Of a stretch of DNA of 60,534 nt, positions 1-60,534 are shown piece after piece (position 1 is the stretch's first letter; every line of letters starts with the position of its first letter). Made by a program: the position numbers and the translations under genes. Where the stretch lies: assembly GCA_031385045.1 (NCBI GenBank), contig JANNBC010000046.1, positions 1 to 60,534 of the forward strand, in the 5' to 3' direction. The DNA is from a bacterium (GTDB lineage: Bacteria; Bdellovibrionota_C; UBA2361; CALJRW01). The notes below the pieces were generated by a model. The model had not been told where the DNA came from. It saw only the letters and a program-made list of their open reading frames with translations, and did not search any database.

Positions 1-2
1 AA

Positions 3-131
3 GCTAAGCTTCCAAATCGTAAAAATAAAAATAGAAGTTACCCTCGAGTTATTAAAAATGGCAAAGATCGTTACGAAAAGGCAGCAGTTCTATCAAAAAG
101 TAATGGCGTAACTCTGGAGGAAGGTAAGTGA
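3..131 (+). mobile_element. Probable 3' end of an IS4-family transposase (partial, runs off the window)
   Basis: Frame 3 reads AKLPNRKNKNRSYPRVIKNGKDRYEK...GK*, resembling the IS4 transposase C-terminal R-x-Y/F-P-R-V-V/I-K motif. GGTAAGTGACATTCG at about 123-137 resembles IS4-type right ends. Confidence 0.45.
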
Positions 132-1027
132 CATTCGAGCCAGGCTCTGGGTTTAAAAATCTAGATCAAAGAACCTTAGCTCTAACTGTTGTGGGTGCTT
201 GGCTAATCTTTAAATATAAAGCTGAGTCATTTAATATTCCTGTGTTTAGAAGCGAACTCTGGATTCCAACAAAAGATGATATCGATACAGTTGGATATCG
301 TGCCTACTGGAAATATCTGGAAACTGAAGTTGCGCGCAATTCCTCAGTGAAACTTGATAAGATCTTTGAGCAAGCGAAAAATATGGTCACTAAATTAAGT
401 GGCGGACAAAAAACTGCGGCTCCATTTATTCGCTTTTTTAATTCCGAATATGGCTTATTAATTTCTGCCAATAATTCTGGAGAGTTTAATCAGCTGAGTC
501 AGTATCAAGTAGGAGATGACCCGCGATCAATTAACTACAAGACTTCAGCCCGCCGTTCTGGGCTCTTTGTTAATCGTTATCAAGATACTGGATATAATTC
601 TGTCAATTTTATTGTTGATGGAGAGTGGTTTCTAAAAGAGGTTGAGGTAGATGAGAAAAAATTATTAATTTTCCTGATCCATTTAGAATTCCTAGCGCTC
701 TATAAAATTCCCACAAAAATTGATTTTGCCAGTCGTTCAGGAACTGATTCTCTAACTCTGGATCATCGAATCAGTCTTTATCAGCAGCTCCGTGACCCAT
801 TAGATGAAGTTTTGGGTAAAAGTCATAGCATTAGAAATTATGAATCTCAATTTACAGATCAGACTTTTCATGGCACTAGTCTTGATTCAAGTTACTTAGA
901 ACAGGGTCTTCACGGTCAAATTATTATTATGGCAATTGCTGATAACAATTTAATTGAAAATATCACATTAGCCGGTAGACTCAAGAATAAGGGTAATGCT
1001 GTTGTCCCAATGAAAAAGCTCTTATAA
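128..1027 (+). CDS. DUF58 domain protein (possibly 5'-truncated)
   Basis: GEFNQLSQYQVGDDPRSINYKTSARRSGLFVNRY matches the DUF58 core (EF..LR.Y..GDD.R.I.WK.SAR). Confidence 0.7.
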   Translation: MTFEPGSGFKNLDQRTLALTVVGAWLIFKYKAESFNIPVFRSELWIPTKDDIDTVGYRAYWKYLETEVARNSSVKLDKIFEQAKNMVTKLSGGQKTAAPFIRFFNSEYGLLISANNSGEFNQLSQYQVGDDPRSINYKTSARRSGLFVNRYQDTGYNSVNFIVDGEWFLKEVEVDEKKLLIFLIHLEFLALYKIPTKIDFASRSGTDSLTLDHRISLYQQLRDPLDEVLGKSHSIRNYESQFTDQTFHGTSLDSSYLEQGLHGQIIIMAIADNNLIENITLAGRLKNKGNAVVPMKKLL

Positions 1028-1118
1028 GCAATATAATTATATAGCCCCTGAGAGTACTAATAATATTAGTCGTCATAATTTATTTGATTAAGTAAATATT
1101 TTTATATATTTTATTAAA

Positions 1119-4100
1119 ATGATTCCCTCAGTTGTAAACTCACCAAATCTGACTAGTACTCAAGTCATACGTCCTCCAAAATTAAATGCTTTGCTAGAAG
1201 AAACGAGTATTATAAAATTTGCTGGCCTATTTCTAGAAACTGATAGGTACAAACTTCCTAAAGCAACAAAACTAGAATTAATAAAGCAACTAAGTAACCC
1301 TGCCATAACTGCCAAAAAAATTGAGAGCAAGCGACAAGCAATCGAAGAGCTATCCAAAATCGATACTGCTCAACTTTTAAATCTAGTAAAAGCAATTTTT
1401 GAGTTTAATATTGCCAGCAAGGCTTTGCAGAATGCTTTATTTCAACTTGACTCCAGGCATTATCCAATTAGAAACCCTGTTCACGCTCCTGATGGCCAAC
1501 TTTATCAACATAATAAAGATGGACTTCAGCCATTCCCAGAAAATGCGTCTAGCTTAGTTAAGATTTTAGATCTTTACATCAAGGGTCAAAAAATTTTCCA
1601 AGCGCTACCTGATATCAGGACTGAAAGTTATCAAAGATTAAAAAGAAGGATTGGAGCAATTGTTAATGCCCCATATCTGGCTACTCTAGTTAAGACTGTG
1701 CCTAACATTTTACAAGTAGTTGAGACAAATCCAAATCCATTCTTATTAATGGATCTTCCTATTCATAAACTAGAAATGTATTCTCGTGAAAAGCGCAGTT
1801 TCGAAGTTGATTTACCGACAGATGCTCAAGAAGCTTTGAAAAATCGATTTTCTGAGGAAAGAGAATATCATGTTTTAGTATCGGCGCGCAAAGAATTTGC
1901 TGAACTATGTTTACATCTAGAACAGATTTGGAATCGTGATGCATTTTTAAAATCTCCAGAGGCAGTCCTAAGGCATTTTAGTCAAAATCTTTTATCTCAT
2001 TTAAGTAAACTTGATATTCAAATTCGTTCCGCAATTCAACTAAGCACTGGAAAAGAATTTTTTGCCAGACTATCTGAAGAACAAGAAATTCATTTAACAA
2101 ATTTCAAACCGCAATTAATCTACAGTGAAGAAATTAATCCTTTGAACTTGCAGTTTAATAGCTCTGAGGGTGGCATTAATCTCAGTGGAACTGTTTGCTC
2201 TGGTCGGACTACAATTTTGCACTCAGCTCTTTTAGCAACATTAATAAATCAAATTGGACTACCCCTACGAACTTCAGAAGCAGCAACTATTGGAATATTT
2301 GATAATTTCTACGCCTCCTTTCCCCAAGCTCATCAAATTGATTCAGGAGATGGGCTGTTTGGATCGAGTTTAAAAAAAATACCAACTACAGTTACTCCAA
2401 GGAGTTTAGTAATCTTAGACTCAATTCCAGCAGGTACAGACTCTAAGGGTCTAACTGCTGTTGGTCTTACAGCAATTAGTAGTTACCAAAAAGCTGGTGC
2501 GACAGTTTTAATTAATTCTCCTTCTAGAGAATTATCAAAAGCTATTGCTGACCATTCAAAATTACGTACGCTCAAAACGGAAAGACTACCAAGTCCAGAT
2601 CTTCCACCATCAGCACTATTAATCAATGGCTATGCTGAAAGAGCAGAGATATTTGAATTAGCAGAAAATTTAGATTTCCCTCCACAAGTTATTAACAATG
2701 CTCGGAAAAGATACCAAGCATTAAAACTACCTGCGCAGGTGACTTTTAAAGATCAAGAAATTTCTGATCGCTTAGTAGATAACAGTGCCCGATATAGCCT
2801 CCCAATTCAATCTAGGATTAGACTTCTTAAACGCTTGGAAGCAAGATTCCCAGAGAGATTTTTTGGATTAAAAGACTCGAGATTGTTTTTACTCCGGGAT
2901 CTTTCTGGATTTCCAAACTTACTCAAGCGCGATCAACAACCACGGCAATACTACTTAAAAGGAATAGGTGTAAAAACTGAGGCGGATCACTATGGAGAAG
3001 TATTCACACAGAAAACTTCAGTAGCAAAACAACAACGAGAAGCGAGAAAAGAAATTATTTCATTATTACAAACTCTCGATCCTCAAGTTCGCGAAGGAAT
3101 CAAAGAACTAATTATTCATATAGCAGAACAAGTTAAAGCGATAATAAATGCAACTACTAGATCGACAGATCTGAGCTACGAAGCAGTAATTATTCCAATA
3201 ATCACAATGCACCAAGACTTTCAAAAGTCGCTTAGTTCATTAATGATATTACTAGAATCGTCTTTTCCAGTCGCAGAATTTCAAAGAATTAAAGACGTTT
3301 TTCAGTTCTCTCGATTTTTAAATGATATCAAGGTTAGTGCCAGTTTAACTTCTTATGAAATGGAAGAAAAAGAAAAATATGGTGAAGCAAAGCTACTGTA
3401 TGATGCTTACTATCATTTTTATCTTTACAAGATGGATGATTTTATTCCCCTAATCCTCCAATTAGATCAACTAAATGCGCTAGCTTCAATTTCAGTTGCT
3501 AATAATCTTAAGGCTGCAAATCTAATCGAAGAAACTATGCAATTATCTGCAGTTAACATGCTACCAGTGTTGCCAATTAATCAAAAAACGAATCTAGAAA
3601 TAAAAATTTCCAATCAAGGGGTTTCAGTGTTAGATCCAAGCCCAATAAGTTTCCAAAGTTCAATTGAAGGCTTGCCCCAAGCTATCCTTGGCCCAAACTC
3701 CTCAGGAAAATCTACCTTAATTGAAGCGCTCTGGCTGGAAGCTTATTTAGCTATTAACGGTTATCCTACTTCCGGTGATTTTAGCTGTAGTGATTTTGGC
3801 GAAATTTATACTTTCTTCGGAGCAAATAACAGCTCTGTGATTAATTCTGATTTTACAATTTTAGCTTATCAAAAAATTTCATATATTCTAAATAATGTTA
3901 AGGCCGGAGATTTGGTACTACTAGATGAGCTACCAGGTTCTGACCCAGAAGAAATTGCCTGCTTACAACAAGCAATTGCTAACTATGCTCGTGAGAAAAA
4001 ATTTCTCTTAATTTTCAATACTCACCACCGTAATGGATTATTAGAAAGTATTCATCAGGGGGAAATTGTTGCTTGGAAATCAAGTAAAATAATTTCTAAG

Positions 4101-4229
4101 AATCCTAATTCCCCAGTAAGCTATGAAATCATACCTGATCCCGGGCTAACCTCAGAGAGCAACCCTCTCGAAGTAGTGAGAGAAATTTGGCCAGAAGATT
4201 TGTATCGCAAGGTTCTGGCGCAGTACTAA
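1119..4229 (+). CDS. Tandem MutS-like (domain V) ATPase, two modules in one chain
   Basis: Module 1: SGTVCSGRTT, SLVILDSIPAGTD, degenerate. Module 2: LGPNSSGKST, LVLLDELPGSD, NTHH. Confidence 0.7.
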   Translation: MIPSVVNSPNLTSTQVIRPPKLNALLEETSIIKFAGLFLETDRYKLPKATKLELIKQLSNPAITAKKIESKRQAIEELSKIDTAQLLNLVKAIFEFNIASKALQNALFQLDSRHYPIRNPVHAPDGQLYQHNKDGLQPFPENASSLVKILDLYIKGQKIFQALPDIRTESYQRLKRRIGAIVNAPYLATLVKTVPNILQVVETNPNPFLLMDLPIHKLEMYSREKRSFEVDLPTDAQEALKNRFSEEREYHVLVSARKEFAELCLHLEQIWNRDAFLKSPEAVLRHFSQNLLSHLSKLDIQIRSAIQLSTGKEFFARLSEEQEIHLTNFKPQLIYSEEINPLNLQFNSSEGGINLSGTVCSGRTTILHSALLATLINQIGLPLRTSEAATIGIFDNFYASFPQAHQIDSGDGLFGSSLKKIPTTVTPRSLVILDSIPAGTDSKGLTAVGLTAISSYQKAGATVLINSPSRELSKAIADHSKLRTLKTERLPSPDLPPSALLINGYAERAEIFELAENLDFPPQVINNARKRYQALKLPAQVTFKDQEISDRLVDNSARYSLPIQSRIRLLKRLEARFPERFFGLKDSRLFLLRDLSGFPNLLKRDQQPRQYYLKGIGVKTEADHYGEVFTQKTSVAKQQREARKEIISLLQTLDPQVREGIKELIIHIAEQVKAIINATTRSTDLSYEAVIIPIITMHQDFQKSLSSLMILLESSFPVAEFQRIKDVFQFSRFLNDIKVSASLTSYEMEEKEKYGEAKLLYDAYYHFYLYKMDDFIPLILQLDQLNALASISVANNLKAANLIEETMQLSAVNMLPVLPINQKTNLEIKISNQGVSVLDPSPISFQSSIEGLPQAILGPNSSGKSTLIEALWLEAYLAINGYPTSGDFSCSDFGEIYTFFGANNSSVINSDFTILAYQKISYILNNVKAGDLVLLDELPGSDPEEIACLQQAIANYAREKKFLLIFNTHHRNGLLESIHQGEIVAWKSSKIISKNPNSPVSYEIIPDPGLTSESNPLEVVREIWPEDLYRKVLAQY

Positions 4230-4235
4230 TTTTAG

Positions 4236-5636
4236 CTACTGCTTTAGATAAACAGGTAATTGTCTTCCTAAATCTGACCGCATATTCAATTCTCGCAGTG
4301 ACTCCTTTGATTGATCTAGACGGTAAATTGCTTCAGCAATTAATGGTGATAAGGAGATTACCTGTAGGAAGTCACTGCGCGCAGCTTCTAATGAAATTGT
4401 GTCACTGGTATAAATGCGATCAATAGCAGAAACTTCCGCACCTTGCCTTAGGCATTTTGCCTCACGAAGTTTTATGATCGCATTATTCGAAAAAATACCA
4501 TGTGTTGCACAAAGGATGACTCGCTTCGCTCCTCGTGCTTTTAACTCAGAAGCAGCAGCAATCATTGATCCACCAGTATCAATCATGTCATCTACTAAGA
4601 TACAAGTCTTCCCTACTAAATATTCAGAATCTACTGTTAAGGTTACACTTGGGGCTTCACCTAACTCCTTTCTAAACTTACTCATAATAATTAATGGCGT
4701 ATAAATGCTAGCTTCAGTTTCTATCATTCTAGCAAAACGCTCTGCTCGCTTACTACCTCCGGCATCAGGAGAGACAACTACTAGATCCTCTCCCTCAGCT
4801 TCCATTATAGGTCTCACAAAATGATTTATTCCATCAAGATTATCAAAAGGTCCATCAAAGAAACCCTCAACTTGTCGCGCATGAAGATCTACGGAAATAA
4901 TTTGAGTTGCGCCCATGACTTTTAACATATCAGTTACCGCCTTAGCACCAATTGGCGGACGAATATCAGCACGACGATCCTGTCTAGAGTATGCAAAATA
5001 TGGCAAGATTACTGTAATTTTATGAGCTCCAGCTAACTTCAGTGCTTGTACCATTAAACAAGTCTCAACTAAGGATTCATTAACTGGCTTTTCCATGTTA
5101 ATCAGTAAAAATGCCTGCTTATCACGTACTGATTCATTAATCTGAATCTGACTTTCACTGTTAGGGAATTTATCTAGAAGAACTTGCCCTTGACTCACTC
5201 CAAGTTCAGATAAAACTCTTTGCCCTAAACGATTATTAGCACTTCCAATAAAAATAACTGAATTATCAGAAAGTCTTGGAGCATCTAAAAGTTTATCTTC
5301 CAATAAATTTTGATCCATCTGTCTTTCAAACTGGAAAGCTCTAGCCTCATTTATTCCTAATTTAATAAAGCGATCGCGACCGATATAAACGATCGCTTGA
5401 TCGGCACAGTTTAAATATTCTGTTAAAATATTCTCAACCTTTAATTGAGTTGCTGCCGGAGCTGAATCTAAGTTCTTAACTACTGATAAAATTTCTTTTA
5501 GTTTTGGAATTAGCCTTAACTCAGAAGCAGATAGTATTAACTGCTTTACTATAGAGCCAAGTGACTCATTGTTTAAATCAAGTAATTCTCTGGTTTGTTG
5601 CTCTGCTGGGGCGAAGCGGTCAAAATTGGTTACCAT
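4236..5636 (-). CDS. prs: Ribose-phosphate pyrophosphokinase with ~125-aa N-terminal extension
   Basis: PYFAYSRQDR, DLHARQVEGFFD, VVSPDAGG, LVDDMIDTGGS and ATHGIFS motifs. Confidence 0.95.
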   Translation of the reverse strand: MVTNFDRFAPAEQQTRELLDLNNESLGSIVKQLILSASELRLIPKLKEILSVVKNLDSAPAATQLKVENILTEYLNCADQAIVYIGRDRFIKLGINEARAFQFERQMDQNLLEDKLLDAPRLSDNSVIFIGSANNRLGQRVLSELGVSQGQVLLDKFPNSESQIQINESVRDKQAFLLINMEKPVNESLVETCLMVQALKLAGAHKITVILPYFAYSRQDRRADIRPPIGAKAVTDMLKVMGATQIISVDLHARQVEGFFDGPFDNLDGINHFVRPIMEAEGEDLVVVSPDAGGSKRAERFARMIETEASIYTPLIIMSKFRKELGEAPSVTLTVDSEYLVGKTCILVDDMIDTGGSMIAAASELKARGAKRVILCATHGIFSNNAIIKLREAKCLRQGAEVSAIDRIYTSDTISLEAARSDFLQVISLSPLIAEAIYRLDQSKESLRELNMRSDLGRQLPVYLKQ

Positions 5637-5893
5637 AGCTTTTCAATTAATAATTTACCTAAATCCTTTATAAGAATTTTAAGTACTATTAGGAAAAGTA
5701 TCTAAAAATTAACATTTTTGTTAAAAATTACTGTGATTTATAAGATAAATTAACAGTAAATACTGTCGCCCGCTAGCTAGCTGACTACTTCAAAGAAACA
5801 AAATAATCCTTGCTTAGCAACCGAGGATCTGTCAATCTCATAAGACCTAAACATGTAATGTAAAGGTGCATTTGTAGTTTTCGTTGAGGTGTA

Positions 5894-8521
5894 ATGAGTC
5901 TTGCCGTTGTAGATGGTGGTACGCTAGGTACTGTACAAACAATAACTCCTGAAATTGTTAATATTTTAGAAGTTGCCAATAAGATTTTAAATAGCCAAGT
6001 AACAGAAGCAAGCCTACCACAAAATACTAACACCAAAGAAGTCCTACCTAACGAAGTTGAACTAAATACCCTGCTTACAACAATTAAAACTGCCTCGGAA
6101 AGCTTGAGGACGATTGTCGATTTCTCCAGACTCATTAATGAAATTGGTATTGCCAGCGAAGAAAGAAGCAGTATTCTTAGTCAAGAGATTCTACCGGTAG
6201 CAATTAAGGGAATTATTAATAGACTTTATAAACAAGAAGCTGCGCAAGCAGGTGGCCTCGCAAGAATTTATGCTGATATTTATGAATATGATCTTTATAA
6301 AGCTTACGCTACAAAGCATGGCGACGATTTTAAGTGTCCCGAATGGTATCAAGCCTTAACTGATTATTTAGAAATCTCCAACCGTCTCCACAACCTTCCT
6401 CAGCCAATCGATTACCTGGAACATTCAGCTGCAGCTAAGCCAACAGAGTATCAACGACAGTTTGGACGTATCGAGATCTTAACTAATGATAAAAAACGAC
6501 TAGAAGGTCTAGGGAAGGCTGGGACAGATGAGCACACGGGTATTATCACTCAACTAGATACGATCGATCAAGAGATTAGAGCTTTCTTAGCAATTCACCA
6601 TGATGTCGATCCTAAAAAAATGCCAAATTGTTGTAAGCAAATTAATCTAGAAGTCGCTGTGCAGATTGAAGTAGCAGAAAAAATGCTCCAACTTTACAAT
6701 GGAATTGGAGGGATTTTAAAAGTATTAATTCCTGAAAAACCCACGGATATTGACAGCCCTATTGTTGAAATTCCTGAACTATTAAAAACTAAAAAAGATC
6801 TTGGAACAGAACTAAAATCACACCAAGTTGCCCCTGCTGAAATTGCATCATCTGCTCTGACGCTTAGCTCTTTTTCGGATATCACCAATAAAGAGTCAGT
6901 CATTGCATCCTTGCTAGAGACTTACTTAGAAATTAGAAAATCATTGCAAATTATTAAGGGAGATTACAAACGGCAATATTCTTCTGATCAAGAATATAAC
7001 CAAGTAAAAAGATCGCTCGATCAAAGTCTACAAAAGATCTTACCAGGTACTAATTCAGAGGTTCGAAATCTGCTATTAGCGCTTAATAATTACTCCAATG
7101 ATCAAATTAGATTTCATCAAGCTCAACTATTAATCTCAGCAGTCCCTGATAATGGGGGGCATGCGCAAATCTATGTTGATCAACCTGAAAATGTTCAACT
7201 TTTGGAACAAGTAGTCCACCTAGCAGTTAATGGTTCAAACAAGACTGCCGAGTTCTTACGTAGCGAGCTAAAAACATCTAGTTTAAATTCTACTATTGCC
7301 ATCTGTCACAAAGCCCGAGAACTCAGTGTCAAAAAAGATATCGATCGACTTGCTTGGTTTTTTGATTTAGAGATTGAAAAATTTGATAAAGAAACTAATT
7401 TTTCTGTCACTCAAGGCACAGGATTATTATTAACCTTACTTGCGGTTTCTGAAGATCCAGAAATTCGCACAGCACTCCGCGGACGAATTAAAAAAATGGA
7501 TGAGATCCCAAGTACGCTTGATAAAATGTTCCAAAAAATTAATAAGGATGGCCCTCAAGGTGTTCTAATAGAAAGGATTAGAACTCGACTATCTCAAAGG
7601 TTTGATGACAACTTAAGTAATTATTGGGGACAAGAAGAATTAGTTGCTGAACTAAGAACTGATATTGAAGATCATTTATTACTACTCAAGCATACTAGAG
7701 CTTATGCTGGGATACCTTCCAAAAAAGTATTTAAGAATGGACATGTATTTTATGGGGATCCAGGCTCTGGGAAATCATTCTTAGCGCTATGCTTAGCTAA
7801 TGAGTATGGACTACCTTATTTAAAAATTTCTCGAGAAGAAATGTCCAAAGCTCAAGTTGCTGCGATCAACTCTAAAGAAGCATCGGCCGAAGATACAATT
7901 TCAAAATTTTTATCAGAGAAAGCAGAGCAAGCACTAAAAATGCAGAAAATTAGTGGTGCCCCAGCTGCTATTTTAATGATCGATGAAATGGAGGCTGAGT
8001 TCTTAAAGCGTAATCCAGAAACTAGCCCTCGTGCCGAACTAATTTCTACCAATATTATGCTTCTGGTGATTGAAAAATTAATGGCTAAGTATCCTGAGAT
8101 TATTTTTGTTGCAGCAACAAACCATATTGATCTTGTAGATCGAGCAGCGCTCCGTGTTGGTCGCTATGGAATTGGAAAGTATCTGGGTAGACCTGATCAA
8201 AAAAGTATTCAACAAATTATTTTAGGGAACCTTAAAGAATTAGGATTTAAGACAACGATTCAAGATCTAGAAACAAACTCCGAGTTTGAAAAGTTAGTAG
8301 CTGCTTCCGATGGCTTAATGCCCGAGCCAATTAGCTTGGCAATTTGTAATAAAATTTCTACATACCGTGCTCTGGCGCTGGAAGCAGGAGAAGATTTAAC
8401 TAATTCCAATGAGATTCCATTTGATTTATTAATCTCGGGAATTGAACTGATTAAAAGACAAACTAACTATAGGTTCAGTGATAGCAAAAAGGGCGAAGCA
8501 AGCTTGCCAAGTACGCCCTAG
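5894..8521 (+). CDS. AAA+ ATPase (classic clade) with long helical N-terminal region
   Basis: Walker A GDPGSGKS, Walker B ILMIDEME, second region of homology AATNHIDLVDRAALRVGR. Confidence 0.85.
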   Translation: MSLAVVDGGTLGTVQTITPEIVNILEVANKILNSQVTEASLPQNTNTKEVLPNEVELNTLLTTIKTASESLRTIVDFSRLINEIGIASEERSSILSQEILPVAIKGIINRLYKQEAAQAGGLARIYADIYEYDLYKAYATKHGDDFKCPEWYQALTDYLEISNRLHNLPQPIDYLEHSAAAKPTEYQRQFGRIEILTNDKKRLEGLGKAGTDEHTGIITQLDTIDQEIRAFLAIHHDVDPKKMPNCCKQINLEVAVQIEVAEKMLQLYNGIGGILKVLIPEKPTDIDSPIVEIPELLKTKKDLGTELKSHQVAPAEIASSALTLSSFSDITNKESVIASLLETYLEIRKSLQIIKGDYKRQYSSDQEYNQVKRSLDQSLQKILPGTNSEVRNLLLALNNYSNDQIRFHQAQLLISAVPDNGGHAQIYVDQPENVQLLEQVVHLAVNGSNKTAEFLRSELKTSSLNSTIAICHKARELSVKKDIDRLAWFFDLEIEKFDKETNFSVTQGTGLLLTLLAVSEDPEIRTALRGRIKKMDEIPSTLDKMFQKINKDGPQGVLIERIRTRLSQRFDDNLSNYWGQEELVAELRTDIEDHLLLLKHTRAYAGIPSKKVFKNGHVFYGDPGSGKSFLALCLANEYGLPYLKISREEMSKAQVAAINSKEASAEDTISKFLSEKAEQALKMQKISGAPAAILMIDEMEAEFLKRNPETSPRAELISTNIMLLVIEKLMAKYPEIIFVAATNHIDLVDRAALRVGRYGIGKYLGRPDQKSIQQIILGNLKELGFKTTIQDLETNSEFEKLVAASDGLMPEPISLAICNKISTYRALALEAGEDLTNSNEIPFDLLISGIELIKRQTNYRFSDSKKGEASLPSTP

Positions 8522-8604
8522 AAATTATTTTACTCTAACAAAAATCAAATTTATTCAATTCGCAATGAAAGAAAAAAGTCATTTATAATATCTAATCGTA
8601 AATT

Positions 8605-8892
8605 ATGAATATCGGAAACTCGCCAACTGACATCAAAACTCAATTAACTTCATTAATTAGAAGCTGGAACTCTAGAAAAATTGAAGAATACATACAAATT
8701 GCTAACTACTGCCAGGAACATGGAACGATTAATCATGCTGCCTGGCTATCCTTTAGTCCTAAAAACAAGAGCAAAGAATCTTTGCCATTACCTCAATTTG
8801 AGAGACTTGGATTACTCCAAATGGTTGAAAATAAATGTTATCAACTGACGATGAAAGGATCCTCTCTACATCAACTACTTCAAGTCAACTAA
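8605..8892 (+). CDS. Hypothetical protein, possibly winged-helix
   Basis: 95-aa ORF; the C-terminal LGLLQ...YQLTMKG is wHTH-wing-like. Confidence 0.5.
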   Translation: MNIGNSPTDIKTQLTSLIRSWNSRKIEEYIQIANYCQEHGTINHAAWLSFSPKNKSKESLPLPQFERLGLLQMVENKCYQLTMKGSSLHQLLQVN

Positions 8893-8968
8893 TCATAAAA
8901 CTCGATAGACTTCCAATATAATTAAAGTTAAATTAATTTTGTAATCGTTAAATAATCATAAGGCAAAT

Positions 8969-10072
8969 GTGAATAAATTTTCTAGGCTCCAGCTAGTGAT
9001 CCTTCTTCTAATCATCCCTACTCTACTACAGGCAAATAATTTAGAGAAAACACCAATCATAAAAGTTGGAGTGATCGCTCCTTTAAGTGGTGGGGTAGCC
9101 GTCTGGGGCAATAGCGTTAAGTCAGCAATTGAAATTACTAATGGGGAATCAGCAACGCCAGTAAAATTAATTTTTCAAGATGAAGAAACTTGTTTACCTG
9201 CTAAAGCTTTAAGTGCGTATCAATATTTAATTTCGGTTGAAAAAGTAAACCTGATAGTTGCCTCTTGCTTAGAAGGCGCGCAAGCAATAGCTCCACTAGC
9301 AAAAAAAGATAAAATACCATTTTTTATTTCTGGACGCTCGGCAATAGATTTTCAAACCAAGTACCCAAATTCATTGTCTTGGCTCTCACTATTAGATTAT
9401 GAAGGAAAAGCCCTTAGTAATTTAATCAAAAAATCTCACTGGAGAAATGGAGTGGCGTTAGTTTGGGATGGATACTTTGGTGTACAGTTTGCTGCTTCTA
9501 TTAGAAATGCTATTAAAGCTGATCGCCTAGATTTTGATTTTAAAACAATTGAAGTCAATGCCAATGCTGTTCCAAATGCGACAGAAGTCCAAGCATTATT
9601 AAGACTGAAGCCAGAGGTGGTCTTTATCATGACGGCGGAAGCGACAGGAGCATTTTTCATTAGACAACTTCGCTCTTTTGGCTACCAAGGTGAAGTAATT
9701 CTTCAATCCAGCATGCTTCAAACATACGATCCAGAAGGTCGAAAACCATTCCTGGGATCTTTACAACAAAAGTTCTTAGTCAATCAAAATCGTTTTGCGG
9801 AATTACAAGTAAAGATTAAAGAAAAGCTGGGTGAAGCAGGTGCCGATGATTTTATTTTCTCTTATGATGGCTTTACTGTGTTACTACAAGAACTAAATAG
9901 CTGTGAACAAGAAATGCCCAATGATTTAGAAACTTGTTTAACTAAAAAACTTCGCAATGAAGAATGGCGCGAGGGGGCTTCAGGAAAATTTCGTTTTATG
10001 AAAGATGGCTCGACAGAGCGACCAATGGTCTTAAAAAAAGTTACGGAAACTGGCTTTAAAGATCTAGAATAA
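8969..10072 (+). CDS. Branched-chain amino acid ABC-type (LivJ/K-like) substrate-binding protein
   Basis: Signal peptide, IKVGVIAPLSG, C-terminal GASGKFRF..DG. No permease or ATPase adjacent. Confidence 0.85.
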   Translation: MNKFSRLQLVILLLIIPTLLQANNLEKTPIIKVGVIAPLSGGVAVWGNSVKSAIEITNGESATPVKLIFQDEETCLPAKALSAYQYLISVEKVNLIVASCLEGAQAIAPLAKKDKIPFFISGRSAIDFQTKYPNSLSWLSLLDYEGKALSNLIKKSHWRNGVALVWDGYFGVQFAASIRNAIKADRLDFDFKTIEVNANAVPNATEVQALLRLKPEVVFIMTAEATGAFFIRQLRSFGYQGEVILQSSMLQTYDPEGRKPFLGSLQQKFLVNQNRFAELQVKIKEKLGEAGADDFIFSYDGFTVLLQELNSCEQEMPNDLETCLTKKLRNEEWREGASGKFRFMKDGSTERPMVLKKVTETGFKDLE

Positions 10073-10155
10073 CAGTCGACTAATTTTTAAAACAAAAAAC
10101 ATCCTGAATTTCCTAAATAATTAGACTATCTCCCAACACCTGTAAAAATATAATT

Positions 10156-11727
10156 ATGCCTAAGTACTACGTACTCTTTTTACTTTTTTTCTATACAACA
10201 TTAACTGGCGTTATTTCAATTTTCTTGGGTCAGGATATCAACTGGGATCTACAAAATTATCATTTATATAATCCTTATCAATTTCTGGAAAATCGCTTTA
10301 AGTTTGATGTGATGCCCGCGCAAATTCAAACTTTTTATAGTCCAATTTTAGACATCCCTTTTTATTTAGCACTTTATAAATTAAAGCTTCCACCAATTTT
10401 TATCGGCTTTATTCTTGGTTGGCTTCAGGGACTCAACTTATTTTTTCTCCATTTAATTGGACTAACAGTCTTACCAAAAAAACTTTTCTACCAGTGCTTT
10501 ACGTTTATTGCTGTTCTTTGTGGTGCAGGCGGAGTAATTTTTTACTCACAAATTGGAACTGTCTTTGGAGATAGTACAACAAGCCTTTTTATCTTATGCG
10601 CTATTTACCTAATCTCAGCTAAATTAGAGAGCTCGTGCCTTCCAACTATGCATCTAGCGATTGCCGGTTTAGCCATCGGCATTGGAACAGGATTAAAATA
10701 TACAAATATTATCCATGCTATCAGCATTTTTCTGGCGATTAATTGTTTTTGGTCAAAAAATAGACTTAAAAATAATTTCTATTTACTACTTCCAGCCTTA
10801 ATTGGATTTTTAACTTGTGCTGGTTATTGGATGTATCTTCTTTGGCAAGAATTTGGCAATCCAGTCCTACCTTTTCTAAATAATATCTTTAAGTCTCCTT
10901 ATTTAGATACAGTAGCTTTTAAAGATGTACGTTTTAATCCTAAAACTTGGGGTCAGTTTTTCTTTTACCCTTTTTATTTTTTAGATTCACAACACTTACC
11001 TTGGGAGATGCCATTTAGGGATGCTCGAATGGCAGTGGGAATGTCTTTGGGATGGATCTTTTTATTATTAATAAGTTTTCCGAAAGATTATTTCCAATCT
11101 AGAATCTTTAAGCCAATATCTATAAATCTTAAGTTTATTATCAGCTATTTTTTAATTTGTTATTTAGTCTGGGTGATAGTTTTTTGTTATTATCGATATA
11201 TAATTCCGCTAGAACTTCTATCTCCAATTCTTGTCTTAGCCTTCTTCTCCATTTTAAATCTTAGAACAGCTTTTAACGCTATTCTTCTAACAATCATTTT
11301 CACTTCGATTGTTGCTTGGACTCAGATTCCAACCTGGGGTAGGAAAGACTGGAGTTCTGATTGGCTAGAAATTGATCCTGCATCATTAGCCAAGTATGAA
11401 AATTCAATTATTGTTTTTTGGTATAAAGAACCAACTAGTTTTATTATTCCATCTTTTCCAAAAAGCACTCGATTTGTAAGAATTCATTCTAATCACTTAT
11501 TAACTAAAGAGAGTTTGCTTTATCAATCTGCCAAAAAAATTATTGCTGAGCACTATCCAGGGGAAATTTATCTTTTAAACTTAGATGCTCCAGCTGATAA
11601 AAAACTATCGCTGTTAAGTGATCTACCGGATTTTAACTTAAGTACTAAATTCCTAAATTGCGAGCCGCTAGCAACAAAAATTCAGACATTCCAGTTATGT
11701 CCCTTAACTTATAATTTAAATCACTAG
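10156..11727 (+). CDS. Polytopic membrane protein, likely GT-C fold glycosyltransferase
   Basis: Many TM segments; GQDINWDLQNYHLYNPY, GLKYTN, FGNPVLP, YYRYIIP. Confidence 0.65.
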   Translation: MPKYYVLFLLFFYTTLTGVISIFLGQDINWDLQNYHLYNPYQFLENRFKFDVMPAQIQTFYSPILDIPFYLALYKLKLPPIFIGFILGWLQGLNLFFLHLIGLTVLPKKLFYQCFTFIAVLCGAGGVIFYSQIGTVFGDSTTSLFILCAIYLISAKLESSCLPTMHLAIAGLAIGIGTGLKYTNIIHAISIFLAINCFWSKNRLKNNFYLLLPALIGFLTCAGYWMYLLWQEFGNPVLPFLNNIFKSPYLDTVAFKDVRFNPKTWGQFFFYPFYFLDSQHLPWEMPFRDARMAVGMSLGWIFLLLISFPKDYFQSRIFKPISINLKFIISYFLICYLVWVIVFCYYRYIIPLELLSPILVLAFFSILNLRTAFNAILLTIIFTSIVAWTQIPTWGRKDWSSDWLEIDPASLAKYENSIIVFWYKEPTSFIIPSFPKSTRFVRIHSNHLLTKESLLYQSAKKIIAEHYPGEIYLLNLDAPADKKLSLLSDLPDFNLSTKFLNCEPLATKIQTFQLCPLTYNLNH

Positions 11728-11730
11728 ATT

Positions 11731-12267
11731 TTATTTTTGAGGAGCAGCAATTTTACCCATTTTAATGGGAGTGACTTGCGCTGGTACAACTTCCTCGGGT
11801 TTTTGTACGGCCATATCACCTATTATTTCTCTAGTTGGGGTCGGCGATGGACTTGGACTTGGGTCAGCGATTTCTCCCATTAGCTCAGGTGCTTCTTGGG
11901 TTGGAGCAGTGTTCGCTGGCTCAACTGAATTTTCAGCGATTGCACCAGAGGTAAGCCCTAGAAAAGTATAAATTGTGACTAAAAAAACGCCGAGTCCTTT
12001 TAATACGCTAATTACACTAACACTATCTTTAAATTTTATGGCGCCATTTCCCAGCATTTCATAACGGACACACATTCTTTCGGAGCCACGCCTTTTTAGA
12101 ATTTTTTCAGCCTGACTCTTCGTTAGGGCAGATAAATTTGTTACAGTATGTACGCATTGTGCACAGTGCCGCTTCTCTTGATTGCCATGCATCAATTCCC
12201 AAGACTCATGGCATGGAGATTTAATTTCTACCTGCTCTAATATTTTTAATGATTTTATGTTGCTCAT
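11731..12267 (-). CDS. Membrane-anchored protein with Cys-rich N-domain and repeated (M/I)G-x-(I/M)A motifs
   Basis: PCHESW...RHCAQC...MCVR, a TM helix, then a Pro-rich tail with MGEIA, IGDMA, MGKIA. Confidence 0.7.
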   Translation of the reverse strand: MSNIKSLKILEQVEIKSPCHESWELMHGNQEKRHCAQCVHTVTNLSALTKSQAEKILKRRGSERMCVRYEMLGNGAIKFKDSVSVISVLKGLGVFLVTIYTFLGLTSGAIAENSVEPANTAPTQEAPELMGEIADPSPSPSPTPTREIIGDMAVQKPEEVVPAQVTPIKMGKIAAPQK

Positions 12268-12456
12268 ATTATTTTTAAAATTCTAATTAGAGTTATTCTA
12301 ACTATGATATCTTAGAGCTTGAAGTTACAGAATAGTTCATTAATTTTTAGAAATTAATGGGGTTTATTCTCAAAGAGAGTTAAGTAATTGAAAATATTCA
12401 AAATTTATTATATGTTTAAATCTTAAAAGCTATCTTTCCAAAGGTTATTATTTTTC

Positions 12457-13317
12457 ATGTTAAGTTATCAACATGCCTACCATGCGGGCAATCCCGCTGA
12501 TGTTTTAAAACATTTTGTCTTATTTTTAGTTTTACAGTCTCTAAAAAAGAAGGAAACCCCATTTCATTTTTATGATACACACGCAGGTGCTGGAGAGTAC
12601 AATCTAACAGATGATGAGAGCCAGAAAACTGGAGAATCAAAAAATGGAATTGAAAAATTACAATTAATTGCTAAAGCAGGTGAGGCCACGATTCCTGAGC
12701 AAATTAAGCTCTGGCTATTAAAATTAGAACAAATTCAAACAACAGCAAATAATTTTCAACTCTACCCAGGTTCCCCAAGTTGGGCCTTACATTTAATGCG
12801 CGAACAAGATAAGGCAACTTTCTTAGAATTACATCCAGCAGAATATGAGAAGCTCCGTAGGTGGCAAGGACGTGAAAAACGAGTTAAGAGTTTTAAACAA
12901 GATAGTTTTAAAGATCTTAAAGCTCACCTACCACCTTTTGCCAATCGAGGAGCAATATTAATAGATCCTCCTTACGAACTTATTAGTGATTATTTAAATG
13001 TTAGTAGTTTATTAAAGGAAAGTATTAAAAGATTTGCGCATGGTGTTTATTTAATTTGGTATCCAATAGTTGAGCGCGGACAAGATCTAGTAATGCTAGA
13101 TATGATTTCAGATCTTCAAATTCCTAAAACTCTTTTGGTGGAAATGACTCTTCGAAAAAATCGTACTGGGCTTGGTCTCTCTGGCACTGGTATGATTATC
13201 ATCAATTGCCCTTGGCAAGTTGATCAACAAATAAACTCAGCTTTAAGCTGGCTAACAGATTCTTTAGTAGATAATCAGGAAGGAAGTCCCCGAGTAGAAT
13301 GGCTAGTAAAAGAATAG
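12457..13317 (+). CDS. rlmJ: 23S rRNA m6A2030 methyltransferase
   Basis: MLSYQHAYHAGNPADVLKH, DTHAGAG, YPGSP, IDPPYE, IWYP. Confidence 0.95.
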   Translation: MLSYQHAYHAGNPADVLKHFVLFLVLQSLKKKETPFHFYDTHAGAGEYNLTDDESQKTGESKNGIEKLQLIAKAGEATIPEQIKLWLLKLEQIQTTANNFQLYPGSPSWALHLMREQDKATFLELHPAEYEKLRRWQGREKRVKSFKQDSFKDLKAHLPPFANRGAILIDPPYELISDYLNVSSLLKESIKRFAHGVYLIWYPIVERGQDLVMLDMISDLQIPKTLLVEMTLRKNRTGLGLSGTGMIIINCPWQVDQQINSALSWLTDSLVDNQEGSPRVEWLVKE

Positions 13318-13330
13318 CTAGTAAAAGTGA

Positions 13331-13909
13331 CTAGCTTGCTAAGGTTTCTGAAACGATTTTTGCAGGATTTCCAATAGCTGATGATTTGCTTGGAACTACT
13401 TTTAATATTACGGCACCAGCTGCAATATTGGAATAATCACCAATATTACTGGCAATGATTGCCCCCTCACCTACCCAAACATGCTTACCGATGATCACTT
13501 GCTCAGATTTTCCCTCAATTAATTGTCCGCTGCTATCACGTTGATGTTGTTCTAATCCGGAAATTATACTGACTCGACTAGCGATTTGTGTGCCCGCTTC
13601 AATTTTCACAGCTCCAAAACAACAATAACTACCAATTGATACGCCCGAGCCTAAACTAACATTGGGATGTGCAAAAATACTACCATATCCAATTACGGAA
13701 TCGCTGGCACAACTCTCCATGGTTAATCGATAAAATTCTCGTCTCATGTAAATACCAGTTAATCCGGGGAATTGTGCCAAAAATTGAGAAAAGGCTGGAA
13801 AGCTTCGTTGCTTATCTCCGAGAAAAGATACAAGTAAATAAGCAGAGTATACTGGTAAAATCATTATAAAAGTAATTACTCGACATGCTTTTTTAATTTT
13901 CTCATTCAT
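13331..13909 (-). CDS. Left-handed beta-helix acyltransferase
   Basis: Hexapeptide repeats, IGKHVWVGEGA, GNPAK. Confidence 0.85.
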   Translation of the reverse strand: MNEKIKKACRVITFIMILPVYSAYLLVSFLGDKQRSFPAFSQFLAQFPGLTGIYMRREFYRLTMESCASDSVIGYGSIFAHPNVSLGSGVSIGSYCCFGAVKIEAGTQIASRVSIISGLEQHQRDSSGQLIEGKSEQVIIGKHVWVGEGAIIASNIGDYSNIAAGAVILKVVPSKSSAIGNPAKIVSETLAS

Positions 13910-15015
13910 AATGATTCTTTAGAATATCCAATCCTCTCAAACAAAGCATTGAACATCGATTCTCTTCTTGTTAAAGAAAAATGATTTAATAAATGTCCTT
14001 GAAAATTCCTAGCTAACTCAGCTCTTAAATTAGGATCACTAATTAATAAATTAATCTTTTCTGCCAGCACTGTAACACAATCTAACGGGAAATGTAGTCC
14101 ATGAATTTGATCATGAATTACTACAGCATGTTCTGGAATATCGCTGACAATCACGGCATTAAGACAAGCACCAGCTTCCAGTAAACTATTTGGTAATCCT
14201 TCAATAGAAGAAGCTGAAACAAAGATATCAAAATGATGTAAATACGGTTTCACATCTTTTTGATAGCCAAGAAAATTAATTTTTTTCTCAATTCCAAGTT
14301 GCTTAGCTAAGCTTTCTAACCTACCTCGCTCCTCTCCGTCACCTAGAATAAATAATTTCCAGTTGGAATCTTTAATGTGTGCACAGGCTTGAATTAAAAT
14401 ATCAACTCGTTTTTCTTTTGCTAATCGGGAGCAGGTTCCGATTATTATTTCTTGTTCTGGAGGCAATTCTGTTCCTTCCATAAGTTGCATCTCATTAATA
14501 TCAATGGCGTTTTCGATTACAGAAATCTTAGCTGCAACTAATTTGAGATATGGATGCCGAAGCAGTTGCGCTGGAGAAACTGCAATAATTGCATCAAAGA
14601 AGAAGACTAAACACTTATCTAAATATTGATAAAGTTTTAATTTAAACGTTTGACTTACCCAACCATGAATTGTTGTAATTCGTCTTAAATTTAAACCTAT
14701 ACTGGCAAACAAACCATAAAAGTTAGCTTTATAGCCATGAAGTGAAAGTAAATTAATATTTTCGGATTTTAATATTGCTCGTAATTTTTGAATCGCTTGC
14801 AGGTCTAGTCTCCCACGACAATTTAGTTGTCGAACATCACAGGCCAGCTTCTGATCAATTAAGCTACTCACGGGATTATTATTTTCTAAACTAATCAAAA
14901 TAACTGCAAAATTTTCTCGATTTAGGCAATTAACAATTTTAGCAATATTAGTAACCATTCCGCCAAAGCCGCTAGTACTGTAAATTAAGGCAACTTTGAT
15001 TATTTTCATTATCAA
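13906..15015 (-). CDS. GT4 glycosyltransferase
   Basis: SRLAKEK, GDGEER, EGLPNSLLEA. Confidence 0.9.
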   Translation of the reverse strand: MIMKIIKVALIYSTSGFGGMVTNIAKIVNCLNRENFAVILISLENNNPVSSLIDQKLACDVRQLNCRGRLDLQAIQKLRAILKSENINLLSLHGYKANFYGLFASIGLNLRRITTIHGWVSQTFKLKLYQYLDKCLVFFFDAIIAVSPAQLLRHPYLKLVAAKISVIENAIDINEMQLMEGTELPPEQEIIIGTCSRLAKEKRVDILIQACAHIKDSNWKLFILGDGEERGRLESLAKQLGIEKKINFLGYQKDVKPYLHHFDIFVSASSIEGLPNSLLEAGACLNAVIVSDIPEHAVVIHDQIHGLHFPLDCVTVLAEKINLLISDPNLRAELARNFQGHLLNHFSLTRRESMFNALFERIGYSKESL

Positions 15016-15076
15016 TTGAAATTATATTTTTTGATTTAAAATATACTATCACAATAAAAATGCTAAGAGCAGTCTA

Positions 15077-15973
15077 TTACTTAATCAGAGACCAAAGTGT
15101 CCTGGTGCTGAGTAAGATAATTAAGATACCAACAAGCAATAATAGTGTTTTAGCTTTTAATTTTTTACAAAGATAACCAGCAAATGGAGCAGCAAATATT
15201 CCTCCAAAAATTAACCCCGCAATAATTGTTGTTAACCCGCGAAGGTTCTCCCATTCATTAAGTCCTAAGAATACAGAGAAAGCTAGTGCCGTAAAAAAGG
15301 CCACATAAAATTCGGCTAAGTTAACAGAGCCGATAGCATATCTTGGCGTCCAACCAGAACTTAAAAGTGTACTATTTACTATTGGCCCCCAGCCTCCGCC
15401 TCCAATAGCATCAGCGAACCCTCCAAAAAGGGCTAAAGGAAATAACCTTTTGGTTTTTTGTTTGCTGAACTTATTTTTAAACGCCTTATAGATAATTACA
15501 AACCCCATAATCAATAAATAACCAGCAATAAATGGAGTGAGCCATTTGCCATCGACTGTGGTTGATAAAAAAGCTCCCAGAATACCTCCTATTACTCCTG
15601 GAAATACCAAACGACGAAAAAGTTTTTTATTAACATTGCCCAGTTTGTGATGGGAGAATCCAGAAATTCCTGCAGTAAAAATCTCAGCGATATGGACACT
15701 GGCACTTGCTTCTGCGGGACCGACACCAGCAGCTAATAGAAAAGTTGTGGAGCTTACGCCATAAGCCATCCCAAGAGCGCCATCTATTGTTTGTGCTCCA
15801 AAACCAACAATGGCATAAATCCAGAACTGCTTCTCTCCAAAAAAACTGAAAAAGGCAGTTAGTTTTGTTAAAATTGCTTGAGATAGTAGTAACTGGTCTG
15901 CGGAATATAAACAGATCAATAATATTACTGAGACTAAGAGTACAATTCTTAGTTTTAGTGAGTTTAGTTGCAT
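15077..15973 (-). CDS. TauE/SafE family exporter
   Basis: AQTIDGALGMAYG, DAIGGGGWGP, multiple TM helices. Confidence 0.9.
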   Translation of the reverse strand: MQLNSLKLRIVLLVSVILLICLYSADQLLLSQAILTKLTAFFSFFGEKQFWIYAIVGFGAQTIDGALGMAYGVSSTTFLLAAGVGPAEASASVHIAEIFTAGISGFSHHKLGNVNKKLFRRLVFPGVIGGILGAFLSTTVDGKWLTPFIAGYLLIMGFVIIYKAFKNKFSKQKTKRLFPLALFGGFADAIGGGGWGPIVNSTLLSSGWTPRYAIGSVNLAEFYVAFFTALAFSVFLGLNEWENLRGLTTIIAGLIFGGIFAAPFAGYLCKKLKAKTLLLLVGILIILLSTRTLWSLIK

Positions 15974-16111
15974 GCTAATTTAAGGCTCAAGATAAATTTA
16001 AATGACAAATAAAAAATTCTATTTTTTACAAAATACTATTTACCGAAGATTAGACTATGCTAAAAAGTCATAATAATAAACTATCTCTTAAACTGCCAAT
16101 TAACTATCCCT

Positions 16112-16834
16112 ATGTCTCAGAATGATATTTTTAATCTTGATTATACCAATCAAATTTTTCAACTTTGCCAAATTCCTTTTGAACAACGGAGTGATCAATG
16201 GGTCAATGCTTTTTTTCAATTTATCCCAACTGCTAGTATGGCCTGTGCCGATCCACAAATAATTGTTGGCCCTGATAAACTTCCCTATTTTGTGCTTAAC
16301 CTCCCAACACCAGGAGCCTCCTTCGAATCTTTTTCTGTTAGTCATTTATTAGAATTTGTCACGGATAACGGCTTAGGGATTGCGATCAATCCAGCTAAAG
16401 GTAGCCAACCTGATTGGATTTTTTCAGCTGGAGATCTTTGGAACTTTCGGGAAACAAATATATTTATTTTCGATCAAGCACGTTGGGAGAATTTAAATGC
16501 CGATGAACAAAAAGTTAATCTCACTGAACGTGAAGTTTTATTAGCTCAACCTAGTGAAAGTTATCTGCCGAAATATGTTAGAAAAAATATTGATCAGACA
16601 TTACGGGATAAATTTGGGATTACCGAACCAGCAGTTTTTTTAATGACTGACATGACTCTTAATCCATCCATGAATTTAGTTTTTAATATTTTTAATGAAA
16701 ATGAAAATCCGGCAAAAATTCAGGATATAATTAACTACTTAGCTTGGTCACTACCAAGGGATTATGGTCTTGTTGGTATTGATAGTACTTCGGAGCTGGT
16801 CTCAAAATTTGAACCACTGATTAGCCAAGATTAA
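16112..16834 (+). CDS. Conserved-looking hypothetical protein
   Basis: 240-aa ORF; GPDKLPYF, PDWIFSAGDLW. Confidence 0.6.
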   Translation: MSQNDIFNLDYTNQIFQLCQIPFEQRSDQWVNAFFQFIPTASMACADPQIIVGPDKLPYFVLNLPTPGASFESFSVSHLLEFVTDNGLGIAINPAKGSQPDWIFSAGDLWNFRETNIFIFDQARWENLNADEQKVNLTEREVLLAQPSESYLPKYVRKNIDQTLRDKFGITEPAVFLMTDMTLNPSMNLVFNIFNENENPAKIQDIINYLAWSLPRDYGLVGIDSTSELVSKFEPLISQD

Positions 16835-16896
16835 TTGGCTTGAATAAATTAAAAAATATTTTTGCTTAGCATTTCAAACCTATATATTATCTCATA

Positions 16897-17937
16897 ATGT
16901 TCAGAACGGAAGGACCCGAAGGTCAAGCAAAAATTAGTTTAAAAGCTGGAATTGATAGGATTGAAGACATCACCAGTGTCCTTGGTTGGACAGACGATAT
17001 TATTGAGAGCGTCTTAGCCCAAAGCCAACCAAAGCAACAAGTAATTGATATTGATATCCCACAAATCCGCACTCATCTCCCTTATCGTAATTTCATGAGT
17101 GTCAGTTTTGATATGCGCCACAACACAGTTGGACATACTATTGATGATTCACTATTAGTAGATCGGCAGAACGGAATTTATATTGTGGCTGATGGAGTTA
17201 CTAGAGAATTTTGTACCGATCAAAATGCCGCTTGGCAAGTCGCTCAAGCATTTACAAGACTGATGCACTGGCACATATCTGTATTATTACTGGAGTGTAA
17301 CAATCCCAATTACATTCTGCGGCAAGCTTTTCATAATGCTAACTTAGACATTGCTAAAATAAATCGACACCTTGAGTTAGGGAGCGATTTTTTAGAAAAT
17401 GCTCCTGCGTCTTGTGCCGCCGCAGTACTTTTTCGCCACGGGGAAGATTACTTTATGGGTAATATTGCTGACTCGCAAGTAGTGAGCTTTGAAAATTACC
17501 CTCATTCACAACAAATTAAACAAATCACTCCGATTCAAACACTCGCCTCAGAAACTATTAGAGAAAAGGAACCAACTAAAGAAAAAATGTTAGAACGTCA
17601 CCGAGCATGCGCCAATCAAATAACTACTCAGGGTGATAAAGAAAGTTATGCCTATGGAATTATTAATGGTAACCCTAATGCGGTTCATTTTTTTGAAACT
17701 AAACAAGCAGCACATCGCACACCATTTTTAATTTATTCGGATGGATTCTATAATCTTTGTGGTCCAGCATCAGGCAATAACCAACATCAAGAACGAGCTG
17801 CTACATTTGCCAGCTTAATTACCAATCCAGAGTATGCTAGCTACTCAGCAGATCGACTAATTGATACTGCTCTGCGACAGACACCAAACCCAAGTAAACT
17901 GGATGATATTAGCCTAATAATCGTTACTGGGGCATAA
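16897..17937 (+). CDS. PP2C-family protein phosphatase
   Basis: IVADGV, GNIADS, YSDGF, DDISLI. Confidence 0.8.
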   Translation: MFRTEGPEGQAKISLKAGIDRIEDITSVLGWTDDIIESVLAQSQPKQQVIDIDIPQIRTHLPYRNFMSVSFDMRHNTVGHTIDDSLLVDRQNGIYIVADGVTREFCTDQNAAWQVAQAFTRLMHWHISVLLLECNNPNYILRQAFHNANLDIAKINRHLELGSDFLENAPASCAAAVLFRHGEDYFMGNIADSQVVSFENYPHSQQIKQITPIQTLASETIREKEPTKEKMLERHRACANQITTQGDKESYAYGIINGNPNAVHFFETKQAAHRTPFLIYSDGFYNLCGPASGNNQHQERAATFASLITNPEYASYSADRLIDTALRQTPNPSKLDDISLIIVTGA

Positions 17938-18065
17938 GAGACAAGCTCAAATTAATTCAAATCCCCAATAAAAACAGATAATTACCATATGGACTGGGAA
18001 TTCGAATCCCTAGGCTTCTAAATAACATCTTAATACAAGTCATTATATTTAGAGTTTGAGTTGTT

Positions 18066-19901
18066 ATGAAAAAGAAGGTTTTAATAATTGCTTCCTTTGT
18101 AGCCATGTTGCTACTGATTGGTATCCCTTCGATTACCAAAAAAGAATATAATGTTCACATCCCTAATTTCAATGACATTAACTATTGCGAGAACGTTATC
18201 TGTGAAGGGGTAGGTTGCGCTAAAACTAACGCCCAAATTCAACAAGATATTGAAGACCGAAATAATTTGATCAAAGTTAATTATCTTGATCTTAACTTCA
18301 ATGAAGAATCTAAAAAATTAACTGTAGAAGCAGAGATTGATACCACCACCGCTAAAACTGCTAATTTTTTCCATTTGATTCTTACTGATGGAGATCTGGA
18401 TGTCAGCAGAAAGAATTGCGAAGCAAGTGTTGGACATCTATACGTTGATTTTAGCGACGAAGCTAATCCGAAAGTTAACGTTTTTGCTTTTAATGGACAC
18501 TTAAATCTTTACTGTAATAACGGTGAAGTTCATGAAAAGCAAAATGTAACTCACAATGGTTATGATGATTCCATTCCGCTTGGTGACGGCGTTGGACCTT
18601 ACGTTAACAAAGCAAGTCTCAAAGAAAGTTTCTATTCAAAAAATGCTCCAAAATATCGAGAAGAAATTTTTAGCTCAATCGAAACGCCCAGTGCCGTAAG
18701 TTTTTCAATTGATACAACAGCAACATCTAAAATTATTCACCTGGAACTTGATGTCTCTGGTATTAATAGTCATCAGATCGAACCGCTATTATTATATAAT
18801 AAATCTTACACTTACGAAGGAATTAAATTTGCCGATCGTGTTGGTGTCTGGTTTTGGGCAGCAGCGAATGCTGTTCCTACTTATACAAATAACTATATCA
18901 GCAGCTTACTAACTCAAAAAACTGATTGCTCAACTTGTGTTCATCCCGAGTTAGAGACAAAGTCAAAAGTTCTTTGTGGTGCTTCAAGTGTCTCTGCAAA
19001 TCCTGTAGAAGTTGGTAAATCTACAACTCTTAGTTTTGAAGTGATCAATGAAGACTTCTTTGATACTACAAAAGCGCCTGTAATTGTGAGCTATGCTGGA
19101 TTGCCTGCTGGCGCTAAACCAAGTGTGCCAAATGGTGAAGAAGTAATTTTTGCTGAAGATGGCACAAGTGGCAAAGCTACTATTAAGATTGATTGGACTC
19201 CAGGGCCCGAGCAAGCAGGAGATTATACTATTGGAGCAAACTTTTTAGTTGAATATGGATTAAATAATCTACAAACAGATTGTGCCGGAGTTAAAGTTAC
19301 TGTCAAACCACTTACACCAGAATGTAAGCAAGCAGACTTAAGTGTAATTACTCAAGCTGATCAGGATATGGCTCAGCTAAATTTAGTCTCTACTCAATTA
19401 GAACAAAGAATTAAAAAAATTCGTAAAGATCTGGGAGAGAGTGGAAAGGTTGATGATTTTAATCCATCAGCTGAAAATACTAGAGGCTGGGAAGCTTACA
19501 ATGCTGTCATTGGGCAGGGAATATATCTATTCGAATGTACTAATATCGACGCCTGCTCTACAGGTTTACAAGTATCCTCACTTAGTAATCAACTAGATAT
19601 TTTTAAATCTGCAATCCTAAATTTAAAGGATATCGCTTTAAGCCGAACAATTAAACTAAGAAAGGCTTTAGTTAAACAGTACGTAAAAAATGGGTTAGAA
19701 ATATCCGTAGCTCGTAAAAAAGCTACGAAAGTTATTGAAAAACAATATTTACAAGGTAAGAACAATCAAGGGATTAACCCAACATATAACTCGGCAACTG
19801 CATTTGTTGATTCACATGTAAAAACTTATGGCCTAACAAGATTCTCTGCTAGTAGCTTAGACTCCTTGGAAGAAAGTTGCGGATTAATAATTAAGAAATA
19901 G
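18066..19901 (+). CDS. Secreted or anchored Cys-rich hypothetical protein
   Basis: N-terminal hydrophobic segment, many Cys, Ig-like WTPGPEQAGDYT, helical C-terminus. Confidence 0.7.
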   Translation: MKKKVLIIASFVAMLLLIGIPSITKKEYNVHIPNFNDINYCENVICEGVGCAKTNAQIQQDIEDRNNLIKVNYLDLNFNEESKKLTVEAEIDTTTAKTANFFHLILTDGDLDVSRKNCEASVGHLYVDFSDEANPKVNVFAFNGHLNLYCNNGEVHEKQNVTHNGYDDSIPLGDGVGPYVNKASLKESFYSKNAPKYREEIFSSIETPSAVSFSIDTTATSKIIHLELDVSGINSHQIEPLLLYNKSYTYEGIKFADRVGVWFWAAANAVPTYTNNYISSLLTQKTDCSTCVHPELETKSKVLCGASSVSANPVEVGKSTTLSFEVINEDFFDTTKAPVIVSYAGLPAGAKPSVPNGEEVIFAEDGTSGKATIKIDWTPGPEQAGDYTIGANFLVEYGLNNLQTDCAGVKVTVKPLTPECKQADLSVITQADQDMAQLNLVSTQLEQRIKKIRKDLGESGKVDDFNPSAENTRGWEAYNAVIGQGIYLFECTNIDACSTGLQVSSLSNQLDIFKSAILNLKDIALSRTIKLRKALVKQYVKNGLEISVARKKATKVIEKQYLQGKNNQGINPTYNSATAFVDSHVKTYGLTRFSASSLDSLEESCGLIIKK

Positions 19902-19909
19902 AACCAAAC

Positions 19910-19945
19910 TAGATTTTCCTAGAAAGAATCTTTTAGGAAAATCTA
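19910..19945 (+). terminator. Hairpin after the 18066-19901 gene
   Basis: TAGATTTTCCTA...TAGGAAAATCTA, 12-bp inverted repeat. Confidence 0.55.
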
Positions 19946-19954
19946 AATACTTTT

Positions 19955-20103
19955 ATATAGTTATGACAAAAAGTATTTTCCGAGTATTTAAAAGTCAGTT
20001 TTGTGTTTTTTGTCATAACTATATGATTTTATTATCCCTCTGGGAGATAGTAAGCCCCAAAAAGTAATTCCCTACGGAAATTACTTTTTGGACTCACTAT
20101 ATT
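19955..20103 (-). repeat. Three-hairpin dispersed element, copy 1
   Basis: ATATAGTTATGACAAAAA...TTTTTGTCATAACTATAT; TATCCC...GGAGATA; CCAAAAAGTAATT...AATTACTTTTTGG. Aligns to the reverse complement of 38438-38586. Confidence 0.9.
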
Positions 20104-20109
20104 AAATTA

Positions 20110-21615
20110 CTAAACAAATTGTAGTGGAAGAGAATTAAACTCTAAATTTTGTGACTTCGCTTCTTTTGGTAGTGGTCTTAAATGTTGAAAATAATTACGC
20201 CCCCCTCTTAATCCCTGATTTTCAAGAGCATCGACTAAAAGAACTGGTGGGAATAATGTTCTTAGAATCCTGCCTGCCATAGATGGAGCTGGAGTGGGAA
20301 GAATACTTAGATACCAGGGGATCTCAGCATTAATTGAAGTATCCCATTTCTGGTTAAAAATCTGATCAAGCTTTGCTACTTCATACTTACTTTCTAGAAC
20401 GACTCCTAGCTCACGAGAAAAACTCATTGACTGATTATCGAAATTATTGGAACCAACATAAGCACTGTGCCCATCAATTTCTAAAAACTTAGAATGATTT
20501 GCTTGTAAGTTTTTTAGTCGATCGGCGTACCAACGAATTTCAATATTTTAACGAATTTCTTCTGGAAGTTTATGCACATAAGCTACAATGGCATAGTTTG
20601 TTGCTCGATCAACAAAGGCTCCCAGGCTATTATAATTTTTAGGCAGTAGGATTTCTACTTTAACATTCTTCCAAGCAGCATTTTTTAAATCCTCCCAAAC
20701 TTCCAAATCATTAAAATTGGGAGTCATAATTCTAATTTTTTCTTTTGCTAAAGCAATCATGCCCTTCATTGCTCGATCTCCAACATTATGTTGATGATTA
20801 CCTTTCCAACTACTACTAGCTTCTTTCCCTACAATACTAAGAGCAATCTCCCGTGAAGAATGTACTTCTGGTTGGCTAGTACTACTAGCAAGTGTCCGGG
20901 CATTTTTTGTTTTATATAATTGCCCCTTTAGAAAATCTTTTTGATATTCTATCAGCAATCCAGAAACTACTTTTCCTGATAATCCAATTAACAGATCCGC
21001 CTCCCGAGGATTATCAATATTATCTCCGCCTATATAGGCTAATTTAGAATCAATCACATAAAGTTTAGAATGTAAGGAACTACGAAAAAACCCTTTGGGG
21101 TGTAGTGAAACGGAAGCTTTAATTTTAAATTCTTTTAGAGCTTCTAAGAACTCCACTTTATCTTTTTTGGTAACTTTATTGGCGGCTATAAAGATTTTAA
21201 AATCTGGTATGATCGCTTGCTTCTCTTTTAGAGTTTTTAAGAGGCGTAATCCAATTTCAGAATTTTGATCAAAAATATAAGCAGCGATATGCACACTTTC
21301 TTTTGCTAACTTAATTTGTTCAATGACACGTTCAATTCCCGTGTCAATTCCTGTTGGAGGGACATCAATAACTTCTTCTAAGATACCAGAAGTTCTAGAA
21401 AATGTTCCATGCTTACTATCATGATCTAAAAGCCGTTCTAATTGTCGACCTGTTGGATAACGATCTGATTGCTCCTTTGGGCCACTAGAATTGACTATCG
21501 GCATTTTTGTATTAGATAAATCAATTAAAGGATCAAGAACTTCTGAAAGTCCCTTGAGGTCAGTGCTTTGATTAATTTTCCTTGGAGTAGACGCCGAATC
21601 TTTGGCTATTTGCAT
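20110..21615 (-). pseudogene. Phospholipase D / cardiolipin-synthase-like gene interrupted by one in-frame TAA
   Basis: HKD1 is HSKLYVID..GGDN. After TAA (20550-20548) the same frame continues NIEIRWY...NHSKFLEIDGHSAYVGSNNFD (HKD2) into ORF 20110-20427. Confidence 0.85.
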
Positions 21616-21831
21616 TAACTTTTTAAAATACTTTTTATTTCAATTTAAGTATTATGACATAATAAAAAATCTTAGCACTACTTTTCAACCTTTTTCGAAT
21701 TGATATTCTAGAGTTTGCTAGTCGAAGATGCTAATCTTACTTAATGAAGATAATCCTAAATTTACTTTGCGATCCAAGAACCTCTGGACTATAATTAAAG
21801 ATTTTGTATCTACTGTTTAAGTTAAAATATA

Positions 21832-22377
21832 ATGTTTAGATTACTGATAACTATCTCAATTTTTCTTGTTCCTCTGCTTAGCCTTGCGGAAGAGGCAACG
21901 GATCCTAAACCAAAAGTTTATCAGGTGGGAGATTATTTTGAACCATATAAACTACAAACTCAACATAAAAAGCCACATACTTTATCCCCAGATACAAATG
22001 TCATCCTGGTATCTTTTGAAATGAGCTTATCAAAAAAAGTTCATCAAGCTTTAGAAAAAAGAGACAAAGATTTTCTAAAAGATCACCAAACTGAATATGT
22101 TGCCGATATTAGTGATATGCCAGATATCATTACTTTTTTATTTGCTGGTCCTAAAATGCGTGGCTATGATTTCCCAATTATCTGGGCACGAGAAGATGAT
22201 TTTGATTTAAAGTATCCCAAGAAAAAGGAAAGACTTACCGTGATCGAATTAGATCAAGATAAAAAAATTAAAAATATTTCTTTTCTAAAAAGCATTAAAG
22301 ATGTCTCTAGTAAGATTTACGGAGAAGAGTCAATTATTTCCAAAAAGAAATCCGAGATCAAAGAACAAACCGAATAA
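21832..22377 (+). CDS. Exported hypothetical protein (thioredoxin-like)
   Basis: Signal peptide; YVADISDMP..ITFLFAGPKMR. Confidence 0.65.
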   Translation: MFRLLITISIFLVPLLSLAEEATDPKPKVYQVGDYFEPYKLQTQHKKPHTLSPDTNVILVSFEMSLSKKVHQALEKRDKDFLKDHQTEYVADISDMPDIITFLFAGPKMRGYDFPIIWAREDDFDLKYPKKKERLTVIELDQDKKIKNISFLKSIKDVSSKIYGEESIISKKKSEIKEQTE

Positions 22378-22788
22378 AATAATATAAATTGCAGTCTTTG
22401 ACATGACTGCGTTTAACTCCCTAGCAGATTGATGTTGAAATATTATTTTAATACTTGGGATTGCCAGTATTAAAATTATTGATGAGATCAAACTGTAAGG
22501 ATGATTACTCATTAAATGTGAATCAAACCAGGGGACACATACAGCTGTTATTATTAAAACAAGATATTCTAATTTTCCAAAACGCTTACCAAAGCGCACT
22601 ACCTAAGTACGCTTCTTGGCAATCTTATCTTGTTCATAATCTCTAATGTTATTAACAACAAGTAAGGCAGTAGAAATTAAACCAAGGCTAATTCCTAGGA
22701 CTAAAGCATCCAATGAAAAAGCTTGGGTTAGAATATAATAAGTTCCTTCAACTGTAATTAGTCCAAAAAAAATAAATACGAAGAATTC
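22330..22788 (-). pseudogene. menA: MenA (DHNA prenyltransferase) 3' remnant with in-frame TAG
   Basis: EFFVFIFFG, LVVNNIRDYEQD..AKKRT*VVRFG, compared with typical NNxRD...D...GKRTLAVR. The 5' half is absent. Confidence 0.8.
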
Positions 22789-23037
22789 CACCCAGATATT
22801 ACAATTCTACCAATTGGTGCCTTTCTACCTAAAATAGTTTTACATAAATATCATCTAAGTCCAACAGAGGCAGTCCAAGCAGAATTAGATTTAGGTGTCA
22901 CAACTTTTATCCCTTCACACTTTGGAGCCTTTCGACTCTCACTTGATTATCCAGATACTGCCCTACCAGTCTTTGCTAAAGTAGCAAAAATAAAAAATCT
23001 GAATTGGGCAATGCCTGCCTTACTACAGATTAACTAA
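22783..23037 (+). pseudogene. 3' remnant of an MBL-fold metallo-hydrolase (NAPE-PLD/RomA-like)
   Basis: Not in the ORF track. Reads EFHPDITILPIGAFLP...HLSPTEAVQAELDLG...IPSHFGAFRLS...*, with no start codon. Confidence 0.75.
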
Positions 23038-23082
23038 TATTAAAGACAGTAAATTTATCAGTTCTGCCAGCTAGCCAAGAGC

Positions 23083-23475
23083 TCAGTAGATGAATTGTAG
23101 CAATAAAGATAAGATTGCTATCCAAATAGTTAAAATTATTATAGCTCCAATGATACTGACTGGTTTACTATCCAAATAGCTAGCTTTTTCCCTTGAGCGC
23201 AATAAAATATTCTCAGGTAATAACTTAAGAATAAAGTATATTCCAAATGATAAGATTAATAAGTCATCTAAAAAGCCAATAACTGGAATAAAATCAGGTA
23301 TCAAATCAATTGGACTAAGCGCGTACGAAACTAAAATCAGACAAAGGATCTTTAAGTAGATTGGAGTTTCAAGATCACGAATTACACAATACAAGGTGAG
23401 TGTTTCACGCTTCATTGTTACAGTCCAAGTAGCTAATTTTTTTATTATTTTCTTCATCTGGTAAGTAATCATCAC
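23083..23475 (-). CDS. YkvA/DUF1232 membrane protein
   Basis: YALSPIDLIPDFIPVIGFLDDL. Confidence 0.9.
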   Translation of the reverse strand: MMITYQMKKIIKKLATWTVTMKRETLTLYCVIRDLETPIYLKILCLILVSYALSPIDLIPDFIPVIGFLDDLLILSFGIYFILKLLPENILLRSREKASYLDSKPVSIIGAIIILTIWIAILSLLLQFIY

Positions 23476-23616
23476 ATATTTGGGGTGAACTAGTCAGCTC
23501 CATTTTGATTGGTACGTTAAACTTGGAACTTACCCCTTTCGACATTAAACTACATAAATTAGATTACAGGGAATTATCTAAGCTCCTAGCACTTTACTTG
23601 AACTCGAAAGTTACTA

Positions 23617-23964
23617 ATGACTTCTACCCTACTACAATTAATTGATAAACATTGGGCACTTTGTTTACTTGCAGCTGGAGGAATCGTCCTCACATTAGGC
23701 GATTTAGTAATGAAGAAATGGGTCACGACAGATCTGCGTACCTATTACGTTATCGGCCTTTTTATCTGGGTTATTGGACTTAATTTCCTAGCAATTTCCT
23801 TTAAGTATAAAGGCATTGCTGTAGCATCCATGATCTTTATTATTTTCAACACGATCACACTACTGCTAGCAGGGTATTTACTCTACGGCGAAAAAATTTC
23901 TATGCAAGAAATGCTTGGCATTTTTCTTGGACTTTGCTCTGTTGCCTTAATGGACTTGGCGTAA
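23617..23964 (+). CDS. SMR/DMT-type small membrane transporter
   Basis: Four TM helices, GEKIS motif. Confidence 0.7.
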   Translation: MTSTLLQLIDKHWALCLLAAGGIVLTLGDLVMKKWVTTDLRTYYVIGLFIWVIGLNFLAISFKYKGIAVASMIFIIFNTITLLLAGYLLYGEKISMQEMLGIFLGLCSVALMDLA

Positions 23965-23972
23965 GTAAAATT

Positions 23973-24887
23973 ATGAAAATTGCACTAATTGGATGTGGAA
24001 GTTGGGGGAAATATATTTTAAGGGACTTAGTCAGTCTAGGCTCACAGGTTCAAGTTGTTGCGAGATCTACAGGTAGTATTAAAAATGCTGTAGAGTTTGG
24101 TGCAACAAAGATTGTAAGTTCAGTTTCAGAACTTGAATCTCCAAATGGTGTTGTTGTTGCAACCACAATTGGTTCACATTATGAAATCATCAGCGAGCTT
24201 TCTAAGATCTTTCCTAATATTCCTATTTTCTGTGAAAAACCCGTAACGGACTCATTCGATCAGGCCTCTAAACTACTTGAAAAATCCTCCAATAATATTT
24301 TTGTGATGGAAAAATGGCGCTATCATCAAGGGATTATTAAGCTACGAGAACTATATCAGAGTGGTAAATTTGGAATACTAGAAGGGATTCATACTACCCG
24401 CCTATCAATGTCTAACCCCCATCTTGATGCTGATGCTGTCTGGGTTTTACTGCCCCATGATTTAAGTATTGTTAATGAAATCCTAGGATTTATTCCTGAG
24501 GCTCAATTTGCCAGAGGCCAAATTTATCAAGATCATTTTGAATCACTTATCTGCCAACTTGGTAAAAACCCTTGGGTTCAAATTGAAGTTAGTGCTCGTT
24601 CTACTAAAAAGGAACGAAGAATTGAGTTGCGTTTCGAGCGACATATTCTAGTACTAAATGATGGTTATGCTAGTGAAATTGAAATATATTCTTGGGATCC
24701 CAATAAACAAATTATTAATCCACAAATTGAAAAGATTCCTTTTAAAGAAGAAATGCCTTTGCTAGCTGAGCTAGAAACCTTTATTCAATATTTAAAAAAT
24801 GAAGGTCCCACTCCCAAGAGTTCCTTGCGTGAAGCAGTTCTGGGAGTTGAAAGAATTGAGCAACTAATGTCTTTAGCAAAACTCTAA
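23973..24887 (+). CDS. Gfo/Idh/MocA oxidoreductase
   Basis: MKIALIGCGSWG, FCEKP, PHD. Start moved to ATG 23973. Confidence 0.9.
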   Translation: MKIALIGCGSWGKYILRDLVSLGSQVQVVARSTGSIKNAVEFGATKIVSSVSELESPNGVVVATTIGSHYEIISELSKIFPNIPIFCEKPVTDSFDQASKLLEKSSNNIFVMEKWRYHQGIIKLRELYQSGKFGILEGIHTTRLSMSNPHLDADAVWVLLPHDLSIVNEILGFIPEAQFARGQIYQDHFESLICQLGKNPWVQIEVSARSTKKERRIELRFERHILVLNDGYASEIEIYSWDPNKQIINPQIEKIPFKEEMPLLAELETFIQYLKNEGPTPKSSLREAVLGVERIEQLMSLAKL

Positions 24888-24899
24888 AAAGAGTTTCTA

Positions 24900-25436
24900 T
24901 TAGAGCGCTAGTTCTGCTAATAGACTATCAAGACTTCCTAGTGACTCATCTCTTAAAGAGACTTTTAATTGATATTGCTGAAGATTAAACCCTAGTTGTG
25001 ATTCCTGAAAATTAAACCCTAGCTCATCAGCAAGATTCCAATATTCCGTCACAGAATAGACATGAATGCTAGGGACTGGGAAATAAAAGGCATGGGCCAC
25101 GCCAGGTGGAATATAGATGCCTTGCATCTGTTCTGCTTTAATAATAATTTCTTCTTCTTGCAGGAAAGTACTAGAATCTTTTCGCAGATCTTTTAAGAAA
25201 AAACGACACTCTCCGTTAGCAATTGTTAAATAATCAGCATGTAATTTATGGACATGAAAGCCACGAAAAGTTCCCGGATTAGAATTTACTATATTCCACT
25301 GAATTGGCTGAGAGAAATCAAACCAAGCGGATCTAAAAACTTCTGTGAAGCTTCCGCGATCATCATAGTTAGTCACTAGCTGAGCAACAATCAGATCATT
25401 AATCTTTGTTTTATTTGTAATAAGTGATTCAGGCAT
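24900..25436 (-). CDS. rfbC: dTDP-4-dehydrorhamnose 3,5-epimerase family
   Basis: DDRGSFTE, GTFRGFH, IPPGVAHAF. Likely start ATG 25436. Confidence 0.8.
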   Translation of the reverse strand: MPESLITNKTKINDLIVAQLVTNYDDRGSFTEVFRSAWFDFSQPIQWNIVNSNPGTFRGFHVHKLHADYLTIANGECRFFLKDLRKDSSTFLQEEEIIIKAEQMQGIYIPPGVAHAFYFPVPSIHVYSVTEYWNLADELGFNFQESQLGFNLQQYQLKVSLRDESLGSLDSLLAELAL

Positions 25437-25530
25437 TAATCCTAGTTTATGGTAATTAAAGCTAAAATTCCAATTTTTTAAATCTCCTTCTGATTGCCAT
25501 ATTAATTGATCAAGTCCCAGTATGAAAATC

Positions 25531-26475
25531 TCAAGTCTTCGGATTTTGCTTTGAGTTATAAAACTCACGCAACATAATCAATTCTTGATCTTGCTTTGCT
25601 AAGTGAACTTTAAGTTCGGTAATTGTTTGTAATAAATGCTGCTCATTCTTTTTACTAGTATCAACATATTGATCAAAATTACTTTGTACTTCGCGCTGTT
25701 TTTCTGTGCTTTCAATTTCAAGTTGATATCCTACTCGTAGTTTAGTTTGGGTAATTTCTGCTTTCAATTTCATTAATTCAACTGGATTTTGAATTAGTTC
25801 GGTATGCTTCTCTAATTCTTGATAACGCTCGGGGAGTGTTTGATTAAGACGATCAGGGCTAGCAAAATGTAATGCAGTTGGTTCAAATAAACTACTACAA
25901 CGAACACCAGGATAACATAAAATTTGTTGCCACATATATAAATCTGTCGGTGTACCAGTGGGAGTAGTTCGCCATCCAAAGGGCAATTTATGATAAAAAT
26001 CAAGGCGATGAGCGGCCATCCCTAAGGGAATCCGATTTGTTCCTGAAAGCAAAAGATTTTGATACCAAGGATCTGATAAATTGATTTGCCAAACATAAGA
26101 ACTGCCATCAGGCATTATTTTTACTGGGAGAGAATGAGTAAAATCAACCCACATTAGTTCCTGCGCTATTACGGCTAAATGATTTTCTAAGTATAAATCA
26201 TCATCAGCTAAATAGCAGACAAAATCACCTGTTGCTTGTTGTAAAATTGGGTGGCGATATGCCTCACCTAAACGAGGACCTTTGGGATGTGGGAAATATT
26301 TAATGCGAGCATCTTGTGCTTGATACTGATCAACAATTTCTGCTGTTCTTTCAGGTGCTCCATCTCCAATAATAAATAATTCAAAGTCTTGGTGGGTTTG
26401 TCGTAGGATACTTTCAATTGGAAAACGAATTAGTTCACAGTGATCAAAAGTTGGAATAATAATTGTCGCTTTCAA
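25531..26475 (-). CDS. GT2 glycosyltransferase with coiled-coil tail
   Basis: IIIPTF, QTHQDFE, YLADDD. Confidence 0.9.
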   Translation of the reverse strand: MKATIIIPTFDHCELIRFPIESILRQTHQDFELFIIGDGAPERTAEIVDQYQAQDARIKYFPHPKGPRLGEAYRHPILQQATGDFVCYLADDDLYLENHLAVIAQELMWVDFTHSLPVKIMPDGSSYVWQINLSDPWYQNLLLSGTNRIPLGMAAHRLDFYHKLPFGWRTTPTGTPTDLYMWQQILCYPGVRCSSLFEPTALHFASPDRLNQTLPERYQELEKHTELIQNPVELMKLKAEITQTKLRVGYQLEIESTEKQREVQSNFDQYVDTSKKNEQHLLQTITELKVHLAKQDQELIMLREFYNSKQNPKT

Positions 26476-26531
26476 ATTATATACTCTTAGTTTAAATCAG
26501 AAATTTACTAGTAAATTTAAATACTTATAAA

Positions 26532-27323
26532 TTATTTTTGAAGAATTCGCTCCTTGGTCAGATCTAAGTACTTACTACTTAAATCAATCCCAATAAATTT
26601 CCTTTTTTCTTGGATCGCAATAACTCCCGTTGTTCCACTACCACAAAAAGGATCCAAGATTAAGTCTCCAATATTAGAGCTAGCTAAAACAATTCGACGA
26701 AGTAGGTCGAGTGGCTTTTGAGTCGGATGATAGCCATTAATTTTTTCTGATTTTTTAGTAACAGGAATCGACCAGACACTACGCATTTGTTTATCTTGAT
26801 TTTTGAGTGGATCTTTTTGGTGCCACTCCCCTTTTTTCATTAGCTCATAATTAAAAGTATGTTTCGCCTTAGGATCTTTTTTGGCCCAGACTAATGTTTC
26901 ATGACTGGCTGTAAAATACCGACAACTAATATTGGGTGAAGCATTAGGCTTAAACCAACTAACATCATTTAAAATTTGAAAGTTACTTAGTTGTAATGCA
27001 AAAGCACATTGATAAATGGAGTGATATGTACCACTAATCCAGATTGTCCCATTTGGTTTTAAGACACGCTGGCAAGCTTGAATCCATGAGCGATGAAAAT
27101 TAAAGTCGGCTTCCACACCTTGGCTCGCATCCCACTTACCTTTATTAACAGAGACGCGTTTCCCCGATTTTACAGTAAAACCATTGTTAGAGAGGTTATA
27201 TGGTGGATCGGCAAAAATTAAATCAACTGACTCTGCTGGAATATTTTCGAGCACTTCCAAGCAATTGCCTTGATAAAGACTAAGATTTCGAGATTTGAAA
27301 TATTGTAATTTTTTTAAAGACAT
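26532..27323 (-). CDS. Beta-class amino-DNA methyltransferase, DpnA-like, orphan
   Basis: DLIFADPPYNLSNNG...VSVNKGKWD, HPTQKP, DPFCGSGTT. No endonuclease adjacent. Confidence 0.9.
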   Translation of the reverse strand: MSLKKLQYFKSRNLSLYQGNCLEVLENIPAESVDLIFADPPYNLSNNGFTVKSGKRVSVNKGKWDASQGVEADFNFHRSWIQACQRVLKPNGTIWISGTYHSIYQCAFALQLSNFQILNDVSWFKPNASPNISCRYFTASHETLVWAKKDPKAKHTFNYELMKKGEWHQKDPLKNQDKQMRSVWSIPVTKKSEKINGYHPTQKPLDLLRRIVLASSNIGDLILDPFCGSGTTGVIAIQEKRKFIGIDLSSKYLDLTKERILQK

Positions 27324-27393
27324 CGGGAGTTCCAGTCTATTAAGAAATCACGATTTCTGATAGTCTCTGAAACAATTATTTTAGCAATTTAGT

Positions 27394-28371
27394 ATGAAAA
27401 GAGCATTAACTGGGATCCGTACATCTGGTGATATCCACATTGGGAATTATTTAGGAGCAATAAAACCTGCTCTTAAGCTCCAAAATGACTATCAGTGTTT
27501 ATACTTTTTAGCGGACCTACATTCACTCACTAGTCAAAAAGATGCGCTCCTGCTCCAAAAAAGCATTTACGATCAAGTCGCTCTCTGGATTGCACTTGGT
27601 CTGGACTATAAAAAACATTTACTTTACCGCCAGTCAGACTTACCTAATGTTGAGCTTTCTTGGTACTTATCCTGTGTAACCGGTGTAGGCTTTCTAGAGA
27701 AAGCTCATGCCTATAAAGATTCCCGTGCCAAAAATAAGGATGTAAATGTCGGTGTTTTCTACTATCCGATACTAATGGCCGCAGATATTCTGCTTTATTC
27801 GCCTGACGTTGTCCCTGTTGGGAAAGATCAGAAGCAACACGTGGAAATGGCACGTGACATTGCTGGTTCGTTTAATGCCACATATGGGGCTGGAGAAGTC
27901 ATCTTAAAGCAACCTGAAGTGATGATTGCCGAAGAGGTCATGTTGATTCCCGGCTTAGATGGTCAAAAGATGTCTAAAAGCTATAACAACACAATTGAGT
28001 TAATGCTCCCCGAAAAGCAACTTCGTAAAAAGATTATGTCTTTAACTACAGATTCTACTCCCCTAGAAGATCCTAAGGTTTTATCAGGTTCAGTCCTTGG
28101 AAATTTGTTTAAACTTTTTGCAAGTCAAGCTCAGTTTAATGATTTAGAAAAAAGATTGGTGGCAGGTGGCTTAGGCTGGGGTAATGCTAAAGAAGAACTC
28201 TTTCAAGCCATTAATCAGGAAATCTCAACCGCAAGAACTAAGTACGAAGCAATTCGCGCCGATCAGAAGTTTTTAGAAGATGTTCTACTAGAGGGGAAAA
28301 ACAAGGCCTGGGAGATAGCGGATCCAATTCTTAGAAAGGTGCGTGAGGCGATTGGAATATCTAAAAAATAA
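27394..28371 (+). CDS. trpS: Tryptophan-tRNA ligase
   Basis: HIGNYLGA, YPILMAADIL, VPVGKDQKQH, KMSKS. Confidence 0.97.
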   Translation: MKRALTGIRTSGDIHIGNYLGAIKPALKLQNDYQCLYFLADLHSLTSQKDALLLQKSIYDQVALWIALGLDYKKHLLYRQSDLPNVELSWYLSCVTGVGFLEKAHAYKDSRAKNKDVNVGVFYYPILMAADILLYSPDVVPVGKDQKQHVEMARDIAGSFNATYGAGEVILKQPEVMIAEEVMLIPGLDGQKMSKSYNNTIELMLPEKQLRKKIMSLTTDSTPLEDPKVLSGSVLGNLFKLFASQAQFNDLEKRLVAGGLGWGNAKEELFQAINQEISTARTKYEAIRADQKFLEDVLLEGKNKAWEIADPILRKVREAIGISKK

Positions 28372-28467
28372 GGCTTCTAAGCTCAAAAACCTCCCTAGCA
28401 TAATTAGAATTTCTAAAATGAACCCCGGAACTTAAGTTTAAAATTATATTAGTCGATAGAATTATTA

Positions 28468-28959
28468 ATGAGGAATCAGGGATTTTCTTTAATTGAACTT
28501 TTAGTAACGGTTGCTGTGGTTGGACTATTGTCCTCAATTGCTGTCGCTAATTATTCCGAATATAAGGCTAGAGCCTATGAGATGGAAGCACTAGCGCTCC
28601 TTCATAACGGTTTAACCTCAATTGAAGCATATCGAGCAAATGATATCCAAATGGATTTTTTCCGTAAATTTGTAAACCACTCCCCCGGTGGTACGATTTC
28701 CTATTTAGGAGTTTCCGACACGGAAAGTCTCTTGCCTGGATTAGGCCCTATTTCTCGTGATGCTTACTTTTTCATTCAAATCTATGGTCGACAAGCTGGA
28801 GGTAGTGCCATGTTATTGCAAGCAAATTCCGCAAATTGCAAAGGCAAGACTTATGGACCAGTTAACGGATTTCCTAATAAACGTTGGTATCGTTTTGGAT
28901 ATAATATTGAAAGCCAAATTGTTGATACAACCGTACTAAACGTTAATTGTACCTATTAA
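28468..28959 (+). CDS. Type IV pilin-like protein
   Basis: GFSLIELLVTVAVVGLL prepilin motif; C-terminal Cys pair. Confidence 0.85.
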   Translation: MRNQGFSLIELLVTVAVVGLLSSIAVANYSEYKARAYEMEALALLHNGLTSIEAYRANDIQMDFFRKFVNHSPGGTISYLGVSDTESLLPGLGPISRDAYFFIQIYGRQAGGSAMLLQANSANCKGKTYGPVNGFPNKRWYRFGYNIESQIVDTTVLNVNCTY

Positions 28960-28980
28960 CTTATTTTTAGAATTATCTAT

Positions 28981-30471
28981 TTAAGTTTGGATCTTTTGAC
29001 TTTTTTTCCACTCTTGAAAATCAGGTATCAGATAAAGCTTAATTAATTTTTGATCTGTACTATGCTGAACTGTATCTCTAAAACGTTCTTCGGAAATCAA
29101 ATTACGCACTTTGGCTAGGTTAGTTTCTACCTCTGCTTGAATTTTAGCTAAGATTTCTGGGGCAACATCTTTCCGAGCCTTTACTATTTCAACAGTCAAG
29201 AAGTTCTGATACTCCCCTTCTAAATGATTATCTTTTGCTGGTTTCTTACTGGTGTTGGAATTGCTTACTTTAGTAGATTCTAGGCTAAAGGTTTTTGGCA
29301 GAGCAAAATCTTCTATATTCTCGATAGCACGATAAAGGAATCCAACAGGACTAGTACTAACTAAGCTACTATTACTGGACATCAAGTAATCAAAATATTT
29401 AATCACCAACTCCATTTTACGAAGATGATAGTCCGTTCGTGACTTCAGTAACTTATCTAATTGATGCGACTTTAATCCCCGCTCCTCTAAACATTTTCGA
29501 ACTCGAGCAGTCAGACTAAGTCCCATATCTGCCGGTGACTTCACCAAAATTGCTGGTTTAGAAAGAACACTAACTGGTGGCAAATCAGCTTGAGTACTAG
29601 GTTGCTGCTGAGATCGTGGTAGTAAACTAGCTCCAGAAAGAACAATTTCTGTTTTTGAGCCCCGGCCCAAATATTCTACGGAAGAAATGAAATTAACTTT
29701 TAAGAGTTCTTCCAGTGCGGGTTCCAGTTGTTGTTTAAGTGAGCTGGCATATTTAAAATTTCTAGAAATACCTATTTTTTCATGGCAGAGTGTAAAAAGG
29801 TTAATTTTTAGTTTCGAACGATACCAGAAGTTCTTATCTAAAAAACGATAAAGTCGTTTGGAAATTGAACTATTTAAATCCAAATAAAAATCTAGATCTA
29901 GTTTCTTAATAAAACCAGATTGAAATGATTGGAAAATCTCATCACTCCAGATAAAGAAACTTGGCTTAATACGGTTTTCTCGGCCATCATTAATTTCATA
30001 GGCGTCAATTATGCCAAAGTTTTTAGTACTATGAGCCTTAGCCTCATTATCATAAAAAGCATTAGTCGCTTTAATTCGCACACCACTAAGACGATCTAAG
30101 GCTTTTTGTAGGCGGGAGTAATTCTTCCCCTCGGTTGGCCAGCGCAAAATTTTTAAAAGCTCATAACGAGTAAAGCTAACTTTTTTATTTTTAAATTGAT
30201 CTTCTACTGATAATTTTAAAAGCCCTAGTAAGACTTCATCATCTGAGGCTGTAGGTAAACCAAATTTATCAGTACCAGTAATAACCCACTCGCGGTTGAT
30301 CTCTCGCCCATTTTTATTAATTATTGTATCTTTAAATTCTAGTGTTTTAATTTTTGGATCTGCTCGATTGGATAACATGGTTAACGGAAATTCCGCTAAG
30401 TTCATTTCATCTCGTGAAATTAATGACACTCCCCCAGTGTTATCAGATATTTTTTTAGGTAGTGCAGTCAT
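28981..30471 (-). CDS. Plasmid-type replication initiator protein A (RPA family)
   Basis: RDEMNLAEFP, GLPTASDDEV, FTRYELLK, KRLYRFLDK, QLEPALEEL. Divergent from parAB across an iteron region. Confidence 0.85.
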   Translation of the reverse strand: MTALPKKISDNTGGVSLISRDEMNLAEFPLTMLSNRADPKIKTLEFKDTIINKNGREINREWVITGTDKFGLPTASDDEVLLGLLKLSVEDQFKNKKVSFTRYELLKILRWPTEGKNYSRLQKALDRLSGVRIKATNAFYDNEAKAHSTKNFGIIDAYEINDGRENRIKPSFFIWSDEIFQSFQSGFIKKLDLDFYLDLNSSISKRLYRFLDKNFWYRSKLKINLFTLCHEKIGISRNFKYASSLKQQLEPALEELLKVNFISSVEYLGRGSKTEIVLSGASLLPRSQQQPSTQADLPPVSVLSKPAILVKSPADMGLSLTARVRKCLEERGLKSHQLDKLLKSRTDYHLRKMELVIKYFDYLMSSNSSLVSTSPVGFLYRAIENIEDFALPKTFSLESTKVSNSNTSKKPAKDNHLEGEYQNFLTVEIVKARKDVAPEILAKIQAEVETNLAKVRNLISEERFRDTVQHSTDQKLIKLYLIPDFQEWKKSQKIQT

Positions 30472-30580
30472 TAATAATTTAAAAGAGAGTCCTGTAGAGT
30501 ATAATTAAGATAATTAGATCTACTAACTTTTATAGTAGTTTACAAATGTTATTTTAAGTTACTTGTAATAAGTAAGCGGG

Positions 30581-30599
30581 AATAATTCTTAGAATTATT
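30581..30599. promoter_or_regulatory. Perfect palindrome upstream of rep (candidate operator)
   Basis: AATAATTCT-T-AGAATTATT. Confidence 0.4.
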
Positions 30600-30619
30600 A
30601 GATAGTTAGACGAGAATAT

Positions 30620-30854
30620 TTATTTGAAATCACGATGATACTTATCTGTAATCACGATAAAGCTTACTTCCAGGTACTATGAAAATTATCTCAATCGCCC
30701 ATAGTAGTTATTACCAGTCCCGATAAAAATACTTCCAAAGCACAAGCATTCCTTATCTAAACTCACGATATCAATCAATAATTTATTTCTAAGCACTAGC
30801 AAATAGTATTTTACTTCAAATCACGATATGAGTATATTAACTAGAATCACAAAT
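30620..30854 (+). repeat. Iteron-like direct repeats
   Basis: 17-mers, consensus about TTAYYTNNAATCACGAT, at 30620, 30642, 30664, 30686, 30708 (22-bp period), then about 30729, 30753, 30783, 30811, 30838. Confidence 0.8.
30773..30785 (+). promoter_or_regulatory. IHF consensus site
   Basis: AATCAATAATTTA matches WATCAANNNNTTR. Confidence 0.45.
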
Positions 30855-30872
30855 AAAATAAAAACCTAGCAA

Positions 30873-30885
30873 TATCAATATCTTA
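30873..30885 (+). promoter_or_regulatory. IHF consensus site with upstream A-tract
   Basis: TATCAATATCTTA matches WATCAANNNNTTR and lies between the iterons and the GATC cluster. Confidence 0.6.
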
Positions 30886-30900
30886 TGCTTATGGGAAATT

Positions 30901-30966
30901 GATCGGTTTTGAACCAGATCTGTTTTGATCCAATTCTCGATCTAAAGTAGATCTTATATAGTGATC
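30901..30966. other. GATC cluster / candidate unwinding element
   Basis: GATC at 30901, 30917, 30927, 30939, 30950 and 30963. Confidence 0.7.
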
Positions 30967-30994
30967 TTAGATAAGTTTTTTTGAGGCAAACAAA

Positions 30995-31783
30995 GTGGCA
31001 GTCATCTTAGGAGTATTAAATCAAAAGGGTGGAGTAGGTAAAACTACAACTAGTGTTAATCTTGGAGCAGCAATTGCCAATTTAGGTAAGAAAACTTTGC
31101 TGATTGATATTGATGCCCAAAGTAATTTAACGACGCATTTAGGCTTAAGTAATACTGATGAAATTGCCAATAATCCGGAAGCGCCTTTCGTTCCTGAGTA
31201 TACAATCTATGATGTTTTAAAAGGAACGAAAGAGCTTAAAGATGTGATCATTAACCGCTCTGAAAATATCGACGTTGTCCCTTCTAGCTTGTTACTCAGT
31301 GCTGCTGACTTAGAATTAGGAGGCGTTGTTGGGCGAGAGCTTTTACTAAAACGTGCCTTAACTAAGATTAAAGATCAGTATGATTATATTGTGATTGATT
31401 GCCCCCCTGCCCTTGGCTTGCTTAGTTTAAACGCCTTGGCCGCTATTGATAAAGTAATTGTTCCTGTACAAAGTGAATACTTAGCTCTCCATGGAGTTCG
31501 TCAGTTATTAGATACAATCGATCAAGTTCGGAGTATCTACAATCCAAATTTAGAAGTTGGTGGTGTTTTAATCTGCTTACATGATAACCGAAAAAAGTTA
31601 GCTAGAGCCGTCGCCAAAACTATTCGTGACTATTTTGGACAATTGGTTTTTGATGCGGTAATAAGAACAAATGTCGCTCTAGCGGAGGCTCCAGCAAATG
31701 GCCAATCCATTTTTGAGCATGCTCCAAAGTCATCAGGTGCAGACGATTACGAAGCTTTAGCAAAGGAAGTTATTAATGGTTAA
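30995..31783 (+). CDS. parA: ParA/Soj partition ATPase
   Basis: NQKGGVGKTT, DIDAQSN, IDCPPALG, LAEAP. Confidence 0.95.
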   Translation: MAVILGVLNQKGGVGKTTTSVNLGAAIANLGKKTLLIDIDAQSNLTTHLGLSNTDEIANNPEAPFVPEYTIYDVLKGTKELKDVIINRSENIDVVPSSLLLSAADLELGGVVGRELLLKRALTKIKDQYDYIVIDCPPALGLLSLNALAAIDKVIVPVQSEYLALHGVRQLLDTIDQVRSIYNPNLEVGGVLICLHDNRKKLARAVAKTIRDYFGQLVFDAVIRTNVALAEAPANGQSIFEHAPKSSGADDYEALAKEVING

Positions 31784-32624
31784 GAATATTACGTTTTCTA
31801 ATAATCCCCTATTTTCTGGTCCAAGTTTAAAAGATCGGGAAATTGTAAATGTTCCTTATAAGTTGATACCTCTAGACCAAATTGAAAGAGACCCTAATCA
31901 GCCAAGGGTTAATTTTGATGAAGCGCAGTTAGCTGAGTTAACAACTTCGATTAAGACTTATGGAGTTATCTCTCCTATTCTAGTTAAGCCTAATAAGAAC
32001 TCTAAATATACTTTAATTGCTGGAGAAAGACGTTTAAGAGCAAGTACAAATGCAGGGCTAACATCAATTCCAGCAATTATTGATTCAACAGACGATCAGA
32101 CTGGTGAAAGAACATTAGCAATTCAATTAGTTGAAAATTTACAGCGTTCTGAGTTAACACCTCTGGAGAAAGCCTATGCAATTTCTACACTTAAGGAATC
32201 AAACAAGTTAAGTATTAGAGATATTGCTGATAAGTTAGGTATATCTAAAAGTTCTGTTCAAAGATCCCTTGATTTACTAGATTTACCAGATGACTTATTA
32301 AATGCTCTAAGACAAGGCGCGTCTGAATCAAAAATTATGTTATTAGCTAAGATTGAGGATCCTAAAGAGCGCGCACAATACTTACAGGAAGTTGATACAC
32401 TTACTAGAAGTGATTTATCCCAGAAGCTTAATAAGAAATCAGCAAAGCTTAATAAGACGACTTTATCTGCTGAGGATCAAAGGATTGCCGATGAGATTCG
32501 AAGAGCTATTGGATTGAAAATTATTTTGTCTCGAAAGTCACCAAAATCGCCATCTGGCTCTGTTAAAATTAGTTTTCATAACGATTCCGATCTTCAGCAT
32601 GTTTTTAGAAAGTTAATTTCCTAA
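31776..32624 (+). CDS. parB: ParB/Spo0J partition protein
   Basis: QPRVNF, IAGERRLRA (CTP motif), ENLQR, HTH. Confidence 0.95.
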   Translation: MVKNITFSNNPLFSGPSLKDREIVNVPYKLIPLDQIERDPNQPRVNFDEAQLAELTTSIKTYGVISPILVKPNKNSKYTLIAGERRLRASTNAGLTSIPAIIDSTDDQTGERTLAIQLVENLQRSELTPLEKAYAISTLKESNKLSIRDIADKLGISKSSVQRSLDLLDLPDDLLNALRQGASESKIMLLAKIEDPKERAQYLQEVDTLTRSDLSQKLNKKSAKLNKTTLSAEDQRIADEIRRAIGLKIILSRKSPKSPSGSVKISFHNDSDLQHVFRKLIS

Positions 32625-32630
32625 GGACTT

Positions 32631-32647
32631 TGTCCCACGGTGGGACA
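32631..32647. promoter_or_regulatory. parS-like palindrome 1
   Basis: TGTCCCAC-G-GTGGGACA, perfect arms, 6 bp after the parB stop. Confidence 0.75.
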
Positions 32648-32666
32648 GTTTTAGCTTAGTCATTTT

Positions 32667-32683
32667 TGTCCCACGGCGGGACA
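32667..32683. promoter_or_regulatory. parS-like palindrome 2
   Basis: TGTCCCAC-G-GCGGGACA, one mismatch, starting 36 bp after site 1. Confidence 0.72.
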
Positions 32684-32689
32684 CTCTTT

Positions 32690-33970
32690 ATGAAAGGTAT
32701 AGATTTCTTAAATTCTCTTGCTAAGTGGGACAATAAATCCAAATTTGGCCTAGATAATATTAAAAAGGTGCTTTTTTATCTTAATAACCCTCAAGATCGT
32801 CCAAAATCTATTCATATAGGTGGTACAAACGGAAAAGGAACTACTTCAGTAGCAATTGCTTCAATTTTAGGAGCCGCAGGATATAATGTTGGACTAAATA
32901 CTTCTCCTCACTTAGTTAGACTTAATGAAAGGTTTATTATTAATGGAGTTGAAGCTAGTGATCAGCAAATTTCAGATTCTGCTTTGAAAGTTCAAGGTGC
33001 AATTAATTATACAAACACCAGCCTAAGTTATCATGAAGCAATTACTGCGACTGCCTTTGTTTTATTCCAAGACCTAGATTGGATAGTAATTGAAGTTGGG
33101 CTTGGAGGAAGATTGGACGCTAGTAATGTCTTAGAGAAGCCTAATGCTGTTATTATCACATCAATTAGCCTAGATCATGAATTGATTCTTGGAGATACTA
33201 TTGGCAAGATTTCTAAGGAGAAGGCTGGGATAATCAAAGATAGTACTATACTTGTTCTTGGAGAACTTCCTGATGATGCAAATAATGTAATTAAGGATGT
33301 TGTGGCAGATAAGTCTCAGACGAATGTCTTCCAATTTACCAAGAACTTTAGTTATAAGAAATTAGAGCAAGGGATTGAATTCCAGTCCCCAATGATGACA
33401 TTTCCACTCAGTACTTATCAGTATAAAAATCATACTAAAGCAATTAATGACTGCTTAGCAATTGAGACATGTTTATTACTAGGACTTAATAGATATATCG
33501 AGCAGGGTATTAACAATTATTACTGGCCAGGAAGGTATGAAACTATAGTGTATCAAGATAATAAGTTTATTGTTGATGCGGCTCATAATCCAGCTTCAAT
33601 TGATGCCTTGGTAGAGTATTTGCAAATTAACTATCCAGATAAGACAGATTTTCAAATTATTTTTGCTGCCTTAGACAGTAAGAATTGGAAATATTTTATT
33701 GATCAATTAAAAACTTATATAGTGCATTGGCATATAGTTTTAGCAGATAGTGACGTGGCAGTTAAGACTAATCAGATAGGGGACTATTTATCGGGTTTGG
33801 GAATAAATAATTATCAAGAGTACGGGCTAGACTATTCCACAGCGATCCTTAATGCTTGTCAGAGCCCATTAAATGAAACGATTGTAGCTGGGTCAATGTA
33901 TATGATTGGAGGAGTCAAACAGCTTCTGCATGATTTACCTAAGGATTATTGGAAAAAGATAACTCATTAA
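32690..33970 (+). CDS. folC: Folylpolyglutamate/dihydrofolate synthase
   Basis: HIGGTNGKGT, TSPHL, EVGLGGRLDASN, WPGR, DAAHNP. Start ATG 32690. Confidence 0.95.
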   Translation: MKGIDFLNSLAKWDNKSKFGLDNIKKVLFYLNNPQDRPKSIHIGGTNGKGTTSVAIASILGAAGYNVGLNTSPHLVRLNERFIINGVEASDQQISDSALKVQGAINYTNTSLSYHEAITATAFVLFQDLDWIVIEVGLGGRLDASNVLEKPNAVIITSISLDHELILGDTIGKISKEKAGIIKDSTILVLGELPDDANNVIKDVVADKSQTNVFQFTKNFSYKKLEQGIEFQSPMMTFPLSTYQYKNHTKAINDCLAIETCLLLGLNRYIEQGINNYYWPGRYETIVYQDNKFIVDAAHNPASIDALVEYLQINYPDKTDFQIIFAALDSKNWKYFIDQLKTYIVHWHIVLADSDVAVKTNQIGDYLSGLGINNYQEYGLDYSTAILNACQSPLNETIVAGSMYMIGGVKQLLHDLPKDYWKKITH

Positions 33971-33977
33971 TATTATT

Positions 33978-34832
33978 ATGAAAAATCCTTATTTTAAACG
34001 ATTAGAGCAAGCCCTAGAAGGTCTTGTTAATCAACTTCCAGAGCAGGCCAATTTACAGGAGTCAGCTAGATATATGCTCTTAGGGCAAGGGAAACGACTT
34101 CGTCCAAGTATTACAATTGCAATCCTTGATGATTTAAAATTATTGAACGAAGCACATTTTCACAGTGCGCTCAGTGTGGAGATTTTACACACTGCCAGTT
34201 TAATTCATGATGATCTTCCAGCTCTTGATAATGATGATTACCGCAGAGGAAAGCTTAGTTGTCATAAAAAATACTCAGAGTCAGTAGCAATTCTACTCGG
34301 TGATTATTTACAAACGTGGGCACTCGCGATTCTTAGCGAATACACACTGCCAGAACACTTAAAGGAGTTAAATAGAATAGTGACTTCTGCCTATCAAAGT
34401 GTTTGTTTAGGACAAATGCTAGACATGGGGAGCTCTATTACTCCTGATTTTACTTTAATTAATCAACTTAAAACATCAGCACTATTTGCTTGTAGTTTTC
34501 AGATTGCCGGAATTCAGGCCAATTGGAACTCGGAGCACATTGAAAAATTAAGGCAAGTTGGTGAAGATTTTGGCATAATTTTTCAACTAATAAATGATTT
34601 TAAAGATTGCTTTATGTCTCCAGAAGCAACGGGGAGAAGGGATTCTAGCGATTATAAAAATATGAAGATTACTTCAGTTACAGAGTTTCGTTCTGCTTCT
34701 GAAGCCAAAAGTTTTCTAGATCATCAGATCGTAATTTGGAATAAGAAATTTGAATTATTAAAGTTGGAACTCAATCAGCCATTTTTAAATTTATCACAAT
34801 TGATTGATTCAGTTCTACAAGCAGAGTCCTAG
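33978..34832 (+). CDS. ispA: Polyprenyl (farnesyl) diphosphate synthase
   Basis: GKRLRP, SLIHDDLPALDNDDYRRG, GQMLD, KTSALF. Confidence 0.85.
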   Translation: MKNPYFKRLEQALEGLVNQLPEQANLQESARYMLLGQGKRLRPSITIAILDDLKLLNEAHFHSALSVEILHTASLIHDDLPALDNDDYRRGKLSCHKKYSESVAILLGDYLQTWALAILSEYTLPEHLKELNRIVTSAYQSVCLGQMLDMGSSITPDFTLINQLKTSALFACSFQIAGIQANWNSEHIEKLRQVGEDFGIIFQLINDFKDCFMSPEATGRRDSSDYKNMKITSVTEFRSASEAKSFLDHQIVIWNKKFELLKLELNQPFLNLSQLIDSVLQAES

Positions 34833-36787
34833 ATATGTTGATACCCATAAGTTTCTAGGGTGCCGTCTCTTGTAAAACTGACTTGCATCCTTCCTGGAGA
34901 TTCAACAGTTAATTCAAAATCTTTCATGGATTCATTCTGCTGCAGTAAAAAATGGCCTAAGAGTAAGTAGGGAATACCGTTAATTTTTAAGGAACAAAAG
35001 TATTCTCCATTATAACCGATTCTTAAATTATCGAGATCGGAAATCTGGGGTAGTTCCTTTGGATCAAAATAATCAAACCGACAAAGGTACTCTAAAAAGT
35101 GTTCTTTTGGTAAGCATAAATCTCCAACTAAAAAACAATCACTAGGCAAATAAAAGCTACCTTGTTCATAGAGTATATGGGTTCCATCTTCTACCATCAC
35201 TTGGCAAACTGCCTCACCTGAGCCTGCATAGCGTAATTTTGAATAGCTTAAAAGTCTTCGTGGGACAGTAGGATTTTCAACAAATGTGCAGTAGTCCTGG
35301 CCATCAATAATCAGGTAATCTTCGAACTCTGGAGCGGTCTCTGAGTTAACCTGAGTAATCACAACTCCTGAAAAACTTAATTTAAAATTAGGACTGAGAT
35401 CTGCCTGATACTCCCAAGTCTCCAGCTGCAGGCTTCCAATTTCAGCAAGACTGCGGTCAATTATTCCATTTACAACTAACATCCAACCAAGTTTAAATTT
35501 AAAAAATCCAGTTGGCCCACTAATTTGTTCTGAATCATAGATATTGATTGGACGAAAATCGGTAACTATTTGTTCCTCTACTGATCTGATAATTTTCCCC
35601 TGCGCAACTTGAAAACATCGCCCATCCTCTAGTGTGATAGTGGCATTACCAGAGCGAAGAAAGTTATGACATAAATTTAATTCAGTAATTAAACTATGAT
35701 CAATTTTTTGGCAGATCTTTTCTCCAAAGACAAAACATTCCTCTCCTGCTGAGAACACCTTGCCGTATATTTTACCATCATAAAAACCAACAGATAGGAT
35801 ATAATCGATCGGCTGATAGCCAATATTATCAATAACTTGTCCATTAATCATTGGTAATAGATAGTCAAGCTCTAGTAGCTCGGAGAGTCCATTTTCATCA
35901 ATAATAGTTCCAGTTCTTTTACCAGGAATCTCAGGGTTAATAACCATTGCATAAAGATCACTATTTTCATCTACCCAAAGGCTACGAACTTGTTCTGGCG
36001 GGATACCAGCAAATCCTTCTTGTAATTTTCCATTGATAACTGCAAAGTGAATTGGTTCCTGATCTATAGGATTGACTCCATAAATTATTGCTTCCATTAA
36101 GCCTTCGGGATCGAGGCAAACATCGCATTTTTCCACGTAGCAGTTCAATTCTTGAACAATTTGGCCACGATCAATTAAGTAAAATTTTGAGCCTGAACGG
36201 ATACAGCCAAAACATTGGTCTTCTAAAACTTTTCCATAAAATTCATCAATCTTAATCGATCCAATTTCAGTTATAATTTTAGAAGCAATAACAGGAAGGA
36301 AAGATTCCTCAAATTTAAAAACACCAGTGCAAGCAAAGTCAGGAGCAATCATTACAGAATTACATTGAGAGAAACGTCTTCCTTCAAATTCAGTAAAAAT
36401 ATGGCCAGCATAAAGCAGGAAAGTGGAGTTCCCAAATTGTAGTAGAGCCTTGGGACTACCTTCTGCTGTTAATAATTCTTTATTGTCCCCAGATCGTAGA
36501 ATTCCAAATTGAAGAAAAATTGTTTCGATCTCATTAACTGGAAGGTATTGTCCAGAATGGAGGGAGAGTTGATTATTTAGTTGATTTAGAGCGACTGCTA
36601 ATCCAACAATTGGGCGTTTATCCGCAAGATTATCTAATAAAAAACTACAAAAATCTGGAAGTGGAGTCTCTCTAAAGATGCGACTATATTCATTACTAAG
36701 ATGCTCCGACATCAAGGCGCAAACTGCTTGTTGAGGAATTTCCTCAGCCAATTCTTGGAATGAGCTAACTAACTGCTGGAATGACAT
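34829..36787 (-). CDS. Hypothetical acidic, beta-rich protein
   Basis: 652-aa ORF with no recognised motif. Confidence 0.6.
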   Translation of the reverse strand: MSFQQLVSSFQELAEEIPQQAVCALMSEHLSNEYSRIFRETPLPDFCSFLLDNLADKRPIVGLAVALNQLNNQLSLHSGQYLPVNEIETIFLQFGILRSGDNKELLTAEGSPKALLQFGNSTFLLYAGHIFTEFEGRRFSQCNSVMIAPDFACTGVFKFEESFLPVIASKIITEIGSIKIDEFYGKVLEDQCFGCIRSGSKFYLIDRGQIVQELNCYVEKCDVCLDPEGLMEAIIYGVNPIDQEPIHFAVINGKLQEGFAGIPPEQVRSLWVDENSDLYAMVINPEIPGKRTGTIIDENGLSELLELDYLLPMINGQVIDNIGYQPIDYILSVGFYDGKIYGKVFSAGEECFVFGEKICQKIDHSLITELNLCHNFLRSGNATITLEDGRCFQVAQGKIIRSVEEQIVTDFRPINIYDSEQISGPTGFFKFKLGWMLVVNGIIDRSLAEIGSLQLETWEYQADLSPNFKLSFSGVVITQVNSETAPEFEDYLIIDGQDYCTFVENPTVPRRLLSYSKLRYAGSGEAVCQVMVEDGTHILYEQGSFYLPSDCFLVGDLCLPKEHFLEYLCRFDYFDPKELPQISDLDNLRIGYNGEYFCSLKINGIPYLLLGHFLLQQNESMKDFELTVESPGRMQVSFTRDGTLETYGYQHI

Positions 36788-36975
36788 TTAATAACTTTAC
36801 AACATGAAATCGTTCGCGTGTTCTTGGAAAAACAAGTAACAAGTACCAGTATACGAGATAAAATTTACTAGGCAAGGAATTTTAAGGACATGAGATTAAT
36901 TCTTATTATAACTAATTATAGATTAAAACATATTATTTATAGTCATGATTTGATCAATATAGTAGAATAAAGCTC

Positions 36976-37521
36976 ATGCAGATACAGGGCGGTAAGGCAT
37001 TTTCTTTAATTGAGCTTTTAGTTACCACTGCAATAATAGGGATACTTTTTAGTACTTCTGTTGCGGGCTATAAAAGATATAAGGCAGCCGCTGTCCAGGC
37101 CGGACTAATCAGTATGACTGATAATTTTTTAAAAAATGCCTTACTTTTACAGGTTGCATTTCCTTCGGAAGAGGTGGACTTTCAATATCAATTTACCACT
37201 GGTCAAAATACTCCAACGATTCTATTTCAGACTTATAATCATGGAGTAGCTATAATGATTAGCACTGCTGAATTATAAAAAATATTTTCTCCTAGTTTTT
37301 TTACCCCAGCAAATGATATTAGATTTTATATAGGTTATTCATATAGGTTACCCGTCAGCTATAATAATACTAGAGAATCTTTCTCTGCCAAAGTCTGTTC
37401 TTGTCAACTATCCCCTCCAAAGAATTGCTATTATAGGACTCAATATTTGTTAAAAAATGGCCTTTCAGATCAACAAGATAGGTGGATCAGTGATACTCAA
37501 TCTCAGTTCTTGTGTCCTTAA
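36976..37521 (+). pseudogene. Type IV pilin interrupted by one in-frame TAA
   Basis: AFSLIELLVT motif. After TAA 37276-37278 the frame stays open for 80 codons (KIFSPSFF...KVCSCQ...NCYYR...FLCP*). Confidence 0.75.
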
Positions 37522-37553
37522 AATAGTTTTTAGAAAAATTTTAAGTATACAGA

Positions 37554-37916
37554 TCAAAATTTATAAATATATTTCTCTAGATCGATCACTTTCCCCGCTT
37601 TTATCTCGATCCCTTCGCTCTCTAAGAGGCGAATTTTTTCAATTTGGCCAAAGGCATACTGGCCAATTCGTCCAGTAGAATTAACTACGCGGTGGCAGGG
37701 AACAGTGGGGGCCAAGGGATTTTTAGCCATGGCTGTACCAACTGCACGGTAAGCTTTGGAGCCTAAGTGTTCGGCAATTGACTGATAAGTGACTACCTTT
37801 CCACGGGGAATACGTGCAATTATGTGATAACAAGCTTTTGTAAAGTCCGAGCTTGGTAGTTCTTCAATTTGATTTAACAGTTGTTTGTTAGAAGTTTTCT
37901 TTAATTTACTATACAT
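37554..37916 (-). CDS. O6-alkylguanine DNA alkyltransferase family (C-terminal domain only)
   Basis: IPRGKVVTY, RAVGTAM, PCHRVV. Likely start 37916. Confidence 0.9.
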   Translation of the reverse strand: MYSKLKKTSNKQLLNQIEELPSSDFTKACYHIIARIPRGKVVTYQSIAEHLGSKAYRAVGTAMAKNPLAPTVPCHRVVNSTGRIGQYAFGQIEKIRLLESEGIEIKAGKVIDLEKYIYKF

Positions 37917-38049
37917 ATCAGACCCTTTAACAAAATTACCAAAACAATCTTTTTTGTAATTATAGCTAATAATAGTTTGGAGTACCAATTGTTTTTATAA
38001 TGCAGTTTAGCTAAGCATAAAGCCATTTTTGCTGAAGAATTACTCAGTT

Positions 38050-38373
38050 CTAACTTTCCAGTCTGTTTTTTAGACTAATCAATTCCTCGATTGGAGCTTC
38101 CAGATATTGGTGCATCCATCCGTTAAGCAGTAGTTTTATTGGTAGGGCATTTAAGTAGTTCCAACGTTCTCGCCCATGCTTTTTAACAATAATCAAATCA
38201 GCACGTTCCAGTGCCCGTAGGTGTTGCATCACGGTGCAACGGTCTAAGTTTTTAAGCACCAGGCAAATTTGTCCTGTTGTTTTCCCTTTCTCTTTTAGAA
38301 GATCTAAAATTTCACGACGTTTCTCATGTGACAAAGCTTTGAAAACTAAATTTTCATTTATGATATTTTTCAT
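38050..38373 (-). CDS. ArsR-family regulator
   Basis: VFKALSHEKRREILDLL, DRCTVMQHL, GRERWNYLN. Confidence 0.9.
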   Translation of the reverse strand: MKNIINENLVFKALSHEKRREILDLLKEKGKTTGQICLVLKNLDRCTVMQHLRALERADLIIVKKHGRERWNYLNALPIKLLLNGWMHQYLEAPIEELISLKNRLES

Positions 38374-38391
38374 GTTATATAATTATAACAT
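38372..38391. promoter_or_regulatory. Candidate ArsR autoregulatory operator
   Basis: ATGTTATA-TAAT-TATAACAT palindrome overlapping the start codon. Confidence 0.65.
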
Positions 38392-38437
38392 ATATTTTGT
38401 CTCGCAGAAAGATATTCACTGTATTAGCAGAGAGCTC

Positions 38438-38586
38438 AATATAGAAAGTCCAAAAAGTAATTTAGATAAGGAAATTACTTTTTGGTGCTTTCTATCCCCC
38501 GGAGGGATAATAAAATCATATAGTTATGACAAAAAACAAATTGATCTATTTAACTTTTACGTAATTTATTTTTTGTCATCACTATA
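38438..38586 (+). repeat. Three-hairpin dispersed element, copy 2
   Basis: Inverted homolog of 19955-20103; stems conserved, loops diverged. Confidence 0.9.
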
Positions 38587-38609
38587 ATATCTATGGGAGA
38601 GAAGGGGGT

Positions 38610-38822
38610 TTACTTACTAAGACTCATCCAAAAATTATCTTTTTTAAATCCAGCAATTAAACCATAGAAAACTGCGCAGACTCCAACAACAAGTCCATCA
38701 TTTAAATTGATAAAAAATTCTAGAAAAAAAAGTAGACTATAACCAGCAATTGCTCCTAGCATCGCTCCAAAAAAACTATGAATAATAAATGCTATCCAAT
38801 CAAATTTCTTTTTATTAGTCAT
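38610..38822 (-). CDS. Small 2-TM membrane protein
   Basis: 70 aa, two Gly-rich hydrophobic helices. Confidence 0.6.
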   Translation of the reverse strand: MTNKKKFDWIAFIIHSFFGAMLGAIAGYSLLFFLEFFINLNDGLVVGVCAVFYGLIAGFKKDNFWMSLSK

Positions 38823-39057
38823 GTTCTAAGGAGCCTAAAATTGTTTCGATTAACTATCCTTATTAAAGTTGCAGTACTAAAGGTAGAATTATTGATCGAT
38901 CCTGTGCCAGCTAATCATACTTATTAGACTTTGATTTATTAGATAAACTTTCTTTAATCTCAAAGTATGCAAATATCAGAAATTACAAGGCTTTTTGATT
39001 TTTTTAAGGATCATGTTAGCCTGTTAACTCTCTCCACTTTAAGTTTAAAACTAAAAC

Positions 39058-39861
39058 GTGAATATCAGCAAAATTACTTTAGAGCTGAGCGAGTCTCAAA
39101 AAAACTTAGTGAAGGCTGTAATTGAGGCAGGGGAAACCTTACTATCATACTGGCCAGGGAATCCTGAGAACCAAGCCTTACAACAAACGAATAAGGATGA
39201 TGGCACACTAGTTACAGAAGCTGATATTGCTACTAACGAAATCTTACTAAAAGCTTTAAAAGCATACTTCCCTGAGGATTTAATTATTTCAGAAGAGACC
39301 GGCGAAAGCCAAGAACCAATCAAAGATAATAAGAGAGTTTGGTATCTTGATCCACTTGATGGCACAAAGAACTTTGCTTCTGGTATGGATGACTTCTTAA
39401 TCTTAATTTGTTTAGTCGTTGATCAAGAAGTTGAATTTTCAATAGCCTATTTTCCAGCCCAAGCTGAACTTTGCTTAGCAGTCAAAGGGCAGGGGGCATT
39501 CACCAGTAAGCATGGTAAGATTCAGGTTAATCAAGATAGCTTTAATCCAAGCTCCATTAATCTTAGAGATATGCCAATTCCTTCTAGCGATTTTTTGAGT
39601 AAATACCATACTGGCGCCGCTCAATATCTGATTGCTACAGGACAGCTAGCTGGCTGTATCTATGGCCTTGGCCACCGCGGGACACCAAAGGTCTGGGATT
39701 TTGCACCATTTGATTTGATTATCACCGAAAGTGGCGGAAGAGTGAGTGATCAAGCAGGTAATAAAATCAATTATCAAGGAGAGTCTTTACAGGCAACATC
39801 TTATGTTGCTAGTAATAGTAGAACTCATACCGAACTGTTAAAGTTAATCAATCATGCTTAG
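39058..39861 (+). CDS. Inositol monophosphatase / CysQ family
   Basis: VTEAD, ISEE, WYLDPLDGTKNF, WDFA. Confidence 0.9.
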   Translation: MNISKITLELSESQKNLVKAVIEAGETLLSYWPGNPENQALQQTNKDDGTLVTEADIATNEILLKALKAYFPEDLIISEETGESQEPIKDNKRVWYLDPLDGTKNFASGMDDFLILICLVVDQEVEFSIAYFPAQAELCLAVKGQGAFTSKHGKIQVNQDSFNPSSINLRDMPIPSSDFLSKYHTGAAQYLIATGQLAGCIYGLGHRGTPKVWDFAPFDLIITESGGRVSDQAGNKINYQGESLQATSYVASNSRTHTELLKLINHA

Positions 39862-41365
39862 TCATCAGCAATATCTAGATAAAATTGAAAATTCTCATGT
39901 TTATGAAGCTGCGATTGTAACTGCCCTGACTCCTTGTATTAATTTATCCCGTAAGACGAAGAATCATGTTTTTCTAAAGCGAGAAGACCATCAGGAAGTT
40001 TTCTCATTTAAAATTCGTGGAGCCTTTAATAAAATTGCCCAACTCTCACCTGCAGAAAGAAAAAGAGGTTTAATTGCTGTATCTGCGGGAAACCATGCCC
40101 AAGGTGTTGCCTTCGCCGGTCAGTACTTTGACTGCCGAACAATTATTGTGATGCCACTTTCCGCACCAGAAATAAAAATTAGACCTGTAAAAGCTTATGG
40201 GGCAGAAGTAGTTTTGCATGGAGACTCTGTACATGAGGCTTTTTTGCACGCCCAAGAGTTAATTGAGAAGTATCAATATATTCCCATTCATCCCTTTGAC
40301 GATCCCGATGTTATTGCTGGACAAGGAACTATTGGTAAAGAGATCTGCGAACAGTTAAATGATTTTGATTATTTATTTTTACCAATTGGTGGTGGTGGAA
40401 TTGCTGCGGGTATTGCGCTTTATGTTAAGCATCATCGTCCAAATGTAAAATTAATTGGTGTGGAGCCAGTTGAGGCTGCCAGTATGCATGATTCAATTCA
40501 AGCTGGTAAAATAGTAACTCTTGATTGGGTTGGTGGTTTTGCTGATGGGGTAGCTGTAAAGCAAGTGGGAGTTGAAACTTTTCGTCTTTGTCGCGAATTA
40601 TTAGATGAGATAGTGCTTGTTTCCACTGATAAGATTTGTGCCGCCATTAAAGATATTTTTGAAGATACAAGGGTTGTGGTGGAACCGGCAGGAGCATTAA
40701 CGGTTGCTGGAATGAAAAAATATCTTTCTATAAACAAAATTGAAGGGAAGAATGTTGTTGGAATTGCTTGTGGTGCTAACATGAATTTTGATCGGCTGGG
40801 TTATGTTGCTGAGCGAGTCTTGCTTGGAGAGCGAAAGGAAGTTTTACTAGCGGTCGAAATCCCTGAAAAGCCTAGGAGTTTAAAACGCTTTTGTCAGATG
40901 CTTGGAAGATATAGCATTACAGAATTTAATTACCGCTATAACGATTCCGAGAAAGCAATCTTATTCCTCGGTGTTAGTGTTGCCTCACGAGAAGACCGAG
41001 CAAAACTTTTTGAAAGTCTAACTCGTCAGGGTATCGTTTTCACGGATCTTTCTAAAGATGAGCTTGCCAAATTGCATCTTAGGCATATGGTCGGTGGTAG
41101 ATCAGCCTCCCTTCACAAGGAAAGACTCTTTCGAATGGAGTTTCCGGAACGCGCTGGGGCACTAAGTGATTTCTTAGATTACGTGGGGACAAATTGGAAT
41201 ATTACCTTATTTCATTATCGCTCTCATGGAAGCGACCGTGGCCGAGTATTAGTCGGATTACAAATTCCGGATGGTAATGATCAGCTTTTAGATCAGTTAT
41301 CCAAAAAATCAGGATTTAGCTGTATTGAAGAGACTGACAATCCAGTTTTTAAAATGTTCTGTTAA
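39854..41365 (+). CDS. ilvA: Biosynthetic threonine ammonia-lyase
   Basis: FSFKIRGA, SAGNHAQG, two C-terminal regulatory repeats. Confidence 0.97.
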   Translation: MLSHQQYLDKIENSHVYEAAIVTALTPCINLSRKTKNHVFLKREDHQEVFSFKIRGAFNKIAQLSPAERKRGLIAVSAGNHAQGVAFAGQYFDCRTIIVMPLSAPEIKIRPVKAYGAEVVLHGDSVHEAFLHAQELIEKYQYIPIHPFDDPDVIAGQGTIGKEICEQLNDFDYLFLPIGGGGIAAGIALYVKHHRPNVKLIGVEPVEAASMHDSIQAGKIVTLDWVGGFADGVAVKQVGVETFRLCRELLDEIVLVSTDKICAAIKDIFEDTRVVVEPAGALTVAGMKKYLSINKIEGKNVVGIACGANMNFDRLGYVAERVLLGERKEVLLAVEIPEKPRSLKRFCQMLGRYSITEFNYRYNDSEKAILFLGVSVASREDRAKLFESLTRQGIVFTDLSKDELAKLHLRHMVGGRSASLHKERLFRMEFPERAGALSDFLDYVGTNWNITLFHYRSHGSDRGRVLVGLQIPDGNDQLLDQLSKKSGFSCIEETDNPVFKMFC

Positions 41366-41410
41366 GATCTCTTAAGTATAAAATAAGTTGTATTTATCAG
41401 GGTCCCTCGA

Positions 41411-41917
41411 ATGTTTAAGTTAATCGGCACTACATTTTCTCTGATTCTGACTTTTGCCTGTTTGGCCGAAGCAACAGTTTGTGAAGATTATCCAAATCCT
41501 TGTCTCCAGCAGAAAGAATGTTCTACTAAATCAGATTTTGTTTTTGAGGCTACCGTTACTAGCATTTCAGATCTTGAAGTCGCTGCTCCTGATTATGGTA
41601 AAGGAGTGAATCAACTCATTAAGCAGAAAACAGCTCTACTAAAAATTGAAAAGTGGATTAAAGGAGCACCTCAAACTGAACTAACTCAAATTTTTCTTCC
41701 ACTTGATAAGTGGTATTGCTCTGAAATTAAACCAATATTTTCAGAGTTGCAGATCAACAAAAAGTATCGAGTCTTTGGGGTTTACGATCGATCTGAAAAT
41801 TACTGCCTAGCCTATCATGGTCAGCGGACGGCAAAGAATGCGGACGAGTTAGATGCTTGCCACAGTGATACCAAAATGGAAGAACAATCTTATTGGTTAT
41901 TAGAGTTACTGGAGTAA
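41411..41917 (+). CDS. Exported Cys-rich protein (TIMP/OB-like)
   Basis: Signal peptide, SDFVFEATVTSI, WIKG, several Cys. Confidence 0.6.
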   Translation: MFKLIGTTFSLILTFACLAEATVCEDYPNPCLQQKECSTKSDFVFEATVTSISDLEVAAPDYGKGVNQLIKQKTALLKIEKWIKGAPQTELTQIFLPLDKWYCSEIKPIFSELQINKKYRVFGVYDRSENYCLAYHGQRTAKNADELDACHSDTKMEEQSYWLLELLE

Positions 41918-42010
41918 TCTAGCCTTTTAAATGGCTGTAGTTTACCTAAAAATCTTGATTAGAGAGTAACTTCTGTTAAGATTCTTCTAAATTTTAGTCA
42001 ATCAAAAAAT

Positions 42011-43147
42011 ATGTCAGCAGGTCTTGCAATAGTTACCCAATTTCAACCGTTAGCAAAAATAGCCTTTCCAATTCCTGAAGCTACACCAACTGGTGTTATC
42101 CGCTCAGCTGAGATCGATCTCCAACTAGAAAAAAACTTGGCTGAAATTATTACTTCACAACGAGCGGAACCTATTGTTTATTTGTATAGTCGTCGCAATG
42201 AACCAGAAGTCGCTCAAAGACTTGCACATATCATGATGACATCTGATTCCCCAACTGCCCGAGAGGCTGCGGAACATGCTCTTTTTGAAACTACTGATCA
42301 AATTGGAAGTAAATTATTAGAAGCTGAATATTTAGTTAGAAAATTGTCTGTGGGTGCTGGTAAGTTTGGAACAGGGCCAACAGACGAGGAGGATTTAATT
42401 ATTGAGCTTAAAGAACTTAGAGAGGAACCATTAGTAATTGCTCGCTTAGTAGAAACTTTAGTCAGTGGATCTAGTGGAGCTTTTTACGCTGCTCAAATCC
42501 TTCAAGGAACACCTGATCAAAGTACTCAATTACATTTAAAAAATATACTAATTCAGGCACTCGATGAGTCGCGAGGTTTTATTAGTTTTGATCGAGCAAA
42601 TCTATCAAAACTACCGTTTGCCCTTAAGTATTCAACAGATCCAGAAGTCCAAACACTTTTAATTAAAGCATTTAAAGAAGCCTTTGGTTGTAATAATTTC
42701 AGATATGCTGCGGCTTGTGCACTTGGTGGTATTAACACGGAAGAAGCAAGAACAGTAATTTTAGAAAGTGTCTTTGCTCCAAAACAAGAATGGTTAGTTC
42801 GAATGGGTATTGCTAATGCTCTGCGGGAGCAAATGGACGATCAAGTAAAAGCAAAACTATTACCTTTAATTGATGGACCAGTTTCTAAAACATTAAAATT
42901 AGTGATGGATGCTAATAAGTCACCTAGTGATAAAATTGCTTTTCTATCCATCTTTGCTAGGAAACCAAGTAATGAAAATATTCATGATATTCGAGTACAA
43001 GTAGCAATCGCCCTTCAGGAAGAAGCGCCAGATTTAGTAAAGAAAGTTTTAGTAGAAGCGCTTAAGCCGAGAAAAGACTCCAGCCACTCCTGTCAATTTT
43101 TTGCTTCAGGAGATGCTAATTGGGTATTAGCTAGGCTAGTAGCTTAG
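42011..43147 (+). CDS. HEAT-repeat-like protein
   Basis: REAAEHAL, RYAAACALG, RMGIANAL, RVQVAIAL repeats. Confidence 0.7.
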   Translation: MSAGLAIVTQFQPLAKIAFPIPEATPTGVIRSAEIDLQLEKNLAEIITSQRAEPIVYLYSRRNEPEVAQRLAHIMMTSDSPTAREAAEHALFETTDQIGSKLLEAEYLVRKLSVGAGKFGTGPTDEEDLIIELKELREEPLVIARLVETLVSGSSGAFYAAQILQGTPDQSTQLHLKNILIQALDESRGFISFDRANLSKLPFALKYSTDPEVQTLLIKAFKEAFGCNNFRYAAACALGGINTEEARTVILESVFAPKQEWLVRMGIANALREQMDDQVKAKLLPLIDGPVSKTLKLVMDANKSPSDKIAFLSIFARKPSNENIHDIRVQVAIALQEEAPDLVKKVLVEALKPRKDSSHSCQFFASGDANWVLARLVA

Positions 43148-43155
43148 TAAGTCAA

Positions 43156-43662
43156 ATGAGAAAGGCAATTATTTCGGAAGCTCAGGATCTATATATTCTT
43201 AGAGCTCAATCTTTTCAGCATTTTTGTAAGTTAGCTTATTCTCCAGAAGAATTAGAAACAATTATTCATGCTTATACTCCAACTGAGATTGCCTTAGCAG
43301 TTTCATCTGGAAATATATTTGTTCTTGAAGAATCAGGAGTATTCTCTGGTTATGTTTGGATTGAGGCTGGCTTTGGTAAAGAGTTAGCAGTAAATCCTGA
43401 ATTCATTGGTCGGGGTGTTGGTAAGAAACTGCTAATTGAAGGGTTAAGAATTATCACCAGCAAATCGAGTAGCGATATTGAAATCTTTGCAACATTAAAT
43501 ACTGTTAGATTCTACCAAAGGTACGGATTTGTTCCCCAACAGCGAGTAAAATTAAAACATCAACTTACAGGGAAGTTGATTGCACTGCACAAAATGTCTC
43601 TTGGATTCTCAAAAGCTAGGGAACTCGTCTCTCGCAACACAATTAAATGGGTTATGACTTAG
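43156..43662 (+). CDS. GNAT acetyltransferase
   Basis: VNPEFIGRGVGKKL, FYQRYGF. Confidence 0.85.
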   Translation: MRKAIISEAQDLYILRAQSFQHFCKLAYSPEELETIIHAYTPTEIALAVSSGNIFVLEESGVFSGYVWIEAGFGKELAVNPEFIGRGVGKKLLIEGLRIITSKSSSDIEIFATLNTVRFYQRYGFVPQQRVKLKHQLTGKLIALHKMSLGFSKARELVSRNTIKWVMT

Positions 43663-44198
43663 ATCTGATTATTTATTTGTGGAACTTGATAGAGATAAAC
43701 ATTTTCCTCTTTTTTAATTAAAGTTAAATTTGGAAAAGGAAAATCATAAGAAACTACTTTGGCACCAGGTCTCATTTCTTCTTTGATCTTTTTTTCTAAT
43801 TTTTCTGTAAAGCAAGAAGTCATATAAGAAGTGAGAATATCTACCTCTGATAAATCAACTTTCCAAATGTTCTTTAGATAAATATGAGCATTTTTTTTGC
43901 CTGTGAGCAAAAATCTCAATTTACTATAGATAACAAGCAGTGGATTGATTTCAATTCCAATACACTGCTTTGCACCCGCAGCGATAAATGCAGCAACGAT
44001 TCTTCCATCGCCAGAACCAAAATCAAGGACAGTATCTGTCGGTTGAACATTGGCAATGTTAACCATCTGGGCTACACGCTTATGAGGAGTTGGGATGTAA
44101 GCGGAACCTCTGAAAATTGCAACCAGCGTATAGAAAAAATGAACCATTAGGAAGGCATAGGCTGAGATCAGAATTAGTGCGAGGATTATTTCAAACAT
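43659..44198 (-). CDS. Membrane-anchored class I SAM methyltransferase
   Basis: AYIPT, DFGSGDGRI, GIEINP, VVSYDF. Confidence 0.85.
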   Translation of the reverse strand: MFEIILALILISAYAFLMVHFFYTLVAIFRGSAYIPTPHKRVAQMVNIANVQPTDTVLDFGSGDGRIVAAFIAAGAKQCIGIEINPLLVIYSKLRFLLTGKKNAHIYLKNIWKVDLSEVDILTSYMTSCFTEKLEKKIKEEMRPGAKVVSYDFPFPNLTLIKKEENVYLYQVPQINNQI

Positions 44199-44522
44199 TT
44201 AAATAAATTAGAACTAATAAACATTATGAACAATCCAGGATGTGTGATTAAGCAATAATGCAAATATCAGTAATCCTTGATTGTGCTTAATTGCAATTAG
44301 ACTACTAATTAAATAATAACGTTGCAGGATCATTTAAAATCAAGAAATTTGACTTTTCTTAGCCTTTTGTTCATTTGCATACTTTATTTAGATGTATTGA
44401 TGCTTTAAATGAGTAAAAAACTACTAAAATATTACAGCCAACAGTTCGATATCAATAATTGAGTAAGAATTAGACCTCTGAATAGATAGCGTCTCTCAAT
44501 CATTTACTAAATTAACTAAAAA

Positions 44523-45497
44523 ATGGCAGTACTCAGTCCCCTAAAAAGTCAAAACGGTTTTGGTGTTACACCAGTTCGAGAATTGTTAATCACTGCTTCT
44601 ACTGGCGAGCGACTTGCTTCCAGCTTTAGCCCAGAAGTAGTTCTTCGTCAGCAAGAACTTTGTGGAGCTAATCCTGATAGCTTTACTATTGGAAAAAATA
44701 TTTATCAAAATGGTTTACAGAGCTCTCTGGATGGTTTTCAAATTGAGAATGGCGTCTTGCGAGGAGTGCTGCAACCAACACGATACGCTTGGGGTCAGGC
44801 TAGTCGTTTAGAGATTGAGTCTAGAAAAGATTTTTCAAACTTAGGACAAGTCTATCGGGATCATTCCGCCAATATGGCCAATACTTGGTTAGTAACATTT
44901 GTGATGCACCGTGGGGAATGGCATTTAGTAGGTCAAATTAAAGGACAGGGTGTCTTTGGTGCTGGAGAAGTACATCCAGCCTCTGCTGCCGGTGGGGTTA
45001 GTGCAAAGTTAATTGATCCCTTAGTTGGAGTAGATCGAATTTTATTAGGCAATATTCTTAAAGAGGCTTTGGAAGAAGGCTCACCGCTTAATGCCTTAAG
45101 AAATAATGCTCGAATTGCCTTTGCCCTCGATGAACGGTTTCAAGGATCTGTTGTTTTTGGTTACGCTGGTAAGACTGAATTATCAGAATTAATGTCAGCA
45201 TTATCTTACCGAGCTCAACATCAAATTTCTAATGGTAAAACTCCCGAAGCTGATGGTCAGGCATTATATAATCCATCACTAGGGGATCGCTTATTAATCA
45301 AAATTGAACCAGCAATTACAGGTGGACAAGTTAAATTAGATAATCTCTCCGCGATTGTGGTTGATCCAGGGGTTCAAGATTTTGTTCGCCTAACAACAAA
45401 ATCAGATATGACACCTAGGCCTGCCTTTAAAGTTTTTACTGATTGGTTAGGTCAAGGTTCTAATCTTAAATATTTGATGGAACAGGCCGGGATTTAA
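44523..45497 (+). CDS. Hypothetical protein (possibly divergent Nudix-like)
   Basis: 324-aa ORF; AAGG...LKEALEEG is weakly Nudix-like. Confidence 0.55.
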   Translation: MAVLSPLKSQNGFGVTPVRELLITASTGERLASSFSPEVVLRQQELCGANPDSFTIGKNIYQNGLQSSLDGFQIENGVLRGVLQPTRYAWGQASRLEIESRKDFSNLGQVYRDHSANMANTWLVTFVMHRGEWHLVGQIKGQGVFGAGEVHPASAAGGVSAKLIDPLVGVDRILLGNILKEALEEGSPLNALRNNARIAFALDERFQGSVVFGYAGKTELSELMSALSYRAQHQISNGKTPEADGQALYNPSLGDRLLIKIEPAITGGQVKLDNLSAIVVDPGVQDFVRLTTKSDMTPRPAFKVFTDWLGQGSNLKYLMEQAGI

Positions 45498-45593
45498 TAC
45501 TACTTACAATTTAAAATAATTTTGTGTAAAACTTAATAGTTGGTCTTGGGCCTCACTGTCACTTGCGAATCTAAGCCCAACATTAAGATTAAC

Positions 45594-47060
45594 TTAACCG
45601 ATTTTATTTTCACTTTGATTTCTAATCACAGAATGTTTTTTCCCATATAGAAAATAAAATATCACTCCTATAAGCATCCAAACCATCAACCTAATCCAAC
45701 TTTCTTGTGGAAGCGAATACATCAAATAGACACAAGATAAGATTCCCAAAATTGGAATCAGCGGAACTAATGGAGTCTTAAATGGTCGGTGCATATCAGG
45801 CATAGTTCTTCTTAGAACAATTACCGCGATACAAACTAAGACAAAGGCAAACAGAGTTCCAATACTTACCATATGTCCCAAGTCAGAAACAGGAACTAGG
45901 CCTGCAAAGGCGGAAACAAACAGCATGAAAAATAGATTTGTTTTCCAAGGGGTTCTAAACTTGGGATGAATTTCACAAAATACTTTTGGAAGTAAGCCAT
46001 CCTTAGACATGGCATAAAATACGCGAGATTGTCCCAGCAATAACACCATAATCACTGAGGTGTACCCAGCAAGAATTGCCAGTACTAGCGCGTCTTGTAG
46101 GCCTGTATATCCGGTAACAGCAAATGCTGTAGCAACTGGCTTAGCATTCCCAGCAAATAATGAATAGTGCACTAAGCCGGTCATAACATGGGAAAACAAA
46201 ACATAAAGAATTGTACAAACAAATAGTGATCCTAAAATTCCGATCGGCATATCACGTTGTGGATTCTTTGCTTCCTGGGCCGCCGTAGAAACAGCGTCAA
46301 AGCCAACAAAGGCAAAGAAAACAACCGCAGCGCCTGTAGCAATTCCAGTCCAACCAAAATGTTCATATAATCCAGTGTTCTCTGGAATATAAGGGATATG
46401 ATTTAAGGGATTCATGTAACCCCAACCAATAATGATAAAAGTAACTACAACAAATAATTTTAGTATCACTAGAATGTTATTAAGAATTACTGATTCTTTA
46501 GTCCCTTTGATTAATAACAATGAAGTGCAAATAACAATAAAGATTGCGGGTAAGTTAATAATGCCACCCTCAATTATTTGTCCATTACTAAGTGTCAGCT
46601 TTTCCCAAGGTGAAACGATTAGGCTAGGTGGTAGACTAATTCCAAATTTAGTTAAAAACTCTAGTAAGTAGCGAGACCAACTGACGGAAACAGCTGCTGC
46701 TCCAAGAGCATATTCAAGAACTAAATCCCAACCAATTATCCAAGCCAAAAATTCACCCATAGTTGCATAGGTGTAGGTATAGGCACTTCCAGCAACGGGA
46801 ATGATTGAAGCAAATTCAGAATAGCAAATCCCAGCGAAGGCACAGGCGACAGCCGCCATCATAAAAGAGATACTTACTGCGGGGCCAGCGTTTTCAGCAG
46901 CAGCAATTCCTGTTAAGGAAAATAATCCAGCACCAATAATCACTCCAATTCCTAAAAATACTAGATTAAAGGCACCAAGTGAGCGACGTAAGGTACGTTC
47001 CCCTTCTTCGGCTGCTTCGTTTTGTAGAGTTTGAAAGCTTTTTTTGTAGTTATTGAACAT
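45594..47060 (-). CDS. APC-family amino acid permease
   Basis: GIGVIIGAGLF, AGSAYTY, FFAFVGFDAVST, PKFRTP. Confidence 0.95.
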   Translation of the reverse strand: MFNNYKKSFQTLQNEAAEEGERTLRRSLGAFNLVFLGIGVIIGAGLFSLTGIAAAENAGPAVSISFMMAAVACAFAGICYSEFASIIPVAGSAYTYTYATMGEFLAWIIGWDLVLEYALGAAAVSVSWSRYLLEFLTKFGISLPPSLIVSPWEKLTLSNGQIIEGGIINLPAIFIVICTSLLLIKGTKESVILNNILVILKLFVVVTFIIIGWGYMNPLNHIPYIPENTGLYEHFGWTGIATGAAVVFFAFVGFDAVSTAAQEAKNPQRDMPIGILGSLFVCTILYVLFSHVMTGLVHYSLFAGNAKPVATAFAVTGYTGLQDALVLAILAGYTSVIMVLLLGQSRVFYAMSKDGLLPKVFCEIHPKFRTPWKTNLFFMLFVSAFAGLVPVSDLGHMVSIGTLFAFVLVCIAVIVLRRTMPDMHRPFKTPLVPLIPILGILSCVYLMYSLPQESWIRLMVWMLIGVIFYFLYGKKHSVIRNQSENKIG

Positions 47061-47249
47061 AGTAAAGATTAAGGTTGGAATTATGATTGAGGATAGATAC
47101 TTCTTGTAAAATTAAAGTGTTGGAAATGCTAGAATATCTATAAATGAAAATAAATGCACTATAATAGAAATATTGCTTAGTGGAAAGATTTTTATTGCAT
47201 CGAAAGCGAAATGGGTTGATAGTGTGAGGATAAATAATGGAGGAATGAT

Positions 47250-47621
47250 ATGAATAAATTTAAATTAGTTTTGATCTCTGTGATCTTTTATCCAAGTTTG
47301 CTTTTTGCGTTGCCATGTTCGGACCCTAGCCAAGATAGTCCTTTTGTTAACTGTATCTTAAATGATGGGTTTGAAGCATGTCAGGCAGCTAATGCAACTT
47401 GTAGTTATTATAATTATTATCAACAACCATCGGATCTAATCTCTCGAATGATTACACTCTGTTGCGGTGAACCTACTGAGGCTGGAAGACGAGCTTGTTT
47501 TCTTGCTAGAAATCAGGAAACTCGAGATGCCAAGGCTCTTCCAAGATCTTTTCGCAGAGAAGTTAATCGAAGAGTTATTTCTTACATTAATAATCCAGAA
47601 CTTTTCTGTACTGAGCATTAA
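47250..47621 (+). CDS. Small secreted Cys-rich protein
   Basis: GGAGG RBS, signal peptide, eight Cys. Confidence 0.7.
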   Translation: MNKFKLVLISVIFYPSLLFALPCSDPSQDSPFVNCILNDGFEACQAANATCSYYNYYQQPSDLISRMITLCCGEPTEAGRRACFLARNQETRDAKALPRSFRREVNRRVISYINNPELFCTEH

Positions 47622-47642
47622 CCATCGATGTGATAACTCTAT

Positions 47643-47666
47643 CTAGCCCTTGAAGTTAAGGGCTAG
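47643..47666. terminator. Hairpin between convergent genes
   Basis: CTAGCCCTT-GAAGTT-AAGGGCTAG. Confidence 0.55.
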
Positions 47667-47675
47667 CGCCTATCG

Positions 47676-48392
47676 CTATTTATTTTCTCGGCCTTTAGTC
47701 AGGGCAGTTTCGATTGCATTAATCTTTAGATTATTTTCCTTTATTTCATAATAAGCCAGAGCTTGCCAGCCAAGTGGGGCTAGTTTTGTAGTCAGTTTTC
47801 GTCGATCCAGTTCCTCTCTTTGAGGTTCTTCAATGTACTGCAGTTTTTCAAGAGTATCGCGAATTCCAGTAACGGCAGCCGTTGAGACGTCCCTTAGTTT
47901 GGCAAATTCTGTTTGAGAAAGTGGTCGTTCCTGATCTCCTTGGTAGGTAGCAATAGCCAAAATCTGTAAGGATTCTCCAACCTTTGTATGTTTCGTAAAG
48001 CTTGATCCAAAGTTAGGATTGCTAGCATCTATTTTTTCCAAATAACCTTTATTAAATGTACCTATTTCTGAAATCGCTGAATTAAAAAAGTTTTGAAATT
48101 GTTCAGCTGTAGTAGAATCAATTCTAGATCTAGAAGCAATAAAAATCTCAGTAGCAGTGACTAGTAAATTAGAAATTCTTAAATAAGGTTTAATTTTATC
48201 ATGAAATTCTTGGGCACTATTAGATTGCGTTGATTCAACTTGTTCTAAGGTTCTTGTAGTTTTAAATTGGCTTGCAGCTAAATCTACTAAATTCAGTGAC
48301 ATTTCTAGCTCAGCACTAACTGCTGGCGGTAATGTACTAGTTGATAATATTTTTCGAAGATCCGTGGCGCTGGTTTTAGTTATTGCATTCAT
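47676..48392 (-). CDS. Protein with C-terminal MarR-like winged helix
   Basis: LSQTEFAK..VSTAAVTGIRDTLEKLQYI...DRRK...LAPLG. Confidence 0.65.
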   Translation of the reverse strand: MNAITKTSATDLRKILSTSTLPPAVSAELEMSLNLVDLAASQFKTTRTLEQVESTQSNSAQEFHDKIKPYLRISNLLVTATEIFIASRSRIDSTTAEQFQNFFNSAISEIGTFNKGYLEKIDASNPNFGSSFTKHTKVGESLQILAIATYQGDQERPLSQTEFAKLRDVSTAAVTGIRDTLEKLQYIEEPQREELDRRKLTTKLAPLGWQALAYYEIKENNLKINAIETALTKGRENK

Positions 48393-48471
48393 AGTAAGTA
48401 TCCTGATTAATTGCTGAGGATAACTTAATCAATTTTAGCTCTTAAGCAAATTTTTAGAAAATTGCTCTATT

Positions 48472-48699
48472 TTAGCAAGTTTGGACTTCCTCTCCTTCTT
48501 TTGGGTCAGGTACGCAGGCTGGTCTGGGAGCAGGAGCACCAGGATGAGCTGGGACTAGTGGTGGCTTTGAAGGGGTAGTTGGCGTTTCTGGAGTTGGTTT
48601 AGTCGGTGCCTTTGGTTCCACTGCTGGGGCAGAATATTTAAATGATCTTGGTGGAAATGTTGTTTCCAGAAATTTAAGTTGATCGCTAATAATTGGCAT
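48472..48699 (-). CDS. Small Pro-rich protein
   Basis: 75 aa, locally higher GC, fits between co-directional genes. Confidence 0.55.
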   Translation of the reverse strand: MPIISDQLKFLETTFPPRSFKYSAPAVEPKAPTKPTPETPTTPSKPPLVPAHPGAPAPRPACVPDPKEGEEVQTC

Positions 48700-48720
48700 A
48701 TCTTTAATATTTAATAAACT

Positions 48721-51003
48721 TTAATTTGTTGCAACGATAGTTAAATTTGCTTGGTTAGAGATTCCAACCTGAAAAAAACCTTGTAATCCAGAAGCAATAA
48801 AATCGTCTTCATCATATTCACCTAATGCTAAATTTTCCATTACTTCTAAAGTATAATCATCTACTGGAAATTTGTGATGAATTTCCGGGTTAAGCCAGCT
48901 GGAATTTCCTTGCGTAAATGGAAAACTATTCCAAGGGGGATTGTAACGATGCATAAAGGCCAAACTCGGAACTGCCGAAGGTGTAGTGTTGTTTTTATTA
49001 GTTTCAAAGATCGCACGTAAATTTCGAACTAGGGACTCAAAGCCTGCTGAATTATAGGCACCAATGATGTCATGATTGGTGATTTCGCCCTTAGATTTTC
49101 TAAAAGCTGTTGCTGGGTCGGTATTAAATTTCCAGCGATTGTAAGCATCAAAAATACCAGTAATTTCTTCTGTTAAAGACATAATCTGATCACGATATTC
49201 TTTAGCTTCAAATCGACCATCATTAACGCCATTAATTTTACGTGCCAAAATTGGAGTAAAGTCTTCTAGATCAACATCAGAAAATGGGCGATCAAAAAAT
49301 TTACTAGAGTAGAAGGCTGGATGATTCATATTATCACGACCAAAAATTAAGGATGAATTTCGAATCAATAAAGTTCCCAGCTGTGGATCGGAAATCATCA
49401 TATAACCTTGAGCTAAGAAAAATCGAGTTTCGGTATTAAATGGCAAAAAGTTTTCTGCTGTGAGGCGACGACTCAAGAAATTCATATTTTGTTTGGCGGG
49501 GGTAATTCTGAAACATGCTCCAAATGTTTTTTCATCTTCACTTGATTGCTTGATTCTTTTAAAACCAAATTCTTCTAGTAGGGAGGGAAGCCTTTTCCCG
49601 CTTTCTGGATTGACTGGCTGAAGCGCATCAAATCTCCAGTTTAGAAAGGCATAAGTTAACTGGCCAATTCTTTGCCAATTTGAAATTGTTTGCCAGCCAC
49701 CTTCAGTCATTTTAATTGTGGCAACGTCATAATCAACATAGCGATAGGGACTTGTAATCACACGAGTTAAATAGCTAGCCTCCGTTAGATCAAAATTCTC
49801 CAGTAACTCTGGATGTGCCAGCAATAATAGAAATTCAGCTTCGTTCTGATGATAATCAGGTGAGAATAATTGTTTGTTATCTTCAAAGAGCCAGTCGTGA
49901 TATGACTCAACTTCTAGTAATAAATTATTAATATCACTAAGAGAATAATGATTAACAATGGCGATTGCTAATTTAGCAAATGAACGATCGCTGTGAATCT
50001 CAGTTTGGTTGATCATTTCCAAAAAGGACATCAAATAAAGATAGAAGTGCTGAATATTTACTGATTTGCCATATAGTTCACATCCTTCATAGAGAATATC
50101 TTCTCGGATATCTTGATCATAATTTGGAATTAGATTCTGAATTTTAAGTGTTAAAGCCACGACTTCTTCGGCAATTCTATGAAATCCAACTTTCTGATCA
50201 AGCTGATTTTCCGAGATAGTAAAAATCATTCCCTCTGAGCCAATTGGCGGAGTTATCCCGTGACTTAAGATGTCACTAGCTAACATAAAATTATTTTGGA
50301 TAAGTGCAATGCAGAAGGGGTGCTCTCTTCGTGGATACTGCGATCTTGGATCTAATTTTTCAACTAAATAATCCAAGATCACTTTAACACTTTGAACAAT
50401 TGATTTATGAACTCTAACTGGAAAAATTTCCATCACTAAAGTTAAAGGGGTCAGGCCTGTCTCATTTTTATGATTGAAATCAGCATTGAATCTAGCAAGT
50501 GCTTTGAGGGCAGTTAGATTTAATTCTTTAGCGGCTAAATGCACCAAATTAGAGTTAGGATAATGATTAATAATCTCTTTATATACCTGAATATTATCTT
50601 CTAGTTTATCCAGCATAAAGCGATCTTCTACCGTATAAAAATACTGATTGCTTAGACCTACAATAAAAAATTTATCTAGAGTTTTTGGTGGAGCATCATT
50701 GGTAATTAAAAGTTCAAGGACGGATTGCTTGCTACGTGCCTCTGCAAATTTATAAGGGGTATTTAACAGCCACTTAAGTTCTTCGTCAGTAATCTTAGGA
50801 AAGAAATTATTCTGTAGATTCGATAAATGTCTCCCTGCTGAGTGAAAATTCTTATTTTCTAGACAGAGACCAATTTGTTCAACTTCAGTGCTAATTACTC
50901 CTGCTTTGGGATGATGATAGGCAGTAAAAAATTTTTGCGAGAAAGTAGTATCCCGAAGATAATTTGGCGCAGGCGGTTGATGATATTCAGAGTTACTTCT
51001 CAA
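48721..51003 (-). CDS. Ankyrin-repeat-containing hypothetical protein
   Basis: LVHLAAK..LKAL..FNADFNHKNETGLTPL. Confidence 0.65.
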   Translation of the reverse strand: MRSNSEYHQPPAPNYLRDTTFSQKFFTAYHHPKAGVISTEVEQIGLCLENKNFHSAGRHLSNLQNNFFPKITDEELKWLLNTPYKFAEARSKQSVLELLITNDAPPKTLDKFFIVGLSNQYFYTVEDRFMLDKLEDNIQVYKEIINHYPNSNLVHLAAKELNLTALKALARFNADFNHKNETGLTPLTLVMEIFPVRVHKSIVQSVKVILDYLVEKLDPRSQYPRREHPFCIALIQNNFMLASDILSHGITPPIGSEGMIFTISENQLDQKVGFHRIAEEVVALTLKIQNLIPNYDQDIREDILYEGCELYGKSVNIQHFYLYLMSFLEMINQTEIHSDRSFAKLAIAIVNHYSLSDINNLLLEVESYHDWLFEDNKQLFSPDYHQNEAEFLLLLAHPELLENFDLTEASYLTRVITSPYRYVDYDVATIKMTEGGWQTISNWQRIGQLTYAFLNWRFDALQPVNPESGKRLPSLLEEFGFKRIKQSSEDEKTFGACFRITPAKQNMNFLSRRLTAENFLPFNTETRFFLAQGYMMISDPQLGTLLIRNSSLIFGRDNMNHPAFYSSKFFDRPFSDVDLEDFTPILARKINGVNDGRFEAKEYRDQIMSLTEEITGIFDAYNRWKFNTDPATAFRKSKGEITNHDIIGAYNSAGFESLVRNLRAIFETNKNNTTPSAVPSLAFMHRYNPPWNSFPFTQGNSSWLNPEIHHKFPVDDYTLEVMENLALGEYDEDDFIASGLQGFFQVGISNQANLTIVATN

Positions 51004-51112
51004 GGGTTACAACGTAAAAACTAATGCTGAAGTAGTCTAAATAAATTTGCCAGACTAAGCAAAGGAAAAGATTGGGAAATTAATGATTTTCTAAGTGCCA
51101 AGTATCGAAATC

Positions 51113-54100
51113 TTAACCCATCAAAACATGGACCTTTTGCAGATTAGTTAAATTAGCTTGCAATTGAATAAATCCATCTAGAATCACAATCCCATTTAAT
51201 TTAAGTGCGCGGACTCCTCGTTCTACTCTACCCGGATTTTCAACTTCAATCTGATAAGTAGTCCCCTGATAGATGTAAGTAATTTGAAAGCCGGGCCAAT
51301 TTTTGGGGATACAAGGATTAATTGTTAGAACATTACCGGCGATATTAAATCCTAAGAGATGATTTAGTCCTGCTTGATAAAGCCATCCACAAGATCCTGT
51401 ATACCAACTCCAACCACCGCGGCCAACATAGGGTTCTTGACTATAGACATCCCCACAAGTGACATAAGGTTCTGTGCGGTATCTATCTACAGCTTCAGGT
51501 GTAGATGTATGATTAATGGGATTAATCATAGAAAATAACTGATGCGCTTTATCGCCTAGACCTAACTTGGCAGTAGCAATAATTGCCCAAGTTGCCGCGT
51601 GGGTATATTGACCACCATTCTCTCTAATGCCGGGAGGATATGCTTTAATATAACCAGGATCTGTATTTCCAGAATCAAAAGGTGGCAATAGTAAAGGCAT
51701 GAGATTATTGTCATAGTCTACAAGCTTATCTAGTAGTGATTCCATGGCTTGCTTCGCATGTGCAGGAGGAGCCGCCTCAGAAATCACTGCCCAACTTTGA
51801 GAGATTGAATCAATTTTACATTCTTCATTTTGATTACTGCCTAAGGGCGTGCCGTCATCAAAGAATGCTCGTCGATACCACTCTCCGTCCCAACCATGTT
51901 CTTCTAGAGCAAGTTGTAATTGCCGGATTTTATTTTCAAATTCCAAAGTAATAGCAATTTCTTCACGAACTTTTAAGATCGGAATCCAATTTTTAAGAAT
52001 ATCAATTGTAAACCAGGCCAACCAAACACTCTCACCCTTACCTTGATCGCCAACATGATTTAGACCATCATTCCAGTCTCCAGCACCGATTAATGGTAAG
52101 CCATGATCTCCAGAAGTAAAACCTTTTCTAATTGCTAGTAAGCAATGTTGATAGACAGAGTCTGTCTTCTCTGAAATTTTTGGCTCAAAATATGAGCTCA
52201 TTTGTCCTGTATCTAAACTTGGACCTTCCAGATAATTACTCACTTCTTCTAATACTGCATAATCATTAGTGACTGCTAGATACTTAGCAGTGACATAAGG
52301 TAGCCATAAAAAATTATCAGAAATTTTAGAACGAATTCCACGGCCTGTTGGTGGATGCCACCAATGTTGCACATCTCCTTCAATAAATTGTCTAGTCGTT
52401 GCTCTAACAATCAAATCACGAGTGATCTCTGGTTTTGTGTAAATTAAAGCTAGTCCATCCTGTAACTGATCTCTAAAACCATATGCTCCACCACTTTGAT
52501 AAAATCCAGTTCTTCCATAAATTCGCGCTGATAAACATTGATATAGTAACCATGAGTTCATCATAATATCAAAACTTCGATCTGGAGTAGTTACTTGGAT
52601 TTTATTGGTAACATCTTTCCAATATTTTTCTACTTGAACCAGAGAGTCTTCTTTGGAAGAGATTAAACTATGCTGACTAGCTATTTTCCTAGCGGTCACT
52701 AAACTAGGAGCAACGCCCATAAAAAATAGCACTTCCTTTTCTTCTTCTGGTTTTAGTGTGATTGATACTTGTAACGCACCACAAGAGTCTAGCCCCGTTC
52801 CGGTTTTTCCTGATAAATTAATACTCTTACTTAAGACTCCGAACTTAGGAAGTTTACCTTGTTTGCTTTCTAATCCGCTAGTTAATGCGCTTGGACAAGA
52901 GAGATTATTATTGCGTCCAACAAACTCTTGCCGACTAGTAGTGTAGGAATCAATATTTAGATTAGAGCCAAGGTAGACTAATGATTCTGAAAATTCATTA
53001 TTATAAGAATTCTCTACGGTTAGAATCTCATTTTTAGAATCAAAGTTAGTAGAAAGATGAGGTAGACTTTGATGCCTTAGTACACCTAAAACAAATTCTA
53101 CATATAAGTAAATTTCAATTTCACGAGGACGCGTATCCAGATTCTTTAATTTAAGACTCCACCATTTGATACTTTCCTTTGTTGATCCTGAAATAACTAA
53201 AGTACTTTTAATTAGTGATGCTTCAGAATTAAATTGTGAGTACCCCGGATTATGTTCAACTTGGACAGAAGTATTACTACTGACGGGAAGTGAAGTTGGA
53301 CACCAAAAGGCACCATTACTAACATCTCTAATATAAATTACCTCACCTGCTTGATCGGAAACTGGATCATTATTCCATGTAGTTAATCTATTTTCTCGGC
53401 AATTTTCTGACCAAGTATAACCACTTCCAGTTTCTGAAATAGTAAATCCAAAATTAGGATTAGCAATAACATTAATCCATGGAGCTGGCGGAAGAGAGCT
53501 CAAGTTAACATTCATGGAGTATGCTTTACCAGCCTTACTAAATCCACCAATGGCATTAGGGAATTCTAGTTGTGGTAATTTTCTTCGGGCAATTGATTCA
53601 CTGCTAACATTAGAATCTTTAAAGAAATACTTAGGGAGATTTAAATTTATTGGCTCGTTTCCTGTAGTTTTAATTGTCGCTAATTGAGTGGATAAACTGC
53701 CTTTCTCGCCATTTAAAACAACACGGGCAACAGATTGCAGTAATAGGTATTCGGAATCTGAAAGTTGTTTAAGATTTCGCGGAAAAATACCACCTTTCGC
53801 ATTTAAAATATTTAAAGCGTATTTATTATTAAGCAGTTGCTCCAAGCTATTATTTAAATTTTGAAGGTAACCATCAGCATTCTCGTTAAGGATTAATAAA
53901 TCAAAATTGACCGATCTATTAGCTAGATACTTATGGGCGCTTAACAGTTCTTCTACTAATTTTAAATGTAGAGAATCATTGATCCTTACTAGAATAATTG
54001 GCAGATCTCCCGAAATTCCAAATCGCCATAGCCCTGATTGAGTTAACTTATTCTTTGTAATTAATGAGCCAGCTGAACGTAATTTGGGATGTTGAAAGAA

Positions 54101-57100
54101 TAAGGCATTTCCAAGTCGTTGATATAAATGACTATGTCTGATTGATACTTGTTCTGTTCGAAACTCGATATTACTTTTGCTCCAAGCCATTTCAAAAGAA
54201 TGTTTGATACTCCGATGATCCTGATAGCGATTCCCAAGTGCAAGGACATCTTCCTTTGTTCTTCCAATTAAATTAATCACTGTGATCATTTGTGATCGAT
54301 TTGCTTCAACCTCAATAGTAGTTCTTAACGAGGCAATTGGATCTAAGACTTGCCCAACTGTATTCCCTAAACTTTTTGCCTGATCAAAAATGATTGGATT
54401 ATTAATGCTTCGGCCTCGACCAATAAAGGCTTCGCGCGAAGTCTCATATTCAATTGGTGTCCAAACCATATTGATGCTTAACATATGAAGCATGTATAAA
54501 TCCGGCTCGCTTTGCGAATGCTTCCGCCTTCTAAAGATTAATGCTCCTAGATCTGTCTCAAATTCACTCTCCAGAAATATTTTAGAATATGCCTGATGGA
54601 CCTCATCAGCATTAATCTTGTTTAAAACAATTTCAGAAAAAGTTGTTAATTGTAATGTTCTAGTTCGATTAGTTGTATTAGTAATAGTAATTCGGCGAAG
54701 CTCGGAATGATCTTCTGGTGAAACGGTAATATCCGTTTGAATTATAATCCCAAAATCTTTTCTCTTAAATTCAATTTTTTCAGCATTAAAAATTACCTCA
54801 TAAAAATCAGGCTCAACTTTTGTTGGCTGATAAGTAATTGACCAAATTTTATTACTATCTAAATCTTTGATAAAAATATAAGTGCCATGAGCATTCTCTA
54901 GTGCATCTTCTTTCCACCGAGTAAGTGCAAATTGATCTGGTAGATAACTATAGCCACTACCAGCATTATCAATCATCAGATTATAGTAGCCATTAGAGAT
55001 TACCCGTGTTCGTGGCAGTGGTGTATGAGGAGTTCTAATAATCTCACTCCAATCTTCTTGCGGAAAGCGTTCCTCTTGAAATAATTCATGCTCTTCGGCT
55101 TTATGTGGAATTGTAATTGGGCTGCGATCTGGAAATTTTTCTTGCAGTAAAAGTTCTACTGATTTAATCAAAGGATCGCGGTGGAACCTTTTTTGCATGA
55201 TATTATTATGTAGCAGATTATTGATTGCGAGTAGGCTCATCCCTTGGTGGTGAGCCATGAAGGATTGAATAATATGTCCAGTTTCATTCTGATTGAGGCG
55301 TTCTTTGGTATAATCAATTGCTTCGAAAAATCCATATTTCCCTTTTAGTCCTAAGGATTCTAAACGTTCTAGATTAATTAGTGCTTCTCGTGGATCTACC
55401 TGCAGCGCTAGGAAAGTGGAGTAGGGAGAAATAACTAAATCGTCAGATAACCCTCGCTTTAGTCCCGTACCAGCAACACCAAAGGCTCGATATTGATATG
55501 TATGTTCAAAATCAACCTTAGCATATGCTGATTCAGAAATGCCCCAGGGGATACCAAGACTTGCTGTATATTTACGTTGTGTTTTAACTACTACTTTATA
55601 TGACTCATGAAGCAGTGTATTAGGAAAATCTTTGGTCAGCAGTAGCGGCATTAAGTATTCAAAGATTGTTCCACTCCAAGAGAGTAAGGTTTTGCCAGAA
55701 GTTGTTTTTGTAAGTGGACGTCCGAGGCTAAACCAATGTTCTTGAGGGATATCTTGCTTAGCAATTGCTACTAATGAGGCTAATCGGGATTCTGAGGCTA
55801 GCAAATCATAATAAGAATTATCATAACGAGCAGAGCTGACATCATAACCAATATAAAAAAGTTTTTTTCGGCTATTATATAAAAACTCAAAATGAATCTC
55901 GTTAATTAGTTTCGTGCAAAGATCTTGTAAGAAGTTTAATTCATGCCGTTGGATTTCATGTTCTTCTAAATTAGACCCTAATTCCTTGGCAAAGTCCTGA
56001 CAGGCACTTTTTAGAGCGATCAAATTTCCTATAAAATTTCCACTATCTACAGTTGAAATGTATTTTGGCTCTAATGGCAAAAGGTTTTTCAGATCATACC
56101 AGTTATAAAAGTGTCCATTATAGCGCTCTAGTTTTCCTAAGGTTTCAAATGATTTGGTGAGTTTTGCAATTGCATCAGGAATACTTAAGAATCCTAAATC
56201 AACTGCTGAGATAATTGCTAAAAAATGCAGACCAATATTAGTCGGGGAAGTTCGATAAGCAATGACACTTTGAGGATAAAATTGGATATTATCAGGAATT
56301 AAATAATTACTATCAGCTGTTACAAGGTCATCAAAAAACTTCCAGGTATCTAGTGCTGTCTGCTTTAGTGAAGCAGTCTGTTTTTTTGTAAGCAAGTATT
56401 TACTTTGACTAGCTTCTTGAGTCGTCCAGAAAATAATTAATGGAGCCAGAATCCAAAGACTAAGGATCGGCAATGCAGAGAGTAAATTAGCGGGCTGAAC
56501 TATAAGAATTAAATAGAATAAAATAATTCCAGCTAAAAAAGATGGTAGTAGGTTTATAAAAATTGCAATCAAATCATTTCGTAGGCGATCTTCTTCTTGC
56601 CTAGCAGTTTCCCAGATTAATAAATTTTTACGGGAAATATATACGCGGTAAAGTGTCACACTGATAGCTTGCAACATAGAAAGTGTTTGGGAGGGAAGAG
56701 TTGCAAACATAATTAGTGCTTGCAGGGAGTTCCTGAGAAACCCTTTGCGCAGTTCTGATAAGTAACCACTGATTGAAATTCCAATTGGTGGAGCAAATAG
56801 AATACTTGCTAAGGGTGCATAAACCGAAAATGCTAGGGTCATCAGAATTAATCCCGTTAGAACTACGGGATTACCAATCGAAGTAAACCAACAAAAGATT
56901 AATAGGGCAAAGCAACTTGGTGCTAGTAAGCTACGTCTTAAATTATCAATTAATTTCCAATGTCCTAGTGGAGATAATGGTGATTTTACTAGATTATTAT
57001 TGGCATCAGGAATTTTTTTAAACATCCAAGGTAGTAATTGCCAATCTCCACGAACCCAACGATATTGCCGACTAGCAAATGTTTTATAAGCTTTTGGAAA

Positions 57101-59461
57101 TTCATCATATAGTTCGACGTCAGTGATTAATCCAACACGTGCAAATAAACCTTCAAAAAGATCATGACTTAAAATAGTATTTTCTGGAACACGATTAGCT
57201 AAAACTTTTTCAAAGACATCAATATTATAAATTCCTTTACCGACAAATGAGCCTTCTGCAAAAAGGTCTTGATAAAGATCGGAAGTTGCCATGGTATAGG
57301 GATCGATGCCACCAACACCGGCAAAAATTTGAGAGAAGCGCGTTGCTAGGCTACTAGTTAAGGAAATATCTACTCGGGGCTGAAGAATTCCATAGCCTTC
57401 AATTACTAAGGTTTGCTCTTTGTTAAACTGGGCAAAGTTTAACGGATGCGCCATAGTGGCGATTAGCTTGGCAGCAGTACCGTGGGGTAGGCTGGTGTCA
57501 GTATCTAAGGTAATAATATACTTAACACTTTGTAAGTTATCTAGGGAGCCAACATTGACAGTGAAGGAAGTTGTCTGATCTCCACGCAAAAGACGATTTA
57601 GCTCCATCACCTTGCCTCGTTTTCGTTCCCATCCCATAAATTTATTTTCTGATGGATTCCAAATTCTAGAACGAGTTAATAGAAAAAATTTAATTCTATC
57701 TGGTGAATAATGATCATTTAGAAACTTAATTTTTGCCTGAGCAAATTTTAATAATTCCAGATCTGTGGAAGTTTGTTGCTCTGGTCCTTCTTGGAAATCT
57801 GCCAGAATTGCAAAATCAATCTGAGCATCAGTATTAGCCAGATATCTAATTTCTAAAAACTCAATTTGGTTGGCAATGCTTTTTTGATTGCCAAGAATAA
57901 CATGAACAACAACAAGAGTTTTAAAGTCTTCCGGCACCGCGTTACTAAAATCAAGCTTTGGTAAAACAAGTGGAGGAAGTAAGTGTGTTAAAAAACAATT
58001 AATGAAATTAATTGCTAGATCACTTGCTGGAATAATGAAAAGAATTGCCAGGATTATTAGTAAACAGAGCTGGATTGAATTTCCGACTAAAGTCGCAATG
58101 CCAAGTAATACAAAACAAATTGTTAATACCATGACGCTAAATTGATAGAGTAGGAAATTTGTATTTTTGGAAAAGATCCTGCCTTTGAGAAACTTAATTC
58201 TTAGTCCCAAACTTTGATTAAATTCACTTGTTCCTTGTCCAATTAAGTAGTAGCCAACATGTTTCTGTTTAAGTGGGTCGATTAGCGGATCTAGTTTAGT
58301 ATCACCCTCAAGCTCATTTTTTAAATTAATGAAATTGATTAATTCTTCAGTAATTTCTAATTCGGGACGTTTTAGAGTTTTTGATAAACCTTCAATACTG
58401 GAGCGATAGCGGTTGCGAGTTTCAAAATCGCAATTAAGATAAATTGAGGCTGGGTCACCACCAAGAACTTTATCTACTAGGGAATTTCGCTCAACCCAGT
58501 TTTTCCAATCTATTGAAAGAATTGATTTTAAAGAAGTAAAGCAATTGCCAATAGATATTTGATTAGCTGCCTTTAAGAACCATTCTTCGCCAAGTAATTC
58601 TTCAACATTCTGCCCTTTCTCAGTCAGCCATTGTTCAAACCAATTTAATGCTAATGATGCCTGTGGACCTGATTCTCGAAGTTGTCGAATTAAGGAAGAA
58701 GAATCTGCTGAGGAAAGCTCTCCCAGTTTTTTAATTGCACCAGCTAATTCTAATAGGATATTAGTGGGACTTCCTTGTCCATTTTGGATAATCTCATCAA
58801 TTACCAACTGCATTTTTATCTCTGCTGCCCGGACAATTAGAATACTAATAGAAAGGCGACGAAGGTTCTCCAGCAGTGCAAGTCGCAGCATAATTGGTAA
58901 GGCCCAGAGCTCACCAATCGTTAGGGGCTGTTTTTCTTGATAGGCATTTACGAATGCTGATAATAAATCAGAATCAACAACAGAATCACTGTGCACAACT
59001 AGGGTAAGAGCGAGAGAATAGATCCGTGGCTTGAGGTTCTTTAGATCTCCAGCAGAATTTTTTAAAACGGGTAATCCTCGATAGTATTTCTTTGGGAGAA
59101 GTTTGCGAATTTCGCGGACATGTTGTTGGATTAAATGGTAGTTATCTAAAAACCATTCGGCTCCAGGAGTAAGTTGAGATTTTTGATTGGCAACATTAGC
59201 AAGCTGATAGTAGGACTCTTCTAAGATTTTGGCATTTTCCTCAAAGCGCGGATAAATATCAGCAATTTGCTTATGAAAGAAAACTACTTGATGCTCATCG
59301 GCCAGCTTTGCGGACAATTGAACAAGTCCATCTTGAGAATAAATATCGGAGCGCAGTGGTTTGTCAGCTCGGTAATTAGTAGATCCATTATTATTGTCAA
59401 ATAAAGGGGTCTCGATAGTAAAGAAATCATCAGGTGTTTTGATATTATTTTTATTCTGCAA
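51113..59461 (-). CDS. ndvB: Cyclic beta-1,2-glucan synthase (GT84 plus GH94 phosphorylase)
   Basis: EWFLDN, GWERKRGK, LSHDLFEG, RWVRGDWQ, YDLLASE, QSGGAYGFRDQLQD, GDWNDG, ENGGQYTH; 2782 aa. Confidence 0.93.
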   Translation of the reverse strand: MQNKNNIKTPDDFFTIETPLFDNNNGSTNYRADKPLRSDIYSQDGLVQLSAKLADEHQVVFFHKQIADIYPRFEENAKILEESYYQLANVANQKSQLTPGAEWFLDNYHLIQQHVREIRKLLPKKYYRGLPVLKNSAGDLKNLKPRIYSLALTLVVHSDSVVDSDLLSAFVNAYQEKQPLTIGELWALPIMLRLALLENLRRLSISILIVRAAEIKMQLVIDEIIQNGQGSPTNILLELAGAIKKLGELSSADSSSLIRQLRESGPQASLALNWFEQWLTEKGQNVEELLGEEWFLKAANQISIGNCFTSLKSILSIDWKNWVERNSLVDKVLGGDPASIYLNCDFETRNRYRSSIEGLSKTLKRPELEITEELINFINLKNELEGDTKLDPLIDPLKQKHVGYYLIGQGTSEFNQSLGLRIKFLKGRIFSKNTNFLLYQFSVMVLTICFVLLGIATLVGNSIQLCLLIILAILFIIPASDLAINFINCFLTHLLPPLVLPKLDFSNAVPEDFKTLVVVHVILGNQKSIANQIEFLEIRYLANTDAQIDFAILADFQEGPEQQTSTDLELLKFAQAKIKFLNDHYSPDRIKFFLLTRSRIWNPSENKFMGWERKRGKVMELNRLLRGDQTTSFTVNVGSLDNLQSVKYIITLDTDTSLPHGTAAKLIATMAHPLNFAQFNKEQTLVIEGYGILQPRVDISLTSSLATRFSQIFAGVGGIDPYTMATSDLYQDLFAEGSFVGKGIYNIDVFEKVLANRVPENTILSHDLFEGLFARVGLITDVELYDEFPKAYKTFASRQYRWVRGDWQLLPWMFKKIPDANNNLVKSPLSPLGHWKLIDNLRRSLLAPSCFALLIFCWFTSIGNPVVLTGLILMTLAFSVYAPLASILFAPPIGISISGYLSELRKGFLRNSLQALIMFATLPSQTLSMLQAISVTLYRVYISRKNLLIWETARQEEDRLRNDLIAIFINLLPSFLAGIILFYLILIVQPANLLSALPILSLWILAPLIIFWTTQEASQSKYLLTKKQTASLKQTALDTWKFFDDLVTADSNYLIPDNIQFYPQSVIAYRTSPTNIGLHFLAIISAVDLGFLSIPDAIAKLTKSFETLGKLERYNGHFYNWYDLKNLLPLEPKYISTVDSGNFIGNLIALKSACQDFAKELGSNLEEHEIQRHELNFLQDLCTKLINEIHFEFLYNSRKKLFYIGYDVSSARYDNSYYDLLASESRLASLVAIAKQDIPQEHWFSLGRPLTKTTSGKTLLSWSGTIFEYLMPLLLTKDFPNTLLHESYKVVVKTQRKYTASLGIPWGISESAYAKVDFEHTYQYRAFGVAGTGLKRGLSDDLVISPYSTFLALQVDPREALINLERLESLGLKGKYGFFEAIDYTKERLNQNETGHIIQSFMAHHQGMSLLAINNLLHNNIMQKRFHRDPLIKSVELLLQEKFPDRSPITIPHKAEEHELFQEERFPQEDWSEIIRTPHTPLPRTRVISNGYYNLMIDNAGSGYSYLPDQFALTRWKEDALENAHGTYIFIKDLDSNKIWSITYQPTKVEPDFYEVIFNAEKIEFKRKDFGIIIQTDITVSPEDHSELRRITITNTTNRTRTLQLTTFSEIVLNKINADEVHQAYSKIFLESEFETDLGALIFRRRKHSQSEPDLYMLHMLSINMVWTPIEYETSREAFIGRGRSINNPIIFDQAKSLGNTVGQVLDPIASLRTTIEVEANRSQMITVINLIGRTKEDVLALGNRYQDHRSIKHSFEMAWSKSNIEFRTEQVSIRHSHLYQRLGNALFFQHPKLRSAGSLITKNKLTQSGLWRFGISGDLPIILVRINDSLHLKLVEELLSAHKYLANRSVNFDLLILNENADGYLQNLNNSLEQLLNNKYALNILNAKGGIFPRNLKQLSDSEYLLLQSVARVVLNGEKGSLSTQLATIKTTGNEPINLNLPKYFFKDSNVSSESIARRKLPQLEFPNAIGGFSKAGKAYSMNVNLSSLPPAPWINVIANPNFGFTISETGSGYTWSENCRENRLTTWNNDPVSDQAGEVIYIRDVSNGAFWCPTSLPVSSNTSVQVEHNPGYSQFNSEASLIKSTLVISGSTKESIKWWSLKLKNLDTRPREIEIYLYVEFVLGVLRHQSLPHLSTNFDSKNEILTVENSYNNEFSESLVYLGSNLNIDSYTTSRQEFVGRNNNLSCPSALTSGLESKQGKLPKFGVLSKSINLSGKTGTGLDSCGALQVSITLKPEEEKEVLFFMGVAPSLVTARKIASQHSLISSKEDSLVQVEKYWKDVTNKIQVTTPDRSFDIMMNSWLLYQCLSARIYGRTGFYQSGGAYGFRDQLQDGLALIYTKPEITRDLIVRATTRQFIEGDVQHWWHPPTGRGIRSKISDNFLWLPYVTAKYLAVTNDYAVLEEVSNYLEGPSLDTGQMSSYFEPKISEKTDSVYQHCLLAIRKGFTSGDHGLPLIGAGDWNDGLNHVGDQGKGESVWLAWFTIDILKNWIPILKVREEIAITLEFENKIRQLQLALEEHGWDGEWYRRAFFDDGTPLGSNQNEECKIDSISQSWAVISEAAPPAHAKQAMESLLDKLVDYDNNLMPLLLPPFDSGNTDPGYIKAYPPGIRENGGQYTHAATWAIIATAKLGLGDKAHQLFSMINPINHTSTPEAVDRYRTEPYVTCGDVYSQEPYVGRGGWSWYTGSCGWLYQAGLNHLLGFNIAGNVLTINPCIPKNWPGFQITYIYQGTTYQIEVENPGRVERGVRALKLNGIVILDGFIQLQANLTNLQKVHVLMG

Positions 59462-60094
59462 TTATATTTCCTCAGCATTTCAACTCGCTCTCTGGTTTAA
59501 AAATCATACTTAGCATCTTTGAATAGACTAGATTTTCAAAAATGCTGAAGATCTCAAGTGGGAAGCACCTAAAATGACGCGATGGAACAAGAATTATGCT
59601 CAAATGTTGGTGTGATGGACGCTTGAGCAAGCAAAGATAAAATTACTAAAATTCCAAAAAAGAGAGTTAGTAGCTTTATGATTGTAGAAGAGAGCATAAA
59701 AATGCCTGATAGAATTGATTCTACCTTAGTAAGCATTTAAAACAACTAATCATTTGAAGGAAATGATCAAATAAACTGAACATCAAATTTATATTTTAAA
59801 CTGGATTACCTAAACTTCGATTGCTCAACAAGATTACTGATAGCATCAGTTGCAATACTAATGACTTAGGTCAATAAATAATATGAGTATTCTAGTCACC
59901 ATTGAGTTTCTAAGTACAGTCCCCTAAGATCCGAGTGACAGACAAAGGGTTATCTAAAAATAATTATAAGGATTTACTGGGATCGCTGGTACTGCTGACC
60001 GCATGGTAAAATTTTTTGTTTTCTTCTTTATATTATAAATAGTAATTCACAAAGATTTAACAAAATTAAATTTAACTTTAATTGGGGTAAAATT

Positions 60095-60373
60095 ATGAAC
60101 TGGAATGAAATTGAAGGCGACTGGAAACAGCTAAGTGGTAGTATTAAAAAACAATGGGGCAAGCTCACCGATAATGATCTTAAAATTTTGGAAGGAAAGA
60201 AAGATCTTTTAGTTGGTAAAATTCAAGAATACTATGGAGTCGCTGAGGAAGAGGCAGAAACTCAAGTTGAAAAATGGGCAGTGGCTAACAAAACTATGTT
60301 AGATGATAATAAGCTTGTTACACTGGGAAAGGATAACCAGAAGAAATCAGGAGGCTGTGATACCTGTCATTAA
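60095..60373 (+). CDS. csbD: CsbD-family stress protein
   Basis: MNWNEIEGDWKQ..G.IK.QWGKLTDNDL...GKIQE.YG. Confidence 0.9.
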   Translation: MNWNEIEGDWKQLSGSIKKQWGKLTDNDLKILEGKKDLLVGKIQEYYGVAEEEAETQVEKWAVANKTMLDDNKLVTLGKDNQKKSGGCDTCH

Positions 60374-60534
60374 TGGATGATCAATATAATACGGAAGAGC
60401 CAGGCTCGAATGTCACTTACCTTCGTAATACTAATTTTGTTTTCGAAGAGCTAAGTGATCGAAATTAATCTACTTTTTTAACTAATTGCGAAGAGCATAA
60501 TTTGTCTGCATTTTATGATGATTACCTTTATTTT

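Follow-up and report, generated by a model that had tools for sequence, protein, structure and literature searches.

The window analysed here, a stretch of 60,534 bp from a genome of 2.83 Mb (61 contigs, 95% complete), harbours a replication and partition locus in which the gene for a Rep initiator is divergently oriented from parA and parB (Table 1). The original prediction had read these genes from the sequence alone, with iterons, IHF sites and a GATC cluster between them and parS-like sites behind parB, and had proposed either a chromid origin or a domesticated plasmid initiator that runs the main chromosome. The RPA-type initiator was confirmed by a PF10134 profile match. Its divergence from parA was confirmed, as was the order of the neighbouring genes: folC and ispA directly follow parB, and trpS lies one gene, encoding a pilin, beyond rep. 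Of 81 related loci, 53 have folC no more than 10 kb from rep. No part of the 21-38 kb region of the window is repeated elsewhere in the assembly, and thus no misjoin is indicated there.

Table 1 Features of the replication and partition locus and its neighbours (positions in the window)
Feature	Position	Strand	Remarks
Orphan beta-class DNA methyltransferase, DpnA-like	26532..27323	-	63-64% identity to methylases of G114 and G027 that lie next to Dam-like and DpnII genes
trpS	27394..28371	+	Sole copy in genome; near rep in 12/81 loci
Rep initiator, 496 aa	28981..30471	-	PF10134 (RPA), E 1.2e-21 at aa 20-243
AT-rich conserved element adjoining rep start	30500..30580	.	72-82% A+T in 40-bp windows
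Iteron array	30619..30828	+	22-bp period, core (T/G/A)CACGA(T/G); strong and degenerate copies
Two IHF-consensus matches	30773-30785, 30873-30885	+	0.11 expected
Six GATC	30901-30966	.	Only 6-in-70-bp cluster in genome
ParA2, 262 aa, short Soj-like ATPase	30995..31783	+	AAA_31, E 1.6e-59
ParB2, 282 aa, Spo0J-type, altered helix-turn-helix	31776..32624	+	TIGR00180, E 6e-44
Two parS2 palindromes, TGTCCCAC-N-GTGGGACA	32631-32647, 32667-32683	.	At no other place in genome (<=2 mismatches)
folC	32666..33970	+	Sole copy in genome; likely start ATG 32690
ispA-like polyprenyl synthase	33978..34832	+	Near rep in 58/81 loci

Initiator, origin elements and partition genes

Rep comprises a tandem winged-helix core (~aa 40-288), a helical domain 3 (312-395) and a domain 4 (408-494). 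The best fold match of its predicted structure (pLDDT 79.8) was to domains 2-3 of RctB (Foldseek E 8.6e-9; VIA Z 10.8, rmsd 8.0, 235 aligned), with further matches of this predicted model to pi and RepE. A sequence search against the PDB gave no match at E 1, and Pfam recognized RPA and Rep3_N only; Rep is not an RctB-family protein. A profile of domain 4 matched 31 of 36 close homologues and 7 of 114 distant ones, and an Atlas search with aa 308-496 returned just hypothetical proteins (best 0.90). Judged by sequence, domain 4 appears to be largely specific for this lineage. The nearest named Reps are encoded by Planctomycete plasmids of 25-130 kb (36-41% identity), and homologues occur on Rubrobacter plasmids, some of them annotated as TrfA. 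Matches include 48 Deinococcus and 35 Thermus records, and both control genomes from that phylum match as well.

When the whole genome (2.83 Mb) was scanned with a matrix trained on other genomes, the rep-parA gap gave the sole cluster of at least three iteron sites in 600 bp, which bears out the iterons of the original prediction. Strong 19-mers lie at 30619, 30641, 30752 and 30810, degenerate copies at 30663, 30707 and 30729 (in the 22-bp register) and also at 30782, and an inverted iteron is found at 30957-30975, upstream of parA. On this strand the core occurs 290 times in 68 origins, compared to 17.2 times in shuffles. The AT-rich element has invariant columns at 30523-30577 in an alignment of eight sequences, and a 9-mer of a related element is present in 41 of the 68 origins; it may act as unwinding element, as promoter-operator of rep, or both. 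A perfect DnaA box is indeed lacking in the gap, but six are scattered elsewhere in the window.

The IHF sites and the GATC cluster are present here but are not conserved. The IHF consensus was matched in 9 of 68 origins, and the sites were rejected as conserved origin parts on this ground. Six GATC per 100 bp were found in 2 of 68 origins, the cluster region being common to the closest locus (L033) only, and GATC is neither over- nor under-used genome-wide (O/E 0.98). Neither Dam (D12) nor DpnII was found in this genome, which is 95% complete. The orphan DpnA-like methylase, present in 5 of 78 genomes, may well have GATC specificity. Lineage-wide Dam/GATC control as in Vibrio was rejected in view of the rarity of the cluster and the methylase and the lack of a D12 Dam here.

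The genome has a second ParAB with canonical parS, on contig C11, which is distinct from ParAB2/parS2. ParA2 shares 44% identity with ParA1 of C11 and ParB2 31% with ParB1; matches of ParB2 in a plasmid collection show 31-50% identity over varying lengths. The parS-like sites reported behind parB proved to be two palindromes unique to the locus, which differ from parS1 of this genome by one base per half-site and a 1-bp spacer. At least one parS2 occurs in 61 of 68 loci, and parS2 adjoins Rep in eight of nine genomes; it is absent from G041.

Strand bias and the dnaA origin

The raw GC skew of the window has its minimum at 23,863 and is then flat to ~31 kb, and a test on fourfold sites was weak after splitting by gene strand. 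Because fourfold-site skew is confounded by gene strand, a leading/lagging codon model was used instead. This model placed a strand-bias switch exactly between rep and parA, with an lnL gain of 98.5, and another exactly at dnaA on contig C2, with a gain of 442, against a baseline of at most 5.9 on 19 training contigs. Contig C2 carries dnaA-dnaN-recF-gyrB with two DnaA boxes between dnaA and dnaN. The absence of dnaA noted in the original prediction is therefore true of the window but not of the genome. On the strength of sequence data, the rep-parA gap behaves as a working bidirectional origin that is not the main origin of the genome. A third origin-like switch was found on C17, and only one strong terminus, on C54. 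A dif search with a consensus motif gave nothing above background at the termini. The GC content of the window (36.0%) resembles that of the other large contigs (35-38%). In an assembly of 61 contigs, separateness of the replicons is no more than probable for this genome, and orthology with contig C3 of G016 gave no clean split of its contigs between replicons.

Distribution and replicon structure in relatives

The lineage is an uncultured bacterial branch. Rep is present in 85 of 89 genomes of the order and in all 73 high-quality genomes of the phylum-level group, which is probably UBA2361 (Bdellovibrionota_B); dnaA was found in 54 of the 55 order genomes of high quality. In a quick tree, 34 Reps form one clade (SH-aLRT 100) on a long branch, with six of seven multi-member families unbroken. 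Rep is mostly single-copy, some relatives having extra, more distant copies. Skew is negative to the left and positive to the right of the rep-parA gap in 34 of 40 related loci. A dnaA-linked origin elsewhere, with the block absent from relatives, had been named as evidence against the original prediction; such an origin exists, but the block is kept in nearly all relatives, with its own skew switch.

In G061 the Rep replicon is physically separate from the dnaA chromosome. Contig C1 (3,256,849 bp), with dnaA and 16S, is closed, its last and first bases joining in register within a tRNA-derived tandem repeat. Contig C2 (1,866,914 bp), which carries Rep, is an open contig that ends in an IS and begins in a cut gene. 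A search for the missing part of this gene was negative, and no link was seen in the first 3 kb of a 21-kb third contig. On each contig the terminus lies roughly opposite the origin (for C2 at 1.53-1.56 Mb, antipode 1.52 Mb), as seen in skew profiles that are partial for G061, G041 and G009 (for G061 the sampling covered ~0.5 of the 1.87 Mb of C2 and 0.4 of the 3.26 Mb of C1). The codon model is too weak for fine origin placement in G061, and it gave the wrong sign for one sample of C2 (900 kb). The only dnaB, replicative dnaE and thrS of the genome lie on C2, and C1 holds folC and trpS. The two contigs have a GC content of 56.4 and 56.9%, and their codon use differs by 0.0090, compared to 0.0096 between the halves of C1.

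G041 consists of one contig of 2.28 Mb (82% complete) with dnaA, one origin and one terminus; its closure is supported by the geometry of the skew and by a single ORF that spans the junction. No Rep, trpS, thrS or infB was found in it, and its dnaA contig carries dnaB, dnaE and folC. Set beside the folC and trpS of C1 in G061, this indicates that the gene content of the replicons is not fixed. The skew along a 709-kb contig of G016 reaches its minimum at Rep (position 692,386), and contig C3 of this genome carries dnaE, dnaB, dnaK, tyrS, cysS, thrS, gltX, rplS, rpsP and mreB. The contig ends of G016 share repeats, so that fused and separate layouts both fit; contig ordering failed.

These data also bear on an alternative, a single chromosome with two working origins. 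It would have arisen by fusion of the Rep replicon to the dnaA chromosome, either in this genome or in some branches of the lineage, and with both origins still firing it would have four replichores. Natural chromosome fusions have been described for Vibrio cholerae (PMC6284228). With arms of 589 and 695 kb for dnaA and of 650 and 709 kb for Rep, G016 fits a fused circle equally, the shared repeats are at the ends of C1, C2 and C3, 16S is found on both sides, and dnaB, dnaE, trpS and folC change sides between lineages, as repeated fusion and resolution would produce. Such a fusion is nevertheless unlikely: C1 of G061 closes on itself without Rep and each contig has its own near-antipodal terminus, G041 is a single dnaA contig devoid of Rep and several essential genes, and two complete, different ParABS systems have been retained. 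Rep and dnaA share a contig in none of the 78 order genomes having both, most of which are too fragmented for this to carry much weight.

That Rep runs the main chromosome in place of DnaA, the second proposal of the original prediction, is refuted by the dnaA origin on C2, with its strand-bias switch and two DnaA boxes, and by the separate ParAB with canonical parS. Although the gap and window look as this proposal would have them, and the Rep side of G016 is about half of the genome and may carry rRNA, a separate strand switch marks dnaA both here and in G016, G041 and G061, and fusA-tuf lies on the dnaA contig in the latter three, which makes the proposal highly improbable. The plasmid-borne nearest Reps and the extra distant copies might suggest that the block is an inactive plasmid integrated amid chromosomal genes, or what is left of one, or that a plasmid contig was binned with this genome. 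This is equally hard to maintain, as strand bias flips at the locus, Rep is near-universal with a vertical pattern, the contig bears the sole trpS and folC, and neither integrase nor transfer families (among the 47 of 48 ORFs of at least 100 aa in the window that were scanned, in agreement with the original prediction), nor att ends, nor a patchy spread as in an integrated plasmid or ICE were found.

A probable second chromosome and its possible mode of replication

The block at 28981..32683 very probably represents ori2 and the partition locus of a second chromosome (chromid) that is ancient and occurs throughout the lineage, having been inherited from the root. The chromid origin of the original prediction is thereby supported: an intact iteron-type initiator, iterons and a dedicated ParABS coincide with a strand-bias switch, a separate DnaA origin and a further ParABS are present in the same genomes, and essential single-copy genes lie on the Rep replicon. 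Chromids have been defined by plasmid-type replication, core genes and chromosome-like composition, and the eight phyla named in one list of them do not include this lineage (PMC12456017). The Rep replicon shares these traits with the chromids of Pseudoalteromonas, Leptospira, Burkholderia and Rhizobiaceae: it has a plasmid-type initiator and origin, its own partition system, sole core genes and a composition near that of the main chromosome. Surveys describe chromids mostly as genus-level traits (PMC13342612). Pseudoalteromonas chromids amount to 19-51% of the main chromosome (PMC7858055), the Rep replicon to 57% in G061 and, if separate, ~90% in G016. No published description of this replicon was found in the literature searched.

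The locus resembles ori2 of Vibrio cholerae in having an iteron origin between initiator and parAB, a private parS and an RctB-like Rep fold with an extra C-terminal domain, which in RctB has been reported to serve coordination (PMC8565311). However, Rep is just 13-14% identical to RctB, its spread covers a phylum-level group and not one family, and dnaB and dnaE lie on the Rep replicon in G061 and G016. In Vibrio ori2, Dam-methylated GATC lies inside the iterons; the iteron core here is without GATC, and no Dam was found. As to a crtS-type trigger on the main chromosome, the genome shows no second cluster of iterons, though such a trigger may look quite unlike one. The tandem winged-helix fold (VIA Z 9.8 and 9.1) and 22-bp iteron period are shared with the plasmids F (RepE), R6K (pi) and RK2 (TrfA), from which the locus differs by a megabase replicon of chromosome-like composition with sole essential-gene copies, a Soj-like ParA and a Spo0J-like ParB. 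PF10134 likewise links it to the RPA replicons of Planctomycetes plasmids (RepA) and of Deinococcus and Thermus, but this Rep, which has become fixed throughout the lineage, stands in a clade of its own and has a domain 4 that is for the most part private.

By analogy to the RepE/pi/RctB family, Rep monomers would bind the 22-bp iterons on one helix face, and iteron-bound Rep would melt the adjoining AT-rich element and load DnaB of the host; its own promoter would be repressed by Rep as well. ParB2 would load at parS2, a site that ParB1 is expected to ignore, and the two replicons could thus segregate independently. It may be speculated that domain 4 ties origin firing to the cell cycle. Equally speculative is a control of the origin or of the parA promoter, in this genus, through methylation of GATC by the orphan enzyme encoded near rep.

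With only slightly more for it than against it, a wider reading is that two chromosomes of nearly equal size have existed in this phylum-level lineage from its root onwards, one with DnaA and one with an RPA-type Rep. The latter would make up 36-48% of the genome and hold the genes for the replicative helicase, the replicative polymerase and tRNA synthetases, and in some cases rRNA. Core genes would have been swapped by fusion and resolution, and the private Rep domain would time the second origin. Second chromosomes are usually regarded as genus- or family-level traits on which essential genes are scarce. If one is indeed fixed across 35 GTDB families, with dnaB and dnaE aboard in distant members, it would be among the oldest known. 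One circular contig from this lineage, as in the 82% complete G041, can be just one chromosome of two. If the reading holds, comparison within the lineage could address how a plasmid initiator comes under cell-cycle control and by what route core genes reach a second replicon.

Structure and activity of the origin block

The block comprises rep, coding for an initiator of the RPA family (Rep), and a divergently oriented parA-parB pair, separated from rep by a gap of 523 bp. The studied genome measures 2,828,434 bp in 61 contigs and is 94.9% complete. All elements claimed in the original prediction were found where it had placed them, and the PF10134 search proposed there gave a match to Rep (see table). 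Iterons were located with a matrix trained on 383 sites, all from other genomes. Weaker copies accompany the strong ones in a 22-bp register, and a whole-genome search with this matrix found no second iteron cluster in the studied genome. In 68 origins, one strand carries 290 copies of the iteron core, compared to 17.2 in shuffled sequences, and most copies are spaced by 22, 44 or 66 bp. A palindrome 3' of parB (parS2) is unique to that site in the studied genome, is present at 61 of the 68 loci and, in 8 of the 9 whole genomes examined, adjoins Rep. The predicted GATC cluster, the sole one of its kind in this genome, and the predicted IHF matches are indeed present, but neither is a general property: only 2 of the 68 origins have six GATC per 100 bp, and 9 contain an IHF match. 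Matches to DnaA-box, IHF, parS and dif motifs refer to their general consensus sequences.

Features of the window (contig C61 of the studied genome)
Feature	Position	Strand	Remarks
Dispersed repeats of ~150 bp	1-148, 19956-20103, 38438-38586, 60383-60534		Many genomic copies; those at both window ends match other contig ends
1036-aa protein	1119-4229		Only clear Pfam match MutS domain V, near C-terminus; adjoins DUF58-like gene and AAA ATPase
Ribose-phosphate pyrophosphokinase	4236-5636		N-terminal extension of 120 aa; three paralogues in genome
DpnA-like methylase	26532-27323		Two genes beyond rep
Pilin-like genes	28468-28959, 36976-37278		Type IV N-terminal motifs; ~30 such genes scattered genome-wide
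Rep	28981-30471	minus	PF10134, E 1.2e-21
Strong iterons (n = 4)	30619, 30641, 30752, 30810		Matrix search
2782-aa GH94/glucoamylase protein	51113-59461		Layout as in proteins of cyclic beta-1,2-glucan synthase type

The block is an active origin. Raw skew, for which the original prediction named an origin at about 30.6-31 kb as support, changes from negative to positive in the window, its floor being flat from 24 to 31 kb; fourfold sites agreed overall, yet weakly within each gene strand. Training on 19 uniform contigs gave a codon model of leading versus lagging genes whose best switch fell precisely in the gap that divides rep from parA, with a lnL gain of 98.5 (at most 5.9 on the training contigs). 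Of the 40 loci that offer 7 kb of sequence in each direction from the gap, 34 have negative skew to its left and positive skew to its right. In the related genome G016, a fully read 709-kb contig has its skew minimum at 692,386, at Rep, and a 650-kb arm running from Rep to a terminus at 41.6 kb. At locus L261 (G009:C17, 346-352 kb) there are frameshifts, probably sequencing errors, in rep, parA and parB, and skew still flips sharply from -0.17 to +0.17.

A third origin-like switch was found in the studied genome on contig C17 near 15 kb (~14.9-15.8 kb, gain 115-118), between pilin genes. Because it coincides with exact overlaps, at 15031-15169 and 15309-15430, with the ends of contigs C20 and C34, and no Rep or iteron cluster was found at the switch, the data suggest an inversion or a misjoin at an assembly junction.

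Separate or fused replicons

The Rep block most likely resides on a separate replicon, and is quite probably a chromid (second-chromosome) origin, as one alternative of the original prediction had it: the block is active in its own right, dnaA has a separate origin, and in the relative G061 the dnaA replicon closes without Rep. G061 consists of three contigs of 3,256,849, 1,866,914 and 21,428 bp (C1 to C3). C1, carrying dnaA, 16S, fusA-tuf, infB, trpS and folC, is a closed circle, since its last bases continue into its first in exact register within a ~200-bp tandem repeat behind a tRNA gene; this evidence covers C1 only. At the junction (L220:19200-20000, L168:1-77) the tRNA gene is followed by about four 200-bp repeats, each carrying the 3' end of that gene. 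Sampled profiles (C1, 20 stretches; C2, 26 stretches) placed the C1 terminus at 440-483 kb (dnaA antipode 439 kb). On C2, Rep lies at 587 kb, and the terminus was placed at 1.53-1.56 Mb, close to the antipode of Rep at 1.52 Mb. C2 holds the only dnaB, the only thrS and the only close dnaE of this genome (the C1 paralogue is 29% identical), and codon use of both contigs is indistinguishable.

G041, a single contig of 2,283,970 bp (82% complete), carries dnaA with one origin and one terminus (24 samples). Rep, parS2, trpS, thrS and infB were not found in it, while each turned up in all the remaining genomes of the respective search (8 or 9); G041 thus shows what would be expected of chromosome 1 without its partner. 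The case for closure of this contig consists of its skew and of one ORF that spans the junction, and it could instead be a linear part. Its folC lies at 679 kb, 22 kb from parB1, whereas the usual place is behind parB2.

It is unlikely that both origins work on one fused chromosome, given the G061 circle and the G041 dnaA contig, both lacking Rep. Counting against separate replicons are the one strong terminus seen in the studied genome (C54, 203.6 kb) and the differing placement of core genes, dnaB accompanying Rep in G016, G061 and G009 and dnaA in G041; thrS accompanies Rep in the former three. The G016 contigs (544, 1,252, 709, 26 and 113 kb; dnaA on C2, Rep on C3) share repeats at their ends that fit one two-origin circle as well as two circles of ~1.37 and ~1.26 Mb. 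Among 40 scanned of ~130 conserved proteins, C3 also carries dnaE, dnaK, tyrS, cysS, gltX, rplS, rplI, rpsP, mreB, rodA and efp. G016 has two 16S genes (C1 433 kb, C2 1,099 kb), one likely on the Rep side, which, if the layout is separate, places rRNA on the second replicon.

The Rep block is not the main origin, and the other alternative, a main chromosome run by a domesticated plasmid initiator, is contradicted by contig C2 of the studied genome with dnaA-dnaN-recF-gyrB (dnaA found by search, the others recognised from translations), a codon-model switch at dnaA (gain 442) and two DnaA boxes after dnaA, and by contig C11, which has another ParAB pair together with canonical parS. Of the 89 order genomes, 80 had a DnaA hit; for the 55 high-quality ones the figure is 54.

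Proposed mechanism

A structure model of Rep (pLDDT 79.8) best matched the fold of RctB domains 2-3 (VIA Z 10.8, rmsd 8.0, 235 aligned), followed by pi and RepE. Among named sequences, RepA proteins from plasmids of Planctomycetes come nearest. By analogy with the established behaviour of such initiators, Rep would bind the iterons at a spacing of two helical turns, unwind the AT-rich element adjoining rep and load DnaB. Since parS2 and the parS1 of the studied genome differ in one base of each half-site and in a 1-bp spacer, and ParB2 differs from ParB1 in the recognition helix, the two partition systems would be kept apart.

A profile of Rep residues 408-494 matches 31 of 36 close and 7 of 114 distant homologues, compared to 33 and 64 for residues 312-395. 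It may be speculated that the 408-494 region times the origin, by likeness to the RctB tail (PMC8565311). The methylase shares 63-64% identity with enzymes that G114 and G027 encode in DpnII-type clusters, but it stands alone in the studied genome, where Dam or DpnII was not found. It also adjoins rep in L033, the only other locus with six clustered GATC. A local methylation control of recent date is plausible.

Distribution and inheritance

One of the related loci belongs to a genome that PMC8103865 assigns to Bdellovibrionota_B, class and order UBA2361 (on the history of the class, see PMC13200544), and the lineage is therefore probably UBA2361. Within the order, 85 of the 89 genomes have Rep. 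At the phylum level, 92 of 96 genomes with a completeness of 85% or more have it, among them all 73 of high quality, every phylum genome returned being of the same class. The predicted synteny recurs in relatives: of 81 loci, many of them truncated at a contig end, 73 have parA within 10 kb of rep, 70 parB, 58 ispA, 53 folC and 12 trpS. Flagellin-like genes, recognised from sequence, lie near rep in 26 of the 81 loci (just downstream in L037, L038, L045, L076 and others). In a quick unrooted tree, a branch with SH-aLRT 100 separates 34 Reps from 39 distant homologues (P0037-P0079, >230 aligned residues, <52% identity); 6 of 7 multi-member families were unbroken, and that of the window was split without strong support. 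Extra Rep copies with 34-46% identity (G001:C31 and C40, G032:C429, G051:C21, G040:C78, G057:C33, G084:C23) probably belong to same-family plasmids carried by those hosts and are candidates for the donor group.

No paper describing this replicon was found in the literature searched, which was mainly open-access. Bdellovibrio is absent from the main text of PMC12456017 and PMC13342612, whose supplements may list replicons. The genome counts and the tree indicate that the Rep block is lineage-wide and inherited. Chromids and iteron origins were already known; what is new is the reach, size and cargo of this one.
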